Source: an uncultured Erysipelotrichaceae bacterium (GTDB lineage Bacteria > Bacillota_I > Bacilli_A > RF39 > UBA660). From it: 64,000 bases of DNA. The stretch covers positions 64,606 to 128,605 of the forward strand of contig CAUSWF010000002.1 of assembly GCA_963535465.1 (NCBI GenBank), given 5' to 3'. The notes beneath the pieces are model-generated. The model was given only the letters and a program-made list of their open reading frames with translations, made no database searches and was not told the origin of the DNA. Of this stretch, positions 1-64,000 are shown one piece after another. Made by a program: the position numbers and the translations under genes. Each line of letters opens with the position of its first letter. Positions within the stretch are counted from its first letter, which is position 1.

Positions 1-1943
1 GGAGAACCTACCTGTCTTACTCTTGGTATTTTATTAGGATCTGGATAAGTAGCACGAGGTCTATTTATAAAGTATTTATAAAATCCTCTATCTCTTGCCC
101 ATGTAAGCATAGATACACGAGTTGCTTCTATATTAGCTTGACAATTATAATACATTAACATTTGCATAGCTGTTTTGTAAGCAACTCTAACATCGTCAGG
201 TCTTGCTAAATAGTAGGCTACATACATTGGTTCTTGATTTCCAAAAGCTCTTTTCTTTATAGTAATACAGAATTTAGAAGGAGATTTAGTAGCTTCAGAT
301 GTTTGATCTTGTCCTATATCAATAGAGTCAATTCCAGCTACATATAAATTTTTCATTTCTTTATAAGAAATTTTATTTCCTTCTTCATCTTCTGATTGTA
401 ATAACCATAATGGTTGCTATATTATATGAACTTCGCCTGTATTAGTTGGAATAAACTAAACATCTGTAATATTATCACACATATCCTATTTTCTTCCATT
501 ATTTGTTTTAAATATAAATTTAAATTCTCCATGTTGTACTTTAGGACCTTGCTTATGTAAACGTATCTAAGCTAACTAATCTGCAAGTAAAACCTTATTA
601 AATTTATTATCTCCTTCAAGGGCAAAGGCTTCTTCAGCAGTAAAACAATACTCAGCACAGTATGTTACTAAAGCTTTAGGATCTTTATATCTGTCTCTAT
701 GTTTTTGATAATGTTCTTTAGCTTTTACTTGGTCAACAACTCCTCTAGAATCTACCATATCAGGTAAATCTAAAGCAGAATAAGATGGAATAAAAAATCC
801 AGTAAATACTTGACTTCCATCATCAGTGTAATTATGTCTATAAGGCAATACAAGATAGGATTCTGGATCATAATATATTGTTTTTAATCCATCCAAGGCC
901 GCACCCGAGTCCCCTCCAGTACCACCTGCTATAAGGATACCCATTTTATTACCTCCAACATCTACTAAAGCTTCTCCTTGAATAAAAGATTTTAGTAAAG
1001 TCGGATTAGATCCAGCTTCTTCAAACATAACAAGTTCCGCACGATCACCTCTTACTTTTGAAGGTTTATCAGCAACAATGCCTTCAATTTGAGACTTCCA
1101 TCCATCTTCTACTTTTTGTCCATTTATTATTTTATAAAAAGAGGCTCTTTTAATATCTGCCTTATCAACAACTTGTCTTAATTTAAAAAATCCTCCATCT
1201 GTTTTATCATTTAGGAAAGTTAAAGCTCCCCATACTTTCTCTAGAGTTTTTTCTAATTTACCAGAATCAAAAGCAGTAATCATAGTAATACTATCTCTAT
1301 AACAAGAGTACTCATTAGCACATACAGATGCTAATATTTCCGAAAAACCTACAGCACGGCTTTTCATCATACATATATTTCTTCTTAATAATTTACATAA
1401 TTCTAAATAATGAAAGAACTCATACTAACATACCATAAACCGTGGAAATATATTTTTACGTGCTGTACCAGCTTTTTCTACTCTAGAATTTTTAAGTTGA
1501 TAGTAATTTAAAAAGAAATAATTACATCCTGTAATAGTATAACCATTAACAGTCATTCCATTACGGCATCTTTTATATTCTTGATTCCAGAAATCTCTGT
1601 ATAATTTAGATCCAAATTGATATTGACAATAATGTCCTGTCTTTTCAAAATTATCTCTTGCTTCTGTAAACCATGAAGGATTAAAATCGAGACCGTGTAT
1701 TGCATCTATTGGTTTATATCCACATATTTCGTAGGATTGTGTTCTATCAAAAAAAGATATAGTCTAACTAATTGGGTAATCCCATTCAAAATTAGTTCTG
1801 ACTATATCTTTCTCTATATCCTAAATAAATTCCTTTTCTTCCTTAGCTTCGGCCTGTTTTGTAGCATCTATAATAGACTAAACCTCATCAGGAAGTTTAA
1901 TTTTTCTAGGACGACCTCTTTTACGTTTTTTAATTTCTTCCAT
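1..1943 (-). CDS. terL: Terminase large subunit, C-terminal end runs off the window start; TAG read as sense
   Basis: ATG at 1943-1941. The frame stays open to base 1 only if nine in-frame TAGs are read through (plus-strand cta at 1878, 1821, 1764, 1425, 576, 567, 486, 456, 417). ORF-track fragment 576..1370 plus the flanks give FLNYYQL, MFEEAGSNP, ILIAGGTGGDSG, AGIDSID and NIEAT, which are TerL ATPase/nuclease-type motifs. Confidence 0.85.
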
Positions 1944-2530
1944 TACATATCTGTTGGTAAGAATCCATCAGTAGCACCTGCTCTAATTGCTGAGGCTTCT
2001 TGTTGCTCTTTTTGAACTTGCTGTTCTAATATTTTTAATTCATCATTTACTTTAGATATCTAAGACATTTCTTTCATAATATCAGAAACTTTATAAATAG
2101 GTTTACCTGTCTAATCATCAACTTCCATAGGATTAACAGTTTCAAAGTAAATAATAAATTTATCAACAGCCATCTAAGCAGCTTTAAGCATACGTATAGT
2201 ACGATTAGATTCTTGTATTTCTTTATATTTTCTACAAGCAGCTCTAAAAGTAGGATCATTCCATTCTTCTTCTGAAAGTCCTGCATCTTTTAAAGCTTCT
2301 TGGTGTCTATCTTGTTCTGTGTAATCTTTATAAAAAGATTCCCAGTCTATAGCTAAGTATATATATGTAAATTCTCGGTAAGCTCTTAAATGTTTCTTAC
2401 CTGTTTTATCTTCAGTGCAAACATTTCTCTTATCATCCATTAAAGCAGCAAATTCTCTAATTAAAAGAATTTGCCCTTTTTCCAATTCTACCTAACCACT
2501 TGCATTATTGTACTGAAAAATATGTAACAT
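1943..2530 (-). CDS. Hypothetical late protein (195 aa), recoded
   Basis: ATG 2530-2528, TAA 1945-1943 overlapping the terL ATG. Four in-frame TAGs (2492, 2174, 2111, 2060). It contains ORF-track piece 2174..2485. Confidence 0.6.
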
Positions 2531-2535
2531 TATAA

Positions 2536-3855
2536 TTATTTATTTAAATGAAGAATGCTTCTAAGTTTAACAAAATCAATATTACCTCCATTAAGACATT
2601 TCTTCATCTTTCCACCTTTTTTATCTTCTCTTACTTCAAACTGTGCTTTAGTTTTAGAAGATTGACTATTAAATTTTTTAATTAATCCTTGAAGTTCTTG
2701 TTCTTCCGCTGGAGTAAGTTTACCTTTAGCTCTTTTAGAAGTAAGTTGATACTGACGTGCATTATCTTGTTTAGTATAAGTAGGAACAACTTTTACATTA
2801 GAATTACCTGTACGCATATTTGAAACTGTAGAAGAAATTGCTTTTTTCTTAGTTTTATCTGCTGGCATTTCCATACCTTCTTCAGCAGTTCTCATTCCAC
2901 GACAAGCAGAGCATATACGACCTCCTGCTTTAAAATAATATTTATAAGTACCTTCAGGACATTCCCCTTTAATTTGTTTAATATAGTTTAATTTAGCACC
3001 AAGCTTTGCCATCTAGGTCTGTTTATTAGCTTCTTCTTGAAGATATTGTTGAAACTATTTCCAAGATTCTTCATTTGGTTGTAAATTATTAGCTTTACAA
3101 AATTCTGCAAAAGCTCTTTTAATTTCTTCGTTTTGGTCTAATTGACCTCCATTCTAATATTTCATACTATCGTTATTATAATCAAGTCTAATTCTACGTC
3201 TATCTCTAGCTCCAATATGCCCTTTAATACCTGTAGCTGCAAGATATTTTTCCCAATCTTCATCTTTACTAACATCTAATCCTCTATTTTTTAATTTAAT
3301 AGCTAAATCATTAATAAATAAATCTTTCCCCGGATTTATTAATGCGTTTCTAAATTGATCTATATTTTGTATACCATTATATCCTCTATCCATTAAAGAT
3401 CCAGATTGATTACGTAATCCTTGTCTTACAATAGCTCTATTTACTTGATTAAGTCTTGGCTATACATTTTTTCCAATTTCTGGTGTATAATTGTACACAT
3501 TAGGAGTAGTATTAAAAGAATGGTTTTCAAATTGTTCAGGAGTAGTTTTATCACCGTATCTAAATGTTTTAGCCATATTTAAAGCATTAGCTGTTTCATT
3601 TCCCCATAAACCATCTTCTTTAATATAACCTACTTCATTTCCATACATAGCATTGTACCATTTCTAAAAAGCAAGGGCATTATCAAAACCATGAGATTCT
3701 ACTCCATTATTATCCCATGTAATATTATTTAAATCTGGATTAGCATTAGCAAAAGCTTGAGCATATCCTAAACCATTATAACGACCTCTTTTAACTATTG
3801 CATTATCTTGTTTATATCTATACTAATCCCACTTTTGTACTGGTTTTTTTATCAT
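2536..3855 (-). CDS. Hypothetical virion/cell-wall-associated protein (439 aa), recoded
   Basis: ATG 3855-3853 to TAA 2538-2536. It joins track ORFs 3460..3648, 3154..3393 and 2536..3012 in one frame through six TAGs (3823, 3664, 3460, 3154, 3055, 3013). DGLWGNETANAL resembles a peptidoglycan-binding repeat. Confidence 0.6.
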
Positions 3856-4076
3856 AGTTTAATTAAATCCTTAGTATTAAAAATTGCTTCCTATAATTTA
3901 TTATCTGTTGAGAACCATCTACATTTAATTCCTCGAAGAATTGGTTCTTTATCAGCATTTAGATGCTTGAATATTGTTGTTTCTTTCTTTATTACCAGCA
4001 TAGTAGGTTTATTAGGAATATCCTATTTAAGCGTTACTATATCTCCAGGCATAAAGTATATTTTATCATTTATCAT
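3852..4076 (-). CDS. Small DUF2158/YodC-like protein (74 aa), recoded
   Basis: ATG 4076-4074, TGA 3854-3852 (ATGA overlap with the next gene). Two in-frame TAGs. GDIVTLK(TAG)D...TMLV...IKCRWF resembles the GDxVxLKSGGPxMTV...CxWF pattern recalled from memory. Confidence 0.45.
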
Positions 4077-4662
4077 TATTATTAAATCTTTCTGTTAGTC
4101 CAGAGTTAAAAATAGCTATAAGACTATGTTCATTAACAAGAACAAAACCTTTACGATAAAATGGTATTATAGTTTCAGATGGTTTACGCCACATTACTAT
4201 ATCACCTACTTTAGTATAAGTGCATTTAGTTCCTACTTCCATAACTTTTCCTACTTTAATAAATGGATCTTCTTCATGCATAGCACCATCTTCTCTACTT
4301 TTATAAATAGGTGCTTTACCTCCAAGATCAACAATTAAACCATCAACTTTTTTAATTCGTTGAAAAGGATTAACTACAAAAGGAGAAATAATTATGCCTT
4401 CGTAAAGAGGTTTCATTTCTAAAGTATCTAGGTTAATGTCTTTACTATAATCTGTTAATTGTTTGTTATAATTATCTAAATTAGATAAATATTCATTTAC
4501 ATCTTCTTTATGCTTATTTTCTTTTTCTATAACAAGATCATCTATTGTTTGATCTTTATTTACTATGAAACTTTTAGAATCTTCTGAACTTACTTTGATT
4601 GCTACTTTTTCTTTATTAGACGGAGTAGTATTAACGTCTCTTCCATTAATTGTTCTTATCAT
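4066..4662 (-). CDS. Hypothetical protein, C-terminal half possibly GroES/Cpn10-like fold
   Basis: Intact ORF-track ORF. KPLYEGIII...GKVMEVG...KVGDIVMW loosely resembles the Cpn10 pattern. Weak. Confidence 0.4.
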   Translation of the reverse strand: MIRTINGRDVNTTPSNKEKVAIKVSSEDSKSFIVNKDQTIDDLVIEKENKHKEDVNEYLSNLDNYNKQLTDYSKDINLDTLEMKPLYEGIIISPFVVNPFQRIKKVDGLIVDLGGKAPIYKSREDGAMHEEDPFIKVGKVMEVGTKCTYTKVGDIVMWRKPSETIIPFYRKGFVLVNEHSLIAIFNSGLTERFNNNDK

Positions 4663-4663
4663 A

Positions 4664-4903
4664 TTACCATTTATTACTAGGACATTTTTCTTCTTTTACA
4701 GAAGTTTTTAAATTGATAAAACATCCACATAGACCACATATTTTTTGATTATCTATTACCTCTAAATATTTACATCTATTACAATACTTTAATCTATTAA
4801 AAGAAAGCTCTTTATTTTTTCCAATAGTATAATTGAATAAACCTTTTATTATATGTTTAATTTTCGTTGGAAAATTCTCCATAATATTTTTTAGCTGCTT
4901 CAT
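4664..4903 (-). CDS. Small Cys-rich (zinc-ribbon-like) protein
   Basis: ORF-track ORF with CNRC...CGLCGC...CPSNKW. Paralogous to 5474..5740. Confidence 0.5.
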   Translation of the reverse strand: MKQLKNIMENFPTKIKHIIKGLFNYTIGKNKELSFNRLKYCNRCKYLEVIDNQKICGLCGCFINLKTSVKEEKCPSNKW

Positions 4904-5480
4904 TCCTAGCTTTAACAGCTTCTTCTAATGTATCATAACGTCCAATATATTTAGTTTTATTATTTAATGTAATTTGGGCAGTCCACTTATTTTTATCTTT
5001 TGAAAAATATACACCTTTATGTCCAGATGTATTATTTTTTGGGACAGTACAATTACATAAATTTTGTTGGTTTGTACAAATTCTTAGATTGCATTTTCTA
5101 TTATCTAACCCATTATGATTGATATGATCTATCAATATTTTTGGATCAGTAATATTTAAAATATACCTATGCAATCTTCTAAATTGTTTATTATTAGAAG
5201 TACAATAATATGTATTTCTTTGCAGATCTGATTTATGCCATCTTATAGCTTTTACTTTTTCTATATCTTCTATATCTATTAAAGCTTTTCCACATATTTC
5301 ATTATCCCTATTTATTAAAAATATTTCAGCATGATCGTCAACTATTTCTATATGGTTTGTTTTATCTTTATACGAATATTTAAAAATTTTTCCGTATCTT
5401 CTTATTTGTGTATAATGTTTAGAACATAATCCATTAGCACAAACTTTTTTACCACATCCTTCAATTTTACATATTACCAT
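4857..5480 (-). CDS. HNH homing endonuclease with C-terminal AP2 DNA-binding domain
   Basis: DHINHNGLDNRKCNLRICTNQQN (HNH) followed by SGHKGVYFSKDKNKWTAQI...GRYDTLEEAVKARNEAAKKYYGEF (AP2). Confidence 0.8.
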   Translation of the reverse strand: MVICKIEGCGKKVCANGLCSKHYTQIRRYGKIFKYSYKDKTNHIEIVDDHAEIFLINRDNEICGKALIDIEDIEKVKAIRWHKSDLQRNTYYCTSNNKQFRRLHRYILNITDPKILIDHINHNGLDNRKCNLRICTNQQNLCNCTVPKNNTSGHKGVYFSKDKNKWTAQITLNNKTKYIGRYDTLEEAVKARNEAAKKYYGEFSNEN

Positions 5481-5740
5481 TGTTCACAAGGGCAAACACT
5501 ATCCCTATTTTTTGTTTTATATTTTAAAACACAGCCGCATCCTTTAAAATAACCATCTTTCTTTTCTAAACTAACATCTTTTGTTTTAGGATTCATATAT
5601 AATTTAGGATTACATATTCCTCCGAACTCATCCTTATATAAAGGACATTTTTTACATATATCTATTCTTATTTTAGATATATCCTTATTAAGACCAAGTA
5701 ATTCATTTACATGACCTTTTATTATATTGCCAACTTCCAT
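5474..5740 (-). CDS. Small Cys-rich (zinc-ribbon-like) protein
   Basis: CKKCPLY...GGIC...GCGCVLKYKTKNRDSVCPCEQW. Paralog of 4664..4903. Confidence 0.5.
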   Translation of the reverse strand: MEVGNIIKGHVNELLGLNKDISKIRIDICKKCPLYKDEFGGICNPKLYMNPKTKDVSLEKKDGYFKGCGCVLKYKTKNRDSVCPCEQW

Positions 5741-5776
5741 AATGTTTGTTTATTATCCTATTTTCTGATGATAATC

Positions 5777-7693
5777 TTAATATTCTATCGGTTTAAGTTT
5801 GGCTAATTTTTCTTGTTTAAAAACAGACTTTTTATAAAATTTTAGCATTGATTCTACTTCTTTCTTTAAATAAGGTAAATGATAAACTGTTTGATTATCA
5901 TTATGATCAAAGTGTACTAATATTAAATCTTTAATAGTATATTCTGGATTAATTTTTTGTAACATCCATGCATAAGTAGATAACTGTAAAGCATAATGCC
6001 AGTAATTGCAATCTTCCAAAGTGTTCAATGGATACTTCATTTTAACAGAACTACGAGTTTTAGTATCAAAGCCACTATGTTGTTTGATTTCTTTATTAGT
6101 ATTATGTGTAATTATACATTTATTAGTAACTAAAAAAGTATGTAAAGGGCTGTCTACTTCTAAACATTGTGTTGGAATAGTTTCTGTAATTTCTACTTTA
6201 TTAATATTTCTAAATGAATTTTTATCTATTTTTGGAAATTCAATTTCTTGATTTCTTATTAAAAAAGGATTTAATCCATTAGTTGAGAAACATACATCCC
6301 AAGCAATAAATTCTTTACCATTACATTTTTTTATTACTTCAAAAACAGTAGATTTTATACCTAATGTTCCTAATAATTTTACAGTACAATCTCTTTGCCA
6401 TTCTTGGCCCGTAGACATTACAAAACGTTTTCTTTTAGGATGATAATAACCATCAGTATCCATTAATCCTCTTAATAAGTCTAATCTTTGATTAAATGAA
6501 GCTGTATAATACTCTTCTGGAATATGTTTATTTTTTAAAAGATTCATTTTATTTAATAAAGTTCTTAATCCATAAACAGTCCTCATTTCAGTATTTTCTC
6601 TATCAGGATTATGTTGGGCATTTTCCCCTATATCAAAGCCACGATGTTTTAGTTCATCCCATAATTTAGATTGACTTGCTTGCGTAATAATACCACAATC
6701 TTTTGAACCATCACCTAACCAAACTCCTAATAAATAAGGATCTATTAGTAAATCTTTAGTTGGAGTATTAATAGGTTTTGGATTTAGTATTTTAGGAATT
6801 GTATAAGAATTTCTAGTATAAGTTTGCATATAATTATAAAGTTCCTTTGTAGTTATTACTCCTTTAGTATAAGGTGTTTTTTTACTTTGATTTTTAAATG
6901 ATACTTCCCAACGGTGATCTTCATCAGCTACTATAGTGTCTCCGTTATCAAAAGTTATTTTGAAGCATGGATTATTATGTATAGATGATTTATGCAAAAT
7001 TCGTGTAGGATTACCGTCTCCATCAAAAATAACATCCCCTTCTTTTACAGCTCCTATAGTAGTCCATCCAGAATTTGTTAATATTTCTGTGTCTAAAGGT
7101 AATCCTTTCCAATCCATGACTGTTATTTCATTACCTTGTTTAACTAATAAATCAATCTGTCCTGCAATTCTTAGCATGTTATCAGGAGAAGTACGAGAAA
7201 TTAAGTATTCAGGATATACTCCATTTTCTAAATCTAACGCAGTTCTTCCTTTATCGCATATAAATTTACCTCCTACACCAAATTTCTTTAGTGATACATT
7301 AGCACCCATCTTATACATACTTTGCTCTAGATCTGAATGTATTTTAGTACCTCTTTCACAAGATTCTCTATTAGTTTTATCCCATTCATCTAAAATACCT
7401 TGTTGTGCTTTATTAAAATCAAGTTCAGTAATATCATACGTACTTAAAAGTTCTTTAGGTATTTTGTGTGTATTCAACAAAGATTTTCTTTCTATTTTCC
7501 AAGCATCTGAGGGAATTAACTTTTCTAATGCCTTATATCCAGACCAAAAATCTTTATCAAAGGGTTGAGCAAACTTTTCTATTAAAGTTGTTACTGAAAT
7601 AAATCTATCATTTGTATCTGTATTCCAGTATACATGGTCATTTTCACTGAATGCAATGCTTCCATTCTGTTTGTCTATTTTCATATTATTCAT
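5777..7693 (-). CDS. PD-(D/E)XK (RecB/Cas4-like) nuclease interrupted by an intein
   Basis: Extein motifs are ERGTKIHSDLE, GQIDLL...VMDWK|..|TNK (D-x-K-T restored on splicing) and YALQLSTYAWML (QxxxY). Residues 197-531 are intein-like. Confidence 0.8.
   Translation of the reverse strand: MNNMKIDKQNGSIAFSENDHVYWNTDTNDRFISVTTLIEKFAQPFDKDFWSGYKALEKLIPSDAWKIERKSLLNTHKIPKELLSTYDITELDFNKAQQGILDEWDKTNRESCERGTKIHSDLEQSMYKMGANVSLKKFGVGGKFICDKGRTALDLENGVYPEYLISRTSPDNMLRIAGQIDLLVKQGNEITVMDWKGLPLDTEILTNSGWTTIGAVKEGDVIFDGDGNPTRILHKSSIHNNPCFKITFDNGDTIVADEDHRWEVSFKNQSKKTPYTKGVITTKELYNYMQTYTRNSYTIPKILNPKPINTPTKDLLIDPYLLGVWLGDGSKDCGIITQASQSKLWDELKHRGFDIGENAQHNPDRENTEMRTVYGLRTLLNKMNLLKNKHIPEEYYTASFNQRLDLLRGLMDTDGYYHPKRKRFVMSTGQEWQRDCTVKLLGTLGIKSTVFEVIKKCNGKEFIAWDVCFSTNGLNPFLIRNQEIEFPKIDKNSFRNINKVEITETIPTQCLEVDSPLHTFLVTNKCIITHNTNKEIKQHSGFDTKTRSSVKMKYPLNTLEDCNYWHYALQLSTYAWMLQKINPEYTIKDLILVHFDHNDNQTVYHLPYLKKEVESMLKFYKKSVFKQEKLAKLKPIEY
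6101..7105 (-). mobile_element. Intein (335 aa) with LAGLIDADG homing-endonuclease domain; class-3-like WCT signature
   Basis: Block A is GLPLDTEILT (Gly, not Cys/Ser, at position 1). Block B is TIVADEDHRW (W two residues after His). LAGLIDADG motifs are LLGVWLGDGS and LLRGLMDTDGYY. Block F is TQCLEVDSPLHTFLV (Cys where Asp is usual). Block G is IITHN followed by Thr+1. Confidence 0.75.
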
Positions 7694-8378
7694 TTACATA
7701 TTTTTTTATATTATTATAATCTAGTATTGCTGCTAACTTAGAAATTTCTGGACCTATAACTACTGGATAATAAGGCATCTTATACTCTTTCTTCTTTTTA
7801 TAAAGTATTATTATTAATCCAATAGGACTATTACTTCCTGCTATAGGATAAAAAGCAGCAGCTCTAGCATTACTTGCTAAAAGTTTATTGTAAAATTTTG
7901 GCATAGAATATTTAATAGAATCTATATTATTTACTCTTAATAGAGAGTAATTATTTATTTTCTATAACTCATCTATATAATAAACATATTCAAGTTCATG
8001 CCATTCTCTTTTTGTTTCTTGCGAATCTATGCCTCTAGTCTTCTCAGTAAGGCAATTTAAATACTAGTAACTAAAACCTTGTAAACTTCTAGTTGAATTA
8101 TGATAACTTAAAAGTATTACATTTGTAGCATCAGGATCTTTATCAAGTATTGCCTAAACACTTCTATCTATTTCTGGAGCCATTTTAAGAGTATACTTTT
8201 CAGCTTCCTACTTATCATTCTCCATAGATTCAGCCCATTGTTTAATGCTGTTTTTGTTTTCAGAAATTATATAATTTCCGAGGCACCATCCTAATAATCC
8301 AATTATAATTACAGTTTTTGTTTGTGTGCCCAAACTATCTAAAAATTCCCAAATCTTTTTTATTAATTTTAATTTCAT
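7686..8378 (-). CDS. Membrane-anchored hypothetical protein (230 aa), recoded
   Basis: ATG 8378-8376. N-terminal TM segment TVIIIGLLGWCLGNYII. Five in-frame TAGs join it to track ORF 7686..7904. Confidence 0.55.
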
Positions 8379-8560
8379 TAAATTTTTAATTAATACTTTT
8401 TATTAAGCTTTTACTTCCTTTCAAATCTTTACGCAAATCTTAATTCTAAATATAATAAATAAACTTACTAAATTTTGAACTAAACAAATTTAATAATATT
8501 TTTACAGTAATCAAATTTAGAGATATAAATTATAACAATTTTTATAAATACGTTTATAAT
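8379..8560. promoter_or_regulatory. Divergent intergenic region between the two recoded late blocks (putative late promoters)
   Basis: 182 nt of AT-rich non-coding sequence between ATG 8378 (minus) and ATG 8561 (plus). No specific promoter motif identified. Confidence 0.35.
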
Positions 8561-9331
8561 ATGGCAGTAAATAATAGTATTTACAATAACAAAAATCCTA
8601 ATATTAAATATAATATTTAGAATTTATTTACTACGGCTAAAATTGCTTCTTTATTAAAGAAAGGAGGTAATGTACATAGAACAGATATATTTCCAGGGGT
8701 TATAGATACTAATGCTAATTTTGATAATATGAGTCCTAGGAAAAAAAGAAAAAAGATTAAAAAACATCAAGATGGAGGAGAAATAGAAGTGGTTGAATAT
8801 AATCCTGTAGTATTATCTTTAAAAAAATTAGATTATCCAGAACTAAATAATATTAATACTAAAACTTTAGATATATCTGGATTATCTTTTGATAAATTTA
8901 CTCCACCTTCTATAAATAATATGCGCGTATAGGAAAATTATCCTATAAATCCAAATATTAGTTTAGAAGATTTATTAAAACAAGAAGGAGTAAATGCAAA
9001 AGTTTCTTCTGGTTATAGAAAGGGAGCAATATCAAAAAATGGACATAAAAGTAATCATAGTCATTTAAATTCTGATGGAACTCCAGGAGCTTATGATATA
9101 GTTCCTAATGATGGTAACTTTGAAAATCTTAGAAAGGAGATATATGGTAATCCACGTATAGTTGCATGGCTTAAAGCTAAAGGTTGGGGTATTTTAGAAG
9201 AAACTACTCCTAATATTATGAGAAAAACTGGAGCTACAGGTAAACATTGGCATTTTGGTCCTGATACTGCAGCCTTAGATATGTCTAGATAGAATGGAAT
9301 TAATTATACTAAATTAGGAGGTTTATTATGA
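8561..9331 (+). CDS. Peptidase M15 (VanY / L-Ala-D-Glu peptidase)-like cell-wall hydrolase, recoded
   Basis: ATG 8561, TGA 9329-9331. Three in-frame TAGs (8618, 8930, 9293). SSGYRKG...SNHSH...GAYDIV...GKHWHF matches the SxHxxGxAxD...HxH zinc-peptidase pattern. Confidence 0.6.
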
Positions 9332-10470
9332 TAGAAACTACAAAATATGATAATATAGATCAGTAGTTTGAATATCCAGATTTACCAAGTATTAATAATT
9401 CTAATAATACTATAATAGCAGATGAGGCTACTGAAAATTATCTTAGGGCTGTTCAAAATGAATATGCTTTAAAGGCTTAGAGAGATAAAGAATTATGGGA
9501 ACAACAATAGAACGTTAAAAATAATTAGCCTAATTAGTAGTATTCATTTACAGATAATAATATACCTCAAATAAGTAGTTCTAATAAACAAGGATCTTAG
9601 AAAGTAAAAGAAATACTTGATAATATGATACATGATCCTACTAAAAAAACTATATTGTTAAAAATTGCAGAAAAAGAATCTAATTTTAAAATAGATGCTA
9701 AAAATGCTAAAAGTTCTGCTAGCGGTTTATTTGGATTTTTAAATTCAACTAAACAAAAATATGGTTATGGTAATACTGCTGAATAGTAGATTTAGGGAGC
9801 ATCTAAATTATATGATGCTCATGCTACTTAGTTATAGTAGTATATAAATAAATATGGAACTAGAGGTAAATCAATAACTTAGTTAATGTATGGTATGTGG
9901 TTTAGACCTACTTCTTTACTTCATTATTTACAAACAGGTCAAGATGATTATAAAGATGCACAAGGAACTAGTTTAGAAAAAATATTTGCAAAAATGGCTA
10001 AAAATGGAGGAATATTAAAAGCATAGGATGGAATAATAATTCCAAAAGCTCCTAATACATTTAGATAGTATGGAATAGATCCTAATAAGTTTGTTAATAT
10101 GTGGAACGGACTTGTTAATAAAGGAATATCTCCACAAGTAGCATTTGATGCTACATGGCAAGCTAATAAAGAAGTTCCTAAAGGATATTATTCATATGGA
10201 AAAAAGAAACCTAATCTCAATAGTTGGGTAGAAGCTGCTTCAGATAGTTTAACCACAGGAGCATATAAAAAAGCAAAGAATGCTTAGAATTTTGATTAGT
10301 ATAGATAGGCTACTTTTAAATATAATAAAAATCCAGAATATACTAATTGGTTAAAAACTAATAGATAGGATGCTGTTAATTTTATAAACAGATATAGACA
10401 ACAAAACGGAATAGTAGGTAAACCTATAGCTTAGCTTATCCCAGTAACTTAGATAATTAATAACGTATGA
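9328..10470 (+). CDS. Lytic transglycosylase (SLT)-domain protein, recoded
   Basis: GGAGG precedes ATG 9328; TGA at 10468-10470. I counted 22 in-frame TAGs, including TAG-TAG doublets. IAEKESNF...SSASGLFGFLNST resembles the SLT catalytic ES...GLMQ region. Confidence 0.6.
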
Positions 10471-10745
10471 TAAAGAATTTTATAAAAAGTATGTTACTAG
10501 CTACTCAAGGATCTATAAGTTCTAAAAGAGTTTGTGGAGTTCTTGGTTGGTTAGTATGTTTAGGTATTTGTATTTACTGTACAGTTGGTTAGATACAAGC
10601 TCCTATACTAGCAGACAGTGTTCTTATAGGTAGCGCAGCATTAATGGGCGTAGATAGTGTTACAGGTATATGGAAAAATAAAAGAGATATAAATATTATA
10701 AAAGAAAATGAAACTAATGTAGAACAAAATAATAGTTTAGTATAA
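10467..10745 (+). CDS. Holin-like small membrane protein (92 aa), recoded
   Basis: ATGA overlap with the upstream gene. Two hydrophobic segments (VCGVLGWLVCLGICIYC, ILADSVLIGSAALMGV). One in-frame TAG, TAA stop. Confidence 0.5.
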
Positions 10746-10750
10746 TAAAT

Positions 10751-13183
10751 ATGACTCAAATAAAATTTGATAAATCTAAAAAATATTATGATAGTAAATT
10801 AAATAAATACTATGGTTAGGGTATTTGGTTTAAGGATACTAATGATGATGGTAAATATAATGAAGGAGAATCTTTAATTCCTATGGGAAATAGAATTAAA
10901 AATTCTAATAATTCTTATGTACAATTAAATTCTGATGGAAGTAGAACTTTATTATATTCTAAAGGTAAATTTACTAATACTAATATTTCAAATGTAGATA
11001 AATAGGCTATATCTAAAGGATTAATATATGGACGCAATGCTTCTTTACAAAATAATAAATATGTAAGATCTAATAATGGCATAAGTAATTGGGATATAGA
11101 TACAGTTAGACAAAAAAATAAAGATGGAAGTTATACAGATATTAATAATAATACATCTTTTATATATAATAAAAATAAATATATTGGAACAGCTGGCAGT
11201 AAAAATGTAATAGATTTATATCATAACGTAGTAAGTAATGATGGAGGTAAAACTTGGTCTAGAAATTCTACAACTCAAAAATCTGTAAGTCCTTTTATTA
11301 CAAGACGCTATGGTACATAGCCTTTAGGTTAGTATTTAAATCCAGATACTAATATTAAAACAAATTATGCTGAAGTTAATTTTGGAGATACTAATGGTTA
11401 GAATCAATATTTAAAAAATAATTATTGGGTATATGATGATGGTAATGGTAATGTTCAAACTATCGGATTTAGGTATAAAGATGGTAAAGATTATGCGTTT
11501 TTATCAGACGATAATAATTTTTTAAATGATAATGTTTCTGGTATTTTAAAATCTAAATAGAGTATAGGTTCATCTAAACTTAAATCTTATAGTGCTGGTT
11601 TTACTCCAGGTATGGAAAAATGGAGAGGAAAAGGTGGATGGTATACAAATGTAGGATAGGATCTCCCCGATATAGTATACGGTGCTAAAGATGGTTATTT
11701 ATATAATAAACAAGGATAGCAAATAGGATTTAATGCAAATGGTACTTATTATTTAAAAAATAATATTATTGCTTCTGAAGAAAAACCTACATTTAAGAAT
11801 ACTTTAGTAAATGGGTGGTCTGGCTTAGTACAAGACTTTAGTAATTTAAGTTCTAGATTTGATCCTTCTAATAATTAGGGTTTCCAAAATAGATTTACTG
11901 GAATATTTGGAGATTTAGGTAGAGGAATACAGCATGCTGCATAGGGTACTGTAGGGGCATTAGCTACTGCTATTATTCCAGATAGTTTGAATGAAACCAT
12001 AGGTAAGTATGGTTAGATTACCGATATAGGAAAAGATTTAAGAAGTATAACTAGTTTATTTGGTAATGGGAAATTTGTTACACCTTGGGATTAGGATAAC
12101 CATGGCCTTGTTGATTACGCAGATATAATTGGCAACAAACAAGGTCTTCAAGATATAAACGATGCATTAAATGGAGCAACTGTTTTAATCGGAACTAAAG
12201 GATTAGGCACAACAAAAGAAGTTTTAAAAGGAACACTGCAGGGAACAAAAGCTATGAGGTTTACTGAAGCTGCTCTTAAAGGAGCAAAAAATACTTCTAA
12301 AAATATATATTCAAATGGAGCATATTATACAGGAAAAGCAGGATTACGTCCAAGTAATATTACTCCTATGATTAATGCTGTTAAACAAGGTTTTAAAAAT
12401 GCACGTACTTATTATGAAGAATCTGCTCCAGTAGTAACAAAACCAACAATAGTTGAGTCTAAACCAGTAACAGCAGGTACAAAATAGTATATACAACCTA
12501 CAATAAAAAAACTTAATCCAAATAAAGGTGCTGAAGTAGTATATAATATGAAATTTAATCCTGTTTAGGAAGCTTAGAATATAATGGCTAAACCTAAATT
12601 TATATTTAAAGAAAATTCTATAGTACATGTTCCTAAAGGATTACCTGTAAAAGTAGAATAGCCTGTACTAACATAGCAACCTGTTGTTAAACCGTCTGTA
12701 CAAAAAATTCCTAAAACTGCACCTAAACAATTAACTTTAGAGTTTGTGGAAGATAAACCTAAATATGTACAACCTATATTAAAACAGCTTAATGATGCTA
12801 AAAAAGCTGAAATTGCAAGTAAAATAGTTCCTATAGATTATGCAAATGTAGCACATACTATAATGTAGTCTAAACCTACTATATAGCTTCCAGAATTTAG
12901 ATTTTCTTCTAAATTTAATCCTGTTTCTGAAGCTAAAGCTAGAACAGTTAGTAATACTTCAAATGTAGGAAATATTCCTAATAAAAATATTAAGTATGTA
13001 GAAAGTCAACCTACAGTTAATAATTCTAAAATACTACAGTGGAAGCAAGCTAAAGAAATTAAAGCAGTACCTAAAACAATGAAACCTAAAAGTAAAAGTA
13101 AAATATTGAAAAAAGTAAATAAAAAATATTTAGGTGGAATTTTAAATAATAAATTTAATAATTGGATAAATGCAAATAACTAA
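10751..13183 (+). CDS. Large virion/tail-associated hypothetical protein (810 aa), recoded
   Basis: One frame is open from ATG 10751 to TAA 13181-13183 with 19 in-frame TAGs. It contains track ORF 12254..12487. C-terminal internal repeat: Y(I/V)QPxxKxLN...KFNPV(TAG/S)EA occurs twice. Confidence 0.55.
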
Positions 13184-13697
13184 TTTTATAAAATATATAT
13201 AGAGTTGGGAAGGAGGTTATGCTAATATACCTCAAGATAGTGGAGGTCCTACTAATAAAGGAATTACCCTAACTACTTTCCGATCTATATTTGGGCAAAA
13301 CAAAACAATAGATGATTTAAAGAAAATGACAGATGAGCAATGGTGGAAAGTATTTAAAACTAAATTTTGGGATAAATACAAAGCAGATAATATTAAAGAT
13401 GAATGGTTAAGATATTTATTAGTAGACTGGTTATGGTGTTCTGGTCAATGGGCTATTACTAAAGTTTAGAAATTACTGGGATTAAATCCAGATGGAATTG
13501 TCGGAGACAGAACTATAACAGCTATTAATAGTAAAAATCCTAAACAATTATTTGATACTATTTGGAAGATGAGAGAAAAATTCCTTCAAGATATTTCTAA
13601 AGGTAAGAATAGTATATTTTTAAAAGGATGGCTTAGACGTCTTAATGGGCTTAAATATGGTTATTTAGTAACTAGTAATAATAAAATATTAAAATGA
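13170..13697 (+). CDS. GH108-family N-acetylmuramidase with PG_binding_3-like C-terminus (endolysin), recoded
   Basis: WEGGYANIPQDSGGPTNKGIT is the GH108 signature, and LLGLNPDGIVGDRT is PG-binding-like. In-frame TAGs at 13200 and 13467. TGA at 13695-13697 overlaps the next ATG. Confidence 0.75.
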
Positions 13698-13924
13698 GTT
13701 TTATAACAAATTTTAAAGAATCCAATAGGTATAAACACTTTTGGTGTGCTATACCTATTGGATTAATTTTTACTATACTTTGTGTTATTGGGTGTGCAGG
13801 AGGTATGGAATTTAAAGATAAACAATATAGTAATTATTGGGATTGGAAAGATTTTGGATTTACTGTATTAGGAGGATTTGTCGGACAGATATTATAGATT
13901 ATATTAATATTAATTTTATTATAA
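13694..13924 (+). CDS. Small membrane protein (76 aa), lysis-cassette partner, recoded
   Basis: Hydrophobic segments WCAIPIGLIFTILCVIGCAGG and GFTVLGGFVGQIL(TAG)IILILILL. TAG at 13895, TAA at 13922. Confidence 0.5.
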
Positions 13925-15273
13925 TGCCAAAACCTTTTGATTTAGATTTACATAAAAGTTATAATGTAAATAATAAAAGTAAAAATTATAAGTCCTTTAC
14001 TGGGGCTAATGGAGAATTATGGTATACTGATAGACCTTTAATTACTTATAATAATAGTAAATTAGCTTATGTAACTAACGGAAGAAATGCTAGATGGGTT
14101 ACTGTTGGAAATGAATTTAATACTTAGCCTTAGATGTTATCTAGAGAACAAGCTGTAAAACGAGATCTTAATAAACCTAGAATACAAGCAGCTAATGATT
14201 TAACTTAGGGTTTAACTGATCTTATTACAGGAGGAATGGCTGGATCATTAAGAGAAGGGGCTTAGAATCTTACTAAAGGTAATTATATTAAGGGTATTTC
14301 ATAGTTAGCTACACCTGCCATGTTTGGATCTGGAATTGCAGGAAATATAGCAAGAGCAGGTGTCGGATCTTATAATTTATTAAATGAAGATAGAGTTAGA
14401 AAAACATATAAATATATTAATAATAAGGAATATGGGAATGCTGCTGTTTCTGGATTAGGAGATATTTTAAATGGAGGTATGGCTATACATGGTGGTACTT
14501 AGTTATTTAAAAACTACAGAATAGTTGAACCTAAATTATTAAGTGCTAATTTAAATAATAAAAATATGCCATATTACTCTTAGTTTGAATAGTAGGAAGC
14601 ATAGCAACATATGATATCTGATATAAAAAGAGGTTATTAGAATTTTAAAGATTGGATGACGAATCCTCATTATTTAGAATCTACTTTAGACAACATGGAA
14701 GAAGCTAAAAGAATGGGTTTAAAATATACACCTACTTATGATAAACCTCATTATAAAGCACTAATGTAGAACGGTATTAAAATTAATTTTAAGAAATAGA
14801 TGCAGGGTAATGGTGCTACTAGTTAGTTTGGTGCATAGGCCGGACATCCTGCTGAAGTTGATTTAAATTTAGGATCACCACAATCATTTTTTAATACTGT
14901 AAGACATGAATCTGGGCATGCTGCTTATCATGGTAATGGGTTAACTCCAGATGAACTTAAATATTTAAGATTTAAAACTCATTAGGCTTTTATAGATAAG
15001 GCTGAGGCTGGTCCTTATGATTTTCATTAGTAGACTGGTGAAGCTGCTATGAACGGTAGAGATTTAGGACATGATTTAGGAATATCTGTAGGACAATCTT
15101 ATCCAGGATATTAGAAAGCTTTAGAAACATTAAATTCAGGACTAGGCAAATCTACAAAAGATGGAATGATTAAATTATTTAAAACAGATGAACAATCTAT
15201 GCCTTATGTATGGAAATTACTTAATGGTACTTTACTAGGAGGAGCTTTAGTAACTAAATTTAATAATAAATGA
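13924..15273 (+). CDS. HExxH zinc-metallopeptidase-motif protein (449 aa), recoded
   Basis: ATG 13924 overlaps the upstream TAA. 19 in-frame TAGs, TGA at 15271-15273. Contains VRHESGHAAYHG. It joins track ORFs 13837..14127 and 14320..14502. Confidence 0.55.
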
Positions 15274-15275
15274 AT

Positions 15276-15313
15276 AAAGGCGAGCATCAATTAAGATGTT
15301 CGCCTTTCTTTTT
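15276..15313. terminator. Intrinsic terminator closing the recoded plus-strand block (possibly bidirectional)
   Basis: aaaggcga (15276-83) pairs with tcgccttt (15300-07), followed by a T-run. It lies 3 nt after the TGA of 13924..15273. Confidence 0.7.
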
Positions 15314-15576
15314 AAATTTAAAATTATGAAAAACTTTATTAATTTCTTTTTCTAGATCTTCTTTTATTTTTCTATTAATTCTATCAGCAATTTCTTGCTA
15401 CCTAATACATATTTTCCAAGAAGATTTTTCATTTTCTATCTGGATCTATTGATAGTTTATTTAACTCATCTTGATAATCTAAAAACCAAGATTCGTCTAA
15501 ACATTTATTATCTGTACATAACTTTCTAAATGTATATAAATTCTTAATTAAAAACTTAGAAAGTTTCTTAAGTATT

Positions 15577-15780
15577 TTAATTTTTAATTTCATCCAATAA
15601 TTTTTGTTTCCAAAATAAATATTCTTTTGAATTTTCTAGTTTATGTAATTTAAAGAATTTCTTTATTCTTTTTATATTCTTTATACTATGATATAGTTTA
15701 TTCTTATAACATTCTGAAATTTCATCATTAGATACATTAAAATACTTACAAAGTTTAATCATTAAGTGGTATACTAACAT
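15577..15780 (-). CDS. Hypothetical protein (67 aa)
   Basis: ORF-track ORF. The ATG begins 2 nt after the 3' end of the upstream suppressor tRNA. Confidence 0.45.
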   Translation of the reverse strand: MLVYHLMIKLCKYFNVSNDEISECYKNKLYHSIKNIKRIKKFFKLHKLENSKEYLFWKQKLLDEIKN

Positions 15781-15782
15781 AG

Positions 15783-15870
15783 TTGCCTCGCTAGGATTCG
15801 AACCCAGATTGACGCCCTCAGAAGGCTACAGATTTAGAGTCTGCCGTAATAACCATTATACTACAAGGCA
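15783..15870 (-). tRNA. Suppressor tRNA, anticodon CUA (reads TAG), 88 nt with long variable arm (type II architecture)
   Basis: Reverse complement: TGCCTTG TA GTATAATGGTTATTAC G GCAGA CTCTAAA TCTGT AGCCTTCTGAGGGCGTCAAT CTGGG TTCGAAT CCTAG CGAGGCA A. It has a 7-bp acceptor stem (U1-A72), a 7-nt loop with C34 U35 A36, and A73. Confidence 0.85.
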
Positions 15871-15876
15871 TTAAAG

Positions 15877-15948
15877 TTATCCCACTAGGATTCGAACCCA
15901 GACTAAGAGGGTTAGAGCCTCCTGTGCTAGCCGTTACACCATAGGACA
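15877..15948 (-). tRNA. Suppressor tRNA, anticodon CUA (reads TAG), 72 nt, tRNA-Gln-like
   Basis: Reverse complement: TGTCCTA TG GTGTAACGGCTAGCAC A GGAGG CTCTAAC CCTCT TAGT CTGGG TTCGAAT CCTAG TGGGATA A. U1-A72 is present, and the D arm is nearly identical to the phage tRNA-Gln(UUG) at 31788..31858. Confidence 0.85.
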
Positions 15949-15954
15949 ATAAAT

Positions 15955-15969
15955 GTGGGAGCCGCCCAC
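15955..15969 (-). promoter_or_regulatory. GC-rich hairpin 6 nt upstream of the suppressor tRNA pair (terminator/attenuator or processing signal)
   Basis: gtggg-agccg-cccac. On the transcribed (minus) strand the hairpin is followed by AUUUAUU and then tRNA nucleotide 1. Confidence 0.4.
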
Positions 15970-16134
15970 TTAATAAAATAAAAGATTTATTGGCTAAATA
16001 ATCTTAATTATTAAAATACTCAATCACCATCCTTTATATTCTCCTTAAGTATTTTAATTTCTTCACTTAGTATTGCTAAAGCATGTCTTGCTTGAAATAA
16101 TCTATTTTCTAATTCAGAAAATATTTTATCTTTA

Positions 16135-16503
16135 TTAATCATTTAAATACGTTACTAAGCGTTTTATTTCTGCACGTACTGTGTTATGTACTACAGTTTT
16201 AAACATATCAAGTACTTCGCTTGCAGTATTGTTTAAATTCCACTCATTGAGGGTTTTACCTGTTTGAGTTTCTACTTGCTCACAAGCTTTATTGAAAACA
16301 TCATCATCTAAATTATTTAAATAATCCTTAAGTTCTTTAGCAGATTTAAGTTCACTTTCATCACCAACTAACTTAATTGATATTGTTCCGTCTTCCTTAT
16401 TAATTTCATCTACTTTATAAGTAATGCCATCAATAATATAATTTTCCTCTTCTATACTATTTTCGGCAATACTATTAATTAAATTTTGTAATACTTCTTG
16501 CAT
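16135..16503 (-). CDS. Acidic hypothetical protein
   Basis: ORF-track ORF, no motif recognised. Confidence 0.5.
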   Translation of the reverse strand: MQEVLQNLINSIAENSIEEENYIIDGITYKVDEINKEDGTISIKLVGDESELKSAKELKDYLNNLDDDVFNKACEQVETQTGKTLNEWNLNNTASEVLDMFKTVVHNTVRAEIKRLVTYLND

Positions 16504-16707
16504 GTTTATTATTTAATTTTTAACTGTTACAATTATATATAAATATTAATTTATTACCAAATATAAAATGTTAATTTTTGTTGTTTTGTACTAAATTTTC
16601 TAATTTTAAAATTCTTTCTTTAAGCGACTTAATATCATTAGTATTCTTTTGTATTCTCTGTTCATGATTCTCAAGAACAGATATAATTTCTTGGTTTATT
16701 TCTTTTT

Positions 16708-18180
16708 TCATAATATAAATTTATAAATAGTTACTCTTTTATAATCTACTTGTTTTCTTGTCTTTTTAAATTCAGGAAAAAATGATTTTATTGTATTATT
16801 ATTCCATGTAAGTTGGTGTTCTTTTAATAAAGGTTTAAATATTTCCTGTATTTCATCTGAAGTATATTCTGATTTATTCAGTTCTACTAATTTATTATAT
16901 ATAAAAGGCAAGCCATGTTTAATTTTACTTGTAGCAATATTTGGTGTAAATGAATATTCCTCTGCTTCTTTTAATACTGCTAAACTATCAGAATAAATTT
17001 CACTAATTAAATCGTAGTTATATAGATCCAGTTTTCTAAGATTATCATCGTAAAATATCTTATCATTATGTTTATTAAGATATAAATTATAATAAGTATC
17101 TTTACTAAATAATTTTAATTCAGTTATATAATCATCAGCATCTAATTTATCTGTAAGTTCTGCTTTTCGTATACCTCTTCTTCTGGAATCTTCTACTAAA
17201 TTTAGAAAGTCTGTTTTAATAGTTCCTGCATATCTATGTTTATTTGTATTTAATATAAGTATACATTCATCTTTATATTTAGAATCTCGAAGTCGTCCAC
17301 ATACTTGTCTAACTTTAGTAGCTATATCTAATACTGTATTAGATACATTAGTATCTGATAATATTATACATAATCCATTTTTATCGTAAATATCACATCC
17401 TTCAAAAGCACATGATGTATAAAAATTTAAATGTTTTACTTCTGAATTTACTTCTGCATAATTACGTATTTTATTTTTACTATTTACTGAGCATACTACT
17501 CTATAATCTGGATTATCTAATTTTTTAATGATCGCATTTATTGTAGCTATAGAATTTAAAAATATATGTAAGTTTCTATCTTTATACATATCTATAATAT
17601 ATAATAATTCTTTCTGCACATAAAAAGTATCTCGAATATTTAGTTTAACAGGAACAGAATTTTGCCATTCATATGTAATTTGAGGTATATCCTTTAACTC
17701 TTCTAAAATACATTCAGGCTTAAGCGGAGTAGCTGTTAAGAATGCCCAATCTTTAAATTTATTAAAGTTTTGAAGAATATTTACAATAGCATCATTTCTA
17801 AAACTATAATCATTAAATAATAAGTGATATTCATCTATTAGTAAAAAATAATCTGGATAATTAGGAATTAACTCCATAAGTCTTGGAAGAGAATCATATG
17901 TAGCTATAATCTTTTTATATTCTAATGCTTTCTTTAAATAATTTTTAATTACTGTATTACCTACATCTCCCGTAACTCCTAGAACATTATCATTTGATTT
18001 AGATATTACTAAATTTTTAGTAGGACTAAGTATTAAACTATTCCGCCTAGCATTGATTTCAAGAGTTGTTCCGCCACAACCTGTGATTCCTTTATTAATA
18101 AGACAGTGTGATGGTAATTCATTAATTATATCTGATAAATATTGACACTTTTTGTCAATTAAAATTTTTTCATTTTGCAT
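16708..18180 (-). CDS. SF2 helicase-like protein with atypical motif I
   Basis: LLIDEYH (motif II DExH), FLTATP (motif III) and VRQVCGRLRD (motif VI). Motif I reads GITGCGGTT, with no Walker lysine. Confidence 0.6.
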   Translation of the reverse strand: MQNEKILIDKKCQYLSDIINELPSHCLINKGITGCGGTTLEINARRNSLILSPTKNLVISKSNDNVLGVTGDVGNTVIKNYLKKALEYKKIIATYDSLPRLMELIPNYPDYFLLIDEYHLLFNDYSFRNDAIVNILQNFNKFKDWAFLTATPLKPECILEELKDIPQITYEWQNSVPVKLNIRDTFYVQKELLYIIDMYKDRNLHIFLNSIATINAIIKKLDNPDYRVVCSVNSKNKIRNYAEVNSEVKHLNFYTSCAFEGCDIYDKNGLCIILSDTNVSNTVLDIATKVRQVCGRLRDSKYKDECILILNTNKHRYAGTIKTDFLNLVEDSRRRGIRKAELTDKLDADDYITELKLFSKDTYYNLYLNKHNDKIFYDDNLRKLDLYNYDLISEIYSDSLAVLKEAEEYSFTPNIATSKIKHGLPFIYNKLVELNKSEYTSDEIQEIFKPLLKEHQLTWNNNTIKSFFPEFKKTRKQVDYKRVTIYKFIL

Positions 18181-18230
18181 ATTTTTAAAATTTTAAATTT
18201 ATTAGTACTTAAGTATGAAAAAAGGTTCTC

Positions 18231-18307
18231 GTGTCAAACCTTAATATTATAGTGCCAAGACAAAATCGGGATTGTGTCAAGACATATCTTGTGCAGTAAC
18301 CAAGACA
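18231..18307. repeat. Iteron-like direct repeats (C/T)CAAGACA x3 at 22-23 bp spacing plus a GTGTCAAAC half-site
   Basis: ccaagaca at 18255, tcaagaca at 18277 and ccaagaca at 18300; gtgtcaaacc at 18231. They lie in the divergent intergenic region 18181-18636. Confidence 0.5.
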
Positions 18308-18636
18308 ATGCTAAAGTAAATATATTATTTTTATTTTCAAATTATATTTTTAATTTTAACATTTTTTTATTTAATCTTTCCCCCCCCATTTTAAAAATGT
18401 AGTTCGTTTTAAATTTATTATAATATCGTATAAACGAGAGTATAATTAAAAAATTTATAAGTTATATGAGAGAGAGTCCACTCCCTTCGGTCGCCCCCCG
18501 CCTATCGTCGTGGGAAAATAGTCTACATTTATAAACTCCTATATGAATTTAGGGGATTGAACATTAAAAGATTGTTTAATCCAGGCTAAGTACGCATGCC
18601 TTAAATTGCGCACACCTCAAAAAGGATTAAGACTTA

Positions 18637-18942
18637 ATGAATTTCATTAATCTTACTCCACACGCTATTGTGCTGAACGATGGTGCAGTGTACCAGCCTT
18701 CTGGTACTATAGCACGCGTTTCGGCTCAGTTCAGCGAGGTTGTAGATGGATTCTGCACACAGACCTTCGGGGATGTTGTAGGACTGCCTGCACCTCAGGA
18801 TGGTGTGTACTACATCGTATCTGCTATGGTCTTTGCAGCCACAGACAGAGTTGATGTAGTTGCACCAGCCACTGGGCATCCTGCGTGTGTAAGGAATGAC
18901 AAAGGTCAGATAGTATCTGTACCTTGCTTCCTTAGACACTAA
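18637..18942 (+). CDS. Hypothetical protein (101 aa), G+C-richer island
   Basis: ORF-track ORF starting MNFINLTPHAIVLNDG.... The antisense ORF 18634..18975 is judged a shadow. Confidence 0.55.
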   Translation: MNFINLTPHAIVLNDGAVYQPSGTIARVSAQFSEVVDGFCTQTFGDVVGLPAPQDGVYYIVSAMVFAATDRVDVVAPATGHPACVRNDKGQIVSVPCFLRH

Positions 18943-19067
18943 GGACGTGTGGGACTTTGGTTTAGGCAATACCAAAGGTTGTAGATAAAATTGCAGCTGA
19001 GCTAAAGGAGTGGTAGCTTTATGTCCACTCCGTAGTTTATAATTCTTTTATAAACTTTAATAAAATC

Positions 19068-19691
19068 ATGGCAAAACGTGATTCTTATTTAAAGCTTATA
19101 GTCAGAGCAGAATTCGAAGAGAAGACTGTCTGTGCTTATGAAGATGGGGATGAAACTTTCCACACAATACATCACGGCGATGCTTGTGAGGCAAGTACAT
19201 TTCAGGTCTTCAAAAGGGCATGGGTAGAAGTTTATTCGATCTTTCCTGCGGAAAAGAAGTTATTGAAAGAATTTAATGACTTAGTTGCATCTAAGAAGGA
19301 TGCATTCTACGCATTAAGAGATTCTTTCAGTGAGTTCTATGAATTCCCTAAGATCGAGATAAACACTTCTCGTGTGGAGTTCTGCGAAGAAGAGAGAAAG
19401 CTAGGAGAGTTAGACCTCACTGAAGAAGAGTATGATCAGTTAAAAGCTGATAAGGACTTCTTTAGTAAAAGAGGTACTTTCGTTATATGCTATAACGGAA
19501 AGAACTTCAATGGTCTAGCTATTGCTGGTCAACCTGGATTCAACTCTAAATTTAACTGGGAACAGTTAAGATCAGAGTGGCATCCTAAGGAGATCAGCGG
19601 CATTCTTAGAGAAGATTGGGATTACCTGAAAAACAGGGATTACAGTCTTTTCGAAGACTTGCTCGAGGCTAGTCTCTCTGAACTGATGTAA
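19068..19691 (+). CDS. Hypothetical protein (207 aa), island
   Basis: ORF-track ORF, no motif recognised. Confidence 0.55.
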   Translation: MAKRDSYLKLIVRAEFEEKTVCAYEDGDETFHTIHHGDACEASTFQVFKRAWVEVYSIFPAEKKLLKEFNDLVASKKDAFYALRDSFSEFYEFPKIEINTSRVEFCEEERKLGELDLTEEEYDQLKADKDFFSKRGTFVICYNGKNFNGLAIAGQPGFNSKFNWEQLRSEWHPKEISGILREDWDYLKNRDYSLFEDLLEASLSELM

Positions 19692-19799
19692 GCTCAAGTT
19701 GAGTTGCTAAACTCAATATATAGAAAAAATTAGCTATGCGAAGCTACCTCGCAGAATAAGTAGGTAGCATAGTTTCAATTATCCTAAACATTAATAAAT

Positions 19800-19901
19800 A
19801 TGGATAAAAGAATCGTCATCATTGAACCAGACGGACGTGTTGCCGTGTTCAATGATAGAGGGGCTTTCCTCGCTTACTTAGAAAGTAAGAAAGAGGCGTA
19901 G
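19800..19901 (+). CDS. Small hypothetical protein (33 aa), island
   Basis: ATG 19800 gives MDKRIVIIEPDGRVAVFNDRGAFLAYLESKKEA. It ends in TAG at 19899-19901. Confidence 0.35.
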   Translation: MDKRIVIIEPDGRVAVFNDRGAFLAYLESKKEA

Positions 19902-20027
19902 TCTTCTCGAGTTGTGTTATGCCACACAACGTGTAGACAAAAGGCACCGAGTTCACTTGCTCTCGTAAAAGCAAGTACACTTTTAACAACCAGAAGTTGC
20001 GCACGACACGAATCAGTGCATAAAGTT

Positions 20028-20537
20028 ATGCAGATCGCAAATAACTTTTCAGAGAGAACTTTCGCAGCAGCATCTTTGCTGTCAGCTGGTAGCTCATTTA
20101 AGATTGTAAAGGTTGACATCTTTACAATCGCAGGTTCAACCAACAGCTACGTTGGCATTGAACTTGAAGGTCAAGAGCGTAAACCTGGCTTGCGTTCCTT
20201 GATCTCTAAGGGGCAATTAGGTCAACCTGTTACCTTTAAAGGTGGCAGAATGACAACTGCTAAGGACCAAACTGTTATCCGTAACGAAGGCACATTCGTT
20301 ACAGAGTTTAAGGATTGGTTGGCAGCTAATCCTGCAGCTACCAACAAGACTGTTTGCGAGCACTGGACCAAGGTGCTTACAGGCAAGTACCTGAATTGCG
20401 GATTCGGTTCCGCGATCATCAACGAGTACAACAAGGTACGTTGTACCCTCGCACTCTCAGTGTCAGATCAGCCTGATGCTGAGTTTACAAAGTTAACCGC
20501 AGAGCAAGAGACAGCTCTGCAGTATGCATCTATCTAA
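20028..20537 (+). CDS. Hypothetical protein (169 aa), island
   Basis: In-frame ATG 20028 within track ORF 19914..20537. The upstream 19902-20026 is hairpin-rich (gttgtg..cacaac; acttgc..gcaagt) and more likely a leader. Confidence 0.5.
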   Translation: MQIANNFSERTFAAASLLSAGSSFKIVKVDIFTIAGSTNSYVGIELEGQERKPGLRSLISKGQLGQPVTFKGGRMTTAKDQTVIRNEGTFVTEFKDWLAANPAATNKTVCEHWTKVLTGKYLNCGFGSAIINEYNKVRCTLALSVSDQPDAEFTKLTAEQETALQYASI

Positions 20538-20607
20538 GTCTCTGTCCTGAGCATGACATTAAAAGGCTCTTTCTTTTTTAATATAAACACTTTAAAAAAA
20601 TACAATT

Positions 20608-20988
20608 ATGAAAGAGAAATTAATAACAAACTTAATAAATCTAGGTGCTGAAATAGTAAACCACCCAGATAAAGACAAAGCTATTTCTTGGTTAAAGATC
20701 TGGGGATTAGATTCTCCTGACACAGAAGCTCTTATAGAACTGTTGTGTCGTAAATATAAAGAGAATAATAAATTTTCTTGTAAGTTATTTTACTGGAACC
20801 TAGAAGACGGATGGAAAGTTTATCACAAACTCAAAGAAGCTGCGAAGAATATGCAATTAGACGAAGAAACTCGCTATGTTGCAAGTAGCTTACTGCATGA
20901 CGGATCTCCGTCTGCAATGGGCTACAGTCTAAGGATGAATGCTTACTATATAGAACATTTCATTAAGATTGTAACATTTGCATGTTAA
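20608..20988 (+). CDS. Hypothetical protein (126 aa)
   Basis: ORF-track ORF. Confidence 0.5.
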   Translation: MKEKLITNLINLGAEIVNHPDKDKAISWLKIWGLDSPDTEALIELLCRKYKENNKFSCKLFYWNLEDGWKVYHKLKEAAKNMQLDEETRYVASSLLHDGSPSAMGYSLRMNAYYIEHFIKIVTFAC

Positions 20989-21024
20989 AATATCAATCAG
21001 TTATTTATTTAATATTTCACAACT

Positions 21025-21263
21025 ATGAATAAAAGCATGTTTGTGGCAACATTAAGAGGAAAAATGTTTGGCAGGAGTGTTCTTTATTTAAGATAATTGC
21101 TGATACACAAGAGCATACTTTAAACAATCTTGCTAAAGATATTAGTTCTCAATATGGAATTAATGTGTCTGAGTTTCATTATGATCATGGGTACCTTAAA
21201 GCCCAGACCTCAAATGAAAATATTACGATCTATATAGAAGAAGTGAACTTAGAAGAGGTGTGA
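21025..21263 (+). pseudogene. Small gene split across two frames at an A5 run (frameshifted, slippery, or assembly error)
   Basis: ATG 21025 encodes MNKSMFVATLRGK... and stops after 23 codons. The -1 frame continues from the ggaaaaatg run as NVWQECSLFKIIADTQEH...EEV with TGA at 21261-63 and has no start codon of its own. Confidence 0.35.
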
Positions 21264-21278
21264 CAACCTCTTCTTTTA
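21251..21278 (+). terminator. Intrinsic terminator
   Basis: agaagaggt pairs with acctcttct (9 bp), followed by TTTT. Confidence 0.7.
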
Positions 21279-21302
21279 TATTAATATTTAAAATATAGAA
21301 CT

Positions 21303-21527
21303 ATGTTTACATTCATAATTAATAGTATTGAACTACTTCAAGATAAGAAAGGTACAATAGGTCATCATGCAGTGGTAGCCTGTGCCAACGAAGTAACCGA
21401 AGAGGTTCGTCAAAAAGTGGGAGTACAAGTTAAAAAAAGATTCGGTCTAACATTGGATACAACAACAGGAAAGACATCTGATCCAGATGTCTTTCTGACC
21501 ATTTCAACTACTATTTTAATAAAATAA
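21303..21527 (+). CDS. Hypothetical protein (74 aa), island
   Basis: ORF-track ORF. Confidence 0.5.
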   Translation: MFTFIINSIELLQDKKGTIGHHAVVACANEVTEEVRQKVGVQVKKRFGLTLDTTTGKTSDPDVFLTISTTILIK

Positions 21528-21535
21528 AATAAACT

Positions 21536-21691
21536 ATGTTACAGTACAATAATAAATCACTCAGATTTTGCTCTTACTCTGATATAGAGAATAAGGAGCA
21601 TAAGTGGATCGGTCAAACAAGAACTGATGAGTTCGGACGATCATTACAAATCTGGCAAGTAGGCGATGCCTACTATGCCTGCATAGCTTAA
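21536..21691 (+). CDS. Small hypothetical protein (51 aa), island
   Basis: ATG 21536 gives MLQYNNKSLRFCSYSDIENKEHKWIGQTR...YYACIA, with a TAA stop. A strong terminator follows. Confidence 0.4.
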   Translation: MLQYNNKSLRFCSYSDIENKEHKWIGQTRTDEFGRSLQIWQVGDAYYACIA

Positions 21692-21696
21692 AGAAT

Positions 21697-21729
21697 AAAG
21701 GGAAGGCTTCGGCTTTCCCTTTATTTTTT
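21697..21729 (+). terminator. Intrinsic terminator with UUCG tetraloop
   Basis: aaagggaaggc-ttcg-gctttcccttt, followed by ATTTTTT. Confidence 0.75.
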
Positions 21730-21927
21730 CTCTATATGCTTGCTGGGAGGAGAGAAAATAGTCTTTTCTTCACTTAAAAATAGTCTATGTATAAACTGCT
21801 ACATTACCTTAGCGGAAAGACTACAATGTTTATGTATAGGCTGAAACAGCCAAAAGAAATCCTATACATCACATTGTACGCTAAATTCAATAAGTAATAA
21901 TTAAAAGTATCTTTTGGCAAATTAATC

Positions 21928-22464
21928 ATGCAAATAGTAGAAGCAATGAACAGAGAGTTGGAAATGGTAGTAGCTAATGGTGGTAAGCAGCAGGATGCTT
22001 TCAGTAGCAAGGCTATTCAGTCAGAAATTGAGACTCTTGAGAAGGGTGATGTATTCCAGGTATTTGGAAAGGTATTCAGTTCTCCTGTTCGTAGAGGTTC
22101 TAATGCCATTGCAGAATACAAACAGGCTCGTGTGTTTAAGATGAAGGATGGTAAAGCTGATCCAGACTCTATGAGAATTGTAAACATTTACCCATCATTC
22201 TTTAACAAGAGTGTAGTGGAAGTAAACGAGAAGTGTGAGCGTACAGGTCGCATTATTCGTGCTGACGGTAGTGTTTGCCAGGCTTATAAGAGCCATGGTA
22301 ATGTTACTAAAGGTTGGGATCAAGTAATCGAGGGTAAAGTAATCGAAGTTACTGAGGTAACACCTGTACTACGCAAACGTTATGGTACAGAGAACCAGAC
22401 ACAGACTACCAAAGTGTGCAACTTTGAGTATTCTGATGTTACATTACCAGAACTCGATGCATAA
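21928..22464 (+). CDS. Hypothetical protein (178 aa), island
   Basis: ORF-track ORF preceded by a roughly 130-nt structured leader. Confidence 0.55.
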   Translation: MQIVEAMNRELEMVVANGGKQQDAFSSKAIQSEIETLEKGDVFQVFGKVFSSPVRRGSNAIAEYKQARVFKMKDGKADPDSMRIVNIYPSFFNKSVVEVNEKCERTGRIIRADGSVCQAYKSHGNVTKGWDQVIEGKVIEVTEVTPVLRKRYGTENQTQTTKVCNFEYSDVTLPELDA

Positions 22465-22657
22465 CATATACACATTGAAGGGTTACCTTATAGGTAACTC
22501 TTCTTTATGTATAAAATCAGGGCAATACATTGATTTAGTTTCTGTTAATCCGATTTTACCGAGGTTAAAAGAAGGCTTTTTCAATGTATTGTTGAAAAAT
22601 GGCAGATATGAATTAATTGATGCCAAGTGGACTACTCCACTCAAGATAGACCATTAA
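22457..22657 (+). CDS. Hypothetical protein (66 aa)
   Basis: In-frame ATG 22457 within track ORF 22382..22657. It overlaps the upstream stop by 8 nt. Confidence 0.4.
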   Translation: MHNIYTLKGYLIGNSSLCIKSGQYIDLVSVNPILPRLKEGFFNVLLKNGRYELIDAKWTTPLKIDH

Positions 22658-23127
22658 GAGTAGTGCGTTGGTGAGAGTAATCTCACCAGGTTGGTTGTTA
22701 TAAAGTGTTTATTTATTGAGGAGTTAGGGAGTGATGGTGAAGGGAAGGCTGTGTGAGCGCACAGAACCACCCACCAACCATTCTCTCTTTCCCCAATAAA
22801 ATCATTTTTTAAAAAATAAGGATTTGTATAATACTCTCTTAAAAACAAATATAATGTAATCATTTCAATTAAAAATTATTAAATAAATGATTTTAAAATA
22901 AAGTCATTAATGAAATACACAGTTTGTGAAAATAGTGTATTTTTTCTTTAAAAAATTCGTGTCAACAAACAAATAAACACTAATAAAAATATGGAATTAT
23001 TATTATTTATCATATTATTGGTAATTACATTAATATGTATTGCCAATTTAGCTAGTAAATTAGGTAAAGATTTTAATAGCTTCTTAGAAGAAAAATTTCC
23101 AAATATTAAAGAATAAAATTCAAAAGT

Positions 23128-23565
23128 ATGTATATAATAACCATTTTAGGCATTCTAGGAATATTAATCATTATTCTAGGAATAATATGCTATAATAAGA
23201 AACAAAATAAGAAAATTTTAAAGGAACAATTAAAAACTTTAAAAGAACTTAGAGACAATATAATTGCATCAAAAAATCTTATTGACTTATATCATATACA
23301 TAAACGTATATTTAAAGAGTTTGAAAAGTATTATATTCCTTCTTGTATAGGCATTTCTAAATATGGATTTTTTAGAGCTTCTTCTAGAGAAGATTTAGAT
23401 CCAGATAATATTTTCTTAGGAAATATTTTTGGATTAAATACTTTAAATCTTTCATATTGGAATTCTTATAATGATATAGAAATAAAAAATTTAATTCTAA
23501 ATCAATATAAACAAATATTGTCTTTAGGATTAATTAATATTAAAAATAAAATTAATAATGAGTAA
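23128..23565 (+). CDS. Membrane-anchored hypothetical protein
   Basis: ORF-track ORF with N-terminal TM segment IITILGILGILIIILGIICY. Confidence 0.5.
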   Translation: MYIITILGILGILIIILGIICYNKKQNKKILKEQLKTLKELRDNIIASKNLIDLYHIHKRIFKEFEKYYIPSCIGISKYGFFRASSREDLDPDNIFLGNIFGLNTLNLSYWNSYNDIEIKNLILNQYKQILSLGLINIKNKINNE

Positions 23566-23567
23566 CG

Positions 23568-24089
23568 ATGCTTGCTGGCTTTTTACAGCCTTATTCTATT
23601 TATTTATATATGTTTTTTCAAAATCCAATAAACAAGATGAGTGATATTATTATTATTTACCCAAAGGATTATCCACAGGTAACAAAAGAAGCTTTACAAA
23701 AAGCTAACCATATTATTACAGTAGTTAATGCCACAAATATTGATGGTGCTATTGAACAATTGGAAAGAGTCTATAAGTTAACGGCTGATTACCCAGAACT
23801 TATACAAGACAAATTAGCATTAGTAATTAATGACACTACTCTTGTTAATTTTCCAGAATCTACTTTAGAAATTCTCCAAAATTTAAGAGTATTCATACAA
23901 GTAACGACAACTAAGAATTTAGAAGTAACATTAGCTACAGCTATCGCTTTAGATGCTATGCTTATATTTCCAAAAGAGTTTATAGAAGAACAACATTCCG
24001 ATTTAGTCATGCTTACTTTAATGGCTATGAGAATGAATAATCGTCTTATAACTCGATTACCTAACTCTGCAGAAAAATTATCTTTCTAA
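23568..24089 (+). CDS. Hypothetical protein
   Basis: ORF-track ORF. The true start may be an internal Met. Confidence 0.5.
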   Translation: MLAGFLQPYSIYLYMFFQNPINKMSDIIIIYPKDYPQVTKEALQKANHIITVVNATNIDGAIEQLERVYKLTADYPELIQDKLALVINDTTLVNFPESTLEILQNLRVFIQVTTTKNLEVTLATAIALDAMLIFPKEFIEEQHSDLVMLTLMAMRMNNRLITRLPNSAEKLSF

Positions 24090-24397
24090 TGGGATTAATC
24101 AAAACAATAAATACTAAAATTCAATCAGCTGTTGCGAAGAAAGTACCAACAGCTGATGAGGCTTATTCTCAAGCTTTATTTAATGCTTCATCAATAGAAG
24201 AAGTAATTAAGTTTGAAAAAGAATGTATTATTGATAAGATACAAGATGCAATAATGCATAAGCAGACACATGTATTTTATGTGCCTACAGATCAACTTGA
24301 TTATTCTTCTATAGAAGAAGAACTAAAAGAGAAAGGATACAATGTGATCAAATATAATGACCCTTTTGATTACTGGATAATTAATTGGAATCATTAA
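24089..24397 (+). CDS. Hypothetical protein
   Basis: ORF-track ORF, followed by a 14-bp perfect hairpin (24407-24455). Confidence 0.5.
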   Translation: MGLIKTINTKIQSAVAKKVPTADEAYSQALFNASSIEEVIKFEKECIIDKIQDAIMHKQTHVFYVPTDQLDYSSIEEELKEKGYNVIKYNDPFDYWIINWNH

Positions 24398-24826
24398 CAA
24401 CTTTTAACAATTATAGATTTGAGAATCTTATTTTCGAGTCTATAATTGTTAAACATTTCATAAAATATGAGTAGAAGTTATAAAAAATCTAAAGTTTATA
24501 ACATTTTGCAGATCATGAATCTGACAAAGAAGATAAAGTAAGATCTCACAAGAAGTTCAGAAGAACAGCCAAATATAAAATGAAAATTGATGCAGATCTT
24601 CCAAATAAACTTTCTGAAGTGGACGATATTTGGGATTATAGCTCTAAAGGAGTAAATATTTATGATGAAAATATAGATCCAAAATATTTAAGAAAATGAA
24701 CACAGCAAAAAAATATAAATTATATGATTCAAAAGATCATTTAATTTGTTCTTTTCAATCTTATCAACAAGCATCAGTTTATAAATTAGCTTATGGTAAT
24801 AAAGGTTGGTATATAAAATAAAAAAT

Positions 24827-25010
24827 ATGTATAAGTAATTAACCTTGGCTGGTGACAGTACAGAGACATCCTAAGCAATATGGGTCATTGCGCACTTTAT
24901 ATCACATATTTCTGGGTGAAATATCATATAATCTTCCTAGGTAATGAAAGATATTTCAGAACTATAAAAGTAAATACATTGCAATTATGGTAGTCTAATT
25001 ACTTATACAT
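24827..25010 (+). ncRNA. 184-nt structured element closed by a perfect 15-bp stem, immediately 5' of the tRNA array
   Basis: atgtataagtaatta (24827-41) is the exact reverse complement of taattacttatacat (24996-25010). There is an inner 9-bp hairpin, tgaaatatc/gatatttca. No ORF. tRNA-Phe starts 4 nt downstream. Confidence 0.45.
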
Positions 25011-25013
25011 TTT

Positions 25014-25086
25014 GGGGCAATAGCAAAGCTGGTCAATGCGTTGGACTGAAAATCCAAAGATAATGGTTCGATTCCATTTTGTCCCA
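25014..25086 (+). tRNA. tRNA-Phe (GAA)
   Basis: Acceptor GGGGCAA/TTGTCCC. Anticodon arm TTGGA CTGAAAA TCCAA. T arm AATGG TTCGATT CCATT. Confidence 0.85.
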
Positions 25087-25094
25087 CTACAAAT

Positions 25095-25166
25095 CGCGAG
25101 GTAGAGCAGTGGTAGCTTATTAGGCTCATAACCTAATGGTCGCAGGTTCGATTCCTGCCTTCGCAA
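25095..25166 (+). tRNA. tRNA-Met (CAU), initiator-like
   Basis: Anticodon loop CTCATAA. C1 opposite A72 (unpaired first position), A11:U24, and two of the three G-C pairs of the initiator anticodon stem. Confidence 0.8.
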
Positions 25167-25172
25167 CATATT

Positions 25173-25259
25173 GGAGAGTTGGCTGAGTGGCTTAAAGCGC
25201 TGGTCTTGAAAACCAGAGGGCGGTAAAACGCTCCAAGAGTTCGAATCTCTTACTCTCCT
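25173..25259 (+). tRNA. tRNA-Ser (UGA), long variable arm
   Basis: Acceptor GGAGAGT/ACTCTCC. Anticodon arm CTGGT CTTGAAA ACCAG. Variable arm AGGGCGGTAAAACGCTCC. T arm AAGAG TTCGAAT CTCTT. Confidence 0.85.
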
Positions 25260-25267
25260 CTTATATT

Positions 25268-25353
25268 GGAGATTTAAGCCTAATTGGTAAGGCAGCAGTT
25301 TGCTAAACTGCCAGTAATCGTAGTAATATGATGTATAGGTCCTATAATCTCCA
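25268..25353 (+). tRNA. Aberrant tRNA-like element (Ser-GCU-like) lacking a canonical T arm
   Basis: Perfect acceptor GGAGATT/AATCTCC. D arm GCC TAATTGGTAA GGC. Anticodon arm GCAGT TTGCTAA ACTGC. Extra arm ATCGTA-GTAA-TATGAT. The T arm is replaced by the mini-hairpin tATAGGTCCTATa. Confidence 0.45.
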
Positions 25354-25375
25354 CAATTAATTTAAATAAAAGATT

Positions 25376-25585
25376 ATGAAAAAATTTAATAATCATTTGT
25401 TACCAAATGGTTTATGGTATTTAGTACAAGCATACCTTATTAGTACAGAATGGCAATGGTATAAGGATAATAATATTAAATATGAATCTGCTACAAAATT
25501 AACTGCTGGGCAATTATCTAATTTAGTTGCTAATGCTATTAGTTGGAGTGTAAAACGTATTCAATATAATACTGAAAATACTTAA
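25376..25585 (+). CDS. Small hypothetical protein, paralog of 27967..28194
   Basis: MKKFNNHLLPNGLWY...WQWYKDNN versus MKKFKGHVLPDDLFY...WQWFKDNN. Confidence 0.5.
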   Translation: MKKFNNHLLPNGLWYLVQAYLISTEWQWYKDNNIKYESATKLTAGQLSNLVANAISWSVKRIQYNTENT

Positions 25586-25635
25586 AAGATAAATAAAAAT
25601 CTACAGGCAATAATAATTTAATTAAAGCCTATTAT

Positions 25636-25706
25636 GCTCTTGTCGTCTAATGGTAGGACATGAGACTTTCTATCGTAGAATTACGGTTCGAATCCGTGCT
25701 TGAGTA
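25636..25706 (+). tRNA. Degenerate tRNA-Glu (UUC)-like, possibly a pseudo-tRNA
   Basis: The D arm TCGTCTAATGGTAGGAC and T arm are as in the Glu tRNA at 30128. The acceptor stem has two T-T mismatches, the anticodon stem has an A-G mismatch, and position 37 is T. Confidence 0.45.
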
Positions 25707-25943
25707 CAATTATTAGTTCTTACATAATAATTACGTCATTGTATTGTCGGGTATAAAAATACAACGGTAATAGATATTCCGTAAATATATCTAAGTACAA
25801 GCAGTAGTACTAGTTAGTAATTCATAAGTAAGACATTGATTACTAAAACTGAAAACAGTTATATCTATTATAATTGCAAATATAGTATTTATAATTACAG
25901 TAAGTTTGTTATACTCTAATGTGGGTTTTGAACTTACTAAATT

Positions 25944-26010
25944 GGAGTACCAAGGCTGGAGAATCTCCCTTGCATGGAGATTGTGGGGAGTTCGATTCTC
26001 TTTACCTCCA
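25944..26010 (+). tRNA. Aberrant 67-nt tRNA-like element (Ala-UGC-like) without a normal D arm
   Basis: Anticodon hairpin (AA)TCTCC CTTGCAT GGAGA(TT). T arm GGGAG TTCGATT CTCTT. The acceptor pairs only with a bulge (GGAGTA / TACCTCC). Confidence 0.35.
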
Positions 26011-26118
26011 CATTTCTAACATGATATCGGGACAAAGCGTTGTCCAATCTAGCAGAATATAAATACATCATTTTTAAACAAGTAGTAAGTTATTGTGAAA
26101 TAATTTACTATATTTGCT

Positions 26119-26177
26119 TAGGTAGTCAACGACAGCAGGCTTGCCCCGAAAGGTTCATAGGTCCTATCCTAAGCGCA
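26119..26177 (+). ncRNA. 59-nt structured element sharing the ATAGGTCCTAT module
   Basis: A 7-bp closing stem (gcttagg/cctaagc) encloses gtcaacgac, a cccc-gaaa-gg hairpin, and cATAGGTCCTATc placed directly 5' of the closing strand, as in 25268..25353. Confidence 0.35.
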
Positions 26178-26359
26178 TTTACTAATTAAACATTTTATAA
26201 ACATTAAAAAAGAAATATATTAAACCAGAAATCAAAACAATTAAAATAGATAATGAACCTTGTATGAATAATACAAGCCAACATAAAGAAGGATCTTCAT
26301 GGGTATGTCCATGTGATAAAGACTCTGTTACTATAGAAAATTTAATAAATAAATAAATA

Positions 26360-27232
26360 ATGGAAAATAAAGTATTTTTTGGAGAAAGTGGTTTAACTTC
26401 TACAAGTGCAAATCATGTAGCAAACCTTGCTAAAGAGTTCATTAGTTCAAATGAAAACTATCTTAATAGCATTTCTTTCATTAATTGTAAAGTAGGACTT
26501 ATCGGTAGTGATAAAGATCAAACTTACAGTTTAGGTGTACAAAATTTAAATGATATTGAAGTTATATTAGCAGATATTGCTAAATGTAAAGCATTGATTG
26601 CTTGGTTACGTGAGGCTATTAAAGCTAAGAATGCTTTAATTTCAGATATTAATAATTTTAATATTTCAAGTTATTGTCAACTTAAAGGACTACCTAATCC
26701 TGAACGTCCTCAACTTCCAGATTATTTAACAGCTGAAGAATATTATGATTCTCTTCCTATTAAAGAAAGAAATGAATATTATTCTTTGGAAGCAGAAGCA
26801 GCAACTTTAGGTCAGTTTATTCATCCTGGAGGTAATCTTAATCAGCAACGTAGTTTGTTATCTGAGAAATTAATGCACCCAATTAAATCTGAGGGAGAAG
26901 GAAGGGATACCATATTGTATAAGTATAGTCCTTCTATTAGTTTAGAAGAAGTGGATAGTACTTTCTTTAAGCTGCAGGCTAAACATAGAGAAATTCAAGC
27001 CAGATTAAATGGGATGAAGCATCTTTGTGAAATAGCTATGCAGCAAGACCGATTGCAAAAGGATAATACTTATAAGGCAGCTGATAATACATATTTTACA
27101 AAAATGCATGAACTTGCAAACGAAGTTAATATCTATAAAGACGAAGAACTTACAAGAATTCAGAATCTTAAGATTGTTATTCCAAATTCTCTAGAAAGTA
27201 TTTATAAAAAGATACAATCATTGGGTAAATAA
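26360..27232 (+). CDS. Hypothetical protein (290 aa)
   Basis: ORF-track ORF, no motif recognised. Confidence 0.55.
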   Translation: MENKVFFGESGLTSTSANHVANLAKEFISSNENYLNSISFINCKVGLIGSDKDQTYSLGVQNLNDIEVILADIAKCKALIAWLREAIKAKNALISDINNFNISSYCQLKGLPNPERPQLPDYLTAEEYYDSLPIKERNEYYSLEAEAATLGQFIHPGGNLNQQRSLLSEKLMHPIKSEGEGRDTILYKYSPSISLEEVDSTFFKLQAKHREIQARLNGMKHLCEIAMQQDRLQKDNTYKAADNTYFTKMHELANEVNIYKDEELTRIQNLKIVIPNSLESIYKKIQSLGK

Positions 27233-27577
27233 GAACTTAGAGGCTTGACCTCTTAATCTTATTGAATATGTTTAATAGATGTCATTTATCTATGAATAAA
27301 ATTATTGCTAATTTAGTAATAATATTTTAAGTTTGTAACTTAAAATTGAATGTATACTCTTTCAAAACTTATATTTAAAAGTAATCTGAACAATTACTGC
27401 TTTTGTTTTCGAAGAAAGAGTATGTTCTTGATATTGATTTTATTTTAGTTTTAGTTGGCATTTATTAAACATAACTCAATATTTTAAATATGTTTTTAAA
27501 TTTATTAATTATTATAATATTAGTATTAATTTTTGAATTATTACTTAATATTATTAAAATAATAGCTAAAATTTATC

Positions 27578-27784
27578 TTGATGAAATACGTAATTTGTAA
27601 TTATAATAATTATTCAGTAATTGAAATAATCGAATCTGATAACTTTATAAAAGTTGAAGAAAGATTAAAACAATTAAATAAAGGTTATAATAACGAATTA
27701 ATTATAATATCCTTACATAGGTATAATAAACTTATTAAAGGATTAGTATCAAAAATAAATAGAATTAAAAATATGTTAATGTAA
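27578..27784 (+). CDS. Hypothetical protein (68 aa)
   Basis: ORF-track ORF. Confidence 0.4.
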   Translation: MMKYVICNYNNYSVIEIIESDNFIKVEERLKQLNKGYNNELIIISLHRYNKLIKGLVSKINRIKNMLM

Positions 27785-27859
27785 AAATATGTGGAGAGGA
27801 GCAATGTTCTACTGTGGAGATGATAATGCATTCCTAGAATTATTCAACCCTTTCCCTAT

Positions 27860-27932
27860 GCTCATATAGCTCAGTTGGTAGAGCACTGGTCTCCAAAACC
27901 AGGTGTCCCCGGTTCGATTCCTACTGTGAGTG
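27860..27932 (+). tRNA. tRNA-Trp (CCA) with poorly paired T stem
   Basis: Acceptor GCTCATA/TGTGAGT. D arm GCTC AGTTGGTA GAGC. Anticodon arm CTGGT CTCCAAA ACCAG. The T arm CCCGG TTCGATT CCTAC pairs at only 2 of 5 positions. Confidence 0.6.
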
Positions 27933-27966
27933 CATTTTAATAAATTAATTAATTAATTAAATAATT

Positions 27967-28194
27967 ATGAAAAAGTTTAAAGGACACGTATTACCAGATG
28001 ATTTATTTTATATGATTGTATCATATAGTGAAAAAACTAAATGGCAATGGTTTAAAGATAATAATTTAACTATTCCTGAAGATTTTGGTTTTTCATTAGT
28101 TAAGAAAATATCTAAAGAACAATTGAATGATTTAATTAATTATGCTGTTAAATATAATATAGATAACATTAAATATGAAACTGAAGACTATTAA
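27967..28194 (+). CDS. Small hypothetical protein, paralog of 25376..25585
   Basis: ORF-track ORF. It follows a tRNA, as its paralog does. Confidence 0.5.
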   Translation: MKKFKGHVLPDDLFYMIVSYSEKTKWQWFKDNNLTIPEDFGFSLVKKISKEQLNDLINYAVKYNIDNIKYETEDY

Positions 28195-28558
28195 AAAATA
28201 TTTATTTAACGAAATTAATTTACTTACAGATAAAAAATGTAAGCCAGCACAAAATAGTAATTTATTGTTAATGTTCAGTGAACATAAAAAATATAGAAAA
28301 CCGTTCAACGGTTTAAATTTTTATAGAAAAAGATGTAATTTTTATGATACATCTGAAGCTTGTGAACTAATGGCTGAACATTTTTGGGAATTTGAAAAAT
28401 ATGAATGGTTTCAATTAATGATATTAATTAATGAATTACCCCTTGAATATTCTGGAGTTCCATTTAAATTAAAAGCTTATGCCAACGCATATTGTGATTG
28501 GTTTAAAAGAAATTTACCTGAATTATGGGAAGATTATAAAGAAGCACATAGAGAATAA
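28175..28558 (+). CDS. Hypothetical protein
   Basis: ORF-track ORF. Confidence 0.5.
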   Translation: MKLKTIKKYLFNEINLLTDKKCKPAQNSNLLLMFSEHKKYRKPFNGLNFYRKRCNFYDTSEACELMAEHFWEFEKYEWFQLMILINELPLEYSGVPFKLKAYANAYCDWFKRNLPELWEDYKEAHRE

Positions 28559-28562
28559 AAAT

Positions 28563-28751
28563 ATGAAAATAAAATATACAGAATATTTAGATGTCCCAGG
28601 ATTATTTGAAAACAATAATACCATAGATGATATTATAGCAGACCTTCAAAATTTGAAAGAAGCACATCCTGATACATCACATATAGATTTTATTTATGAT
28701 GATGGTTATGACTATAAATCTTCATTTGTCCAAATTAATTATTATATATAA
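28563..28751 (+). CDS. Hypothetical protein
   Basis: In-frame ATG 28563 within track ORF 28479..28751. This start avoids the overlap with the upstream gene. Confidence 0.45.
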   Translation: MKIKYTEYLDVPGLFENNNTIDDIIADLQNLKEAHPDTSHIDFIYDDGYDYKSSFVQINYYI

Positions 28752-28766
28752 TAAAAATTTTTAATT

Positions 28767-29540
28767 ATGAATCTTTTTAAAAAGAAAAAATATAAAATTC
28801 TAAAAGATGATTTTAGAATAATTGATGGTATTAAAGTTTATAGAATACAAGCTTTAAAATCATTTGCTAATGTAAAGAAAGGCGATTTAGGAGGATTTAT
28901 ACAATCTGAAGAAAATCTTTCACAACAAAATACTTGTTGGATATATGATGTAGCTATAGTTAAAGATGAAGTTAAAGTTCTAGACGATGCTAAAGTTTTT
29001 TCAAATTCTATATTAAGAGGTGTATTTACAGTAGAAGATGCTTGTAGTATTGTTGATTCCACTATTAAAGTTAAATTATGTGGTAGTATAAAAGATGGTA
29101 TACATCTTTGCGAAACTAATATAGATTCATATACTATGACACTTAAGACTGGAGTATTAAATAATAATGATATATATGCTACCAATTTAACAGTAATCGA
29201 CTCTTCTTTAAAATATGTAACTTGCAATGAAAGTAATTTATATTTTAATAATAGTTATTTATATGATGTAAAAATTAATAATTCTGTAACTTTAAATCAA
29301 GTAATGGCAAAACAAACTGAAATATCTTCAAATTCTGATATTTTTGTTTTTTTAAATAATTGGTCTAGCTTACGTTATTTTAATTACGTAGTTCCTAATA
29401 AGACTTGGTATGTTGGCTGTTTTATAGGTTCAGGAGAAGAACTTATTAAAAAAGCTTATAAAGACAGTGAATTATCTGGAAAAATGTATGAGAAATATGT
29501 TAAGTTTATAGAAAAACTAAATGAAGATAAGAACCCTTAG
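28767..29540 (+). CDS. Hypothetical protein (257 aa), repetitive beta-rich sequence
   Basis: ORF-track ORF. It ends in TAG (29538-40). Confidence 0.5.
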   Translation: MNLFKKKKYKILKDDFRIIDGIKVYRIQALKSFANVKKGDLGGFIQSEENLSQQNTCWIYDVAIVKDEVKVLDDAKVFSNSILRGVFTVEDACSIVDSTIKVKLCGSIKDGIHLCETNIDSYTMTLKTGVLNNNDIYATNLTVIDSSLKYVTCNESNLYFNNSYLYDVKINNSVTLNQVMAKQTEISSNSDIFVFLNNWSSLRYFNYVVPNKTWYVGCFIGSGEELIKKAYKDSELSGKMYEKYVKFIEKLNEDKNP

Positions 29541-29580
29541 AAAACGTCTTTTCTATAATTATTCTTTTTAAATAAAAAAT

Positions 29581-29718
29581 ATGGAAAAAATAATTCATCT
29601 ATATATAATTAATGAATGTGGTAAGAAATGCCCAATGTGTTGTAATAAGTTTTATAATATGGTTAAACTCCCCAGGGACTACAACCGGAATATTTCCGGA
29701 CACGGTCGCTTAGTGTGA
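29581..29718 (+). pseudogene. Truncated ORF with a CxxxCxxC (radical-SAM-like) N-terminus running into structured non-coding sequence
   Basis: MEKIIHLYIINECGKKCPMCCNKFYNM.... From about 29662 the reading frame enters G+C-richer hairpin sequence and stops at 29716-18. Confidence 0.3.
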
Positions 29719-30127
29719 ACGACAGCACGTTTAATATTTTGCAGTGTGAAGAATGAGTGATTTAATTAACCTTTCTAAGTTGAGGATATAATTTAGTTGC
29801 TCGAATACCCAGAGAACGCGTAAAACAGGGACTTTTGTATAGTTAAGTATAAAAACTATATAAGCAATATTGTATTTGCTATTAGCAATATTGTGATTAC
29901 TCTACCTACTGAGTAAGGGTCTATGTAATTATAGGCTAGGAGTGTAGGGAATAGTGGGTACAGCCTAAATTACATTATAGGAACTTCTGTACGGCGAAAC
30001 TAGAGGATGATTACTATGGATATGCGATTACATATCTAATCTGGTTGAATATTAATGTTAGTAGAGCATATATTAATTCTTTAAAAGAACAGCTACCTCT
30101 ACTTAGGATTAATCCTGTTCTTTATTT
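29662..30127 (+). ncRNA. About 470-nt structured non-coding RNA candidate abutting tRNA-Glu
   Basis: No ORF of 60 aa or more on either strand between 29541 and 30304. Hairpins include ccggaa-tat-ttccgg (29685-99), gtcg..cgac (29705-23), a roughly 60-nt imperfect hairpin at 29921-29980, and a duplicated AGCAATATTGT. Confidence 0.45.
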
Positions 30128-30199
30128 AGCCTCATCGTCTAACGGTCAGGACATAAGGTTTTCATCCTTGTAATTGGAGTTCGATTTTCCATGAGATTA
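30128..30199 (+). tRNA. tRNA-Glu (UUC)
   Basis: D arm TCGTCTAACGGTCAGGAC. Anticodon arm TAAGG TTTTCAT CCTTG. T arm TGGAG TTCGATT TTCCA. Acceptor AGCCTCA/TGAGATT has one C-A mismatch. Confidence 0.7.
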
Positions 30200-30304
30200 C
30201 TTAATTTAAAATAAAAAATTATAGCAGCAGCTGATAAAATTTACTGTAAATATTACAGTGATTATTACACATTTAAAAAATGGATAGAAAAATACAGACC
30301 AAGT

Positions 30305-30511
30305 TTGTTAGAAATTTTTGCTTTGTATGATTCGCAACAATGGGAAGATATAATTGAAAATAGTCACGATGAAGACCTTTTTGTATGTTATTTTCCTTAT
30401 TACTTAACTAAATGGCTTCTTTGGCGATGTCCTGTTAGTATCATTAGAGAAGAATTAGAAGAAAGAGGATATGAAACAAAATGGTATCATAAATTGTTTT
30501 TTAAGTATTAA
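30305..30511 (+). CDS. Hypothetical protein
   Basis: ORF-track ORF with a TTG start. The frame is open upstream to 30219 without an ATG. Confidence 0.4.
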   Translation: MLEIFALYDSQQWEDIIENSHDEDLFVCYFPYYLTKWLLWRCPVSIIREELEERGYETKWYHKLFFKY

Positions 30512-30514
30512 ACT

Positions 30515-30847
30515 ATGAATAAAGATGAATTATTTAAATTAAACTCAGAAATAACTGATTTAGAAATAAAATTAGCTAAATTAAAGAGTAAGAGGAAACA
30601 ACTACAAAATAATATAGACTGTTTAATCGGAAGCTATCTTACTAGAGGTAAGTTTTATTATAAAATACTATCTATAAATAAAGAGAAACAAACAATAGAA
30701 GCTTTATGTATAAATTACGAAGACGAAGAATATAGTATCTCTTTTCTTCCAGCTTTAAATTTTGAATATATTAATGGTTTAGCTTTAATGTCTTCAAAAG
30801 TATTTGAAAAACTGTATAAAGAAGTAATGGAAAAAATATCTAAATAA
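30515..30847 (+). CDS. Hypothetical protein
   Basis: ORF-track ORF. Confidence 0.5.
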   Translation: MNKDELFKLNSEITDLEIKLAKLKSKRKQLQNNIDCLIGSYLTRGKFYYKILSINKEKQTIEALCINYEDEEYSISFLPALNFEYINGLALMSSKVFEKLYKEVMEKISK

Positions 30848-30849
30848 TT

Positions 30850-31099
30850 ATGTTAGTATTTTTAATTTATATATTAGGAAATATTATTGCTTTCTTTTTA
30901 TCTTTACATGTACTTTATTATTATAGTAAAAATAATAGTTATATGGTAAAACACCAAAGAAGATTTTTTTGAAGAAGAAAGTCCGTTTATTATATTTGCA
31001 TTTATATTTTCTTGGGTTGGAGTACTTGGGTGCTTAATGTGTTATATTGGTATTTTATTTAATAAATTTATAAATTATTTATCTAATAAATGGTTTTAA
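30850..31099 (+). pseudogene. Small multi-TM protein gene split by a T7 homopolymer
   Basis: ATG 30850 gives MLVFLIYILGNIIAFFLSLHV...RRFF, with TGA at 30970. The +1 frame from 30971 continues as EEESPFIIFAFIFSWVGVLGCLMCYIGILF...KWF and has no start codon. Confidence 0.35.
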
Positions 31100-31782
31100 T
31101 GAATAAAGGAACTATTACTAAATTTAAGAATTGGATTTTAGAAAATTCAAATCTTAAGCTTTTAGAGAGTAAATCTACTGAAAGTATATATCTTACAAAT
31201 GATTCTTTAAAAATTAGAATTTCTGACCATATACAGGGTTCAGATCGTTCTAATATTCGATTTGATATAAGTATATTTATTCCAGAAGAAAGTAAACAAT
31301 ATATAGTTTCTATTGGATATAAAATTTATATTTATAATACTTTACTCGAAGTAAAGAATTTGTTAATATCTGTATTTAGAATTAACTTAGGAATTGACAC
31401 TACTACTATTAATAAAGCTGTAAATAAACAAAAAGAAGCAAATAAAGAAATTAACAGTGCATTATCGCAACAAATAGCTAATTTATCTAAGAAAAATAAT
31501 AAGTATAAAGTAAGACTAGCTAAGCTTAGTGAAAAAGCAACTAAATATGATAAACTAACGAAAGTTCATAATAAAAAATTAAAAGAGTACCAAAAGCTAC
31601 AAGCAAAATGTGGTTCTTTTATGAATGATATTTCGAAAGCTAAAGATATAATATCTGAATTGCAAAATAATCCCGATGCTAGAAAAGCTATTCAAATCTC
31701 TGATAAAACTTATTATATTGATAATTTTCCTAAGGATATACAAGACTTATTAAAAGAATCAATTCAGTATTATAACCAATAA
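31090..31782 (+). CDS. Hypothetical coiled-coil protein
   Basis: ORF-track ORF. Confidence 0.5.
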   Translation: MVLMNKGTITKFKNWILENSNLKLLESKSTESIYLTNDSLKIRISDHIQGSDRSNIRFDISIFIPEESKQYIVSIGYKIYIYNTLLEVKNLLISVFRINLGIDTTTINKAVNKQKEANKEINSALSQQIANLSKKNNKYKVRLAKLSEKATKYDKLTKVHNKKLKEYQKLQAKCGSFMNDISKAKDIISELQNNPDARKAIQISDKTYYIDNFPKDIQDLLKESIQYYNQ

Positions 31783-31787
31783 AAGTT

Positions 31788-31858
31788 TGGGATATGGTGT
31801 AATGGTAACACAGCGGGTTTTGATCCCACTATTCCTGGTTCGAATCCGGATATCCCAA
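31788..31858 (+). tRNA. tRNA-Gln (UUG)
   Basis: Acceptor TGGGATA/TATCCCA (U1-A72). D arm GGTGTAATGGTAACAC. Anticodon loop TTTTGAT. T arm CCTGG TTCGAAT CCGGA. Confidence 0.8.
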
Positions 31859-32018
31859 CAAAATAATTTACTAATTAAATTAAAAAATTATGAGTAAGAA
31901 AAATTTTGTAAATCTTATGCAAAAAAAGCATAAGGAGTTTGTTCAGTTTGCTAATGCAACTAACTATTATAAAAAACATAATATTGAAAATTTTTTAACT
32001 AAAGAATACGAATAAATT

Positions 32019-32498
32019 ATGGAAACAAGAGAATTAGTAATTACTATCCCAGAAGGATATGAAATTGATAAAGAAAATTCAACTTTCGAATGTATTAAGT
32101 TTAAAAAGAAAGTTAAGAAAATAGATACTTGGGATGATTTAGATAATATTTCTGGATATATGATAAATAATATGTCAGAAATTATTACTATACCTGTAAT
32201 TTCTGCAGAAGATATGGATAAAAATGTATTTATATCTGAAAAATATGCAAAAGCAGCATTAGCTTTAGCTCAAATCTCTCAGCTTATGCCTTATTATGGT
32301 GGTGAGATAACTGAAGAAGAGTGGAAAAATGTTAGGCTGAAAAAGTATGGAGTGTTATTGTACAATAGTAAAATAGCAACAAACATCTACTATGATACAA
32401 AACAAATGATTGGTTTCCATACAGAAGAACAGTTAAATAGATTTCTATATTTCCCAGAGAATATACAACTCGTAAAGGACTTATACATGGTAGGTTAA
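32019..32498 (+). CDS. Hypothetical protein
   Basis: ORF-track ORF. Confidence 0.5.
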   Translation: METRELVITIPEGYEIDKENSTFECIKFKKKVKKIDTWDDLDNISGYMINNMSEIITIPVISAEDMDKNVFISEKYAKAALALAQISQLMPYYGGEITEEEWKNVRLKKYGVLLYNSKIATNIYYDTKQMIGFHTEEQLNRFLYFPENIQLVKDLYMVG

Positions 32499-32583
32499 AA
32501 TAAAATAAAACAAAAATGTTGTAGGGATTTTGTACCTAAAGGGTTTTATTGAGGGTTAATAGATTACCTACTTTTTAAATATT

Positions 32584-33132
32584 ATGGATAATTTAGAAAA
32601 TTATTGTAAATTCCACAAAAAAATTTATTTTATAGATACTAATGGAGTTATTTACAAATACATTTATAATAGAAATACTTTTATAAAATTAACTCATTGG
32701 TCTATGGGTGAGGATCGTAGAATTTCTATTGAATATTTATCTAAAAAATATACTAATAAAGAATTAAAAATCCTTACTTCACAAAAAGCTAATGAATTAA
32801 CTAACCAATATTGGAATAATCTTACCAGAGAATGGGAATATGATGGGAGAAAATATAAAGTATTATCTATAAAAGATGCACTTACTCAAAATATTGACCC
32901 TGAAGATGATGGTAAATTACATATTTTTCCTGAAGAGTATTTTAGATATTATGTCGGTTTATATCGAAATAGAATAATTTGGTATACTTATACTTCTTAT
33001 AATTGTTCTTGTTTAATATTTAAATTTGCAGATATAAATAAACAACCATCAGTACTTAATGATTTTTGTGGATATATTAGTAGGAAAGGTATTCAACCTA
33101 TCTTAGACTGTGAAACTAATGAATTTATTTAA
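32584..33132 (+). CDS. Hypothetical protein
   Basis: ORF-track ORF. Confidence 0.5.
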   Translation: MDNLENYCKFHKKIYFIDTNGVIYKYIYNRNTFIKLTHWSMGEDRRISIEYLSKKYTNKELKILTSQKANELTNQYWNNLTREWEYDGRKYKVLSIKDALTQNIDPEDDGKLHIFPEEYFRYYVGLYRNRIIWYTYTSYNCSCLIFKFADINKQPSVLNDFCGYISRKGIQPILDCETNEFI

Positions 33133-33423
33133 AATATAATTATATAATGGACTGATTGTTTATGTTCGTTCAGTTTAAAAGAAGGATACAATATGTTGAA
33201 AACAACGGGAAAGCAATGTAAGTAATGAAGGCTTCGACACCGAACCAACTATATAATTTTAATTATGGGAAAACTTTTAAATCAATTAAAAAATTATTTC
33301 GAAAATACTCCTAAAGAAGTATTAGAGAAAGAAGCAAAAAAATTAGACTATCTCAATAAAATAGGTCCAGATGTTTTAGAGTATGCTAAAATAGTTAGAG
33401 GATATTAAATTTAATATATAAAA

Positions 33424-33612
33424 ATGAATACAATACAAGCTATATTGGTTATTCCAATAATATTTCTTGGATGGGTTTATTTTGCAGCTATTACTTCTTT
33501 GTGGCAAGATTATGTTAAAATAAATAATGTGGTTATTAATAGTTTATTATACCTATCATGTATGGCTATATCTACTATTCCATTTATACATTTACTAAAA
33601 TTAATTTATTAA
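33424..33612 (+). CDS. Small membrane protein
   Basis: ORF-track ORF with two hydrophobic segments. Confidence 0.45.
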   Translation: MNTIQAILVIPIIFLGWVYFAAITSLWQDYVKINNVVINSLLYLSCMAISTIPFIHLLKLIY

Positions 33613-33616
33613 AAAT

Positions 33617-34684
33617 ATGAAAAAATTTATTATTTTTATGATGGCTACTATGTTTAGCCTCATCACCAATGCTCAAACAGCATTACAAACAACTAAAGTA
33701 CTTGATAATACCTATATTGGTATTAATGGCGGTGTTACTACTCCTATGAGTTTAGATAAAGCACTTCCACTTAATCCAACTTTTGGTATTCGAGTAGGCA
33801 AGGACTTTACTCCAGTTATTGGTATAAATGTAGAAGGAACTACATGGTTTGGTTCTAATTTTGATCTTAAAATTGGTAAGAATATGTTTAGAGCAGTTAA
33901 TGTAGGTGTAAATCCAACTATTAACTTAACTAATCTATTTAAAGGTTATAATGGATCTCCTCGTAAGTTAGAATTTATAACTGTAACAGGTCTTGGTTGG
34001 TTGCATAACTTTGGAAATTCCAATAATTATCTTACATCTAAGATGGCTATAGATATGGTATGGAATCCATGCTCATTCTTAAGTTTTTATATAGAACCTG
34101 GAGTATTTTGGAATCTTAATCAAGGAAAGAATCAATTAACAAAAGTTTCTGGATTCTATGATAAACCTATGAATACTATGCCTTATGTAATTCAAGATAT
34201 TACACAATATAATAAAGTACAATTTACTAAAAACGGTGCTCAGTTATTTGTAAATGTAGGTATTACTTATAAATTTAAGACATCTAATGGAACTCATAAT
34301 TTTAAATTGTATAATATTGGTGATTTAAATAATGAAATTAATTCTCTTAGAAATGAACTTAATAAGAAACCTACAGAGATAATTAAAACAAAAACTAATA
34401 CTGTTGTTAATAATGTAGGTACTTATGTAATATTCTTTGCACAAGGTAGTTCTGAACTTTCTAATGATGCTTTACGTACTCTTGATAAAGTTAAAGGAGA
34501 TGTTATAGTTGAAGGTTTCGCTTCTCCAGAAGGATCTGCTGAGTTTAATCAAACTCTATCTGAAGAACGTGCTAAAATAGTTACTACATTCTTAAAATTA
34601 AAGAAAGTAAATGTTATTGAATCTGTTGGAAGAGGTGCTACAAGTAATACTTCTAATAGAGTAGTAATTGTTACTAATAAATAA
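33617..34684 (+). CDS. OmpA-family outer-membrane protein (signal peptide, beta-barrel-like N-domain, OmpA_C domain)
   Basis: MKKFIIFMMATMFSLITNAQT is a signal peptide. The C-terminus FAQGSSELSNDAL...VEGFASPEGSAEFNQTLSEERAKIV matches the OmpA C-terminal peptidoglycan-binding pattern. Confidence 0.7.
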   Translation: MKKFIIFMMATMFSLITNAQTALQTTKVLDNTYIGINGGVTTPMSLDKALPLNPTFGIRVGKDFTPVIGINVEGTTWFGSNFDLKIGKNMFRAVNVGVNPTINLTNLFKGYNGSPRKLEFITVTGLGWLHNFGNSNNYLTSKMAIDMVWNPCSFLSFYIEPGVFWNLNQGKNQLTKVSGFYDKPMNTMPYVIQDITQYNKVQFTKNGAQLFVNVGITYKFKTSNGTHNFKLYNIGDLNNEINSLRNELNKKPTEIIKTKTNTVVNNVGTYVIFFAQGSSELSNDALRTLDKVKGDVIVEGFASPEGSAEFNQTLSEERAKIVTTFLKLKKVNVIESVGRGATSNTSNRVVIVTNK

Positions 34685-34694
34685 TATTAAAAAA

Positions 34695-35159
34695 ATGAAG
34701 AATCTAATTTTATTTTTAATCTGTACTTTATTTTGTTTAACTTCATGTAAAGAACATTTTTCTGATGGAGAAAGAGTTGGCGTAGTAACTAAGTTTTCTA
34801 AAGCTGGAGTAGTTTGGGATTCTTGGGATGGACATCTTAATATTACTCAAACAGGAATGAACTCAGCTGGTGAACCTTTTGCTTTTTCATTAGATAATGA
34901 TAGAAACGATCAAGATTCTATTGTAGAGTTACTTACTGAAGCACAGCTTAAAGGTTGGAAAGTTAAACTTTTATATCATCAAGTTTGGGGTTTTAAGAAT
35001 GTTTTTCATAATAGAGGTGAATCTGATTACTTTGTTGATGGTGTAGAAATACTTGATAAGAATTTTTCAAAACCTTTAGAAATTATAAATAATAATAATA
35101 AAACTAAAGGAAGTGTTATTGATACTATTTACGTAGTTATTGATAAAAATAAACAATAA
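34695..35159 (+). CDS. Lipoprotein
   Basis: ATG 34695 gives MKNLILFLICTLFCLTSCKE, with lipobox LTSC. Confidence 0.6.
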   Translation: MKNLILFLICTLFCLTSCKEHFSDGERVGVVTKFSKAGVVWDSWDGHLNITQTGMNSAGEPFAFSLDNDRNDQDSIVELLTEAQLKGWKVKLLYHQVWGFKNVFHNRGESDYFVDGVEILDKNFSKPLEIINNNNKTKGSVIDTIYVVIDKNKQ

Positions 35160-35201
35160 AAGTAGCTGAGTCTTATTAGTTCCTCATTCAAAGAACTATA
35201 A

Positions 35202-35275
35202 CTCTCCTTAGCTCAACTGCAAAGAGCAACTTTCTTCTAAAAAGTGGGTTACAAGTTGGAATCTTGTAGGAGAGA
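35202..35275 (+). tRNA. tRNA-Arg (UCU)
   Basis: Perfect acceptor CTCTCCT/AGGAGAG. D arm GCTC AACTGCAAA GAGC. Anticodon arm ACTTT CTTCTAA AAAGT. T arm ACAAG TTGGAAT CTTGT. Confidence 0.8.
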
Positions 35276-35512
35276 CTAATTAGTACTTTATTTAATATGT
35301 TTAATATATTATTTTTTTATATTCTGTTATTTCTTTGTAGGATTTATATTGTCTCTTCCTTATATATACCTTACTGATAAATATTGTAAACTAAGTAAAT
35401 ATCGTATAGAAAATTTACCTTCATTTTTACTTATTTTATTTATCTGGCCCATATGTTGGACATTTATTCCTGTAATTATATTATTAATAATTCAACATAA
35501 AATTAAAAATTC

Positions 35513-35725
35513 ATGACATTTGGAGATTTTAAAAACGAAATAACTAGAGTAATTGAAAATAGACCTAAAAATTGGAGAAAAGGTCAAACTGTATTTAATT
35601 ATATTGAATCGAAATATGATGTTGCAAGAAGTGTGCAATATAGTGATAAAATTGATTGTTTTTATGATGATTCTAAAATTGAAGAATTTATAAAAGCAGC
35701 ATATAAAAGAATTATTAATTCTTAA
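35513..35725 (+). CDS. Hypothetical protein
   Basis: ORF-track ORF. Confidence 0.45.
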   Translation: MTFGDFKNEITRVIENRPKNWRKGQTVFNYIESKYDVARSVQYSDKIDCFYDDSKIEEFIKAAYKRIINS

Positions 35726-35739
35726 AACTATTAAAGCTT

Positions 35740-35923
35740 TTGACTATATTGAAGTCTGTTAGCAATAACAGTTATAATTTAGTAAAGAGGTTAAGACTTT
35801 CTGATGTGTAGAAAGTTTGGAGCCAACCTTATTATGGGTGAGGACTCTATTCCCATATTTTACATCTTTAGTAAGATTGTATTTCAAGATTAGCTATTCG
35901 AGAAAGTATTGCATATCTTGCGT
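35740..35923 (+). ncRNA. Structured non-coding region upstream of the tmRNA
   Basis: Hairpins ctgtta-gcaa-taacag and actttct-gatgtgt-agaaagt, nested in ggtt..aacc. No ORF. It ends at a terminator. Confidence 0.3.
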
Positions 35924-35950
35924 ATAGGTGGAAATATTCCACCTATTTTT
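35924..35950 (+). terminator. Intrinsic terminator
   Basis: ataggtgg-aaatatt-ccacctat, followed by TTTTT. Confidence 0.65.
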
Positions 35951-35954
35951 ATTT

Positions 35955-36273
35955 GGGGCTGTTTGGTTTTGATTGTATAAGGAAGTAAAAATAACATGCA
36001 AAGACTGATGGAAAGACATCAATTCAAATTAAATGCTAAGGTTATTCCTATGAACAGCTTTGCTGTTCGCATTGCAGCTTAATGACTGCCGAGCTGGTAA
36101 CTTGCTTAGGAACAGAAAAGTTACAAATTTATAATTAAGTTATCCCTTCTTTAAAAAGGAAATTTTCATATTGCTAAATAATATAAAGATGATGTAACAT
36201 CTATAAAAAACTAAGCATGTAAAATTATTTGAGGTATTTATACAAGACGAGAGTTCGAATCTCTCCAGCTCCA
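35955..36273 (+). ncRNA. ssrA: tmRNA (SsrA), phage-encoded
   Basis: The 5' GGGGCTG pairs with the 3' CAGCTCC, followed by A. T arm GAGAG TTCGAAT CTCTC. The conserved ACTAAGCATGTA element is present. The tag frame 36035-36082 ends GCAGCTTAATGACTGCC, as in the E. coli GCAGCUUAAUAACCUGC, and the predicted tag is AKVIPMNSFAVRIAA. Confidence 0.85.
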
Positions 36274-36374
36274 CTTTAGTTGGCTACTGACTACAAAATA
36301 GTAGATGACTTCTAGGGCCGTTCAACATGTAAACAACCTAGGTAATGGCATACCTGTTAAAATCAAAGCATGCT

Positions 36375-36406
36375 AAGGGTACTCATAAGAGTGCCCTTTA
36401 TTTTTT
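36375..36406 (+). terminator. Intrinsic terminator downstream of tmRNA
   Basis: aagggtactc-ataa-gagtgccctt, followed by a T-run. Confidence 0.7.
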
Positions 36407-36599
36407 ATATAAATCTAAAATAAATAAAGATAAAATTAGTAAATTAATATATGGAAGAATTAATAAGAGAATATGTCATTCCTATAAAACCTGTAGAAAT
36501 GATTGATTGTAGTTATCTACCCAACAAAAAGAGTAAATCACGTGCAGGGTCAACACCCTACGCAAGTAAGAGGAAAAATAAACATAAAAAGTAAATAGT

Positions 36600-37154
36600 A
36601 TGAAAATAGAATTACAATGTGATGATACAATCCCTATTCCTGAAGGTTGTAAAGCAGTTATCAAAGATGGAAATGTAGTATTTGAGAAAGAATTTAAGAA
36701 AGGAGATATACTTAGTTCTGGTAATATAATATTAATATTTAAAGAAACCCATGAAGATAATATAAGTCATTTTCGTTCCTATTATGATATTACTAACCAA
36801 GCTGACATCTGTTGGATTCCTGATAATGAGAATAACTATTGGGTTATAAAAGCTTTTCACCATGCTACTGAAGAAGAAAAACAGTTACTCTTCGATAAAA
36901 TGAAAGAGCAAGGACTGCTCTGGAATGCTGAAAAGAAGCGTGTCGAAAATATTAGGTGGAGAGCAAAGTATGACGAAAAATATTACTATGTTAGTACAGA
37001 AGGAATTGTATTAGAAGATACAGAAGGGTGTCATATTATTGATGATAATAGATATAAATTTGGCAACTATTTTCAAACAAAAGAACACGCAGAAGAAGCT
37101 TCTGATCGTATAAAAGAAACATTACAAAAATATCATGAAGATTTAGGATATTAA
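36600..37154 (+). CDS. Hypothetical protein
   Basis: ORF-track ORF. Confidence 0.5.
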   Translation: MKIELQCDDTIPIPEGCKAVIKDGNVVFEKEFKKGDILSSGNIILIFKETHEDNISHFRSYYDITNQADICWIPDNENNYWVIKAFHHATEEEKQLLFDKMKEQGLLWNAEKKRVENIRWRAKYDEKYYYVSTEGIVLEDTEGCHIIDDNRYKFGNYFQTKEHAEEASDRIKETLQKYHEDLGY

Positions 37155-37422
37155 ACTATAGCTAGATTTAGACTTGTAGATGTAAATAATAATAGAAATA
37201 TTATAGAACATTATCGTTCTGAAATGTTTCCAGGTGATAAGGGGAATAAGGATTTTGACAAAGATTATGCTGACTGCTTGTAAAGATTCAGTGATGAACT
37301 TCATTTTGTAGATTATGAAAATTCTTCTCCTAATTTAGAAACTCAAATTACTTATGATGATAAAGTTTAGGATTATATGTCAGATCCTATAGAAGATTTT
37401 TATAACTTATAAATAATAAAAT

Positions 37423-37785
37423 ATGAATAATAAATTAAAATGTGTACCTTTTATCATTAAAAATGATAATAAAACACCATGTGGTTATGCTAATGGTTAT
37501 GTAGCTGTTCCTATAACTCATTCTTTATATGAAAGATATTATTTTGATGATGTTGAAGACTTTATAGATGTACATGGAGGATTAACTTTAAGTGAACATT
37601 TCGAGTCTTTTAGAAATGCTGATATAATTCCTTTAACTACTGATATTATATCTGAACATAGTTGGGTATTTGGCTTTGATACAAAGCACTACGATGATAA
37701 TAAACGTAATTGGGATAGATTAAATTGTATTGATGAGACTTTCAAGTTATTAAAACAATTAGAAGATTACGATAAAGAAAATTGA
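37423..37785 (+). CDS. Hypothetical protein
   Basis: ORF-track ORF. Confidence 0.5.
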   Translation: MNNKLKCVPFIIKNDNKTPCGYANGYVAVPITHSLYERYYFDDVEDFIDVHGGLTLSEHFESFRNADIIPLTTDIISEHSWVFGFDTKHYDDNKRNWDRLNCIDETFKLLKQLEDYDKEN

Positions 37786-37847
37786 TTTAAGTCAATTTGA
37801 TAAAAAATTTAATTTTACTATTTTTGAAAAAGTAAATTTAAATAAAT

Positions 37848-37921
37848 GGGTTAGGTAGTGTTAATGGTCAGCACGATTGTTTGTGGCACAATTAGTTTGA
37901 GTTCGAGCCTCAATTTAACCC
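37848..37921 (+). tRNA. tRNA-His (GUG) with encoded G-1
   Basis: G-1 at 37848 lies opposite C73. Acceptor GGTTAGG/TTTAACC. Anticodon arm ATTGT TTGTGGC ACAAT. T arm TTGAG TTCGAGC CTCAA. Confidence 0.8.
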
Positions 37922-38087
37922 CAAATCCATCCTAATACTAAGTATTAACTAAAAATTAATAGCGATGATTAGAAAAATGAAAAAGTTAATTAAGAAATGT
38001 GGAATAATTTATGCTGAAAATTTCTATAAACTTAATAAAAAAGTAATAGACGCAGGATTATTTCCGCTTATCTAAAAAATTTAGATT

Positions 38088-38609
38088 ATGATTAGAAAAA
38101 GAAAAGTAAATTATCATTGTATTTACTGTCTTTGCATAGGAATCTTATTAGGAATTATTTTTAGTAATTCTAAAAAAGAACCTAATGCAAAAGATCAAAT
38201 TGAAATTAAGATGAATGTTATTAAGGATAGTGTTGTATTCGATACTATGATTGTTAAAAAACAAGTCATTACTAAGAAACTCACGTCAAATAGAGCACTC
38301 CCTCTTAACGAAAATAATTTGAGGAAAGTTTTAAAAGACAATAATGTATGCCAATCTCATATTGTTTTAGCACAAGCTAAACTTGAAACAGGTAACTTTT
38401 CTTCAAAAGTTTGTAAAACAAAAAATAATTTATTTGGACTTCGTAAGGGAAATACTTATAGAAGTTATTCTCATTGGTCTGAATCTGTTAAAGCCTATAA
38501 AAAACTTATTCAATCTAGGTACAAAGGAGGAAATTATTATTCTTTTTTAGATAGAATTGGATATGCAGGCGATAAAAGTTATACAACGAAATTAAAAGAA
38601 CTTGTATAA
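38088..38609 (+). CDS. Membrane-anchored glucosaminidase/muramidase (FlgJ/LytD-type domain)
   Basis: N-terminal TM segment. IVLAQAKLETGNFSSKVCKTKNNLFGLRKG matches the glucosaminidase AQaxlEtG...NNlFGi pattern. Confidence 0.6.
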   Translation: MIRKRKVNYHCIYCLCIGILLGIIFSNSKKEPNAKDQIEIKMNVIKDSVVFDTMIVKKQVITKKLTSNRALPLNENNLRKVLKDNNVCQSHIVLAQAKLETGNFSSKVCKTKNNLFGLRKGNTYRSYSHWSESVKAYKKLIQSRYKGGNYYSFLDRIGYAGDKSYTTKLKELV

Positions 38610-38651
38610 AGTTCATAAGATTTATTATTATTAATTAAAATTTTTATTAAA

Positions 38652-38786
38652 ATGAAGAAAATTATGATTGTTGCTGCTGTTTTTACAGCTGTAAGTTTTA
38701 CGTCTTGTAATCGTACTGCGAATAATTCTAAACAGACAGTAGATACTGTACGAATTGATACAGTACATACAGATTCTGTAAAATAA
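38652..38786 (+). CDS. Small lipoprotein (44 aa)
   Basis: MKKIMIVAAVFTAVSFTSCNR has lipobox FTSC. It is followed by the hairpin agctagc/gctagct plus a T-run. Confidence 0.5.
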   Translation: MKKIMIVAAVFTAVSFTSCNRTANNSKQTVDTVRIDTVHTDSVK

Positions 38787-38943
38787 TCACTAGCTAGCTT
38801 TAAGCTAGCTTTTTTCGTTTATATATGATTGCAATTATTTTTATTATAGGAATATTATTAGTAATATCTTATAAACCACATTTTGAAATAATAAATGGCA
38901 AGTCTTTAATATTATGGTATACAAATCTTAAGAAAGAAAGAAA

Positions 38944-39183
38944 ATGGATCCTTATATTATAATATTTCTATTTCTTTTATTGATTGTATTAGTTACTCTT
39001 ACATTAATATATTATAATACTGATGATTATTTTATTGGTATAGTAATTTCTAAAACAAAAGAATATTATTATGTAGATAATTTAATCAGTAAGCAAGTAG
39101 TAAAATGTAAAAGTAATAAAGAGTATCAAATAGGAGATAGAGTAACTGCTTTTAGAAAATACTTAACTTGGTATTTAGTATGA
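38944..39183 (+). CDS. Membrane-anchored hypothetical protein
   Basis: ORF-track ORF with an N-terminal TM segment. Confidence 0.45.
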   Translation: MDPYIIIFLFLLLIVLVTLTLIYYNTDDYFIGIVISKTKEYYYVDNLISKQVVKCKSNKEYQIGDRVTAFRKYLTWYLV

Positions 39184-39602
39184 TAAATTATACAATTTAT
39201 ACAGACGGTGCTTATAAACCTAGTTTAAATGCTGGAGGAATAGGTATCGTCTTTTTACGTAATGGGCAAAAAGTTTTTGAGCATTCATCTAAATATAAAG
39301 ATACTACTAACCAAAGAATGGAAATGCAAGCTGTATTAGTTGCTCTAAATTCTATAATAAAAGAAATTGACTCTCTTACAATCATTACTGATAGCATGTA
39401 TGTAGTAGGAACTCTTACTAAAAACTGGCAACGAAAAACTAATAATGATTTATGGAATAAATTAGATATTGCTTTAAGTAAAGCTAAAAAATTAGTTAAA
39501 ACACCTATACAATTTAAGCATGTTAAAGGTCATAATGGGGATAAATATAATGAACAATGTGATAAATTAGCAAGTGAAGCATGTTATGAAATTGAATGTT
39601 GA
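39180..39602 (+). CDS. rnhA: Ribonuclease HI
   Basis: IYTDGA, NQRMEMQAV, IITDSMYV and HVKGHNGDKYNEQCDKLA give the DEDD catalytic pattern. ATG 39180 is preferred to the track TTG start at 39168. Confidence 0.8.
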   Translation: MINYTIYTDGAYKPSLNAGGIGIVFLRNGQKVFEHSSKYKDTTNQRMEMQAVLVALNSIIKEIDSLTIITDSMYVVGTLTKNWQRKTNNDLWNKLDIALSKAKKLVKTPIQFKHVKGHNGDKYNEQCDKLASEACYEIEC

Positions 39603-39876
39603 TTTTTTAGTTAAATTAGCTAGTAAATGTGGTAAAGTTTATGAAGAAGAAATAAACAAAGCAGTAGAAGAAGGTAAGTTAATTACAGCTGCAGATGTTG
39701 TTCTTTTTCTTTCTTTACTAACAGATGATATTGTTGGCGGTTACTGTAAAGCTACTAAGTCAGATTATAAAAGTTTATTTTTAGATTATATTAAGTTTTT
39801 ACAAGGAGTAAAAAAAGAAATTGAGCAGAGAAAAGAAATTAATAGAGAAATCGAAGATTCTAATAAGTCAAATTGA
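39574..39876 (+). CDS. Hypothetical protein
   Basis: ORF-track ORF. Confidence 0.45.
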   Translation: MKHVMKLNVDFLVKLASKCGKVYEEEINKAVEEGKLITAADVVLFLSLLTDDIVGGYCKATKSDYKSLFLDYIKFLQGVKKEIEQRKEINREIEDSNKSN

Positions 39877-40048
39877 TGACCTTTTTAAAGATTCAGATTG
39901 TTCTCTTTTAGAAGTAATATATATTATATCAATGACTCTTTACATTTATTTTAATGTAAATGGTATTAATGTAGAAGATTTTGTAAAAGCTCTTTATGCA
40001 GCTGGTGATCACTTTAAAAAACAAAAGAATAATGAAATACAAACATAA
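39821..40048 (+). CDS. Hypothetical protein
   Basis: ORF-track ORF with a non-ATG start. It overlaps the upstream ORF by 56 nt. Confidence 0.35.
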   Translation: MSREKKLIEKSKILISQIDDLFKDSDCSLLEVIYIISMTLYIYFNVNGINVEDFVKALYAAGDHFKKQKNNEIQT

Positions 40049-40175
40049 ATTAGCTGGTTTATTAGCTTACCAAAAAGCTTGGGAAGCAACAAGTTCAAGA
40101 CATCAAGATAGTACAACTAAACCAGGCTCTCAAAAAAAGTGGGGATGCGCACATCCTCATTCTGCTAAGTAAGTT

Positions 40176-40451
40176 ATGATTATAAAAACTAATGATTATA
40201 TTCTTAAACAAATATCAGAAGATTCTTTATTTTGGGATTTAACTTTTTCTAAAGTAATTAATAAAGGTAAAGATACTGAAAGAATAGAATTTAAAGATCC
40301 TATATACGGAGTTACTATAGAATCGGCTAAAAAACGTATTGCTCTATGGCGTACTAATAAAAAATGTTCTGAAGAAATTACTCCACAAGAATTTAATAAA
40401 GTATATTCAAATGAAAAGCATTTAATTGAAAAAGAATTAATTGATTTATAA
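40176..40451 (+). CDS. Hypothetical protein
   Basis: ORF-track ORF. Confidence 0.5.
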   Translation: MIIKTNDYILKQISEDSLFWDLTFSKVINKGKDTERIEFKDPIYGVTIESAKKRIALWRTNKKCSEEITPQEFNKVYSNEKHLIEKELIDL

Positions 40452-40924
40452 TGAAGGCCATTGAAAAATTAGTTAAAAATTTAAATATATTATTTGATAA
40501 ACTTAACGACAAGTATGATATTAATTATGGAGGTTGTTGTTTTGTAGCTTATATCATTGCTAAAGAGCTAGAAAAAAGAGAATTATACGATTTTAATTTA
40601 CGTATATATGGTTATAATATATTTAATTATTCTGAACAAGAATTACGTAATAATATCATAAATAATATTGATGATGTTCCTTGTAAATATCATACTGTAT
40701 CTCACTATAGTATTGTATATAATGATATTTATGAAATTAATTCTAGAGATAATGATGAAGATTCTGATTTTATAGATATTTATAATTTAAATTCTTTTGA
40801 TATTAAACGTATTTACGATTATGGTGATTGGAACTGTGCTTATTCTATTAGTAATAATATATATGTAGAAAGATTTATTAAAATAATATTTAATAATTAT
40901 GATAAAGAAAGCAAAAATACTTAA
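40451..40924 (+). CDS. Hypothetical protein
   Basis: ORF-track ORF. Confidence 0.5.
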   Translation: MKAIEKLVKNLNILFDKLNDKYDINYGGCCFVAYIIAKELEKRELYDFNLRIYGYNIFNYSEQELRNNIINNIDDVPCKYHTVSHYSIVYNDIYEINSRDNDEDSDFIDIYNLNSFDIKRIYDYGDWNCAYSISNNIYVERFIKIIFNNYDKESKNT

Positions 40925-41096
40925 ATGTAAATTTTGTGGTTGTAAAACAACCCATTTTCTTACAAGTCAAGGAGAATACAAGTGTAGTACTTGTGGTAGT
41001 ACAAACAAAACTATAGCTATAAAAGATATAGTTTTTGAACCTGAATTTGATTTAGATACTAATAAAGAGGAAGCTCAAGAAGAAGTATCTGAATAA
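40899..41096 (+). CDS. Zinc-ribbon protein
   Basis: CKFCGC...CSTCGS. Confidence 0.45.
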   Translation: MIKKAKILKCKFCGCKTTHFLTSQGEYKCSTCGSTNKTIAIKDIVFEPEFDLDTNKEEAQEEVSE

Positions 41097-41386
41097 TGCT
41101 TAGAGAATTAGATTATTTTCTCTATGAACTTAATATTTATAAAATATTTAGTAAAGAAAAAAGATGTGAATTAATCTATTCTAAATTCTATAAAAGCGGT
41201 AATGAATTGCCTGTAAAAATTAAAGTAGATTATTTTCCTAATAAAAAGAAACCAGAAATAATCTACGAAAAATCATTTAATTTAATAGGTGCTCCTAAAG
41301 ATTATATAGAGAGATTGCCTAAACCTAAAGAAAAAAAGAAGAAACATGAAAAAAGAAATCGTACAGTATGCAACAGGAAAGTTTAA
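41096..41386 (+). CDS. Hypothetical protein
   Basis: ORF-track ORF. Confidence 0.45.
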   Translation: MLRELDYFLYELNIYKIFSKEKRCELIYSKFYKSGNELPVKIKVDYFPNKKKPEIIYEKSFNLIGAPKDYIERLPKPKEKKKKHEKRNRTVCNRKV

Positions 41387-41852
41387 GCATTTTGATGGTA
41401 AGGAACGTGAATTTACAGTTTGTATGGTGAGTATTTCTCCAGAAACAAACAACGATATGGAATCATATTACCAGAATATGGATGGAGATTATCTTTTTGA
41501 AAACGAATCTCATATCTATACTAAAGCATGTTCTAAAGGAATTATAGCAAAATGGGAACGCTATGTCAATTTTGGTATTTCTGTAAGAAATCCAAATGAT
41601 TCTTACAATGAAGACATTGCTAAGAAAATTGCTTATGGTAAGGCTAACAGTGTTAAAGGCTATACAGTAGCTTTTGATGATTTAGCTTTAATAAGTAAAG
41701 ATGTAGTTAATGCTCTCCTTAATAATTTTGTAAAAAAAGTTTCTAATGATCCTTCTTTAGCTATTCAGAACTATGAAGAACAAGAAGCATTATATAATGC
41801 TAAGAAAGCTAAAAAGGCTATGTTCAATAGTAATGACACGTTTTCAATATAA
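41346..41852 (+). CDS. Hypothetical protein
   Basis: ORF-track ORF. Confidence 0.5.
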   Translation: MKKEIVQYATGKFKHFDGKEREFTVCMVSISPETNNDMESYYQNMDGDYLFENESHIYTKACSKGIIAKWERYVNFGISVRNPNDSYNEDIAKKIAYGKANSVKGYTVAFDDLALISKDVVNALLNNFVKKVSNDPSLAIQNYEEQEALYNAKKAKKAMFNSNDTFSI

Positions 41853-42159
41853 CAAACTAATAGTATTAATTAGTATTACTGTTATTATATTCTTTGGTTT
41901 TTGGTACTATGGAAATTATAATAATAGTAATACTATAATACATCATTATAAAAAAGATTCTGTTTATTACCAAAAGCGGGATAGTTTGCATAAAGTTAAT
42001 GATACAATATCTACTAAAATACAAACAATAGAACATACTTATGAAAAGAAAATTGAAACTATTAAGCGTATGCCTATTGATTCCGCTTATATCTTTTGGG
42101 CAGACTATATCCAAAGATACAGGATTAATAATGACTCCGCAACAATTAAGAACTACTAA
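41833..42159 (+). CDS. N-terminally membrane-anchored protein
   Basis: ATG 41833 gives MTRFQYNKLIVLISITVIIFFGFWYY. This start is preferred to the track start at 41773. Confidence 0.45.
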   Translation: MTRFQYNKLIVLISITVIIFFGFWYYGNYNNSNTIIHHYKKDSVYYQKRDSLHKVNDTISTKIQTIEHTYEKKIETIKRMPIDSAYIFWADYIQRYRINNDSATIKNY

Positions 42160-42400
42160 TCTAATATTTTTGGAACATGAAAAATGGTCTAAACAAATTC
42201 CTCTTCTAAAACAGCAAATACAAAATTATCAAAAACTTGATAGTTTAGCTTATAAACATGATTCTTTACAAACACAGCAATTAATAGATTTAAATAATAC
42301 TATTGATTTACAAGAAAAAAAGATAAATAAATTAAAGAAAACTAAAAGTTTTGGTATTGGAGTAATAATTGCTTTAATATTAGGATTGATATGCAAGTAG
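42041..42400 (+). CDS. Secreted/membrane protein overlapping the previous gene out of frame
   Basis: The signal-like N-terminus is MKRKLKLLSVCLLIPLISFGQ and the C-terminal TM segment is GIGVIIALILGLICK. It ends TAG-TAA (42398-42403). Confidence 0.4.
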   Translation: MKRKLKLLSVCLLIPLISFGQTISKDTGLIMTPQQLRTTNLIFLEHEKWSKQIPLLKQQIQNYQKLDSLAYKHDSLQTQQLIDLNNTIDLQEKKINKLKKTKSFGIGVIIALILGLICK

Positions 42401-42511
42401 TAAAGGATAAAAATGGAATTAAATTAAAATTTCCTGAAAGATCTTGTAAAGATTGTCGATCTTATCCTTGCATGCAAAATATGAATAAATTTAAATGTGA
42501 TATAGCTAAAT

Positions 42512-42847
42512 ATGGATGTAGAGGATTCAAAATTCATAACTCTACTAACAAGAGTTGAGGCTATATTACATGATTCCTCAGGATACACTACTTACATATT
42601 TAAAAATATAGATGATAAAGCCTCTTTTTTATATAAATATATAATGTGTACAAGATATCCTAATTGGGAACATAGAGGTTTAAAGATTGGCGAAGAAGGA
42701 TTTTTAACTTATCAACCAGTAAATGAAGGGATTGATAAATGGTTTGATGGTTATAATTTAGTCCCTTATAAATTTTCAGCAAATAGGTTTATCAATTTTA
42801 TTAGTAAACCTAACGAAAAAATAATAGATAATAAATATATAATGTAG
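42512..42847 (+). CDS. Hypothetical protein
   Basis: ORF-track ORF. It ends in TAG. Confidence 0.45.
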   Translation: MDVEDSKFITLLTRVEAILHDSSGYTTYIFKNIDDKASFLYKYIMCTRYPNWEHRGLKIGEEGFLTYQPVNEGIDKWFDGYNLVPYKFSANRFINFISKPNEKIIDNKYIM

Positions 42848-42885
42848 ATGAGATATTTAAGATATGTAAAAATTATAAGAAAAAC

Positions 42886-43776
42886 ATGGGAGTTTTAGGC
42901 GAAAAATTAACACAAGCAATCAATAAACATGAAAACAATGTAGAAAACTTTATTTGGAAAGGTCCAAAGAAAGAAGTAAATGGAGTAAGAGTACAAGAAG
43001 AAGTCAGACTTATGGATGCTACTCCAGAGCAACTTAATAAATTTTATGCTCATTGTATGTCCATGTTATATAGTAACGATAAAAAGAATCCAGGCAGAAC
43101 AATTCTACTTGATATAATCAAAAGACAAAGACAGAAATGTAATGCAGAATTATATCTTCGTTGGCTCGAAAATAAGTATCAAACAAATATTCCTAACGTA
43201 CGTAAACCTTATCCTAGATTTCTTTATAATAGCGATATTAGAGAAGTTCTAGAAATAAATAAAGAGAGTATTCCACATGAAGAATATGCTAATACTCCTA
43301 TTACTGTTTTAACTGATGGGGTTCCTATGGAATTTAGGGATGTCATGATTCAAGATGTACTTCATGGTGCTGTTGGTGTGTTGGGTTTGTTTGATAGATC
43401 ACATATTTCTCTTAGTTTTATTACTAAGATGGGTGTTTGGTTGACCGATAAAGAAATGAACGAACTTCTCGAAAGAGATAAGGATGGAAAGGCCCGCAAC
43501 AGAATTGATATAATTAAGGAACGTTTTAATCTTCGTAAAGATATTAAATTGTATCCAAATGAAAATGGCTTGAGTTATACAGAACTTCGAGCTATGTTAA
43601 ATCTTAAAACTAAGAAATATTCTGAATTAACAACAGACCAGCTTCTTGTTTTAAGAGATAAAGTATTGTTCCGATTTGAAGACGAGGTGCGCTTTCATAT
43701 TTCTCAATGGGAAGATATTATTAATAAAATTGAACGTGTTGCTGAAATTAAAGGTATTACTTTGGAACGTAATTAA
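42886..43776 (+). CDS. Hypothetical protein (296 aa)
   Basis: ORF-track ORF. Confidence 0.55.
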   Translation: MGVLGEKLTQAINKHENNVENFIWKGPKKEVNGVRVQEEVRLMDATPEQLNKFYAHCMSMLYSNDKKNPGRTILLDIIKRQRQKCNAELYLRWLENKYQTNIPNVRKPYPRFLYNSDIREVLEINKESIPHEEYANTPITVLTDGVPMEFRDVMIQDVLHGAVGVLGLFDRSHISLSFITKMGVWLTDKEMNELLERDKDGKARNRIDIIKERFNLRKDIKLYPNENGLSYTELRAMLNLKTKKYSELTTDQLLVLRDKVLFRFEDEVRFHISQWEDIINKIERVAEIKGITLERN

Positions 43777-43833
43777 TTTAGTAGATTTATTTCCTATAGA
43801 TACATATTCAGCTTTAATTTATTATATTAGTTA

Positions 43834-45108
43834 ATGAATTTATTTGGATATGTATCAAGGGATGAACGTCAGGAACAATGTAGGGTAACTTGGATTAAAA
43901 ATAAGTGTAAAGGATCTATACAAGCCTGCACGGGCTTCGGAAAAACGCATGTAGGACTTAATTGTATTAAAACTTTACTGTCTAAAAGACCTGGATCTAG
44001 AGTTCTTATCGTTGTTCCTACAGACGTACTGCAAAATCAATGGCAAGATATACTCGTTAATAATGATTTATCTTTTTATTGTACAGTTGAAGTTATTAAT
44101 ACTGTTGTTAAACATTCATGGCATTGTGATTTACTCATTTTAGACGAAGAACATCGTTATGCTGCGGATACTTTTAAACAAGTATTTAAAAAAGTACAAT
44201 ATAAGATGATATTGGGACTAACTGCAACTTTTGAAAGACTTGATGGAAGAGAAAAAATTATAGCTAAATACTGTCCAGTTATTGATAAAATTACTGTACA
44301 AGAAGCCTTATTAAATGGTTGGGTATCTAAATTTAAAGAATATTTAGTTCTTATTGATGTTGATGATATTGATAAATATAAACAACTTAATAAAGAATTT
44401 ACATCACATTTTGAATTTTTTAATTTTGATTTCGATTTAGCTATGAAAATGATCGGAAAAGATGGTTATAAATATAGAATAGCTTATAGAGACCAATTAC
44501 TTCCAGACAATGCTTTAGAAGAAGATAGATCTAATATGTTTAAAAATATTACTATTCATGCTATGGGATTTATGAGAGCTATGCAAGATCGTAAAGCTTT
44601 TATAAATAATCATTTAAAAAAGACAGAAATAGCTAATATGATTATACAGGCTAGACCTAATTCTAAAATCATTACTTTCTCTAATAATATTAAAATGGCT
44701 GAATCTATAGCAGTAGGAGAGGTATATAGTGGTAAGACTTCTAAAAAGAAAGGAAGAACTACTATATCTGAATTTAATTTAAAACCTACAGGAGTATTAA
44801 ATACAATTAAAAAAGCTATAGAAGGGCTCGATGTAAAAGGATTATCTGTAGCTATTAATATAGGTATAGATAGTTCTGAAATAAAAGCTGTCCAAAAACT
44901 TGGAAGAATTATTAGAGCAGAAGAAGGAAAAGAAGCAGAAATGTTTAATATCATTATAAACAATACAGCAGAGGTTGAATGGTTTAAACGGTCCCATAAA
45001 AATGCTGAGTATATAACTATTGATGAAGAAAATTTAAAGAAAGTATTATTAGGAAAAGAATATAGTGAATATAAGAAACCTGTTCCTAAACTTTCTTTTA
45101 GGTTTTGA
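43834..45108 (+). CDS. SF2 DEAD/DExH-box helicase
   Basis: CTGFGKTHV (motif I), LILDEEH (II), GLTATFER (III) and QKLGRIIR (VI). Confidence 0.8.
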   Translation: MNLFGYVSRDERQEQCRVTWIKNKCKGSIQACTGFGKTHVGLNCIKTLLSKRPGSRVLIVVPTDVLQNQWQDILVNNDLSFYCTVEVINTVVKHSWHCDLLILDEEHRYAADTFKQVFKKVQYKMILGLTATFERLDGREKIIAKYCPVIDKITVQEALLNGWVSKFKEYLVLIDVDDIDKYKQLNKEFTSHFEFFNFDFDLAMKMIGKDGYKYRIAYRDQLLPDNALEEDRSNMFKNITIHAMGFMRAMQDRKAFINNHLKKTEIANMIIQARPNSKIITFSNNIKMAESIAVGEVYSGKTSKKKGRTTISEFNLKPTGVLNTIKKAIEGLDVKGLSVAINIGIDSSEIKAVQKLGRIIRAEEGKEAEMFNIIINNTAEVEWFKRSHKNAEYITIDEENLKKVLLGKEYSEYKKPVPKLSFRF

Positions 45109-45190
45109 TACATATAATAAAACTCCGAGAGGAGAATAAATATTTTGTAGTTTGAGATATGTTAGTGAACAATTCTTAAGCTAATTTAAG

Positions 45191-45814
45191 TTGAAAAAAT
45201 TTAATTATTCTATTGATGATGATATTGCATTTCAAGAAAAATACCAAATAACCCCTACCGAATTATTTGTACTAAAGATTATTCTTTTATTGCAGGAAGA
45301 TACTCAAGATGAAGATTATCTTAAAAGATTTCTTCAAATTTCTGATAATAAAGAATGTTTTAGAGATACTTTACAATCTTTGCAAAATAAGGGGTTGCTT
45401 TTAAAATCTTATAAAATTCCTAATAAAGGAGAACCATTTAATCCTTATGATATTGCTATTAATAAAGTGCTAACCAAAAATATGCATAAAGCATCTTTTG
45501 ATTTAGGTCAGGAACTGATGGAAGTTTATCCAAGATATGGTACTATTAATGGAGGCATGGTTCCTTTACATGGAGTTTCTAAACGATTTGGAAGTCGGGA
45601 AGATTTTTATCGTTTTTATAGTAAAATTATTAATTGGAATCCAAAAACTCATAATAAAATTATAGAGTTAATTAAATGGGAACAAGCTAATAATATAGGA
45701 TTTTTAAATATGACTGTTTTATCTTTTGTAATTGATCATCGATGGGAAGCATTACAAGATATTAAAGATGGCAAGTTAAGTAATGTTACATTTAATACCA
45801 TAGAAAGTTTATAA
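45191..45814 (+). CDS. Hypothetical protein upstream of the replicative helicase (possible loader/organiser)
   Basis: ORF-track ORF with a TTG start. The functional guess rests on position only. Confidence 0.4.
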   Translation: MKKFNYSIDDDIAFQEKYQITPTELFVLKIILLLQEDTQDEDYLKRFLQISDNKECFRDTLQSLQNKGLLLKSYKIPNKGEPFNPYDIAINKVLTKNMHKASFDLGQELMEVYPRYGTINGGMVPLHGVSKRFGSREDFYRFYSKIINWNPKTHNKIIELIKWEQANNIGFLNMTVLSFVIDHRWEALQDIKDGKLSNVTFNTIESL

Positions 45815-46875
45815 TGAGTTATAAATCATTATTAGCTGAAATTGATAAAGGAAGAGCAGGTAGAAGTCACGGTACTTCTATTGGATTGCCTAAATTAGAG
45901 GAATTAACTGATGGAGTAACACAGGGAACTTATACTTTAATCTTTGCTGGATCTGGAATAGGTAAAACCAATTTATTAGTATATGCTTATCTCTATAGAG
46001 TTATTATGGAGCATCTTGATGATGGAAAATTAAGAATTAATTTCTTTTCTTTAGAGATGAAGTCTGAAATTATACTAGCTAAATTACTTTCTTTATACAT
46101 TTATGAAAAATTTGGAAAGAGATTGGGATTCAAAGAATTACTATCCAGAAAAAAAGACTATATATTATCTGAAGAAGATTATAAAATAGTTAATCAGTGT
46201 ATTCCTTGGCTTGAGAAAGTCGATAAAATATTAAATATAATTGATAAAAATGTTAGTGCAGATGGAGCATATGCAATAGTAATGGAGGATCTTAAAAAAG
46301 AAGGAACTTTTGAAGGTGCTGGTAAAGCACGTAAATATATTCCTAATGATCCAGATAAACTATTGATAACTATGATGGATCATATGGCTTTGTTGAAATA
46401 CACAAAATCTAAAAAAGATGAGATTGATAAATGGTCTCATTATGCAGTTAGTCTTAGAAATAGAACTAACATGTCTTTTGTAATGTTAATGCAAAGCAAT
46501 AGAGATGCAGCTTCTATGGATAGAAAAAAGCAAGGTTATCAGGAACCTATGCCTTCTGACCTAAAAGATAGCGGAGGTCCTTATGAAGATTGTGATTGTT
46601 GTTTATCAATATATGATCCAATTGTAGATCATTTAGCAAATTATCATGAATATAACATTAAAGCACTGAATGGAAGATTCAAAGCTATTATCTGTTTAAA
46701 AAATAGATACGGAGCATCTAATAAGGCTGATTATTGTTATTTTGATGGTAAAATTAGTTATTGGAGAGAACTTCCTCCAGCTAATGAGATACATGACTAT
46801 ACTAACATATTTAATAAGAAAGATAAAGTTAAAATAGAAGATAATAACGATACTAAATTTAACTTTACAATGTAA
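45814..46875 (+). CDS. DnaB-like replicative helicase (RecA-fold C-terminal domain)
   Basis: FAGSGIGKTNLL (Walker A), LITMMDHMALL (Walker B) and QSNRDAASMDRKK...PSDLKDSGGPYEDCD. Confidence 0.7.
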   Translation: MSYKSLLAEIDKGRAGRSHGTSIGLPKLEELTDGVTQGTYTLIFAGSGIGKTNLLVYAYLYRVIMEHLDDGKLRINFFSLEMKSEIILAKLLSLYIYEKFGKRLGFKELLSRKKDYILSEEDYKIVNQCIPWLEKVDKILNIIDKNVSADGAYAIVMEDLKKEGTFEGAGKARKYIPNDPDKLLITMMDHMALLKYTKSKKDEIDKWSHYAVSLRNRTNMSFVMLMQSNRDAASMDRKKQGYQEPMPSDLKDSGGPYEDCDCCLSIYDPIVDHLANYHEYNIKALNGRFKAIICLKNRYGASNKADYCYFDGKISYWRELPPANEIHDYTNIFNKKDKVKIEDNNDTKFNFTM

Positions 46876-46879
46876 AAAA

Positions 46880-47578
46880 ATGGCAGAATTAATAGCTATA
46901 GTAGGAGAAAGTGGTAGTGGTAAAACCACATCAATTAGAAATCTAAATCCAGAAACTACTTTTATTATATCAACTACAGGAAAGCGTCCTGGAATTAAGG
47001 GTGCTAAGAAAAAGTATCCAGATTTTAAAGTAAATAAAGAAACTAAAGAAATTTCAGGCAATTTCTATACTACAAGCAATATAGATCAGATTGCAAAGAT
47101 GATGAGCCTCATCAATACTAAGTTAACTAATATTAAAGTGTTGATTATTGATGATTTTCAATATCTACAAGCCTTCGAAGCTATGGCTAGAGTAGATGAG
47201 AAAGGCTATAGTAAGTTTACTGACATGGCAAAGCATGCTTATGAAGTTCTTAAGTCATCAATGGATCTTAGAGATGATCTATATGTAGCAGTACTTACTC
47301 ATAGTGAGAATACTGGTGATAATCTTAATCCCTACTGGAAAATTAAGACTCAAGGCAAAATGTTGGATAGTGTTATTACACTTGAAGGTCTTTTCACTTA
47401 TGTACTTTTCACTAAGGTTGTTCGGGATGAAGGATCTAATGAAATACAATATAAGTTTCTTACTAATTCAGATGGAACATGTACAGCTAAATCCCCTATG
47501 GGACTGTTTGATGATACTCTAATAGATAATGATTTAAATTTTGTTATTGATAAAATTAAGGAGTATAACGAAGACTAA
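46880..47578 (+). CDS. P-loop ATPase (AAA_24-like phage NTP-binding protein)
   Basis: VGESGSGKTTS and VLIIDDFQ. Confidence 0.6.
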   Translation: MAELIAIVGESGSGKTTSIRNLNPETTFIISTTGKRPGIKGAKKKYPDFKVNKETKEISGNFYTTSNIDQIAKMMSLINTKLTNIKVLIIDDFQYLQAFEAMARVDEKGYSKFTDMAKHAYEVLKSSMDLRDDLYVAVLTHSENTGDNLNPYWKIKTQGKMLDSVITLEGLFTYVLFTKVVRDEGSNEIQYKFLTNSDGTCTAKSPMGLFDDTLIDNDLNFVIDKIKEYNED

Positions 47579-48177
47579 TGAAACTTGTTAAAATTACTGT
47601 AAAATCTGAATGGGTAGATGAAACAACTGGTGAAATTATTACCGACGAGCGAGTTCTTAACAATTCCACTGTAAAGACTAAGAAAGCCTCAACTTCTAAA
47701 AAGAAAAAGGAAGAAGATAATGATCCAACACCTAAACTCACTTTAGATGATACTAAGTATCATTTAAATAATGCAGCTATTCAACTTTTAGGAGTAGAAG
47801 CTGGAGATAAAATTGATATTAAATATCAAAAGGTAGATGGATTTAATGGTAAGGTTCCAATTATTGGAACTAATGCTACTTTCCAAACACAAGGAGGTAA
47901 TAAACTTTCTAAGTCAAATACAGTTATTTGTAGGGGTACAGGTAATGATAGGTTATCAGAATATGGGCATAACTTTGTATTAACTGTTCATCCTCATAAT
48001 GATAATTTATTTGTTCTTAATGGTGATGCTACTTTAGAAGAGACAATTGCTCCAGAAGAAATAAAAGTTCCAGAAAAAGAAGCAGAGCAAGAAGTAGATA
48101 ATTTATTAGATAATTTAGATAGTAAAACAATAGATAATGAAGAAATTAATGCAGATGATTTTGATTTTACTTTTTAA
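47578..48177 (+). CDS. Hypothetical protein with acidic C-terminus
   Basis: ORF-track ORF. Confidence 0.5.
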   Translation: MKLVKITVKSEWVDETTGEIITDERVLNNSTVKTKKASTSKKKKEEDNDPTPKLTLDDTKYHLNNAAIQLLGVEAGDKIDIKYQKVDGFNGKVPIIGTNATFQTQGGNKLSKSNTVICRGTGNDRLSEYGHNFVLTVHPHNDNLFVLNGDATLEETIAPEEIKVPEKEAEQEVDNLLDNLDSKTIDNEEINADDFDFTF

Positions 48178-48190
48178 ATTTAAATAAATT

Positions 48191-48886
48191 ATGATGAATT
48201 TTGGTTCTTTAGCAGAAACAGTAGCAGTTAGTGGTAGTAGACGTCTTAAGCCTTGGGGTATTTATCCTGTTAAGTTTCAAGGTGTGGAGGTACGAGAAAT
48301 TCAAGGAAAAAAAGATACTTCTAAGACATATAAAATACTAACAACTAAGTTTGAAGGAGAAAATGGATACTACAATGAAGATACATTCTTTCCTAATGAA
48401 GACAGTGCTAAAAGAAATACATATACTAATAAAGAAGGGCATGAAGTAGAAATGCCTTCTAGTTTTGAGCAAATTATGACTTATATTGCTCAACTTGCAG
48501 GAGTTCTTAATCCAGAAGGATTTAAGAAGATGCAAGCTGCTTCATCTAAGTTTAAATCTTTTGATGATGTATGTAAAGCATTAAAGCAAATTCTTACTCC
48601 AAAAGTAGGTACAGAGTGCTTTATTAAATTGGTTGGACGTAATCGTGATGGTCGTATTCAACCAGCTTTGCCTCGTATTACTGCATTAAATAAAGAAGGT
48701 AAGGCATTTACAAGTGATAATTTTATTAGCTTGAAGCAAGATATTCTTGCCTTTACCGAATACGAGGAAACACAAATTAAGGCATACAAGAATGCTAAGC
48801 CTACAAGTATGCCAAACGATATTGATGATGAACCTACAAGTCAAAGTCAGGATTCAGAAGATGATGACTTTTCTGACTTGCTTTGA
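48191..48886 (+). CDS. Possible single-stranded DNA-binding protein
   Basis: The acidic C-terminal tip DDEPTSQSQDSEDDDFSDLL is typical of SSB tails. It lies within the replication module. Confidence 0.4.
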   Translation: MMNFGSLAETVAVSGSRRLKPWGIYPVKFQGVEVREIQGKKDTSKTYKILTTKFEGENGYYNEDTFFPNEDSAKRNTYTNKEGHEVEMPSSFEQIMTYIAQLAGVLNPEGFKKMQAASSKFKSFDDVCKALKQILTPKVGTECFIKLVGRNRDGRIQPALPRITALNKEGKAFTSDNFISLKQDILAFTEYEETQIKAYKNAKPTSMPNDIDDEPTSQSQDSEDDDFSDLL

Positions 48887-48934
48887 TGCTTAAATAAATA
48901 AGCTTATATTTAAGGTTCAATTTTAAATTTATAT

Positions 48935-49954
48935 ATGACATTAGATTTTACATTTGAACCAAAAATTACTAAGTCTTATTTACTTTCTAAATATTCAGAG
49001 GAAACTTATATGGAATATTATCTTGGAATAAAGGTAGCTAAAGGATTATTTTGTTCTCCTTTAAGAAAAGATAATACTCCTACTTGTTCTTTTTATAAAA
49101 ATAAATCTGGAGAACTTATATTTAAGGATTTTAATGGAAGTTTCTATGGTAACTTTGTAAATGTTGTTATGGAAAAATTCCACGTTAATTATCATCAAGC
49201 TTTAAAAATAATAGCAGAAGATTTTGGCTTATCTAATAAGCATGTTGATAGAGAAATTCAACCTATTAAACCAAGTACTACTGTTTTTAAAGATGAAGGT
49301 CCTGCAGATATAAGAATAGAGGTAAAAGACTTTACTATAGCTGAACTACAGTGGTGGGAAAGTTATGGTATTACTCCAGATATATTAAAAAAGTATAATG
49401 TCTATTCTTGTCAAAATGTATTTTTAAACGGAGATTTATTTAAAACAGAATATAAAGATAACTTTATGTTTGGTTATTATGGAGGTAAAAAAGATAAACT
49501 AGAATTATGGAGAATCTATTTTCCTAAACAATCTACTTATAGATTTCTTACTAATTGGCCAGCTAGAAAGATTCAGGGTTATAAACAACTTCCTAAAATA
49601 GGTAAATTGTGCGTTATTACAAAATCAATGAAAGATGTAATGTGTTTATATAGCTTAGGGATTAATGCAATAGCTCCAAATAGTGAGAATTTATTTATTT
49701 CTGATAGTGTATTAGAAGATCTAAAAAAGAGATTTAAATATATTGTCGTTTTTTATGATCATGACCTTCCTGGATTGCAGAATATGCAAAAAATAAAAAA
49801 TAAACATAAAGAACTTATTTATTTTTATATACCAAGACATTATAAAACAAAAGATATAAGCGACTTTCATAAAAAATATGGAAGAGATAAAACTTTGAAA
49901 TTTATTAAAGAAAGCATTTTAAAATTTAAAAAATATGAAGTAGAAAGAACTTAA
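48935..49954 (+). CDS. DNA primase (Toprim-type)
   Basis: N-terminal Cys cluster CSPLRKDNTPTCSFY. Toprim-like ITKSMKD and VFYDHDLPG (DxD). Confidence 0.55.
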   Translation: MTLDFTFEPKITKSYLLSKYSEETYMEYYLGIKVAKGLFCSPLRKDNTPTCSFYKNKSGELIFKDFNGSFYGNFVNVVMEKFHVNYHQALKIIAEDFGLSNKHVDREIQPIKPSTTVFKDEGPADIRIEVKDFTIAELQWWESYGITPDILKKYNVYSCQNVFLNGDLFKTEYKDNFMFGYYGGKKDKLELWRIYFPKQSTYRFLTNWPARKIQGYKQLPKIGKLCVITKSMKDVMCLYSLGINAIAPNSENLFISDSVLEDLKKRFKYIVVFYDHDLPGLQNMQKIKNKHKELIYFYIPRHYKTKDISDFHKKYGRDKTLKFIKESILKFKKYEVERT

Positions 49955-50534
49955 TACATCTTGTAGAATAACTTATCCTGATAAAACTACATTAGAATTT
50001 GAATCTTTAGAAGAAGCAGCTAAAGGAACTGAAGAGTATTTTAATTCTCATCCAGAATTACCTAAGAAATTCAGACCTATTTTATCTGTAAATTCTATTA
50101 AACTACGCTGTAATAAATCTACTCCTACAAAAGATGGAATATTATGCGAATGGTTAGATTCTCATACTAAAAAGTCATATCAAGCTAAGAAAAGTAAATC
50201 TAAAGGAAATAAATATGAATTACAAATAGTTCATGAGTTAACTAATATGGGATTTTCAGGATTAGTAACTTCTAGATCTCAAAATAGATTATTAGATAAT
50301 GCAAAAGTGGACATTGCAGAAACTGACGAAAAATTAAGTTGTTATATACAATGTAAAGCAACTAGTAATATGCCAAGTGTTTCTAATATAACTAATTCAT
50401 GTCCACTGAAAGATAGACCGTTATCTATATTTTGGAAAAAACAAGATCAATCAAAAGAAGAATATGTAATAATCCCAAAAGATTATTTCTATAATTTATT
50501 AGCTAAATATCATAAAAAAACTAACTACAAATGA
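49935..50534 (+). CDS. Nuclease-like protein whose only upstream ATG is followed by an in-frame TAG at codon 3
   Basis: ATG AAG TAG at 49935-49943. The frame is then open for 197 codons to TGA at 50532-34, and the next ATG is at 50247. The N-half LEFESLEEAAKGT...KDGILCEWL looks like a homing-endonuclease DNA-binding module. The C-half VDIAETDEKLSCYIQCK is PD-(D/E)xK-like. Confidence 0.45.
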
Positions 50535-50673
50535 TTGGATAATTAAAGGAGTTAGATTCTGAAACTTTTAATAAAATTTTATGGGTTAATACAAATAATG
50601 AAAAATGTACTATAATTCCAGAAGATTTCTTTTATAAGTTACTTGATGCTTATACTAAAATTAATAAAATATA

Positions 50674-50925
50674 ATGAAACAACAATGGTATGTAATTAGT
50701 TGGGGAGATATGAAAGAAGACCCAACTCAGATTCTTGCATATTATACCACTTCTGAAGAGAAAGCTCGAAAATATATATTGAATTATATATTGAATGAAC
50801 TATTACATAAATTAGCTGATATATCTGAATTTATAAATATGGATTGGGATACTGTGATAGAAGTGGTTAAAAATAAATATAATGTAAGTTTATCTTACAT
50901 GTTACACCTAGAAAATGATAAATAA
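50674..50925 (+). CDS. Hypothetical protein
   Basis: ORF-track ORF. Confidence 0.5.
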   Translation: MKQQWYVISWGDMKEDPTQILAYYTTSEEKARKYILNYILNELLHKLADISEFINMDWDTVIEVVKNKYNVSLSYMLHLENDK

Positions 50926-50932
50926 ATAATAT

Positions 50933-51451
50933 ATGTTACGAATAGGTTTGGACATTGATGAAGTATTAGCAGATTTCTTTAATACTTATTTATCAATTTT
51001 TGGTCATCCTAAAAATGGCTACGAAATTACAAGAAATGTACAAAGAATTTTATCTAAAAATAAAGATTTCTGGTTAAATTTACCTAAATTAAGGGATATT
51101 GATTTTATTCCAGAACTTTATTGTACTAAAAGAGTAAACCCTAAACAATGGACTAAACAATGGTTGAATAGTAATGGATTTACAAGTAGTCCTGTATATC
51201 AAATGTATTACCAAAAAGGTAATAAAGCTAATATGATTAAAGGACGTTGTGATGTATTTGTTGACGACTCTGTATCTAATTTTAAAGCAATGAATAAAAG
51301 AGGTGTTCCTTGCCTACTAATGGATACTCCATTTAATCAAGATGCAGGTCCTATATTACGTATATACTCACTTGATAAATATGAAATTGAAGAAGTTTAT
51401 AACTTAGGTAAAGAACAAAACCTATTTAAAAACTTTGAAGACTTATATTAA
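50933..51451 (+). CDS. 5'(3')-deoxyribonucleotidase (HAD/NT5C family)
   Basis: MLRIGLDIDEVLADF carries the DxDxV nucleophile motif, and VFVDDS is also present. Confidence 0.7.
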   Translation: MLRIGLDIDEVLADFFNTYLSIFGHPKNGYEITRNVQRILSKNKDFWLNLPKLRDIDFIPELYCTKRVNPKQWTKQWLNSNGFTSSPVYQMYYQKGNKANMIKGRCDVFVDDSVSNFKAMNKRGVPCLLMDTPFNQDAGPILRIYSLDKYEIEEVYNLGKEQNLFKNFEDLY

Positions 51452-52477
51452 ATGAAATTAAGTGAAATTCATATTAAACCACTTTTAGAAACTTTAAGAT
51501 TTGAAGATATAGATGATGAAATTTATTTCTCAGAAAAATATAGTGGTTATGTGAGTAATTCACGTCTTTCTAGAATAAATCCAGATCAAGATGGATCTCC
51601 AGAAAAGTTTTTTAATCAAACTTTAGGTATATATACAGATAGTATAGTATTTGGTTCAGCTATGCATACTTTAGTATTGCAACCAGAGAGTTTTGAATTA
51701 AATGAATTAGCTAATAGACCTACAGCTAAAGCTGGATTTATGGCTGATGAAGTATTTAAAACTTATAAAAATAATGGTAATATTATAGAAGCTATTTATA
51801 AAGCTTCTGATAAAATTGGATATTATAAAGGTAAATTAACTGATAATAAAATTAATAAGTTAATTAATCAATGTACTCCATATTGGCAAGATAGATTAAA
51901 GTTCGAGCAAAATAATAATCCAGATAAAATACAGATATATTTGGATTCTAAATCAAGAGAACGTCTAAAATCTTGTTTATTTGCTATCAATAAAAATGAT
52001 AATATTAAATCATTATTAAATCCTAAAGGTATTATAGAAGATCCAGAAAATGGATACGAAAAAGCAATTCTATTAGATGTAGAAGTAACTTTTGATGATC
52101 CTAATAGAAAACCTTTTATCTTACGTTTAAAATCTAAATTAGATAATTATACTATTGATAAGGAAAATAATACTATATTAGTAAATGATTTGAAAACTCA
52201 TGGAGCAATTCTTCCAGAGTTTGATAATGCAGTTACTAAATATCATTATTATAGAGAAATGGCTATGTACTCATGGTTATTATCTATGGTAGCTAAAAAG
52301 TATTATAATATGGATAATCCAACTATTAAAAGTAACTTTTTAGTAGTACAGACTATTCCAGAATTTTATACTAAAGTATCTCCTATGACAGGTAGATTAT
52401 TTAATCTCGGATTTGATGAACTTAAAAGACTTTTAAAATTAGTTGCTTTTTATAAAGCTAATGGGTATGTCCTTTAA
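51452..52477 (+). CDS. PD-(D/E)XK exonuclease (RecE/exonuclease VIII-like)
   Basis: GSAMHTLVLQPE, LKSKLDNY...LVNDLKT and YYREMAMYSWLL. Confidence 0.65.
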   Translation: MKLSEIHIKPLLETLRFEDIDDEIYFSEKYSGYVSNSRLSRINPDQDGSPEKFFNQTLGIYTDSIVFGSAMHTLVLQPESFELNELANRPTAKAGFMADEVFKTYKNNGNIIEAIYKASDKIGYYKGKLTDNKINKLINQCTPYWQDRLKFEQNNNPDKIQIYLDSKSRERLKSCLFAINKNDNIKSLLNPKGIIEDPENGYEKAILLDVEVTFDDPNRKPFILRLKSKLDNYTIDKENNTILVNDLKTHGAILPEFDNAVTKYHYYREMAMYSWLLSMVAKKYYNMDNPTIKSNFLVVQTIPEFYTKVSPMTGRLFNLGFDELKRLLKLVAFYKANGYVL

Positions 52478-52793
52478 AGAATTAAAACATCTTTATGAAG
52501 AAAACTTTAGCTTAGGTTATATAGATTTAGATATTAATAATAAATTTGCATTGATATCTTTAATTTGTTATATAACTACACATATGCAAGCTAAAAAACC
52601 TGATGTTACTTATTATCAAATTATATGTAAGTTAGCTGAAGGAACTGGTTGGAAAGAAAAAGATATATATAAACTTACTATTATGTGCGAAGATTTCGGA
52701 TATGGATGTAAAGAATTTCCTACTTTCGGACTAAAACCAAAGGAAATGTCTGCAAAAATAAAAGAAATCATGTATAAATCTCTTCCCTTTTAA
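52443..52793 (+). CDS. Hypothetical protein
   Basis: ORF-track ORF. The true start may be the internal ATG near 52461. Confidence 0.45.
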   Translation: MLFIKLMGMSFKELKHLYEENFSLGYIDLDINNKFALISLICYITTHMQAKKPDVTYYQIICKLAEGTGWKEKDIYKLTIMCEDFGYGCKEFPTFGLKPKEMSAKIKEIMYKSLPF

Positions 52794-52868
52794 AGGTTAG
52801 TCAGATTTCCAAGTAATTAGTAAAATAGATAAAAATTAATTTTAATGTGATTTTAACATTTATTCACT

Positions 52869-52896
52869 TTGACTGAAAAAGTTTTGAGTATATAAT
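52869..52896 (+). promoter_or_regulatory. Sigma70-type promoter candidate
   Basis: TTGACT (52869-74), a 16-nt spacer, then TATAAT (52891-96). A cctca-gaaa-tgagg leader hairpin lies downstream. Confidence 0.4.
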
Positions 52897-52985
52897 TGTA
52901 TCACAAACCTCAGAAATGAGGTAAAGATAATTAAAACACATGTAGATAATTTTTATGAATTAATGTTTAAATTTTTATTATTAAT

Positions 52986-53528
52986 ATGGAAAATGTATTG
53001 AATTTTAAGAGAGTAGAATTGATGGGAGCAACTAAGGAAGAAGCTTTGGCAAAGGCTCCATTTGAAATTATGGGTGATGCTACACAAGCTTACAAAAACT
53101 GGAAGAAGACAGCTACAGCTGATTCTGATGTAAACGATTTCTATCGTGAGTACTTGACAAAGAAGTCAAAGAATGTAGCTGGTGTTGGTTTCTCAATCAC
53201 TATTGATGCAGCTGTTGCTGACAGTCGTGAGCGTCCTTGGAAGATTACTGATGTAAAGAACGAACAAGGTAAGCGTAAGTATGAAACAGTTCTTGTTTTG
53301 AAAGATATTGCAACAGGTAATGTTCTTGGTAAGGTAGCTGGCAAGAAAGTTGATGCTAAAGAACTTGCTAAGAAAGTTATTAAGGACGGTTTCAAAGGTA
53401 AAGGTATTGCTGTTTATTCTAAGGAAGTTACAGTAGGTGAACCTAAAGCATTTACTTTTGAATATGCTCCTTCTAAGAGTTCACATGCTGGTACTTATGT
53501 AGTATTTGGCATAGTAAAAAATGCGTAA
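52986..53528 (+). CDS. Hypothetical, probably abundantly expressed protein (180 aa)
   Basis: ORF-track ORF that is noticeably G+C-richer than its neighbours. It is flanked by a promoter candidate and a 12-bp-stem terminator. Confidence 0.55.
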   Translation: MENVLNFKRVELMGATKEEALAKAPFEIMGDATQAYKNWKKTATADSDVNDFYREYLTKKSKNVAGVGFSITIDAAVADSRERPWKITDVKNEQGKRKYETVLVLKDIATGNVLGKVAGKKVDAKELAKKVIKDGFKGKGIAVYSKEVTVGEPKAFTFEYAPSKSSHAGTYVVFGIVKNA

Positions 53529-53545
53529 TCTACTCTAACAATATA

Positions 53546-53586
53546 AAGGGTAGTCGAGGATAACACTTCGGCTACCCTTATTTTTT
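53546..53586 (+). terminator. Intrinsic terminator
   Basis: aagggtagtcga pairs with tcggctaccctt (12 bp, one G-T pair), followed by ATTTTTT. Confidence 0.75.
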
Positions 53587-53648
53587 ATAACAACTTGAAA
53601 AAGTAATAATTATTAAAACTCGAAAGAGTATAAATTAAATTTTAAAAT

Positions 53649-55193
53649 ATGACAAGACAAACAACTATTAATAAAGTAATTGATTTTCTAACTCGAATAA
53701 AAGAAGCAGGATATACAAATGTAAAACAATATTGTAAAGATTTTAATGAACCTTATTCTTCTTATGCTAATAATGTAAGTAAAATTATGAATGATGCTGA
53801 TGTTCATGATGATTATAAAAATACTATTAAAACATTAAAATCTGATATTAAATGTAATAATAAATCTAATAATTCTGTTATTAACTCTGAAAAACTTGAT
53901 TCGGATGATCGTGCTAATACAGAAATAGTGCGCGATGAAGAAGGTAAAGTACTTTATTATAAGTTTGAAATTTATCGTAGAGATAAATCTCCTGTAGTAG
54001 GACAACTTACACGTGAAGAAATGAATAGTGTGTATCGTCTTTATTCATACTATGGTGCTAATATTACTCAACGTGAAATTTCTCGCACTCTTCCAGAATA
54101 TTCTTTAGTTGATTTTAAACGCATTCTTAGAGTATTTAATATTACTAAAGCTTGTTCTCCTTTTGCACCTCATATGTTTGAGGAATATTCAGAAGAAGAA
54201 CTCAAGGATATGCACTTACGTTTAAAAGAAAATGACTTTCTTAAGAAACTTGAAAAAGATGAAATTAATGATTTACGTAAATTAAATACTAATTTAGCTA
54301 AAGAATTAAATAATTTTAAGACTAATGTACTTCAAAATGTAATTGATGCAGGTATTGAAATTAAAGATTCTAATTTTAAACCGCGTGAATTTACACAAAA
54401 AGAACCTAATACAAAGAATTTGATCATTTGGTTGTCTGATATGCATATTGGAGCATATAATGATGCTTTTGGTACATATAGTATTGTTGAATATAATAAA
54501 GAAGATATACAACATCGTCTTGATGTTATTGTTAGTAAGTTTGCAAATAAAACTTATACTAATATTTATGTAGTAAATTTGGGAGATTCTGTAGATTCCT
54601 TTAAGAAAGAAACTACAAGAGGTGAACACCCATTGCCATCTGTATGGAATGATAAAGAGATTTCAATGAATTATATAGAATTAATGAAACAATTCTTTGT
54701 AAATTTGCAAGCTAATACTCATTATACTAATATGACTTATCTGTGTATTGGTGAATCCAACCATGACGGTGACACGGGATGGCTTAATAATAAAATTCTT
54801 GAAGCTCACCTTCAGAATATGGGAATATATACTTATATTAGTAACTATTCTATTGATGTATTTGGTGTTGGTAATCATACATTTGTGTTTGCACATGGAA
54901 AAGATAACCAGAACCAATTTAAGAATTTCCCGCTTACTCTTAACGATAAAACAGATTTGTATTTTACACAATGGATGAATGAAAATAATGTTGTTGGTAA
55001 ATATAAATATGTAGTAAAAGGTGATTTACATCGTTTTGCTTATACTGTAGGTAATACTTTTGATTATATCAGTGTGGGTTCTCTTTATGGTAGCAGTAAT
55101 TGGATTACAGCTAACTTTGGTAATACTAAGTGGAGTATTAATTTTATGGAAATACAAGGTAATGACATGCAAATCGGAACAATCCGCGAGTAG
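53649..55193 (+). CDS. Protein with C-terminal calcineurin-like metallophosphoesterase domain
   Basis: WLSDMHIG, VVNLGDSVD, GESNHDG, FAHGKD and KGDLHRF. It ends in TAG (55191-93). Confidence 0.65.
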   Translation: MTRQTTINKVIDFLTRIKEAGYTNVKQYCKDFNEPYSSYANNVSKIMNDADVHDDYKNTIKTLKSDIKCNNKSNNSVINSEKLDSDDRANTEIVRDEEGKVLYYKFEIYRRDKSPVVGQLTREEMNSVYRLYSYYGANITQREISRTLPEYSLVDFKRILRVFNITKACSPFAPHMFEEYSEEELKDMHLRLKENDFLKKLEKDEINDLRKLNTNLAKELNNFKTNVLQNVIDAGIEIKDSNFKPREFTQKEPNTKNLIIWLSDMHIGAYNDAFGTYSIVEYNKEDIQHRLDVIVSKFANKTYTNIYVVNLGDSVDSFKKETTRGEHPLPSVWNDKEISMNYIELMKQFFVNLQANTHYTNMTYLCIGESNHDGDTGWLNNKILEAHLQNMGIYTYISNYSIDVFGVGNHTFVFAHGKDNQNQFKNFPLTLNDKTDLYFTQWMNENNVVGKYKYVVKGDLHRFAYTVGNTFDYISVGSLYGSSNWITANFGNTKWSINFMEIQGNDMQIGTIRE

Positions 55194-55527
55194 GATAATA
55201 TCTTTAGACAATTTATTAGAGTATTTTAAGTATTTAGAAGTTAATTTTATTTGGACTTATGATGAATTTTCTAAAATACTAAATAAATATAAATACTTTA
55301 TAAATAAATATAACATTACAATAAATTGGGAATCCTATGATCCAGGATTCACTGATTTAGAAAAATACATATCTACAATTGTATTAAAAAGAATTTTAAG
55401 AAATGTGAAATTTGATAATACTTGTTTAGGTATAGTATCATGCAAAAGAAGCAATTTAACAGATAAACAATATTTAGAATTACAAAAATTTTCAGAATAT
55501 TGTAGATTTGATATAAATTTTTTATAA
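55162..55527 (+). CDS. Hypothetical protein
   Basis: In-frame ATG 55162 within track ORF 55060..55527, giving a 32-nt overlap with the upstream gene. Confidence 0.4.
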   Translation: MTCKSEQSASRIISLDNLLEYFKYLEVNFIWTYDEFSKILNKYKYFINKYNITINWESYDPGFTDLEKYISTIVLKRILRNVKFDNTCLGIVSCKRSNLTDKQYLELQKFSEYCRFDINFL

Positions 55528-55554
55528 TTATATAAATTTTATTATGATTAAAAC

Positions 55555-55890
55555 ATGGAAAATTTAGTAGAAAAAGTAATTAAATTATGTGATAATATTT
55601 GTAATGGTAATTATCCTATTGATAATTTAGGTGTATATAAAAGTTATAATACTGGCTTTACTATTAATAATAAACTAGCTATATTTATAAATTCTGATAC
55701 TTTAAACATAAGTACAAATAAAGGTATATTATCTGTAAATATGGATATAGTTGAAAAAGCTAGTATAACTATTGCATTTCAAAAATTAGAAGAATATTCT
55801 AAACAATTAGCTGAAACTGTTTTAGATGAATATATTAATGTAGAAAATACTAAGATTTCTAATATTAATGAATTAGACTGTAATAATTAA
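55555..55890 (+). CDS. Hypothetical protein
   Basis: ORF-track ORF. Confidence 0.5.
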   Translation: MENLVEKVIKLCDNICNGNYPIDNLGVYKSYNTGFTINNKLAIFINSDTLNISTNKGILSVNMDIVEKASITIAFQKLEEYSKQLAETVLDEYINVENTKISNINELDCNN

Positions 55891-56669
55891 TGGATATTCA
55901 ATTAGACGATTTACTAAAAGGAAAACAAACAAGAATTAAAGATAAAGAATATTTTGAAACAGAAGCTTATGTAAATCCTTTCTTAGAAAGAATGAGTAAA
56001 ATTACTTCTGATTTTAGAGTTAAAGTAGAGTTACCTCCACAGGTAACTCTTACTAAAGAAGGCGATGTAAATCTTGAAGATATTACTTATAATAGAGTAT
56101 GGTTACAAGCTGTACTTCCAGAAAGTTATAATGTTGATAATCATCAAGATGTAGTAGGAATGGTTTACGGTTTAGATACTAGAAAACCAGTTGTTAAATT
56201 CTATAGAGGTGGATTGAATATGGCATGTACTAATTTATGTGTATTTAATCCAGATTATCTTGATGTACAAGAGTTACAACCAGAAGCTGCCATTGATTAT
56301 CGTCCTTTAGATGCTTTAATTAATAAAGCAAGTGAGATTAAAGTATTTTTGGATAAGTTACATAATCATACTTTCCCAAGAGACAATCAATATATTAATG
56401 AACAATTAGGTATGTGGATAAGAAATAGTCTTAACATGCCTTATTATAATGGAGTTAATAATGTAAAGTTAGCAACTTCTACTGCAATTGATGCATATAA
56501 GCTTCTATTTGAAAAAGAAGCTTCTCCTTATTTTGTACCATCAGATTCTAATACTAATATGTTTAATGTATACAATGCTTTCACCGAACTTATTAGCAAT
56601 GATAAAGATAAGGATATTATGAATAAATGCGAAAAAACACTACTTCTAAAGAGTATTTTAGGCATCTAA
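55890..56669 (+). CDS. Hypothetical protein, possibly DUF932-like
   Basis: FYRGGLNMACTNLCVF resembles the G...vC.N motif recalled for DUF932. Weak. Confidence 0.4.
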   Translation: MDIQLDDLLKGKQTRIKDKEYFETEAYVNPFLERMSKITSDFRVKVELPPQVTLTKEGDVNLEDITYNRVWLQAVLPESYNVDNHQDVVGMVYGLDTRKPVVKFYRGGLNMACTNLCVFNPDYLDVQELQPEAAIDYRPLDALINKASEIKVFLDKLHNHTFPRDNQYINEQLGMWIRNSLNMPYYNGVNNVKLATSTAIDAYKLLFEKEASPYFVPSDSNTNMFNVYNAFTELISNDKDKDIMNKCEKTLLLKSILGI

Positions 56670-56731
56670 TTAGTTTTGAATTGTGAATTATTTAGACTAT
56701 CTTTATAGTTCACAATTTAAAATACTAATAT

Positions 56732-58837
56732 ATGATTGTAATTAAAAGAGACGGACGAAAAGAACAATTTAATGAAAACAAGATTAAGAAAGCTATTTCA
56801 AAATGTTACTTAGCTAATGACGAACTGCCAGATGAAATACAAATTAACAAGATTGTATCAGAGATAGAAAATTTAACTGATGAATTAACAGTAGAAGAAA
56901 TACAAGACTTTATAATTAATGATTTAGAAGATTTAGATATAGCTCAATCTTATAAAGAATATAGAGAACAACGAAATAAAATTCGAGACTTTAAATTAAA
57001 TCAAAAATTTTACAACACTGTTACTGAATTAGTTGATAGGAAACAAAACGAAGCATCTAAAGAAAATTCTAATAAAGATGCTACTCAAATCCATGTAATT
57101 AGAGATTTAATCGCAGGAGAAACTTCACGTAAACTTTATAATGAACTTATAATGCCTAAGAAATTACGTGAATTACATGAAAAAGGAATACTTCACGTAC
57201 ATGATACTGACTATAGATTACAACAAAATGAGACTAATTGCGAGCTATCAAATCTTGAAGATACTCTAAGTAAGGGAACTGTAATGAATGGCAAATTCAT
57301 TGAACCACCTAAGAGTTTAAGAACTGCTTGTACTGTGGCTTCTCAAATTATTACAGCTGTAAGCTCATCTACTTATGGAGGGCAAACTATTACTATGTCA
57401 CATTTAGCTAAATATGTTAAAGTATCCAAAGAAAAGATAACTAAGAAAATGGCTAAGTTAAGAGTTACTGATCCTAATGTAGTTAATGCTTTATTACAGG
57501 ATGAAATTAAAGACTCAATACAAACTTTACTATATCAGTTGAACACTATCTCTTGTACTAACGGACAGAGTCCTTTCATAACGTTATTTTTATACCTTGA
57601 TGAGAAACCAGAGTATAAAAAAGAAACTTTAATGCTTTGTAAAGAGGTAATTAAACAACGCATAGAAGGAATGAAGTCTCCTTCTAGATATATTATTAGT
57701 CCTACATTCCCTAAATTAGTAATTTGTTTAACTGATAAAATGTTTATTGAAGGTACTCCTGATTATGAATTTGCAAAATTATGTGCTAAATGTGTAACAA
57801 AACGTATGGTTCCAGATTTCATATCTGAGAAGAACATGAAGGCACTTAAAGAAGGATGTGTAATACCGCCAATGGGATGCAGAAGTATATTACATCCTTG
57901 GAAGGATAAGAACGGTAATTATCAAATATACGGTAGAAATAATGTTGGTGTAATATCAATTAATTTACCATATTTAGCTCTTGAAAGTAAAACTATAGAA
58001 GAATTTTATGGTAAACTTGAAGATATGATTGACTATGTGTCTAAGACACAAAAATCTATCTATGATGTTATTGTAGATTCTCCTGTAGATATTGCTCCTA
58101 TACTTTATATGTATGGAGTATTAGATAGAGCTAAATCAGGAACTAAAATTAAAGATGTCATTGGTAATTGTAAATGTTCTGTATCTATAGGATATATGGG
58201 AATTGCAGAATGTGTTGAACGATTTGGAATAAGTTATAATACTAAAGAAGGGCATGATTTAGGTATTAGTATTATTAAACATATGTTTGATAGAACTAAT
58301 TACAATAAAGAAAAATATGATATAGCTCTTAGTTTATATGGGACTCCTGCCGAGAGTTTGACCACGAAGTTTGCTAAAGCATTAAAAGTATTTCCAATTA
58401 TCCCTCATGTTAATGATAGAACTTATATTACTAATAGTTATCACATTCCTGTTGAAACACATATAGATGCTTTTAGTAAGATGGATTTTGAATCAGAGTT
58501 TCAGAAATACTCTACAGGTGGTGCGATTTCTTATGTTGAAGTACCTGATGTTCGTAATAATCCAGAAGCAATCTTTGAATTAATGAAACATATATATGAT
58601 GTAATGGTTTATTGTGAGATAAATACTACATCATGTTCAATTTGTTATAATTGTGGTTTTGAAGGTGAAATAGAATTATCAGAAGATGGTACTCATTGTA
58701 CTTGTCCTAATTGTGGATGTACTGATCCTTCAAAATTACATGTTATCCTCCGCTCTTGCGGATATCTTGGTGAGTATTCATTAGGAACATCTATTGGAAG
58801 AGCTGGAGATATAACTAATAGAGTAAAACATTTATAA
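56732..58837 (+). CDS. nrdD: Anaerobic ribonucleoside-triphosphate reductase (class III RNR)
   Basis: N-terminal ATP-cone (VIKRDGRKEQFNENKIKKAI), Zn site CSICYNCG...CPNCGC, and glycyl-radical motif RSCGYLG. Confidence 0.9.
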   Translation: MIVIKRDGRKEQFNENKIKKAISKCYLANDELPDEIQINKIVSEIENLTDELTVEEIQDFIINDLEDLDIAQSYKEYREQRNKIRDFKLNQKFYNTVTELVDRKQNEASKENSNKDATQIHVIRDLIAGETSRKLYNELIMPKKLRELHEKGILHVHDTDYRLQQNETNCELSNLEDTLSKGTVMNGKFIEPPKSLRTACTVASQIITAVSSSTYGGQTITMSHLAKYVKVSKEKITKKMAKLRVTDPNVVNALLQDEIKDSIQTLLYQLNTISCTNGQSPFITLFLYLDEKPEYKKETLMLCKEVIKQRIEGMKSPSRYIISPTFPKLVICLTDKMFIEGTPDYEFAKLCAKCVTKRMVPDFISEKNMKALKEGCVIPPMGCRSILHPWKDKNGNYQIYGRNNVGVISINLPYLALESKTIEEFYGKLEDMIDYVSKTQKSIYDVIVDSPVDIAPILYMYGVLDRAKSGTKIKDVIGNCKCSVSIGYMGIAECVERFGISYNTKEGHDLGISIIKHMFDRTNYNKEKYDIALSLYGTPAESLTTKFAKALKVFPIIPHVNDRTYITNSYHIPVETHIDAFSKMDFESEFQKYSTGGAISYVEVPDVRNNPEAIFELMKHIYDVMVYCEINTTSCSICYNCGFEGEIELSEDGTHCTCPNCGCTDPSKLHVILRSCGYLGEYSLGTSIGRAGDITNRVKHL

Positions 58838-58839
58838 TT

Positions 58840-59052
58840 ATGGAAGATTGTATAAAAATAATTCATAATGAAAATAATTCATTTACAGTTTCTTACAAAG
58901 ATAAGTATGCTGATGAATTATGTTGGGAAGAAATGTTAGGTTTAATTGCTAGTTTAACTATTAGTAGTAATAAACCTTGTCAACAATGGTTACGAACAGA
59001 CGAAGAACATGAAAAATTCAATCAATCTTTACGTAAATACTCAACAGTTTAA
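58840..59052 (+). CDS. Hypothetical protein
   Basis: ORF-track ORF. Confidence 0.45.
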   Translation: MEDCIKIIHNENNSFTVSYKDKYADELCWEEMLGLIASLTISSNKPCQQWLRTDEEHEKFNQSLRKYSTV

Positions 59053-59220
59053 AAATAAAAAATTTATAAATTATGGATGAAGAATTGTTTGATAAAGAGT
59101 TGCAAAAAAGACTTGGAATAGTTTATCACAAAGAAACTGGCACAGTTAGTGTCTGTGGTTATATTCCAGATCCTATTGCTTATACTAATATAGCAATATA
59201 TAAACAAATCATGGGAATGA

Positions 59221-59703
59221 ATGCTTAACATTTTAGAAATAAAACAATATGATGTTATCAACGGTCCTGGAATAAGATGTTCTATTTGGGTAGCTGGATG
59301 CAATAATCATTGCGAAGGTTGTTGGAGTCCTCATACATGGAATCCAAATCAAGGTAGACCTTTAAAAGAGTGTATTCCTGAAATTAAGAACTATCTTAAT
59401 AATCCGAAAGTAACTGGAGTATCTATATTAGGTGGAGATCTATTTTATCATTTATTTAATGGAGATTATAACGATGTAGTAACATTATTAATGCTATGTC
59501 ATAGTTATAATAAACCTGTATGGGTATGGACTGGTTATACAAAAGAAGAAATAGATAAACGTTTACAAGAATTACGTATACCTAAATTATTAAATGCTTT
59601 TGTAGATGTTCTTATTGATGGACGATTTGATATTACTAAAAAAGATATGAACCTTAAATGGAGAGGTTCCTCAAATCAAAGAATAATTAAAATAAATAAA
59701 TAA
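59221..59703 (+). CDS. nrdG: Anaerobic RNR activating enzyme (radical SAM)
   Basis: DVINGPGIRCSIWVAGCNNHCEGCWSPHTW contains CxxxCxxC. Confidence 0.85.
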   Translation: MLNILEIKQYDVINGPGIRCSIWVAGCNNHCEGCWSPHTWNPNQGRPLKECIPEIKNYLNNPKVTGVSILGGDLFYHLFNGDYNDVVTLLMLCHSYNKPVWVWTGYTKEEIDKRLQELRIPKLLNAFVDVLIDGRFDITKKDMNLKWRGSSNQRIIKINK

Positions 59704-59728
59704 CTTAAGCTCACTATATTAATTTATA

Positions 59729-59992
59729 GTGAGCTATTTTTATGTACTTATGGAGTTAACTTATACAGATGGTTGTATTGCTACTAGTCTTGATATAGAT
59801 GGAGTAGAAAGTATTGATATGAGTATTGAAGACTTTAGAAAAGTTATTCATAAAATTGTTGATAATATTAATGATTTAGCATCACTACAAACTATTTTTA
59901 CTGATTTTGTAGAATGTAATGGTAAACTTGTTAATGAGTATCATTGTGATTGTTGTGGTGATTATGTTACTACTTATACAATAACTATATGA
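59729..59992 (+). CDS. Hypothetical protein
   Basis: ORF-track ORF with a GTG start. An alternative ATG lies near 59750. Confidence 0.45.
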   Translation: MSYFYVLMELTYTDGCIATSLDIDGVESIDMSIEDFRKVIHKIVDNINDLASLQTIFTDFVECNGKLVNEYHCDCCGDYVTTYTITI

Positions 59993-60267
59993 AAAAATTT
60001 AAATTAATTAGGTCCGAAGTTATACCTGTAATGGTTACTTCAACTATAGAAATAGAAGCTGAAAATTTAAAAGAAGCTATAGAACAGGTAGTTGAGGGTG
60101 AAGGTGATATACTTTATACTTCAGAAGATGTAGTGGATTATGCGTATAATATAGAAAAGTATGCTGATAACGCTACTTTATCTATATATGATACTAATAA
60201 TAAATTATTATATAATGATAACGAAACATTTGCTTATGGGCACAATCCATACAAATGTTTTGAATAA
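59989..60267 (+). CDS. Hypothetical protein
   Basis: ORF-track ORF. Confidence 0.5.
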   Translation: MKKFKLIRSEVIPVMVTSTIEIEAENLKEAIEQVVEGEGDILYTSEDVVDYAYNIEKYADNATLSIYDTNNKLLYNDNETFAYGHNPYKCFE

Positions 60268-60293
60268 ATATTAACTTTTTAAAAATTAAAATT

Positions 60294-60635
60294 ATGAATA
60301 AGTTTGAAAAATTAATTAGTGCAAACAGTAATTCAACATTAAAACGTCGTGCAGGCATTATTAGTAATGAAGCTAAAATGGCTCAAGAAGATATTGTAGC
60401 TACGATTAAACGTGCAATCAATCAGGAAGAACTTAAATTAATGAGCCTTACCGACTTTGCTCCTTCACATACTACGAGTTTACAACCAGGTAATTTTGAG
60501 CAAGGAGGTGCTACAGAATGGGCACAAGAATTACAAAAGTGTAAGGAAAATATTTATAATTTGAATATTAAACTTCAATTAGCTAATGATACTTATAAAG
60601 AGTATTTCGCTGAAGAAAATATAGAGGAGGTTTAA
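60294..60635 (+). CDS. Hypothetical protein
   Basis: ORF-track ORF. Confidence 0.5.
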   Translation: MNKFEKLISANSNSTLKRRAGIISNEAKMAQEDIVATIKRAINQEELKLMSLTDFAPSHTTSLQPGNFEQGGATEWAQELQKCKENIYNLNIKLQLANDTYKEYFAEENIEEV

Positions 60636-60637
60636 TC

Positions 60638-60937
60638 ATGGGACCACGTAAAGTTTTTAATTTTAAAGTTAAAGAGATAATTGGATACATTGAACATTAT
60701 AACGGAAATTCAGGTGAAAGCAGTAATGATGAGAATATTGATTCAGTAGATATTTATTTATCTGGAGGTAAAGTAGTTACTTTAGATCTAACAGATGATC
60801 CTCTTAATGGCGATGAACTTGCTAAAATCTTAGGATATAATTCTGACTATTGGGATACTTTGTACGGTAAAGAAAATCCAACTAAATTACTTAGATCTGA
60901 ACTGAAATCCAAATCAACATATAATCCTTATGAATAA
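60638..60937 (+). CDS. Hypothetical protein
   Basis: ORF-track ORF. Confidence 0.5.
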   Translation: MGPRKVFNFKVKEIIGYIEHYNGNSGESSNDENIDSVDIYLSGGKVVTLDLTDDPLNGDELAKILGYNSDYWDTLYGKENPTKLLRSELKSKSTYNPYE

Positions 60938-61280
60938 AGAAACGGAAGCTAAATACGATAAATTATATGAGAATTATTTAGAAAATTATTATTCTGATAT
61001 TCTAAAAAGAAAGGAATTTTTTGACATCCTAACTAAATATTCTGATGATCTTCCAAAAGATTATGAATTAGAAAATTATGATGTTGAATATTTTTCTTTT
61101 GAAGAGCAATTAATTACGGATATTATCCAATATAATTGTGATGATGCTTATATTTATATCAATATTGATAAAGTAGAAATTGAAGATATAGAAGATATTT
61201 CTGAAAAAGATCTTAATTATATTGTTAAATTTTGCAAGAAACATAATTTAGATATAATAAATATCAATAAAAGAAATTAA
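60930..61280 (+). CDS. Hypothetical acidic protein
   Basis: ORF-track ORF. Confidence 0.5.
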   Translation: MNKETEAKYDKLYENYLENYYSDILKRKEFFDILTKYSDDLPKDYELENYDVEYFSFEEQLITDIIQYNCDDAYIYINIDKVEIEDIEDISEKDLNYIVKFCKKHNLDIININKRN

Positions 61281-61285
61281 TTTAA

Positions 61286-61471
61286 ATGATTTTAGATAAT
61301 TTAATAGGGAAAAGTATTTATATTAGATTTAAAAGAAATAGTTATAGTTCTAATAAAAATGTTATTTTATTAGAAGTTAATAACTTTGGTATATGGATAA
61401 AAGAGGGGAATTATGATCATCGTTTCTATCCGTATAATAGTATTGAATATATTTCAACTGATAATTTATAA
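61286..61471 (+). CDS. Hypothetical protein
   Basis: ORF-track ORF. Confidence 0.45.
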   Translation: MILDNLIGKSIYIRFKRNSYSSNKNVILLEVNNFGIWIKEGNYDHRFYPYNSIEYISTDNL

Positions 61472-61475
61472 AATT

Positions 61476-61925
61476 ATGCTAAATGATAAGTTAGATTCTA
61501 TGATTATAGAATCAAGAAAAAGTAATAATTCGGATAAATTAAGAGTATTACAAGCTATTAAATCTGAATTTAGTAAAGTTATTCATTCTAAACAAATTTT
61601 AGATGAAGCTAAAGAATTAAAAATTCTTAATAAAATGTATAAGGAACGTGTAAATTCTGCTAAAATTTATGAAGAAAATGGAAGAAAAGATTTAGCTAAA
61701 ATAGAAAATGCAGAAGCTAGAGAACTAAATCCATTTTTACCTGAAAGAATTAATGAATCTGTGATTATAACATTTACTGAAGATTATATTAAATCTTTAA
61801 ATAGAGATATTTCTATGAAGGATTCTGGGCTTATTATTAAAACAGTTAAAAATAAGTATCCTAGTGCTGAAGGTAAATTAGTAAGTAATATAATTAAACA
61901 ATTTGTAAATAATGGAAATAAATAA
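61476..61925 (+). CDS. GatB/YqeY-domain protein
   Basis: ATG 61476. LRVLQAIKSEFSK...LNKMYKERVNSAKIYEENGRKDLAKIENAEARELNPFLP matches the YqeY/GatB C-terminal domain pattern. Confidence 0.6.
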   Translation: MLNDKLDSMIIESRKSNNSDKLRVLQAIKSEFSKVIHSKQILDEAKELKILNKMYKERVNSAKIYEENGRKDLAKIENAEARELNPFLPERINESVIITFTEDYIKSLNRDISMKDSGLIIKTVKNKYPSAEGKLVSNIIKQFVNNGNK

Positions 61926-62079
61926 ATCTTTATTTGAAGAAAGATGTTATTATGAAATTTATCATACTTTATTAAATCTTTTTGAGTATTTTGTTAAACA
62001 TATTAATTCTTATAACGAATTAAGTGAAGAGGAAAAACAACTTTGCCCTAAAAATATATTTGATCAATTAGTTGTATAA
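61912..62079 (+). CDS. Small hypothetical protein (55 aa), paralog of the next gene
   Basis: SYNELSEEEKQLCPKNIFDQL versus SYDELTKEEKEIFPKDIFENL in 62081..62257. Confidence 0.4.
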   Translation: MEINKSLFEERCYYEIYHTLLNLFEYFVKHINSYNELSEEEKQLCPKNIFDQLVV

Positions 62080-62080
62080 T

Positions 62081-62257
62081 ATGGAAGTAAATAAACTTTT
62101 ATTCAAACCTATTAAAGTTCCTGTTGAATTTTATTATATGTTGTTAAGACATCTTCAATATTCTATTAAAGATATAGAATCTTATGACGAATTAACTAAA
62201 GAAGAAAAAGAGATATTTCCTAAAGATATATTTGAAAATTTAATAATTAAAAAATAA
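62081..62257 (+). CDS. Small hypothetical protein
   Basis: ATG 62081 within track ORF 62072..62257. Confidence 0.45.
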   Translation: MEVNKLLFKPIKVPVEFYYMLLRHLQYSIKDIESYDELTKEEKEIFPKDIFENLIIKK

Positions 62258-62258
62258 T

Positions 62259-62651
62259 ATGTTATATTTTACAATAAAATTAGCAGAAAATAGTACTTAT
62301 AACTATGAAGTAGATAAAATTAGTTATAATATTGAAAATTTTAATACAAAAGAAATCATATTTTATACATCTAAAAATTTAAATAAAGGAGATATTATAG
62401 ACTTTTGGGAATTAAAGGATTACGATGTTTACTCTGAATATGTTTATAAAATATTAGATTCTAATAAAAATATTGCTACAGTCATAGATTATGATGACAT
62501 TTATGATGTAATTAGTTATGAATATACTAACATGATGATTGTAGTTAGAATAGAACAACTATTTTATGATAAAAAAGAAATAATAGATATTATGGAACGC
62601 ACTAGTGAAATATTATGTGATATATGTGAACTAGATATTCCAATTTACTAA
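62259..62651 (+). CDS. Hypothetical protein, paralog of 62669..63049
   Basis: Both start MLYF and share length and composition. Confidence 0.5.
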   Translation: MLYFTIKLAENSTYNYEVDKISYNIENFNTKEIIFYTSKNLNKGDIIDFWELKDYDVYSEYVYKILDSNKNIATVIDYDDIYDVISYEYTNMMIVVRIEQLFYDKKEIIDIMERTSEILCDICELDIPIY

Positions 62652-62668
62652 TTAAAAATTAATCAATT

Positions 62669-63049
62669 ATGCTATATTTTTCAATACAACATCCTAATGA
62701 ATACGATCTAGAATTTGCATGTCTTTTATGCGTTTCAAAAAATATAAATGATATTAAGAGTTCTTTAATATTTAAAACTGATGATGATTCTGTTACAATA
62801 AGAGACGAAGATAGTTTAGACTTTTATGAAGTTTATTCTGGGAGTTATGCAGTATTACAATATATGGATGGTTTTAAGTTTAGATCATTTGATATGAGTA
62901 TAGATGCTACTTCCGAATATTATGCAGATTATTTTGATAATGAATCAATAAAAGAAATGAAGGAATGTAAATACTATATTAAAAAAGATGGAAAAATTAT
63001 ATTAGAAAAAGATATAACAGATAACATTAAAAATTTAGTAAATGCATAA
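62669..63049 (+). CDS. Hypothetical protein
   Basis: ORF-track ORF. Confidence 0.5.
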   Translation: MLYFSIQHPNEYDLEFACLLCVSKNINDIKSSLIFKTDDDSVTIRDEDSLDFYEVYSGSYAVLQYMDGFKFRSFDMSIDATSEYYADYFDNESIKEMKECKYYIKKDGKIILEKDITDNIKNLVNA

Positions 63050-63752
63050 CATATTAATTGTTCCAGATATTCATGGTAGAACTTTTTGGAAGAAATTAAA
63101 TCCAAATGATGCTGATTTAATTATATTTTTAGGAGATTATACTGATCCATATAATAATGAAAATATAACTCCTGAAATGGCTATAAATAATCTTAAAGAA
63201 TTAGTAAATTTCTATAATAAATATAAGGATAAATGTGTCTTCTTAAAAGGAAATCATGATTATCCTTATATATCAGAATTATATAAAAAGAACTTCGATT
63301 ATTTGTGTAGATATGATTATGAACATGAAGAAGAAATAGTTTCTTTATTAAAAGAACTAAATCTTAAAGATTGTTATATCATTAACAATTATATATTTAG
63401 TCATGCTGGTTTTAATAATCATTATTGGAAACTAATTCAACCTGGATTTAAAGTAGGAGAATCTATTAGTGATGTATTATCTAATTACCCAGAATTAGCT
63501 GCAAGAGTATCTTGGAGAAGAGGTGGAGTTTTTAATTATGGTAGTCACGTTTGGGAAGATTTACATTATTTTCTTGAAAGTTCTCCTAATAAAGAATTAT
63601 CTAAGTATATTCAAATATTTGGACATACCTTTATAAAAGAAGCTATACATCATAATAATTGTTACTGTCTAGATTGTCAAGATATATTTAAATTAAATTT
63701 AGAAACACGTAAATTATGTTATGCTTCAGGAAAAGAAATTACCGAAATATAA
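63042..63752 (+). CDS. Ser/Thr-phosphatase-type metallophosphoesterase
   Basis: VPDIHGR, FLGDYTD, KGNHD, SHAG and FGHT. Confidence 0.75.
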   Translation: MHNILIVPDIHGRTFWKKLNPNDADLIIFLGDYTDPYNNENITPEMAINNLKELVNFYNKYKDKCVFLKGNHDYPYISELYKKNFDYLCRYDYEHEEEIVSLLKELNLKDCYIINNYIFSHAGFNNHYWKLIQPGFKVGESISDVLSNYPELAARVSWRRGGVFNYGSHVWEDLHYFLESSPNKELSKYIQIFGHTFIKEAIHHNNCYCLDCQDIFKLNLETRKLCYASGKEITEI

Positions 63753-64000
63753 ATTAGGAGAAGAACAAGAAGAAGCATTATCAAGAATAAAAGATTTTGT
63801 AAAAAATAGTAAAGAAATTAGTTTTTCTTTATTTGGGCCTGCTGGAACGGGTAAATCTTTAATGATTTCTTATGTTATTAAATATTTAATAGATGAAGGG
63901 TATGATTATGCTCTATGTGCTCCTACTCATAAAGCTGCTTTAGTTATGAGAACATATACAGGAGAAGATACGACTACTCTTCATAGCCTTTTAGCTTTGT
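63721..64000 (+). CDS. SF1 Dda/RecD-like helicase, N-terminal part (runs off the window end)
   Basis: ATG 63721. LFGPAGTGKS is the Walker A motif, followed by LCAPTHKAA. Confidence 0.65.
   Translation, partial: MLQEKKLPKYKLGEEQEEALSRIKDFVKNSKEISFSLFGPAGTGKSLMISYVIKYLIDEGYDYALCAPTHKAALVMRTYTGEDTTTLHSLLAL

Follow-up and report, generated by a model that had tools for sequence, protein, structure and literature searches.

The 64,000-nucleotide stretch of DNA analysed here (the window) comes from a large crAss-like phage, related to the Crassvirales, that uses two genetic codes. In a block of late and lytic genes at positions 1-15273, TAG is a sense codon, very probably read as glutamine by suppressor tRNAs of the phage, while the remaining 48 kb, with replication genes and tRNAs, is intact when read with the standard code (table 11). 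The recoding is a further case of a known strategy; one of the suppressor tRNAs, however, carries in its variable arm a hairpin built like a Gln anticodon loop, and no description of a natural suppressor tRNA whose variable arm copies an anticodon was found in the literature.

Distribution of TAG

TerL matches phrog_6681 with an E-value of 1.3e-64, and its tblastn matches are crAss-like TerL genes. The contigs related to the window are 102-176 kb long, and late-only recoding is on record for such phages (PMC7886860), which bears out the analogy with crAss-like and Lak phages drawn in an initial annotation of the same DNA. The likeness to the Zeta group of crAss-like phages is a resemblance and not a placement by phylogeny.

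The ten genes of the recoded block (Table 1) hold 89 in-frame TAG in 3,673 codons (24.2 per 1000) but no in-frame TAA or TGA, and all nine complete genes terminate at TAA or TGA. Neighboring recoded genes meet in ATGA or TAATG overlaps and share 1-14 bases, a tight tiling that appears only when TAG is read through. When ORFs of at least 150 codons are scored in 4-kb bins, coverage of the first four bins is 0.33, 0.79, 0.00, and 0.00 with table 11 but 1.00, 0.89, 0.92, and 0.78 with TAG as sense; it is essentially the same either way in the other twelve, and taking TGA as sense brings no gain by this measure. The initial annotation, which had the virion and lysis genes using TAG as a sense codon and tiling in this fashion up to TAA or TGA ends, is thus upheld, as are its counts for five genes (TerL, SLT-domain, 810-aa, HExxH, and GH108; the recount was identical) and its manual total of about 90. 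It was also right that TAG-TAG doublets occur (five are in frame), but the one it placed at 9783-9788 lies at 9784-9789.

On the left the block extends out of the window; in relatives it goes on to take in portal and head genes. A terminator-like hairpin marks its sharp right boundary. Its functions include TerL, a GH108 endolysin, and an SLT-like protein, whereas the unrecoded part encodes a helicase, a DnaB-like helicase, a primase, exonucleases, and NrdD. All 71 ORFs outside the block (12,232 codons) are intact with table 11, ending 58 times in TAA, 9 times in TGA, and 4 times in TAG. The description of the rest of the window as standard-code therefore holds, with the nuance of these four TAG endings, each of which has an in-frame TAA or TGA 0-20 codons further on. 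Such back-up stops fit a TAG that is a stop early and leaky late.

Table 1. Features of the window, in order of position
Feature	Position	Strand	Remarks
TerL, terminase large subunit, 9 TAG	3..1943	-	phrog_6681; 3' end lost at window edge
195-aa late gene, 4 TAG	1943..2530	-	phrog_16390 match
439-aa late gene, 6 TAG	2536..3855	-	homologues in L001, L004, L006: 5-6 TAG
GroES-like 198-aa gene, 0 TAG	4066..4662	-	phrog_3188 co-chaperonin GroES, E 2.5e-5
HNH-AP2 homing-endonuclease-like gene, 0 TAG	4857..5480	-	Pfam
Cys-rich 88-aa ORF, 0 TAG	5474..5740	-	weak DUF6171 match
PD-(D/E)XK-type nuclease gene, intein-split, 0 TAG	5777..7693	-	weak PDDEXK_1, LAGLIDADG_3 Pfam matches
Intein with LAGLIDADG domain, 0 TAG	6101..7105	-	pairwise alignment to 303-aa L004 homologue
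230-aa late gene, 4 TAG, N-terminal TM segment	7686..8378	-	homologues: 3-10 TAG
256-aa late gene, 3 TAG	8561..9331	+	conserved in L001, L004, L006
SLT/transglycosylase-like 380-aa gene, 22 TAG	9328..10470	+	PHROG matches
92-aa membrane protein, 1 TAG	10467..10745	+	hydrophobic segments in translation
810-aa late gene, 19 TAG	10751..13183	+	homologues: 24-30 TAG
GH108 endolysin with PG_binding_3, 2 TAG	13170..13697	+	Pfam
HExxH (HESGH) 449-aa gene, 19 TAG, last recoded	13924..15273	+	ORF reading
Terminator-like hairpin, 13 pairs and T run	15276..15307	+	three bases past last recoded gene
Suppressor tRNA B, 89 nt, anticodon CUA (15835-15837)	15782..15870	-	ARAGORN; Rfam tRNA 57.7 bits
tRNA B variable-arm hairpin GCC-UUCUGAG-GGC	15814..15826	-	3-bp stem, 7-nt loop
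Suppressor tRNA A, 73 nt, anticodon CUA	15876..15948	-	ARAGORN; Rfam tRNA 54.1 bits
Early/middle gene, TAG stop	28767..29540	+	back-up TAA 5 codons downstream
tRNA-Gln(UUG) of the phage	31788..31859	+	ARAGORN; reference for Gln-type features
Early/middle gene, TAG stop	42041..42403	+	TAA directly after TAG (tandem stop)
Early/middle gene, TAG stop	42512..42847	+	next TAA/TGA 20 codons downstream
Exonuclease-like gene (phrog_284), TAG stop	53649..55193	+	back-up stop 11 codons downstream

Among the recoded genes, the 195-aa gene shares one base with the start of TerL and adjoins TerL in relatives too, and the 256-aa gene is the first of a plus-strand late/lysis operon. TAG makes up 5.8% of codons, with three TAG-TAG doublets, in the SLT-like gene, which has PHROG transglycosylase and baseplate-hub matches (E about 3e-6) and whose L001 homologue has a weak SLT match in Pfam. 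The GH108 gene matches Glyco_hydro_108 (E 4.9e-21) and PG_binding_3 (E 1.4e-11). Pfam and PHROG searches gave no family match for the 92-aa membrane protein, a holin-like candidate, or for the HExxH gene, whose start is more likely ATG 13924 than TTG 13837.

Meaning of TAG

The large protein database consulted calls the genes of these phages with code 15, so its "Q" would be circular evidence, and the meaning of TAG was therefore worked out at the codon level. In TerL (compared with L001-L008) and other late genes, TAG in the window stands opposite CAA or CAG in close relatives (94-98% protein identity), and the reverse also occurs. The same DNA alignments yield a substitution-profile likelihood that is free of translation convention: Gln has a log-likelihood of -256, the next best, Lys, -464, and Tyr, Leu, and Ser are outside the top five amino acids. 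In the GH108 gene, the TAG at codon 100, within ITKV(TAG)KLLGL, is opposite Gln in 47 of 47 homologues, a set that includes "lysozyme family protein" entries from NCBI and JGI with about 40% identity. In none of the alignments does a TAG fall on a protein terminus or in a gap. The initial proposals that TAG encodes Gln (code 15) and that this GH108 TAG falls on a Gln position are both supported by these results.

Suppressor tRNAs

Two tandem tRNA(CUA) genes (15782-15948) lie between the recoded block and the standard-code region, 500 bases past the block's right edge; the initial annotation had missed them. The features taken as Gln-type are those of the phage's own tRNA-Gln(UUG), namely U1-A72, A73, and a GGUGUAAUGG D arm. 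Both suppressor tRNAs share U1-A72 and A73. tRNA A, whose family is present in about 47 IMG/VR contigs, has an ordinary 5-nt variable loop, while tRNA B combines a Gln-type acceptor and D arm with a long variable arm. The identity set of E. coli GlnRS includes G73, G2-C71, and G3-C70; measured against it, both tRNAs deviate in A73, and tRNA A also has G2-U71 and U3-A70. The E. coli suppressor supE (glnV44) likewise has a tRNA-Gln-type body with anticodon CUA and inserts Gln at UAG, but it arose from a cellular tRNA by point mutation and suppresses only weakly, whereas the window has two dedicated phage genes with A73, one of them with an extra hairpin.

A promoter scan around the tRNA genes for sigma-70 sites, a scope that excludes Bacteroidota and phage promoters, gave chance-level results, and neither tRNA can be given a promoter. 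An ORF begins one base past the annotated 3' end of tRNA B. Theta (HDV-like) ribozymes, which flank phage suppressor tRNAs (Kienbeck 2024, PMC10879173), are similarly an accessory RNA feature tied to tRNA-Sup genes in recoded gut phages; a search around tRNAs A and B, however, detected none, even with E-values of up to 10 allowed.

The loop of the variable-arm hairpin in tRNA B is built like an anticodon loop, with CUG (15819-15821) between a U33-like and an A37-like position (U-CUG-A). RNAalifold predicts the hairpin unprompted, and its stem covaries (86% paired cells as against 54% in shuffles, with none of 500 shuffles reaching the observed value). Unbiased scans show the design to be general: of 47 distinct long tRNA(CUA) of Gln type, 46 have YUGA in this loop, and of 57 long opal suppressors, tRNA(UCA), other than tRNA-Sec, 52 have the Trp loop U-CCA-A. 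Cross-combinations of the two loops with the two suppressor types were absent, and the Gln-type loop contains only the Gln anticodons CUG and UUG. Only one of about 130 ordinary type-II tRNAs at these same loci has U[CU]UGA in its variable-arm loop, and the Trp motif is absent from tRNA-Sec (0 of 17 viral and 0 of 109 metagenomic).

A TAG-free island

As the initial annotation noted, positions 4066-7693 contain no TAG: there is none in 1,131 codons, where the late-gene rate would predict about 27 (Poisson P ~1e-12). An ORF at 4664-4945 would have TAG at codon 7 only if an upstream TTG were its start. The conserved island consists of the PD-(D/E)XK nuclease, the Cys-rich ORF, and the GroES-like gene. 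Apart from extended-ORF calls of the last, it is TAG-free in five relatives (52-98% TerL identity), whose neighboring genes have 3-30 TAG each, and so it appears to be under selection. The nuclease has 300-303 aa, no intein, and no TAG in L001, L002, L004, L006, and L008; the Cys-rich ORF is TAG-free in L002 and L008, as is the GroES-like gene. The GroES-like ORFs of L001, L004, and L006 (231-233 aa as against 198) have one TAG, which probably precedes the true start.

Two insertions are peculiar to the window, the HNH-AP2 gene and the intein. The former (AP2 E 1.9e-7, HNH_3 E 2.2e-4, both under the curated Pfam cut-offs) has no counterpart in L001, L004, or L006, and the latter occupies nuclease residues 197-531, beginning with Gly (codon GGA) and ending at THN/T. 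The island shares its strand with recoded genes and overlaps one of them (by 8 bases at the nuclease start, with the 3' end of the 230-aa gene), and no terminator-like sites were found in 3700-8700, a layout that gives no sign of separate early transcription of the island.

Discussion

Reassignment of TAG restricted to late genes of large crAss-like phages has been stated explicitly (Yutin 2021, PMC7886860), a model of late and lysis gene recoding has been put forward (Borges 2021 preprint, 10.1101/2021.08.26.457843), and TAG as Q has proteomic support (Peters 2022, PMC9523058), so late-only TAG-to-Gln recoding is already a published strategy. The window shares with the code 15 crAss-like phages, above all the large Zeta group, a crAss-like TerL, encoded tRNA(CUA), inteins and homing endonucleases, related contigs of 102-176 kb, and TAG only in packaging, structural, and lysis genes, the lysis-associated ones among the most recoded, with replication genes standard; the recoding itself is essentially no different. 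Not stressed in those three reports are the TAG-free island, the two unlike tandem tRNAs, and the anticodon-like arm. In TGA-recoded Jade phages, a "code change module" of suppressor tRNA, TrpRS, and RF1 precedes the lysis cassette (10.1101/2021.08.26.457843). There too, suppressor tRNA genes in a standard-code context directly adjoin recoded lysis genes, but in the window the codon is TAG rather than TGA, and a scan of all its ORFs of at least 300 aa revealed neither a release factor, nor GlnRS or another synthetase, nor any further code-change protein.

The recoding probably serves to lock late and lytic functions at the level of translation. At the start of an infection, RF1 of the host would stop at UAG, and late mRNA would give only truncated peptides. 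The suppressor tRNAs would meanwhile build up, charged with Gln by host GlnRS, and then out-compete RF1, allowing terminase, virion proteins, and lysins to be made. The tRNA cluster, the TAG-free island, and the genes for replication and nucleotide metabolism are translatable with the host's standard code. Such a temporal switch in late-gene translation is what the gene content suggests.

The fragmented ORFs might be put down to pseudogenes or to sequencing or assembly errors, a notion of negligible probability for which only their fragmentation under table 11 speaks. It is refuted by the presence of TAG as the sole in-frame stop (89, as against no TAA and no TGA) and by the recurrence of TAG in these genes, often at identical codons, when different samples were assembled independently; matching suppressor tRNAs also adjoin the block. 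It is very improbable, too, that TAG is ambiguous or not Gln, with tRNA B inserting Tyr, Leu, or Ser. The long variable arm of tRNA B is like that of bacterial Tyr, Leu, and Ser tRNAs, its anticodon stem-loop (GCAGA-CUCUAAA-UCUGU) resembles that of E. coli tRNA-Tyr, and a few TAG-TAT pairs are present in the alignments. Against this, the likelihood for Gln lies more than 200 log units above that of any other amino acid, and tRNA B has the U1-A72 and GUAUAAUGG D arm of Gln-type tRNAs; though it shares a long variable hairpin with classical type-II bacterial tRNAs (Leu, Ser, Tyr, Sec) and their suppressor derivatives, it has neither the G1-C72 nor the GAGYGG D arm of the classical type-II suppressors that the same scans recovered. 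A more substantial, but still unlikely, alternative to a temporal lock is that code 15 operates throughout infection, owing to immediate tRNA expression or a Gln-reading host, and that the absence of TAG from early genes reflects codon-efficiency bias or history. The tRNA genes are downstream of standard-code genes on the same strand and so could be made early, and Zeta-group phages keep suppressor tRNAs without recoding (PMC12386605), which suggests roles beyond a timing switch. However, the 71 intact ORFs outside the block (with a back-up close behind each of the four TAG stops) and the conservation of the island inside the block across divergent relatives are most easily explained if these genes are translated while TAG still terminates, and hosts of crAss-like phages are reported as standard-code (PMC7886860; 10.1101/2021.08.26.457843).

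What the hairpin of tRNA B does is a separate matter. The case that it is a pseudo-anticodon recruiting the synthetase seems to us about evenly balanced: its CUG loop would make up for the replacement of G36 by A in the true anticodon, a change that makes the tRNA less recognizable to GlnRS. Possibly, though somewhat doubtfully, it is no GlnRS determinant at all but a relic (the original anticodon arm, left over when a tRNA-Gln gained a new CUA arm) or a binding site with another role, involving for instance a modification enzyme, a phage protein, or a nuclease decoy. In the E. coli GlnRS-tRNA complex, the variable loop points outward, on the side turned from the enzyme and at a great distance from the anticodon-binding domain. 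A 3-bp variable arm cannot fill the anticodon pocket in the canonical binding mode, and tRNA A is widespread although it lacks the hairpin. But a relic would decay, and the YUG-A loop is kept while the hairpin, acceptor, and anticodon stems vary with compensatory changes; a generic protein-binding site would not follow amino-acid identity, and the loop carries no anticodons but CUG and UUG, with the Trp anticodon loop taking the same place in opal suppressors. The pseudo-anticodon also has an engineered precedent in the allo-tRNA scaffolds made for HisRS (Mukai 2020, PMC7590224), again with anticodon CUA and a variable arm shaped as the cognate anticodon arm to recruit the synthetase's anticodon-binding domain, which improved charging of the amber suppressor. 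That system works with a second such domain, which has to be fused to the enzyme, whereas the design described here is natural, occurring in phages for both Gln (CUG/UUG) and Trp (CCA).

The recoded block and its phage

Coding density was measured as the coverage of each 4-kb bin by stop-to-stop ORFs of at least 150 codons. By this measure, table 11 fills the first four bins of this AT-rich window (28% G+C) to 0.33, 0.79, 0.00, and 0.00, vs. 1.00, 0.89, 0.92, and 0.78 when TAG is read as sense. Taking TGA as sense brings no gain in these bins, and beyond 16 kb the table 11 and TAG-sense readings are practically the same. Since the coverage rises only with TAG as sense and only before 16 kb, the claim of the initial annotation that the late block (1-15273) is written with TAG as a sense codon and the rest in the standard code is borne out.

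Ten genes must be read through, and in their 3,673 codons there are 89 in-frame TAG, no TAA, and no TGA. The recount agrees exactly with the counts given in the annotation; the TAG-TAG doublet it reported is also present, at 9784-9789 instead of the 9783-9788 that was quoted. All complete late genes are closed by TAA or TGA, their junctions are overlaps of the ATGA or TAATG type, and the HExxH gene probably starts with the ATG at 13924. At its right edge, 3 bases past the last recoded gene, the block is followed by a 13-bp terminator-like hairpin. At the left it extends past the window, and the genes downstream of TerL in relatives contain 1-30 TAG each.

Features of the recoded block, the TAG-free island within it, and other parts of the window
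Feature	Position	Strand	Property
TerL	3-1943	-	9 in-frame TAG
Late gene	1943-2530	-	4 in-frame TAG
Late gene	2536-3855	-	6 in-frame TAG
TAG-free island	4066-7693	-	0 in-frame TAG
HNH-AP2 gene	4857-5480		TAG-free
LAGLIDADG intein	6101-7105	-	335 residues, TAG-free
Late gene	7686-8378	-	4 in-frame TAG
Late gene	8561-9331	+	3 in-frame TAG
SLT-like gene	9328-10470	+	380 aa, 22 in-frame TAG
Late gene	10467-10745	+	1 in-frame TAG
810-aa gene	10751-13183	+	19 in-frame TAG
GH108	13170-13697	+	2 in-frame TAG
HExxH gene	13924-15273	+	19 in-frame TAG
Terminator-like hairpin	15276-15307		13 bp
tRNA B, anticodon CUA	15782-15870	-	89 nt, Rfam 58 bits
tRNA A, anticodon CUA	15876-15948	-	73 nt, Rfam 54 bits
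489-aa protein	16708-18180	-	
G+C-rich island	18600-21000		G+C 0.36-0.37
ORF closed by TAG	19800-19901		33 codons
tRNA-like	25268-25353	+	86 nt, Rfam 42 bits
tRNA-Gln(UUG)	31788-31859		
tmRNA	35955-36276	+	RF00023, 72.8 bits

Table 11 thus loses the terminase, endolysin, and virion genes of a 15-kb block. This is the main importance of the recoding itself, a practical one, and the tRNA observation described below weighs more.

TerL matches phrog_6681 (E 1.3e-64), and by tblastn it is 28-29% identical to the TerL of many crAss-like phages and 44-50% identical to that of two unannotated human-gut phage records; these matches place it within the crAss-like clade. Most of the 14 block proteins have no match in Pfam, and only GH108, whose assignment (with a PG_binding_3 domain) is unambiguous, passes the curated cut-off. 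The SLT-like protein has weak transglycosylase and baseplate-hub matches, and its homologue in a relative a weak SLT match in Pfam. When 1-15300 was compared with 50,697 phage records by megablast, only a 60-base match resulted, so no annotated close relative is available. The unrecoded part encodes an SF2 helicase, a DnaB-like helicase, a primase, two exonucleases, and NrdD, as well as about ten ordinary tRNA genes (about 12 in the entire window) and a tmRNA. Close relatives are IMG/VR contigs of 102-176 kb, the window itself covering 64 kb. Zeta crAss-like phages are 145-192 kb and rich in introns and inteins (Yutin et al., PMC7886860). With its one intein, its one HNH endonuclease, and relatives of 102-176 kb, the phage would provisionally fit that large group. 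The signature structural genes (MCP, portal, IHF, and others) lie beyond the window.

The meaning of TAG

When TerL is compared with 120 database homologues, the closest have Q opposite all nine TAG. The database proteins of these phages (P0001-P0168, homologues from a large protein database, and those of the related contigs L001 and L002), however, do not result from their own DNA when it is read with table 11. Code 15 was used to call them, and their Q at TAG is therefore a convention and not evidence. Such calls render the argument circular, and alignments made from these proteins cannot alone show what TAG means. For this reason the tally of residues opposite each TAG, which the initial annotation had proposed as a check, was dropped at the level of proteins and replaced by codon-level alignments, and these do give glutamine.

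Between the TerL gene of the window and those of relatives at 94-98% protein identity, TAG is swapped with CAA or CAG in both directions, in more than 12 columns, and the two TerL TAG codons at invariant positions are CAA in relatives at 52-58%. Over all late genes, a Gln codon lies opposite TAG in 64 of 127 non-TAG pairs (Lys in 18, Glu in 14). The log-likelihood, which uses substitution profiles drawn from the same codon-level alignments, is highest for Gln (-256), vs. -464 with Lys and -484 with Glu. The annotation had also pointed to the TAG in the GH108 segment ITKV(TAG)KLLGL as a glutamine position, and as an independent line of evidence Gln is found here in 47 of 47 homologues, including NCBI- and JGI-sourced proteins named "lysozyme family protein" at about 40% identity; the second GH108 TAG occupies a variable L/K/R/Q position. 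The swaps in relatives and the likelihood both support the proposed TAG-to-Gln reassignment (code 15). Peptide evidence for Gln at TAG comes only from other crAss-like phages (PMC9523058).

TAG makes up 43% of the Gln codons of the block (89 TAG, 106 CAA, and 13 CAG) and is densest in the SLT-like and HExxH genes (5.8% and 4.2% of codons). Gln and TAG together account for 5.7% of late codons, vs. 2.9% for Gln in early genes, and in relatives TAG is also swapped with AAA, GAA, and AAT. The excess implies that TAG has also accumulated where relatives have Lys, Glu, or Asn, and it seems that TAG is favored and actively accumulated in late genes, beyond mere tolerance.

The observation made in the initial annotation and the interpretation given to it both hold, and TAG-to-Gln recoding confined to late genes, in large crAss-like phages with suppressor tRNAs of their own, is already published. 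Three things go beyond the published picture: an island free of TAG is conserved and under selection; the few early genes that stop at TAG are each provided with a back-up stop; and, most significant of the three, tRNA B falls in a large and apparently undescribed class of tRNAs whose variable arm bears a cognate pseudo-anticodon.

The suppressor tRNAs

The two suppressor tRNA genes stand in tandem about 500 bases from the block, separated by five bases; upstream of them lie two genes in the standard code and a terminator-like hairpin. Both exceed the Rfam gathering score for tRNA (29 bits). Their overall identity to the other tRNAs of the window does not discriminate, and identity features were used instead. 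U1-A72 and discriminator A73 are common to tRNA A, tRNA B, and the tRNA-Gln(UUG) of the phage, and the start of the D arm, GGUGUAA, is common to tRNA A and tRNA-Gln(UUG), tRNA B having the variant AGUAUAAUGG. Both suppressors have G10. At the next positions of the acceptor stem, tRNA B has G2-C71 and C3-G70 and tRNA A has G2-U71 and U3-A70. The Gln identity set of E. coli, which may not be that of a Bacteroidota GlnRS, includes a weak 1-72 pair, G10, and G-C pairs at 2-71 and 3-70. Given the comparative evidence that TAG is Gln, both tRNAs are predicted to be charged with glutamine.

The length of tRNA B would suit a type II tRNA, but such a tRNA would have G1-C72 and a type-II D arm, and tRNA B, despite its long arm, has U1-A72 and the D arm GUAUAAUGGUUAUUAC. 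A suppressor that inserts Tyr, Leu, or Ser was also considered and rejected, since the likelihood favors Gln and tRNA B has Gln-type features.

No synthetase, release factor, or CCA enzyme was found beside the tRNAs when all ORFs of the window of at least 300 aa were checked; apart from the gene for a 489-aa protein described below, ORFs of this size have other functions. A search of 15300-16200 for HDV-like ribozymes with Rfam 15 (which may not include the theta subfamily) gave none at E up to 10. Scans for sigma-70 promoters found sites no more often than expected at random, and for this host range they carry no information. The tRNAs share their strand with the gene for the 489-aa protein, which is located two genes upstream. 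In this protein a Walker A-like GITGCGGT and a DExH-like DEYH can be seen by eye, and it has no match in Pfam, PHROGs, NCBIfam, or PDB sequences.

A second anticodon loop in the variable arm

The 20-nt variable region of tRNA B folds into the hairpin GCC-UUCUGAG-GGC, whose stem has 3 bp. The 7-nt loop has the canonical layout of an anticodon loop (U33, C-U-G, A37), and CUG is a Gln anticodon. IMG/VR was scanned with a pattern whose sole fixed elements were the CUA anticodon loop and the T loop, the variable region being free. At a length of 82 nt or more, the scan found 61 distinct tRNA(CUA), of which 47 have a Gln-type body. YUGA stands at the tip of the variable-arm hairpin in 46 of the 47, and CUGC in the last. 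Aligned to the canonical register, these loops read CUCUGAA (17), UUCUGAG (12), CUUUGAA (4), and minor variants, so that only CUG and UUG occur, both Gln anticodons. The motif is absent from the 13-14 suppressors with a classical type-II body. The stem shows compensatory changes (C-G, G-C, U-A, and A-U), and RNAalifold predicts the hairpin unaided from 34 sequences. Pairing is 86%, vs. 54% in shuffles (0 of 500 reach the observed value), and the covariation score is 0.69 vs. 0.18, with slid partners giving at most 0.20.

The analogous scan for opal suppressors gave 74 distinct long tRNA(UCA), of which 17 are tRNA-Sec-like, none with the motif. Among the 57 others, 38 start with A, and many of these 38 have A1-U72 with G73, a Trp-type acceptor end. 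In 52 of the 57, U-CCA-A, the Trp anticodon loop, stands in a variable-arm hairpin that covaries as well (GUCCAAA 23, CUCCAAA 17, and others). The two designs are not mixed: none of the CUA tRNAs has a CCA loop, and none of the UCA tRNAs has a YUG loop. As a control, ordinary tRNAs for Leu, Ser, and Tyr at these loci (about 130) contain U[CU]UGA once and UCCAA in 0-1 cases. A scan of metagenomes for further opal suppressors returned only genuine tRNA-Sec; these 109 distinct bacterial tRNA-Sec(UCA) were kept as a negative control, and UCCAA occurs in none of them. In Fisher tests, P is about 5e-30 with the Gln class and 1e-37 with the Trp class. The sequence pattern is thus firmly established, and tRNA B belongs to a class that appears to be widespread, with about 46 distinct Gln-type and 52 Trp-type members in IMG/VR alone. 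No description of natural tRNAs of this design was found in the openly accessible full-text literature searched, and the class is probably new.

A scan for tRNA(CUA) in 185,579 representative prokaryote genomes found the design in at least 3 MAG contigs among the matches listed (at least 119 stretches), the other long tRNA(CUA) genes among these matches being classical type II. The three contigs (L564, L622, and L661, from GTDB MAGs in Bacillota, Mollicutes, and other bins) carry pseudo-anticodon tRNAs identical or nearly identical to viral ones and are probably phage sequence binned into MAGs. ARAGORN labels the long phage tRNA(UCA) at the scanned loci L435-L545 (for example L475, L511, and L469), L203, L208, L213, L268, and L303 as tRNA-SeC; most are not tRNA-Sec. 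Some relatives (L013 at 11175-11265, L117, L135, L151, and L162) have a 91-nt tRNA-Trp whose anticodon is the normal CCA, whose D arm is type-II-like, and whose long variable arm ends in a GAAA loop. Here, where the real anticodon is already cognate, the long arm goes without a pseudo-anticodon.

What the hairpin may do

For GlnRS and TrpRS (of E. coli), the anticodon is a major identity element, and the anticodon of a suppressor destroys one of the bases recognized: G36 in the case of Gln and amber, C34 in the case of Trp and opal. How suppressors that decode dozens of codons per gene are efficiently charged by enzymes that read the anticodon has been an open point in the literature on recoded phages. 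Since the hairpin presents an intact cognate loop and tracks the amino acid inserted, the simplest reading is that it serves as an element for recognition by the synthetase. The true anticodon (CUA or UCA) would read the stop codon on the ribosome, and the pseudo-anticodon in the variable arm would be recognized by the class I synthetase, CUG or UUG by GlnRS and CCA by TrpRS. Whether the second loop, as a synthetase determinant, solves the anticodon-identity problem of phage suppressors in this way we judge to be evenly balanced.

In the canonical complex, the anticodon pocket is out of reach for so short a variable arm. Perhaps the tRNA takes an alternative fold during charging, with the hairpin standing in for the anticodon arm. 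Or perhaps the hairpin tethers the enzyme, raising its local concentration, or binds a second enzyme molecule. A natural arm that follows the inserted residue (Gln with CUA, Trp with UCA) provides a concrete hypothesis, open to testing by mutation. Also, these tRNAs offer a natural template for the engineering of efficient suppressors, a design so far known from one synthetic study only.

The TAG-free island

The initial annotation had noted a sub-cluster free of TAG inside the block, and indeed 0 TAG are observed in its 1,131 codons, vs. about 27 expected. The island was compared with five relatives whose TerL identities range from 52% to 98%. Its conserved core consists of a PD-(D/E)XK-type nuclease, an 88-aa Cys-rich ORF, and a GroES-like gene (phrog_3188, E 2.5e-5). 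The nuclease is TAG-free in 5 of 5 relatives, where its length is 300-303 aa. The Cys-rich ORF, matched in L002 and L008, is TAG-free in both, as is the GroES-like gene; the extended ORF call of the latter in three close relatives includes one TAG, which probably lies upstream of the true start. The immediate neighbors of the core contain 3-30 TAG. Because the core is TAG-free across relatives, its state must be kept by selection and not be due to recent import. The HNH-AP2 gene and the LAGLIDADG intein are insertions specific to the window. The island shares 8 bases with a recoded gene, and no terminator-like site was found that would set it off from the neighboring genes.

Most simply, the island would be needed while UAG still terminates: its proteins may be made at that stage, for example to have a co-chaperonin ready before the capsid proteins, and an intein within such a gene would be bound by the same rule. 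The intein, which lies in the nuclease and is absent from close relatives, has Gly (GGA) as its first residue in place of Cys, Ser, or Ala, and its end is THN followed by Thr; it may splice in a non-canonical manner or be inactive.

The standard-code remainder

Outside the block there are 71 intact table-11 ORFs (12,232 codons), among them those for the helicase, primase, exonucleases, and NrdD. They are closed by TAA (58), TGA (9), or TAG (4), and each of the four TAG stops is followed in frame by TAA or TGA 0, 5, 11, or 20 codons later. TAG is thus a real stop in this part, used sparingly and with a safety net. Early TAG stops so protected may point, indirectly, to a host with the standard code and to read-through late in infection. 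Together with the TAG-free island, they refine the published view of recoding as a translational lock on late functions.

The tmRNA of the phage encodes the tag peptide AKVIPMNSFAVRIAA, closed by TAA TGA, and could rescue ribosomes that pass UAG stops and reach the ends of mRNAs under amber suppression. In the G+C-rich island (elsewhere G+C is 0.25-0.30), the ORFs have no Pfam or PHROG match, and one of 33 codons uses TAG as its stop; no DGR-like repeats were found in the stretch from 18 to 22 kb. The 86-nt tRNA-like sequence is recognized by Rfam and not by ARAGORN; its anticodon loop is GCU-like and its T arm aberrant.

Follow-up and report, generated by a model that had tools for sequence, protein, structure and literature searches.

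The question raised by this locus is what divides a catalytic motif of a phage nuclease without closing the reading frame of its gene. In the window (the whole stretch of DNA that was analysed, 64,000 nucleotides), ORF listing and translation placed the gene in a single open reading frame at 5777..7693 on the minus strand, which is also the strand of every feature described below. The gene comprises 638 codons and a TAA stop, contains no in-frame TAG, and encodes a 638-aa precursor. All residue and codon positions given in an earlier note on this DNA agreed with this translation. The database representative P0001 reads MSP at residues 60-62, where the window ORF reads IPS. We conclude that the gene very probably encodes, in a crAss-like gut phage, a RecB/Cas4-like PD-(D/E)XK nuclease into which a mobile class 3 intein, equipped with a LAGLIDADG homing endonuclease, has inserted between Lys196 and the Thr of D-W-K|T (the bar marks the insertion point); that this intein splices, forms the block F intermediate and cuts DNA is predicted from the sequence. 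The precursor is divided into an N-extein (residues 1-196, 7106..7693), a putative intein of 335 aa (residues 197-531, 6101..7105) in which a LAGLIDADG homing endonuclease is inserted into a HINT splicing domain, and a C-extein (residues 532-638, 5780..6100). The intein was delimited by a precise 1005-bp indel and identified by matches to PDB sequences and folds.

The exteins carry the motifs of a PD-(D/E)XK nuclease. The N-extein includes a candidate motif I region, RGTKIHSDLE (7325..7354), motif II, GQID181LL (7145..7162), and motif III, D194-W-K196 (7106..7114), while the C-extein begins with T-N-K and holds the RecB-family QxxxY motif Q570-L-S-T-Y574 (5972..5986), in which Q570 and Y574 are invariant. 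Likewise, D181, D194 and K196 were invariant in 240 homologues. In the AF2 model D181 lies on strand E175-186, and D194 and K196 lie on the adjacent strand E189-196. The model of the spliced extein (pLDDT 90) matched the nucleases MGME1, Cas4 (SSO0001), AddAB, RecB and RecE; no obvious Cas4-type four-cysteine Fe-S pattern was seen on inspection of the extein by eye. PHROG 298 ("exonuclease") matched residues 8-196, and the PHROG terminase families matched the intein part only. The proposal that an intein splits the D-x-K|T motif III of such a nuclease is borne out by Pfam PDDEXK_1, for which the protein spliced in silico scored 27.5 bits (cut-off 22) and the precursor failed with 18.6 bits. 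Because the insert parts K196 from T532 within motif III and the family is recognised only after splicing in silico, the nuclease would need splicing.

The boundaries of the insert were fixed by comparison with natural alleles that lack it. The earlier note had proposed that removing the insert rejoins DWK to TNKEIK and rebuilds a DxKT motif, and had suggested looking for intein-free alleles among related phages. Deletion of residues 197-531 in silico gave ...ITVMDWK|TNKEIK..., and intein-free alleles that bridge exactly at D-W-K|T-N were indeed found among the relatives. The best of them by BLASTP, a protein of 303 aa that is 96% identical (P0121), reads ...ITVMDWKTNREIK..., and in all 120 intein-free homologues examined the intein columns were empty and the junction read D-[WYF]-K|[T/S]-N. 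At the DNA level, four contigs (L003-L006) with flanks 90-94% identical to the window lacked exactly positions 7105..6101 (1005 bp). The empty site of L005 is …GATTGGAAA|ACAAATCGA…. Shifting either boundary by one residue fails to restore the intein-free sequence, so that the position of Gly1 is unambiguous; the insert starts with Gly (GGA, 7105-7103), as first read, and neither Cys nor Ser is present at the true junction. A systematic "immune" change of the target site in intein-free alleles was considered and rejected: the K-to-R change of L003-L006 does not hold generally, since the +3 residue was Lys in 116 of the 120 intein-free alleles at the protein level.

Within these boundaries the insert carries the blocks of a splicing domain. 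Block A, GLPLDTEILTNSG (7067..7105), begins with Gly1 (residue 197) and aligns from position 2 with ALALDTPLPTPSG of the Msm DnaB-1 intein. Block B, GDTIVADEDHRWEV (6902..6943), aligns with ...ADAQHQW of the same intein and contains His B:10 (H260, 6916-6914) and Trp B:12 (W262, 6910-6908), which correspond in the sequence alignment to His65 and Trp67. Block F, PTQCLEVDSPLHTFLV (6128..6175), aligns with VPVRC118VEVDNPEHLYL and holds the predicted branch nucleophile, Cys F:4 (C510, TGT, 6166-6164). The conserved block G, KCIITHN|T (6098..6121), comprises Thr G:5 (T529, 6109-6107), His G:6 (H530), Asn G:7 (N531, AAT, 6103-6101) and Thr+1 (T532, ACT, 6100-6098). In Msm DnaB-1 the counterparts of W262, C510 and N531 are thus Trp67, Cys118 and Asn139; Cys118 is named there as F:4 and is a proven nucleophile. 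Between the splicing blocks lie two LAGLIDADG motifs: block C, YLLGVWLGDGS (6704..6736; LGVWLGDG from residue 322), with the acidic residue D328, and block E, LDLLRGLMDTDGY (6446..6484; LRGLMDTDG from residue 407), with D414. The PDB sequence alignment and the conserved residues support the earlier identification of these blocks and of both LAGLIDADG motifs. Among 120 intein-bearing homologues, down to 60% identity, Gly1, the block B His and Trp, Cys F:4, the block G Thr, His and Asn, and D328 were invariant (120/120), and Thr+1 and D414 were each kept in 119. The Trp/Cys/Thr signature was also near-invariant among the more distant best-matching segments, with Cys F:4 in 176 of 178 and Thr G:5 in 173 of 178.

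Searches of sequences and structures pointed in the same direction. The best PDB sequence matches were the class 3 Msm and Mch DnaB-1 inteins (6bs8, 6rix; E = 4e-16), with the next intein at 0.003, and the insert matched 17,120 protein clusters at E <= 0.001; together these matches indicate that its likeness to inteins does not arise by chance. In the AF2 model of the precursor, which has low confidence at both splice junctions, the HINT part matched 6riy, 6bs8 and 6rix with a target-normalised TM-score of ~0.8, and the endonuclease part matched the folds of I-DmoI and PI-SceI. The Pfam match to LAGLIDADG_3 (residues 403-456) scored 22.2 bits, marginally under the 22.5 cut-off. For the whole model, the best fold matches were PI-SceI, TliVMA and PI-PfuI (E = 1e-17 to 1e-9), which share its overall two-domain architecture but are class 1 inteins (Cys1, no Trp/Cys/Thr signature) in other host proteins. 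All of the best matches among solved structures, and likewise the nearest named relatives in phages, belong to class 3, a group that the literature describes as monophyletic. Judged by its residues, then, the insert is an intein of class 3 type, as the earlier note had read it, with no N-terminal nucleophile, with Trp B:12, Cys F:4, Thr G:5 and Thr+1, and homologous to proven class 3 inteins; protein splicing is predicted accordingly.

The note had also considered the host and the insertion site unusual, a view that did not hold, for a class 3 intein at this nuclease motif is already known from mycobacteriophages. The class 3 intein of MP-Catera gp206 occupies the same (D/E)xK|T position in a RecB/Cas4-like nuclease, and passages of PMC3196547 that cite Tori & Perler 2011 state that it splices and give its site as VELK|S...THN|T; the conclusions of Tori & Perler 2011 on this intein are also relayed in passages of PMC4031507. 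Kelley 2016 reported 40 such inteins in C1 mycobacteriophages, and a 2025 survey counted 138 inteins in actinophage Cas4 exonucleases, found class 3 LAGLIDADG inteins nearly all in Cas4 and TerL exteins, and placed one Cas4 site at EFK|T in RecB motif III. The window intein resembles those of MP-Catera gp206 and actinophage Cas4 in its Trp/Cys/Thr signature, its THN|T end and its embedded LAGLIDADG endonuclease, and resembles that of Catera in length (~330 aa), in sequence (32% identity over the whole intein) and in its insertion point after the motif III Lys (VELK|...|TQ in Catera, MDWK|...|TN in the window). On the other hand, the Catera intein starts with Ser and the window intein with Gly, and the host is a GC-rich actinophage in the former case and a 28% GC crAss-like gut phage in the latter. 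Full-length homology between the Catera and crAss-like exteins was rejected: only a motif region of ~28 residues could be aligned (hhalign probability 0.3%), and the Catera extein scored 17.9 bits, under the Pfam cut-off. The shared site therefore reflects a motif common to the superfamily and does not imply orthology. The three best matches of the Catera intein were at (D/E)xK sites (46-49% identity), and its further matches showed no separation by site.

Other class 3 inteins resemble the window intein at different sites. The Msm and Mch DnaB-1 inteins (6bs8, 6rix, 6riy) align with it residue for residue in blocks A, B, F and G, including the His, Trp, Cys and Asn, but are mini-inteins without an endonuclease, begin with Ala and interrupt a bacterial helicase behind its P-loop GK, where the +1 residue is Ser. 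The class 3 prototype, MP-Be DnaB, likewise has a non-nucleophilic residue 1, the Trp/Cys/Thr signature, Thr+1, a LAGLIDADG-containing intein of ~340 aa and a phage host gene; it differs in having Pro1, a helicase host and a proven mechanism, whereas the mechanism is predicted here. The inteins in the TerL P-loop of the cultured phages Vibrio phage 489E54-1, Escherichia phage kvi and Salmonella phage 66FD are 25-32% identical to it over their full length and share HxW, the Cys, THN|T/S and a K|T/S junction, but they begin with Ala and interrupt GK|T/S of an ATPase, not (D/E)xK|T of a nuclease. New in the window are the crAss-like lineage of the host, a Gly1 without variation and the mobility at the population level.

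The lineage was assessed with the primase, the one conserved gene compared. Its 128 matches in GenBank phages (34-60% identity) came from crAss-like phages of Bacteroides, Flavobacterium and Cellulophaga or from unclassified gut phages. On this comparison the phage is probably crAss-like, as had been proposed; the related contigs are 150-195 kb long, and the presence of amber-suppressor tRNAs is consistent with the large recoded crAss-like groups. Megablast of window positions 4000-10000 against GenBank phages gave no match, and relatives were obtained through protein searches. Inteins are dense in large crAss-like (Zeta) genomes. Within the window no second copy of the intein was found, and four 207-aa ORFs that were considered as repeated homing-endonuclease genes proved mutually unrelated and were rejected.

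Comparison of inteins and exteins across the relatives revealed patterns of presence and replacement. Near-identical phage backgrounds contained either no intein, the intein of the window, or an intein ~60% identical to it; specifically, contig L013 has flanks 98-100% identical in DNA to the window and an intein only ~60% identical in protein. Twenty-eight pairs combined an extein identity >90% with an intein identity <70%, and 55 pairs showed the reverse, with extein identity <70% and intein identity >90%. Identical inteins were even found in exteins only 54-59% identical, which suggests recent active transfer. The insert has thus evidently been exchanged horizontally between phages. After splicing, the endonuclease of the freed intein would cut intein-free alleles of phages infecting the same cell, and these alleles would acquire the intein when repaired by recombination. 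A splicing intein at such a site could instead have been recruited as a conditional switch, for instance if oxidation of Cys510 blocked splicing and tied activation of the nuclease to the anaerobic state of the host. The intein lies in the active site, so that the unspliced protein should be inactive, the allele is very widespread, and the class 3 intein of Msm DnaB-1 is described in passages of PMC6195587 as an oxidative-stress sensor. We nevertheless regard co-option as improbable, because a sporadic distribution with empty sites and lineage swaps, together with the conservation of the endonuclease residues, is the pattern of a selfish homing element and not that of a fixed regulator.

A mobile class 3 intein would be expected to leave the precursor in four steps after translation. 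Cys510 would attack the Lys196-Gly197 peptide bond to form the block F thioester branched intermediate, the N-extein would be transferred to the hydroxyl of Thr532 in the block G branched intermediate, cyclisation of Asn531 would free the intein, and an O-to-N acyl shift would restore D-W-K-T and with it an active nuclease. The residue that fits least with precedent is Gly1. Characterised class 3 inteins begin with Pro, Ala or Ser; our literature search found no characterised Gly1 class 3 intein and no published residue-1 frequencies for the class. We therefore tabulated residue 1 in the best 178 matching segments. Of these, 116 sit at (D/E)xK sites, and Gly1 was present in 111 of the 116, which indicates that most metagenomic inteins at this site begin with Gly, a residue that is not rare there. 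Together with the cluster matches described above, these segments mark the allele family as very large in metagenomes.

This distribution may bear on how the N-terminal bond is broken. The split class 3 intein AceL NrdHF, from a phage-like metagenomic contig, uses the class 3 mechanism that is predicted here but differs in its Ala1 and its variant Trp/Cys/Thr signature, and an A1G mutation abolished its splicing, whereas the window intein and its homologues conserve Gly1 naturally. Since Gly1 inactivates that intein and a large natural clade nonetheless keeps it, the Gly1 clade may treat the Lys-Gly scissile bond differently. It is conceivable, though rather unlikely, that the Gly1-invariant inteins at nuclease motif III form a mechanistic sub-variant of class 3, in which the Lys-Gly bond is strained or activated differently or splicing is tied to a condition, for instance the redox state of Cys F:4; if such redox coupling were true, activation of the nuclease would be conditional in an anaerobic host. 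A functional intein could also splice by a route outside class 3, with Thr+1 attacking the N-terminal amide directly in a class 2-like manner or with another first nucleophile. Gly1 excludes class 1 chemistry yet is by itself no proof that Cys F:4 is used, and the AceL NrdHF mutant hints at a different handling of the N-scissile bond in Gly1 inteins. However, every class 2 intein in the literature found is a KlbA orthologue with Ala1, Ser G:6 and Cys+1, while G:6 is His and +1 is Thr in the window, and the invariant Cys F:4, Trp B:12 and Thr G:5 align with proven residues of Msm DnaB-1, which makes such a route very unlikely.

Just as improbable is a dead or decaying intein that does not splice and leaves the nuclease inactive or dispensable. 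On the one hand, the one Gly1 intein mentioned in the literature found, Arsp-FB24 (Arth_1007), is a non-splicing pseudogene, and the intein-free alleles show that the phage is viable without the insert. On the other hand, Arsp-FB24 has lost His B:10 and Cys F:4, whereas here all catalytic residues are intact and invariant in 120 homologues, the ORF is open, and the sharing of identical inteins by divergent exteins implies recent active transfer. Furthermore, comparison of the window with L013 shows 17 synonymous and 3 nonsynonymous codon differences in the exteins, a predominance of synonymous changes which indicates that the interrupted gene has been kept functional. Finally, the insert might be a free-standing LAGLIDADG gene or the ORF of an intron, placed in frame and either excised from the RNA or carried along as an additional domain. 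Such an element would suit large crAss-like genomes with their many group I introns carrying endonuclease ORFs, but it has next to no probability given that the endonuclease is flanked by HINT blocks A, B, F and G, which have matches in intein structures, that the insert is exactly in frame and ends in His-Asn|Thr, and that Rfam at gathering thresholds detected no intron in the window.

The mobile class 3 intein proposed here leaves the present understanding of inteins unchanged and adds low-GC crAss-like gut phages to the actinobacteriophages as carriers of class 3 inteins at RecB motif III. Empty sites, at least two intein lineages in near-identical backgrounds and identical inteins in divergent nucleases among related metagenomic contigs also provide a population for studies of homing. 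Likewise, a class 3 intein that conserves Gly1 in nature and has a K|T junction offers a useful contrast to the inactive A1G form of AceL NrdHF for both chemistry and engineering. One source labels a homologue of the gene as a "transthyretin-family hydrolase". This label, and a precursor that falls short of the Pfam nuclease cut-off unless the intein is taken out, indicate that such genes are being mis-annotated or left without annotation.

The whole region is held by a single open reading frame of 638 codons (5777..7693, minus strand). Checking codons placed every residue named in an earlier note, which had proposed a class 3 intein, where that note had put it: Gly197 (GGA, 7105-7103), His260 (6916-6914), Trp262 (6910-6908), Cys510 (6166-6164), Thr529 (6109-6107), Asn531 (6103-6101), and Thr532 (6100-6098), all on the minus strand. 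Two LAGLIDADG motifs, LGVWLGDG and LRGLMDTDG, were present. Deletion of residues 197-531 gave ITVMDWK↓TNKEIK (↓ marks the junction), and a protein search with this in-silico spliced extein matched thousands of homologues of ~300 aa, the best being P0121 (303 aa, 96% identical). When aligned with the precursor, 120/120 listed intein-free homologues had empty intein columns and a junction of the form D-[W/Y/F]-K↓[T/S]-N. Four metagenomic contigs (L003-L006) that encode P0121, and whose sequence flanking the gene on either side matches the window at 90-94% identity, lacked exactly 7105..6101. Intein-free homologues bridging at DWK↓T, which the earlier note had named as a check, were looked for and found. 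Because a one-residue shift of either junction fails to regenerate the observed empty-site sequence, these natural alleles fix the boundary, and the intein truly starts with Gly as proposed. Upstream of the insertion point, 60 nt were identical between the window and L003-L006, and the first 9 nt downstream differed at three positions (6092..6100; ACT AAT AAA in the window versus ACA AAT CGA), resulting in K534R. This difference may represent a co-conversion tract or target-site variation; K534R is not general among intein-free alleles, most of which keep Lys there. Further upstream, nuclease residues 60-62 (region of 7514..7516) read I-P-S (ATT CCC TCA) in the window and M-S-P in P0001, P0011/L013, and P0121 (ATG TCT CCT in the contig L013), so these exteins, nearly identical elsewhere, differ locally over three codons.

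The closest solved structures to the insert were class 3 DnaB-1 mini-inteins, namely 6bs8 (Mycobacterium smegmatis) and 6rix/6riy (replicative DNA helicase entries, labelled MchDnaB-1 in the fold search), with E values of 4e-16 to 3e-15; the next-ranked intein reached only 0.003. The alignment begins at position 2 of both sequences, pairs HRW with HQW and TQC510LEVDSPLHTF with VRC118VEVDNPEHLY, and closes THN on THN. Since Msm DnaB-1 His65, Trp67, Cys118, and Asn139 are B:10, B:12, F:4, and G:7 (PMC5222942), the block B, F, and G assignments made earlier are correct. The AlphaFold model of the precursor (mean pLDDT 82.6, confidence being low at the junctions and in some loops but not elsewhere) matched the two-domain LAGLIDADG inteins PI-SceI, TliVMA, PhoVMA, and PI-PfuI in a fold search (E = 1e-17 to 1e-9), and its HINT part scored a target-normalised TM-score of ~0.8 against the class 3 DnaB-1 structures. 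Among 120 intein-bearing homologues spanning 60-100% overall identity, Gly1, His260, Trp262, Asp328, Cys510, Thr529, His530, and Asn531 were invariant, while Asp414 and Thr+1 were each kept in 119. With only the intein as query, an exhaustive HMMER search matched 17,120 clusters (E <= 0.001); the 150 best proteins yielded 178 intein segments, of which 173 had Trp B:12, 176 Cys F:4, 173 Thr G:5, and 175 Asn G:7. Homology, signature, and conservation together make the class 3 assignment well supported, and we infer the splicing mechanism and endonuclease activity of this intein. Many long proteins among its relatives (P0256-P0390, 1100-1900 aa) carry 2-6 class 3 intein copies each at different sites (after GK, GE, AK, and similar), which shows that these relatives include multiply invaded hosts.

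The host protein is a nuclease. PHROG 298 ("exonuclease") matched the N-extein, and the terminase, primase, and helicase-loader PHROGs matched the intein part only. Pfam PDDEXK_1 scored 18.6 bits on the precursor, below its cut-off of 22, versus 27.5 bits on the spliced sequence. The model of the intein-free P0121 (pLDDT 90.4) matched MGME1, Cas4 SSO0001, the putative exonuclease 3l0a, AddAB, RecB, and RecE. The invariant residues D181, D194, K196, Q570, and Y574 correspond to RecB-type motifs II and III and the QxxxY motif, so the intein parts the motif III Lys from the following Thr, in agreement with the earlier placement within the nuclease motif. The active site would therefore be expected to form only after splicing. 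Two homologues deserve mention: P0122 (437 aa, intein-free, from a 13.6-kb ENA contig) has a ~135-residue internal tandem duplication of the nuclease core (IGGKFECIKD...MTVYHLP is present twice) that could be an assembly artefact or real, and the intein-bearing P0043 carries the JGI name [quoted passage not shown], which looks like a mis-annotation of a nuclease-plus-intein gene.

The earlier note had also regarded the host protein and insertion site as unusual, a view not supported in light of the following precedents. A tblastn search matched 789 GenBank phage records; apart from MT835539, an unannotated gut-phage scaffold (56% identity, full length), the best matches were cluster C1 mycobacteriophages, to query residues 171-533. 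Catera gp206 reads ...GRVDFIVHHPNGQVIPVELK↓SLACSTPILT...VPVRCITV...GFVPTHN↓TQNS..., with boundaries confirmed by the published intein coordinates (117445-118437), and PMC3196547, citing Tori & Perler 2011, reports that it is a class 3 intein that splices efficiently. Similarity between the exteins of Catera and this phage was detectable only around the motif, so that what the two share is a superfamily site rather than demonstrated orthology. Kelley et al. 2016 reported 40 inteins of the "Cas4 RecB-like exonuclease" type, which share one insertion point in the PD-(D/E)XK motif. A 2025 survey found 138 inteins in actinophage Cas4 exonucleases, with one Cas4 site at EFK↓T in RecB motif III and nearly all class 3 LAGLIDADG inteins in Cas4 or terminase exteins, and argued that these inteins arose from terminase P-loop inteins by "extein switching". 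Junction chemistry is indeed common to both: among the 178 segments, the -1 residue was Lys in 138 and the +1 residue was Thr (132) or Ser (39), with Cys in five. These cases establish that the type of host protein and the site were already known for class 3 inteins. What this case adds is a new phage lineage, conservation of Gly1, and clear evidence that the element is still moving.

In the characterised class 3 inteins checked, the first residue is Pro in MP-Be DnaB, Ala in Msm DnaB-1, Mch DnaB-1, and AceL NrdHF, and Ser in Catera; it was Ala in all five aligned class 3 inteins of cultured phages (three in terminases). Gly was the commonest first residue among the metagenome relatives (119/178 segments), occurring in 111/116 at (D/E)xK sites, and other sites had mostly Ala or Pro. 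The A1G substitution abolished splicing of AceL NrdHF, which its authors attribute to lost strain at the scissile bond, and the literature examined names just one Gly1 intein, a non-splicing pseudogene that has also lost His B:10 and Cys F:4. Against this background a conserved Gly1 is mildly interesting; because it occurs alongside a complete, conserved catalytic set, class 3 chemistry most likely just accommodates it.

Over 8.4 kb, contig L013 matched the window at 95.6% identity, rising to 98-100% in most of the two exteins, but the intein DNA was only 50-83% identical in 60-nt windows (protein ~60%). It holds a second intein lineage (L013:685-2589, contig SRR27142839_88; 331 aa) at the same site, also Gly1/WCT/THN↓T. 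In a third lineage, P0081, the intein was 46% and the extein 84% identical. Pairwise comparison of the 120 intein-bearing homologues gave 28 pairs with exteins >90% but inteins <70% identical, and 55 with exteins <70% but inteins >90% identical, some inteins reaching 99-100%; intein-bearing and intein-free alleles interleaved by extein similarity. This pattern is the footprint that endonuclease-driven homing would be expected to leave when inteins repeatedly invade, are lost, and replace one another. The extein codon differences between L013 and the window were mostly synonymous (17 versus three nonsynonymous), showing purifying selection on the interrupted gene, which argues that the intein splices. 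Two genes downstream of the intein, at 4686..5531, lie a 207-aa HNH/AP2-domain homing-endonuclease gene (4857..5480) and a small Cys-rich ORF (4664..4903), both on the minus strand. The window, L004, L005, and L013 carry this segment, and L003 and L006 lack it, having ~36 bp in place of ~846 bp. It would appear to be a second mobile endonuclease polymorphism, this one free-standing.

The window (28% GC) encodes replication functions, namely helicases, primase, exonucleases, and NrdD. The earlier assignment to a crAss-like phage fits the primase matches, which were limited to crAss-like phages and unclassified gut phages, the size of related contigs (150-195 kb), a pair of neighbouring CUA-anticodon tRNA genes (15782..15948, minus strand; 89 and 73 nt, the former possibly carrying a long variable arm, judging by its length), and in-frame TAG codons, a combination consistent with large recoded crAss-like groups. 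Four such codons (8210-8208, 8156-8154, 8066-8064, and 7964-7962), and no other internal stops, were found in the gene that immediately precedes the nuclease gene (7686..8378, minus strand); the intein-bearing gene itself has no TAG codons. One window TAG position is Trp in L003, and an extra TAG of L003 sits at a window Gln position. The Zeta group of large recoded crAss-like phages is unusually intron- and intein-rich (Yutin et al.). Within a region of scattered tRNAs (25014..37922), a phage-encoded tmRNA (35955..36276, plus strand; tag peptide AKVIPMNSFAVRIAA) was called by ARAGORN and by Rfam RF00023 (72.8 bits versus a gathering score of 47).

Follow-up and report, generated by a model that had tools for sequence, protein, structure and literature searches.

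In-frame TAG codons in the distal operon of a code 15 late module: a predicted GH108 endolysin and its gene neighbours in a crAss-like phage

The operon described here is probably the distal part of a late phage module in which TAG is read as glutamine (code 15), its TAGs being ordinary Gln codons and any gating a property of the whole module. It lies in a stretch of 64,000 nucleotides (the window, to which all positions refer) that is part of a ~160-kb crAss-like (Crassvirales) phage. A first-pass annotation had noted that the lysis-related genes all carry in-frame TAGs and had related this to the idea of recoding as a lysis timer. We suggest that any gating by the code switch would act on the virion and lysis genes together and not on lysis specifically, because the TAGs span the late genes, show no enrichment in the genes of the endolysin and the membrane proteins, and interchange with CAG and CAA.

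Results

The recoded block and its distal operon

TerL identified the phage as crAss-like, and proteins identical to those of the window were found on Crassvirales contigs of 158-166 kb. When TAG was read as a sense codon across the window (28% GC), TAG-containing ORFs were confined to 1..15.5 kb; this late block uses code 15 and the rest of the window the standard code. Among the ORFs of 70 codons or more in the block, most contained TAG, with nine in the TerL gene, and the exceptions were four TAG-free ORFs (4066..4662, 4857..5480, 5474..5740 and 5777..7693). The TAG-containing genes can be annotated only with code 15.

Within this block, a plus-strand unit at 8561..15273 adjoins packaging and structural genes. 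Its genes, which follow the order of Table 1 from the LAS/M15-like peptidase gene to the 449-aa HExxH gene, are tightly packed with ATGA and TAATG overlaps, and a hairpin closes the unit. A 77-aa ORF overlapping this hairpin (15296..15529) is probably not a gene. The in-frame TAGs that the first-pass annotation had listed for five of the genes (LAS/M15-like, SLT-type, holin-like, GH108 and 76-aa) were confirmed exactly.

Table 1 Features of the distal operon, the adjacent tRNA genes and the standard-code glucosaminidase gene
Feature	Position	Strand	In-frame TAG	Remarks
LAS/M15-like Zn-peptidase gene, 256 aa	8561..9331	+	3 (codons 20, 124, 244)	
SLT-type lytic transglycosylase gene, 380 aa	9328..10470	+	22 (5.8% of codons)	
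Holin-like membrane protein, 92 aa	10467..10745	+	1 (codon 42)	hydropathy, context
810-aa protein	10751..13183	+	19	fast-evolving; orthologs 55-70% identical in L023-25
GH108 muramidase + PG_binding_3, endolysin type, 175 aa	13170..13697	+	2 (codons 11, 100)	
Two-TM membrane protein, 76 aa	13694..13924	+	1 (codon 68, in TM2)	phrog_38535 family
449-aa protein	13924..15273	+	19	HExxH motif (RHESGH); last operon gene
Terminator-like hairpin	15276..15307	+		13-bp stem then T-run; end of recoded operon
Second tRNA, anticodon CUA, 89 nt	15782..15870	-		long variable arm; ARAGORN, Rfam
tRNA, anticodon CUA, 73 nt	15876..15948	-		Gln-like amber suppressor; ARAGORN, Rfam
Glucosaminidase (GH73-type), 173 aa	38088..38609	+	0	N-terminal TM; standard-code block

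At 28% GC, chance alone not infrequently yields TAA/TGA-free ORFs of 76-92 codons; we therefore considered whether the read-through ORFs could have arisen at random in AT-rich DNA or represent pseudogenes in decay. The five named ORFs had conserved full-length homologs of 50-98% identity, in kept synteny on many contigs, and the public gene calls of near-identical contigs gave the same products; they are therefore real genes. Furthermore, strong Pfam and PHROG matches span the TAGs, and suppressor tRNAs are present. The conservation of the homologs refutes an artefact, to which we assign a negligible probability.

Decoding of UAG

Full-length products of the operon require UAG decoding. Indeed, no functional TAG-truncated product was apparent in the five genes, in line with the earlier statement that none can be completed without a suppressor. 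Two tRNA(CUA) genes, with a small terminator-like hairpin ahead of them, were found directly downstream on the opposite strand, and a phage tRNA(CUA) would decode UAG as Gln to yield the full-length products. The D-arm, U1 and 3' end of the 73-nt tRNA resemble those of the phage's own tRNA-Gln(UUG). In a standard-code relative, Q stood opposite TAG more often than any other residue (7 of 24 sites), and the same held at sites differing between close orthologs (29 of 62, followed by K with 10). Taken together, the tRNA resemblance and both comparisons support, at the level of sequence, the reading of TAG as Gln. If the second tRNA, which has a long variable arm, inserts another amino acid, UAG would be ambiguous. 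Both tRNAs are kept in L005, L023 and L024, and in the L007 and L008 loci covered here one CUA tRNA was found.

The GH108 endolysin

The 175-aa protein was assigned with confidence as a predicted endolysin-type GH108 muramidase, as the first-pass annotation had proposed, with an additional PG_binding_3 domain. GH108 (PF05838) was matched with 75.6 bits (threshold 21.2; E 4.6e-21), and the alignment of residues 8-92 took in positions 2-85 of the 85 in the profile; PG_binding_3 was matched at 2.1e-10 and the endolysin family phrog_315 at 8.5e-33. EGGY, the conserved GH108 family motif containing the catalytic Glu, was located at residues 14-17 (S-W-E14-G-G-Y17). TAG11 lies upstream of it, with codon 53 as the next in-frame ATG; the motif would therefore be missing from any unsuppressed product. 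Hydropathy analysis gave no signal, TM segment or hydrophobic window for this protein; accordingly, the enzyme would be cytoplasmic and would need a membrane-permeabilising partner, for which the holin-like protein, the 76-aa protein or both are candidates.

The small membrane proteins

The holin-like protein showed two hydrophobic segments (~21-43 and ~46-68) on hydropathy and a charged C-terminal tail, whose 27 residues include 4 K/R and 4 D/E. Its unsuppressed product would end between the two segments. The first-pass call of a holin-like gene is supported by this topology and by recurrent hydrolase neighbours, but no holin profile was matched in Pfam or PHROG, and all 185 homologs were unnamed or 'hypothetical'. 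In L003, L019 and L015-18 the gene has glucosaminidase-domain proteins nearby, and in L007 it adjoins a pair of a hydrolase gene and a 76-aa family gene; it stands alone in L021, and the family also occurs in an integrated Bacteroides element. In the window, it is separated from the GH108 gene by a 2.4-kb gene within one operon. On topology and context, the protein is thus a candidate holin.

The start of the 76-aa gene overlaps the GH108 stop (ATGA). The protein matched phrog_38535 (4.4e-13) and had 89 homologs, and the family was found in 103 phage records, mostly of Bacteroides phages. Without suppression, its second TM segment would be cut short by 9 residues at the end. The gene was found after a wall hydrolase gene in the window, L007 and L008 and before the endolysin gene in cr113_1. 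As to its earlier designation as a lysis partner, the family is not strictly lysis-linked: in crAss002 its gene is flanked by those of TerL and portal, and in 37-kb Bacteroides phages methylases are found nearby.

The crAss002 homolog has been annotated as a 'putative periplasmic lipoprotein', and a lipoprotein or unimolecular spanin was also considered for the 76-aa protein. This was rejected: the lipobox Cys is not conserved, the Cys of V-I-G-C34 being Val in the homologs P0138, P0164, P0194 and P0166. The loop between the two segments is only ~20 residues.

The M15-like and SLT-type proteins

The 256-aa protein, first described as an M15 peptidase, showed no match in Pfam, PHROG or PDB sequences, and the precomputed M15 Pfam domain was present in none of its listed homologs. 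Nevertheless, invariant motifs and weak fold matches point to a LAS/M15-like Zn-peptidase fold. The N-terminal ~130 aa are disordered, and both TAG20 and TAG124 come before the domain (residues ~130-249). S150, R153, H166, D179, H229 and H231 were invariant in 36 sequences, and the Zn-ligand motifs H-x(n)-D and H-x-H are present together with the SxxR substrate motif. The top structural neighbours of the predicted alpha/beta domain were LAS/M15 proteins (20-23% identity, scores below usual significance).

The gene of the SLT-type protein has ATGA overlaps on both sides, and seven of its TAGs precede the domain (residues ~93-223, with E117-S118), which is accompanied by a conserved C-terminal domain. 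With TAG read as X, the Pfam SLT profile (PF01464) was matched at 20.0 bits, just below the cut-off of 21.3; with TAG read as Q, no Pfam match was obtained at E<=0.01. The earlier SLT assignment is supported through homologs: the SLT domain of P0036, which scored 29.2 bits in Pfam, was 57% identical to that of the window (E 1e-48), and the A-E-K-E117-S118 of the window aligned with A-Y-N-E-S of P0036, the E-S motif of the catalytic Glu. In PHROG, families of transglycosylases, baseplate hubs and tail fibers were matched.

Both proteins may be virion-associated and not lysis enzymes, or they may serve either lysis or cell-wall penetration at entry. We regard it as plausible, although somewhat short of probable, that the operon combines entry and exit functions, with the M15-like and SLT-type proteins, perhaps joined by those of 810 and 449 aa, being virion-borne and acting in wall penetration or ejection, and the GH108 enzyme and a small membrane protein performing lysis. 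Only the last two would then form the lysis cassette; therefore, the count of three lysis hydrolases in the first-pass annotation would be too high. This division of roles is suggested by the matches of the SLT protein to PHROGs of baseplate hub and tail-fiber-embedded transglycosylases, the disordered N-terminal region of the M15-like protein, and the packaging and structural genes beside the operon. In relatives, moreover, the hydrolase domains occur in large proteins: the protein at the position of the 810-aa gene in MT835470 has 981 aa and a Glucosaminidase domain, and those in L019 and L015 have 464-547 aa. The TAG density was higher in the SLT gene (5.8%) and the 449-aa gene (4.2%) than in the other late genes, TerL (1.4%) and the 810-aa gene (2.35%), with 1.1% in the GH108 gene; the M15-like gene, however, was as low as GH108 (1.2%). 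The translational overlap of the SLT and holin-like genes also speaks against the division, multi-enzyme endolysin sets are known, and such genes are labelled plain 'lysins' in the zeta-crAss literature (PMC12386605). The division concerns the roles of the operon parts and is compatible with module-wide recoding.

Among the remaining operon products, the 810-aa protein gave no match in Pfam and PHROG searches and the 449-aa protein none in Pfam. The 449-aa gene is missing from L023 and L024, where the tRNA genes lie ~530 nt after the 76-aa gene, and in L008 its position is occupied by a 480-aa gene (a positional match alone).

TAG turnover and the lysis timer

According to the lysis-timer reading, TAG is selectively maintained in the genes of the endolysin, holin and partner, and lysis waits for the suppressor tRNA. 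It fits the published idea of late-gene recoding; Borges et al. reported that a lysozyme-type amidase and a spanin are preferentially TAG-coded in ~105-kb crAss-like phages (10.1101/2021.08.26.457843). In the window, however, the lysis genes are not singled out, because TerL also contains TAG and the TAG positions drift. TAG was not preferred over CAA/CAG in the GH108, holin-like and 76-aa genes; it made up 4 of their 16 Gln codons (25%), the lowest share in the block, versus 89 of 200 (44%) in the rest (p=0.19, a direction opposite to that predicted by a timer, in a single genome with low power). At a TAG share of ~42%, at least one TAG is expected by chance in about 80% of genes with 3 Gln codons and 99% of those with 9.

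TAG interchanged with CAG/CAA among orthologs of 85-98% identity. TAG11 and TAG100 of GH108 were each CAG in orthologs of ~85% identity, and the TAG of the 76-aa gene alternated between the two conserved Gln of its GQxLQ motif. No TAG was present in the holin-like orthologs of the recoded L024 and L007, and in the relative MT835470 the holin-like gene and the adjacent glucosaminidase-domain protein are in standard code. The fourth, standard-code glucosaminidase named in the first-pass annotation was confirmed (Pfam Glucosaminidase 1.7e-17); it is TAG-free, and with a hydrophobic segment at residues 7-28 it would be membrane-anchored, indicating that TAG gating does not extend to every wall hydrolase. 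Judged from these sequences, the TAGs of the endolysin and membrane-protein genes behave like neutral synonymous Gln codons in this lineage.

Some observations favour a timer. At least one TAG was retained, at shifting positions, in every GH108 ortholog and every 76-aa ortholog or homolog examined; the tRNA(CUA) genes adjoin the cassette in the window, L005, L007, L008, L023 and L024; and, through ATGA overlaps, translation even of ORFs that lack TAG could be tied to that of TAG-rich genes upstream. Separately, the M15-like and SLT genes were nominally enriched in TAG (25 of 41 Gln codons; 61% vs 39%, p=0.014 uncorrected, single genome). Because of this retention and enrichment, some gene-level selection for TAG may exist. 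We nonetheless consider a lysis-specific timer unlikely. A variant in which selection keeps at least one wandering TAG in GH108 (11 or 100) and in the 76-aa gene (at a Gln of GQxLQ) appears quite improbable; through translational coupling at ATGA overlaps, its block would reach neighbours without TAG, among them the holin-like gene, and lysis would be code-gated although no single TAG is conserved.

Discussion

We consider module-wide recoding, with TAG as an ordinary Gln codon, to be the likely explanation of the TAGs in this operon. That crAss-like phages recode their late and lysis genes has already been published (Yutin et al. 2021, PMC7886860; Borges et al. 2021/2022, 10.1101/2021.08.26.457843; Peters et al. 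2022, PMC9523058); the window is an ordinary example and adds no new principle. If recoding timed lysis, engineered control of the suppressor could tune or disarm gut phages, and the recurrence of code switches in phage evolution would be explained. Since the TAGs look neutral and a sister phage has the holin-like and hydrolase genes in standard code, a TAG in every lysis gene is by itself no evidence for a lysis-specific timer.

The individual proteins resemble known families. In the M15-like protein, the invariant SxH...GxAxD and HxH are shared with its top structural neighbours, the MEROPS M15 LAS peptidases (VanY/LdcB, VanXY, Ply500 and T5-type L-Ala-D-Glu endolysin peptidases), whereas it has an extra 5-residue insertion between His and Asp and its domain is fused to SLT in relatives. 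The holin-like protein is similar to class II (two-TM) holins in its small size, two hydrophobic segments, charged C-terminus and wall-hydrolase operon, but differs in having no similarity to any holin profile. The founding member of GH108 is the N-acetylmuramidase gp61 of coliphage N4. Like other GH108 endolysins, the window protein is small and soluble, has an EGGY catalytic domain followed by PG_binding_3 and lacks an export signal; in contrast to them, its gene has two in-frame TAGs and lies inside an operon of large proteins instead of a compact holin-endolysin-spanin cassette.

With the published code 15 crAss-like phages, the window shares TAG only in the structural/lysis block, a phage tRNA(CUA), the alignment of TAG with Gln, standard code in early/replication genes, close relatives of differing code, and inteins and a PDDEXK nuclease in the structural block. 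Compared with the ~105-kb phages of Borges et al., with their amidase and spanin, it has a GH108 endolysin that, with the two membrane-protein genes, shows no TAG preference, a genome of ~160 kb and two structurally different CUA tRNAs.

The first-pass annotation had regarded three hydrolase types as unusual. This was not borne out: a relative has NlpC/P60, glucosaminidase and Phage_lysozyme2 at the same locus, and the zeta crAss-like phage Lera has four putative lysin genes and a holin, three of the lysins and the holin having recoded stops (PMC12386605). In this lineage, it is normal to find several types of hydrolase. The window lineage (28% GC, ~160-165 kb, amber) does not obviously correspond to any of the 43 genomes tabulated in that study; it resembles Lera and relatives in its large genome (156-189 kb in the latter), many tRNAs, suppressor tRNAs and mobile elements, whereas Lera recodes TGA to Trp and the window phage TAG to Gln.

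A crAss-like phage with a recoded late block

The window (GC 27.9%) begins at its left end with the gene for the large terminase subunit (TerL), whose closest database relatives were crAss-like phages. The top two, MT835470 and MT835539, are unannotated records from the human gut and matched this TerL at 46-48% identity (about 45-50% across both comparisons); many Crassvirales genomes followed. Furthermore, public Crassvirales contigs of 158-166 kb carried identical or almost identical copies of the proteins studied here. These results indicate that the window is part of a large crAss-like phage, the sequence of which is already in public assemblies.

When ORFs were called with TAG read as a sense codon, all ORFs and TAG counts of the first-pass annotation were reproduced. 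ORFs with in-frame TAG occurred only within 1..15.5 kb, on both strands. Genes from 16.1 kb on were TAG-free, and TAG there was a rare genuine stop, ending 4 of approximately 82 ORFs (28767..29540, 42041..42400, 42512..42847, and 53649..55193, all on the plus strand). An active suppressor would lengthen these four; for example, 53649..55193 would gain 12 codons and end at 55229.

Features of the late block and of the standard-code glucosaminidase gene
Feature	Position	Strand	Remarks
TerL	3..1943	-	phrog_6681, E 3.9e-62
TAG-free gene	4066..4662	-	standard-code "island"
HNH endonuclease	4857..5480	-	TAG-free "island"; near the PDDEXK exonuclease
TAG-free gene	5474..5740	-	standard-code "island"
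PDDEXK exonuclease	5777..7693	-	0 TAG among 22 Gln codons
M15-like	8561..9331	+	3 in-frame TAG
SLT	9328..10470	+	22 in-frame TAG
Holin-like, 92 aa	10467..10745	+	1 TAG (codon 42)
GH108	13170..13697	+	2 TAG (codons 11, 100)
76-aa protein	13694..13924	+	1 TAG (codon 68)
449-aa protein	13924..15273	+	19 TAG; HExxH motif ("RHESGH")
Terminator hairpin	15276..15307	+	13-bp stem; closes the 8561..15273 unit
tRNA, anticodon CUA, 89 nt	15782..15870	-	long variable arm (5 bp), U1:A72, A73
tRNA, anticodon CUA, 73 nt	15876..15948	-	Gln-like
Glucosaminidase	38088..38609	+	0 TAG; standard-code block

In a standard-code relative, the residue opposite TAG was most commonly Gln (7 of 24 well-aligned sites). 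At sites differing between close orthologs, Gln was again first with 29 of 62, followed by Lys with 10. Together with the resemblance of the 73-nt tRNA to the phage's own tRNA-Gln, these two comparisons supported the reading of TAG as Gln. Judging from conserved, syntenic homologs found for every one of them, the five TAG-bearing genes from M15-like to the 76-aa protein are real. As had been proposed, their full-length products require UAG decoding, and no functional truncated or internally initiated products were apparent on inspection of the sequence.

Operon layout and suppressor tRNAs

The plus-strand genes of 8561..15273 formed a single tightly packed unit, with ATGA overlaps (M15-like/SLT, SLT/holin-like, and GH108/76-aa) and a TAATG overlap (76-aa/449-aa). 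A 77-aa ORF at 15296..15529 was rejected as a gene; it overlaps the terminator hairpin of the operon and has no homolog evidence. A sigma-70 promoter scan, which included neither Bacteroidota nor crAss promoters, was uninformative (54 sites vs 58.9 expected).

Two amber-suppressor tRNAs of differing architecture lay side by side, oriented convergently with the operon and separated from it by a small hairpin resembling a terminator. Both were kept in the loci of close relatives (L005, L023, and L024); in the loci fetched from L007 and L008, which are recoded relatives at a greater distance, one CUA tRNA only was found. The 89-nt tRNA showed no similarity to the phage tRNA-Ser. The genes adjoining the suppressor tRNAs (16135..18180) gave no Pfam match to a tRNA synthetase or release factor; thus, a "code-change module" was not found in the window. 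Two further RNA elements were observed on the plus strand. One was a tmRNA in the standard-code block (35955..36274, Rfam 72.8 bits, tag peptide AKVIPMNSFAVRIAA), which could play a part when ribosomes stall or terminate at UAG codons that are not suppressed. The other was an extra tRNA-like element directly after tRNA-Ser (25268..25353, Rfam 42 bits), which was not called by ARAGORN.

Wall hydrolases

The GH108 call was confirmed by profile search (Pfam GH108, 75.6 bits; PG_binding_3, 41.1 bits; PHROG endolysin, 8.5e-33), making this a solid assignment. The EGGY motif was located past TAG11 and no hydrophobic segment was found. GH108 is accordingly predicted to be a cytoplasmic endolysin, for which a membrane lesion would be needed for access to the wall. 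A GH108 pattern scan of IMG/VR gave three close loci only, too few for family-level statistics.

The SLT protein itself scored 20.0 bits, below the cut-off of 21.3, but the assignment was supported via the homologous protein P0036, which passed Pfam with 29.2 bits. Residues 93-223 were 57% identical (E 1e-48) to the P0036 domain, and the catalytic-motif residues E117-S118 were retained, as in the P0036 alignment. For the M15-like candidate, sequence searches gave nothing in Pfam, PHROGs, or PDB sequences; the proposed M15 identity failed at the level of sequence profiles and was supported only by motifs and weak fold similarity, the structure prediction having been made with a public ortholog (89% identical) in place of the window sequence. 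In many relatives, the M15-like peptidase domain and the SLT domain were fused in one protein of approximately 410 aa, indicating that the two genes correspond to a single bifunctional enzyme elsewhere.

When genes with one or two Gln codons were set aside, the 449-aa gene used TAG for the largest share of its Gln codons (73%). L023 and L024 (~85% identical) were without this gene, and their suppressor tRNAs were located ~530 nt after the 76-aa gene. The 449-aa HExxH protein is the product of a variable accessory gene. The glucosaminidase was TAG-free, as originally described. Its N-terminal hydrophobic segment (residues 7-28) was rich in Cys and Gly, and the protein is predicted to be a wall hydrolase of the membrane-anchored or possibly the signal-anchor-release type, the synthesis of which does not depend on the suppressor.

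Small membrane proteins and their loci in relatives

The 92-aa "holin-like" protein had two hydrophobic segments and a charged tail, but no holin profile matched in Pfam or PHROG, and all 185 homologs were unnamed. The 76-aa protein belonged to phrog_38535, a two-TM family widespread among Bacteroides phages and present in 103 phage records. Among these were crAss002, which is in culture, and unrelated Bacteroides phages of 37 kb. Its conserved motifs were ESNRxKH, MEFKDxQY, and GQxLQ. Members of this and the holin-like family were encoded on hundreds of contigs. The database annotation was "putative periplasmic lipoprotein / VanZ-like"; a lipoprotein/u-spanin identity was rejected, as the lipobox Cys was not conserved and the periplasmic loop comprised ~20 residues. 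In cr113_1 the family adjoined the endolysin; in crAss002 it was flanked by TerL and portal, and in the 37-kb phages it was near Dam and other methylases. The latter two placements weaken the idea of a dedicated endolysin partner.

Across relatives, the outline of the locus was conserved and the enzymes were swapped. The gene order in L008 (157 kb) was NlpC/P60 plus glucosaminidase, Phage_lysozyme2, a 76-aa homolog, and a 480-aa protein. In L007, an NlpC/P60-like hydrolase (labelled from sequence and its L008 counterpart, not by profile search) was followed by a 76-aa homolog and immediately by a holin-like homolog. The holin-like gene adjoined large glucosaminidase-domain proteins in MT835470 and the related locus L019, lay ~1.8 kb from a glucosaminidase protein in an integrated Bacteroides element, and stood alone in L021. 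Owing to these swapped-enzyme loci and solitary or other placements, the linkage of the two small membrane proteins to wall hydrolases was recurrent but not obligatory. The set of three hydrolase types, once regarded as unusual, is normal for the lineage: the L008 locus is comparable, as is the zeta phage Lera, which is reported to carry four lysin genes plus a holin gene, the majority of them containing recoded stops (PMC12386605).

Distribution of TAG and the probable gated unit

The first-pass annotation regarded TAG in the lysis genes as a lysis timer. TAG was spread over the late genes, with nine in TerL and others in the genes for the large proteins of the operon; four embedded genes were TAG-free. 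By the codon metric after Borges et al. (TAG vs CAA+CAG, one genome), GH108, the holin-like gene, and the 76-aa gene used TAG at 4/16 Gln codons vs 89/200 elsewhere in the block, the wrong direction for targeting (p=0.19). The sole nominal enrichment was in M15-like and SLT (25/41, p=0.014 uncorrected).

We then compared three orthologous loci (85-98% identical). TAG11 of GH108 was CAG in two of the three and TAG100 was CAG in the third; the one TAG of the 76-aa gene shifted between the codons for the two conserved Gln residues in GQxLQ; and TAG42 of the holin-like gene was GAA in all three. The holin-like gene was TAG-free in L024 and in its L007 homolog. Sister phages also differed in code: MT835539 was TAG-recoded, whereas in MT835470 TerL, the holin-like gene, and the genes beside them, that for the adjacent hydrolase-domain protein included, were free of in-frame TAG, and the stretch fetched had no CUA tRNA. 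TerL of MT835539 matched in three separate pieces, which suggests introns or inteins.

None of the 22 Gln codons of the PDDEXK exonuclease was TAG (P~6e-6 given the TAG share of the block), and its orthologs in two recoded relatives had 0/21 and 0/9. The GroES-like gene in the late block was also TAG-free. For some genes embedded in the late block, TAG avoidance is clearly gene-specific and conserved, beyond mere position, which shows a genuine, selected split in code. Residues ~197-526 of the exonuclease formed an intein-like insertion of ~330 aa with a LAGLIDADG-like "LLGVWLGDGS", ending "…THN|T"; it was absent in the 301-307-aa orthologs of MT835470 and L008 and present in MT835539.

Taken together, these findings did not bear out recoding targeted at lysis. 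The TAG-free TM glucosaminidase encoded in the standard-code block showed further that the lock does not extend to all wall hydrolases. The gated unit is probably the late module as a whole, rather than lysis specifically. Until the phage supplies its tRNA(CUA), in-frame UAG would be read as a stop by host RF1, and translational coupling may carry the block over to TAG-free ORFs. Once this tRNA is available, the entire late module would be translated, and one or both small membrane proteins may release GH108 to the wall. The M15-like and SLT proteins may act either at lysis or at entry.

Comparison with known crAss-like phages

Published work on crAss-like phages already describes the recoding of TAG to Gln in late genes by means of phage suppressor tRNAs, proposes that it times late and lytic functions, and proves code 15 by proteomics (PMC7886860; 10.1101/2021.08.26.457843; PMC9523058; PMC12386605). 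In-frame TAG in the lysis-related genes of the window was correctly observed and adds one more case of this recoding. The main addition is the ortholog comparison, which revealed TAG/CAG/CAA turnover within the lysis-related genes themselves. The phage fits the large crAss-like groups of Yutin et al. (PMC7886860) in the size of its genome, its many tRNAs, its inteins, and the presence of a PDDEXK nuclease within the structural block.
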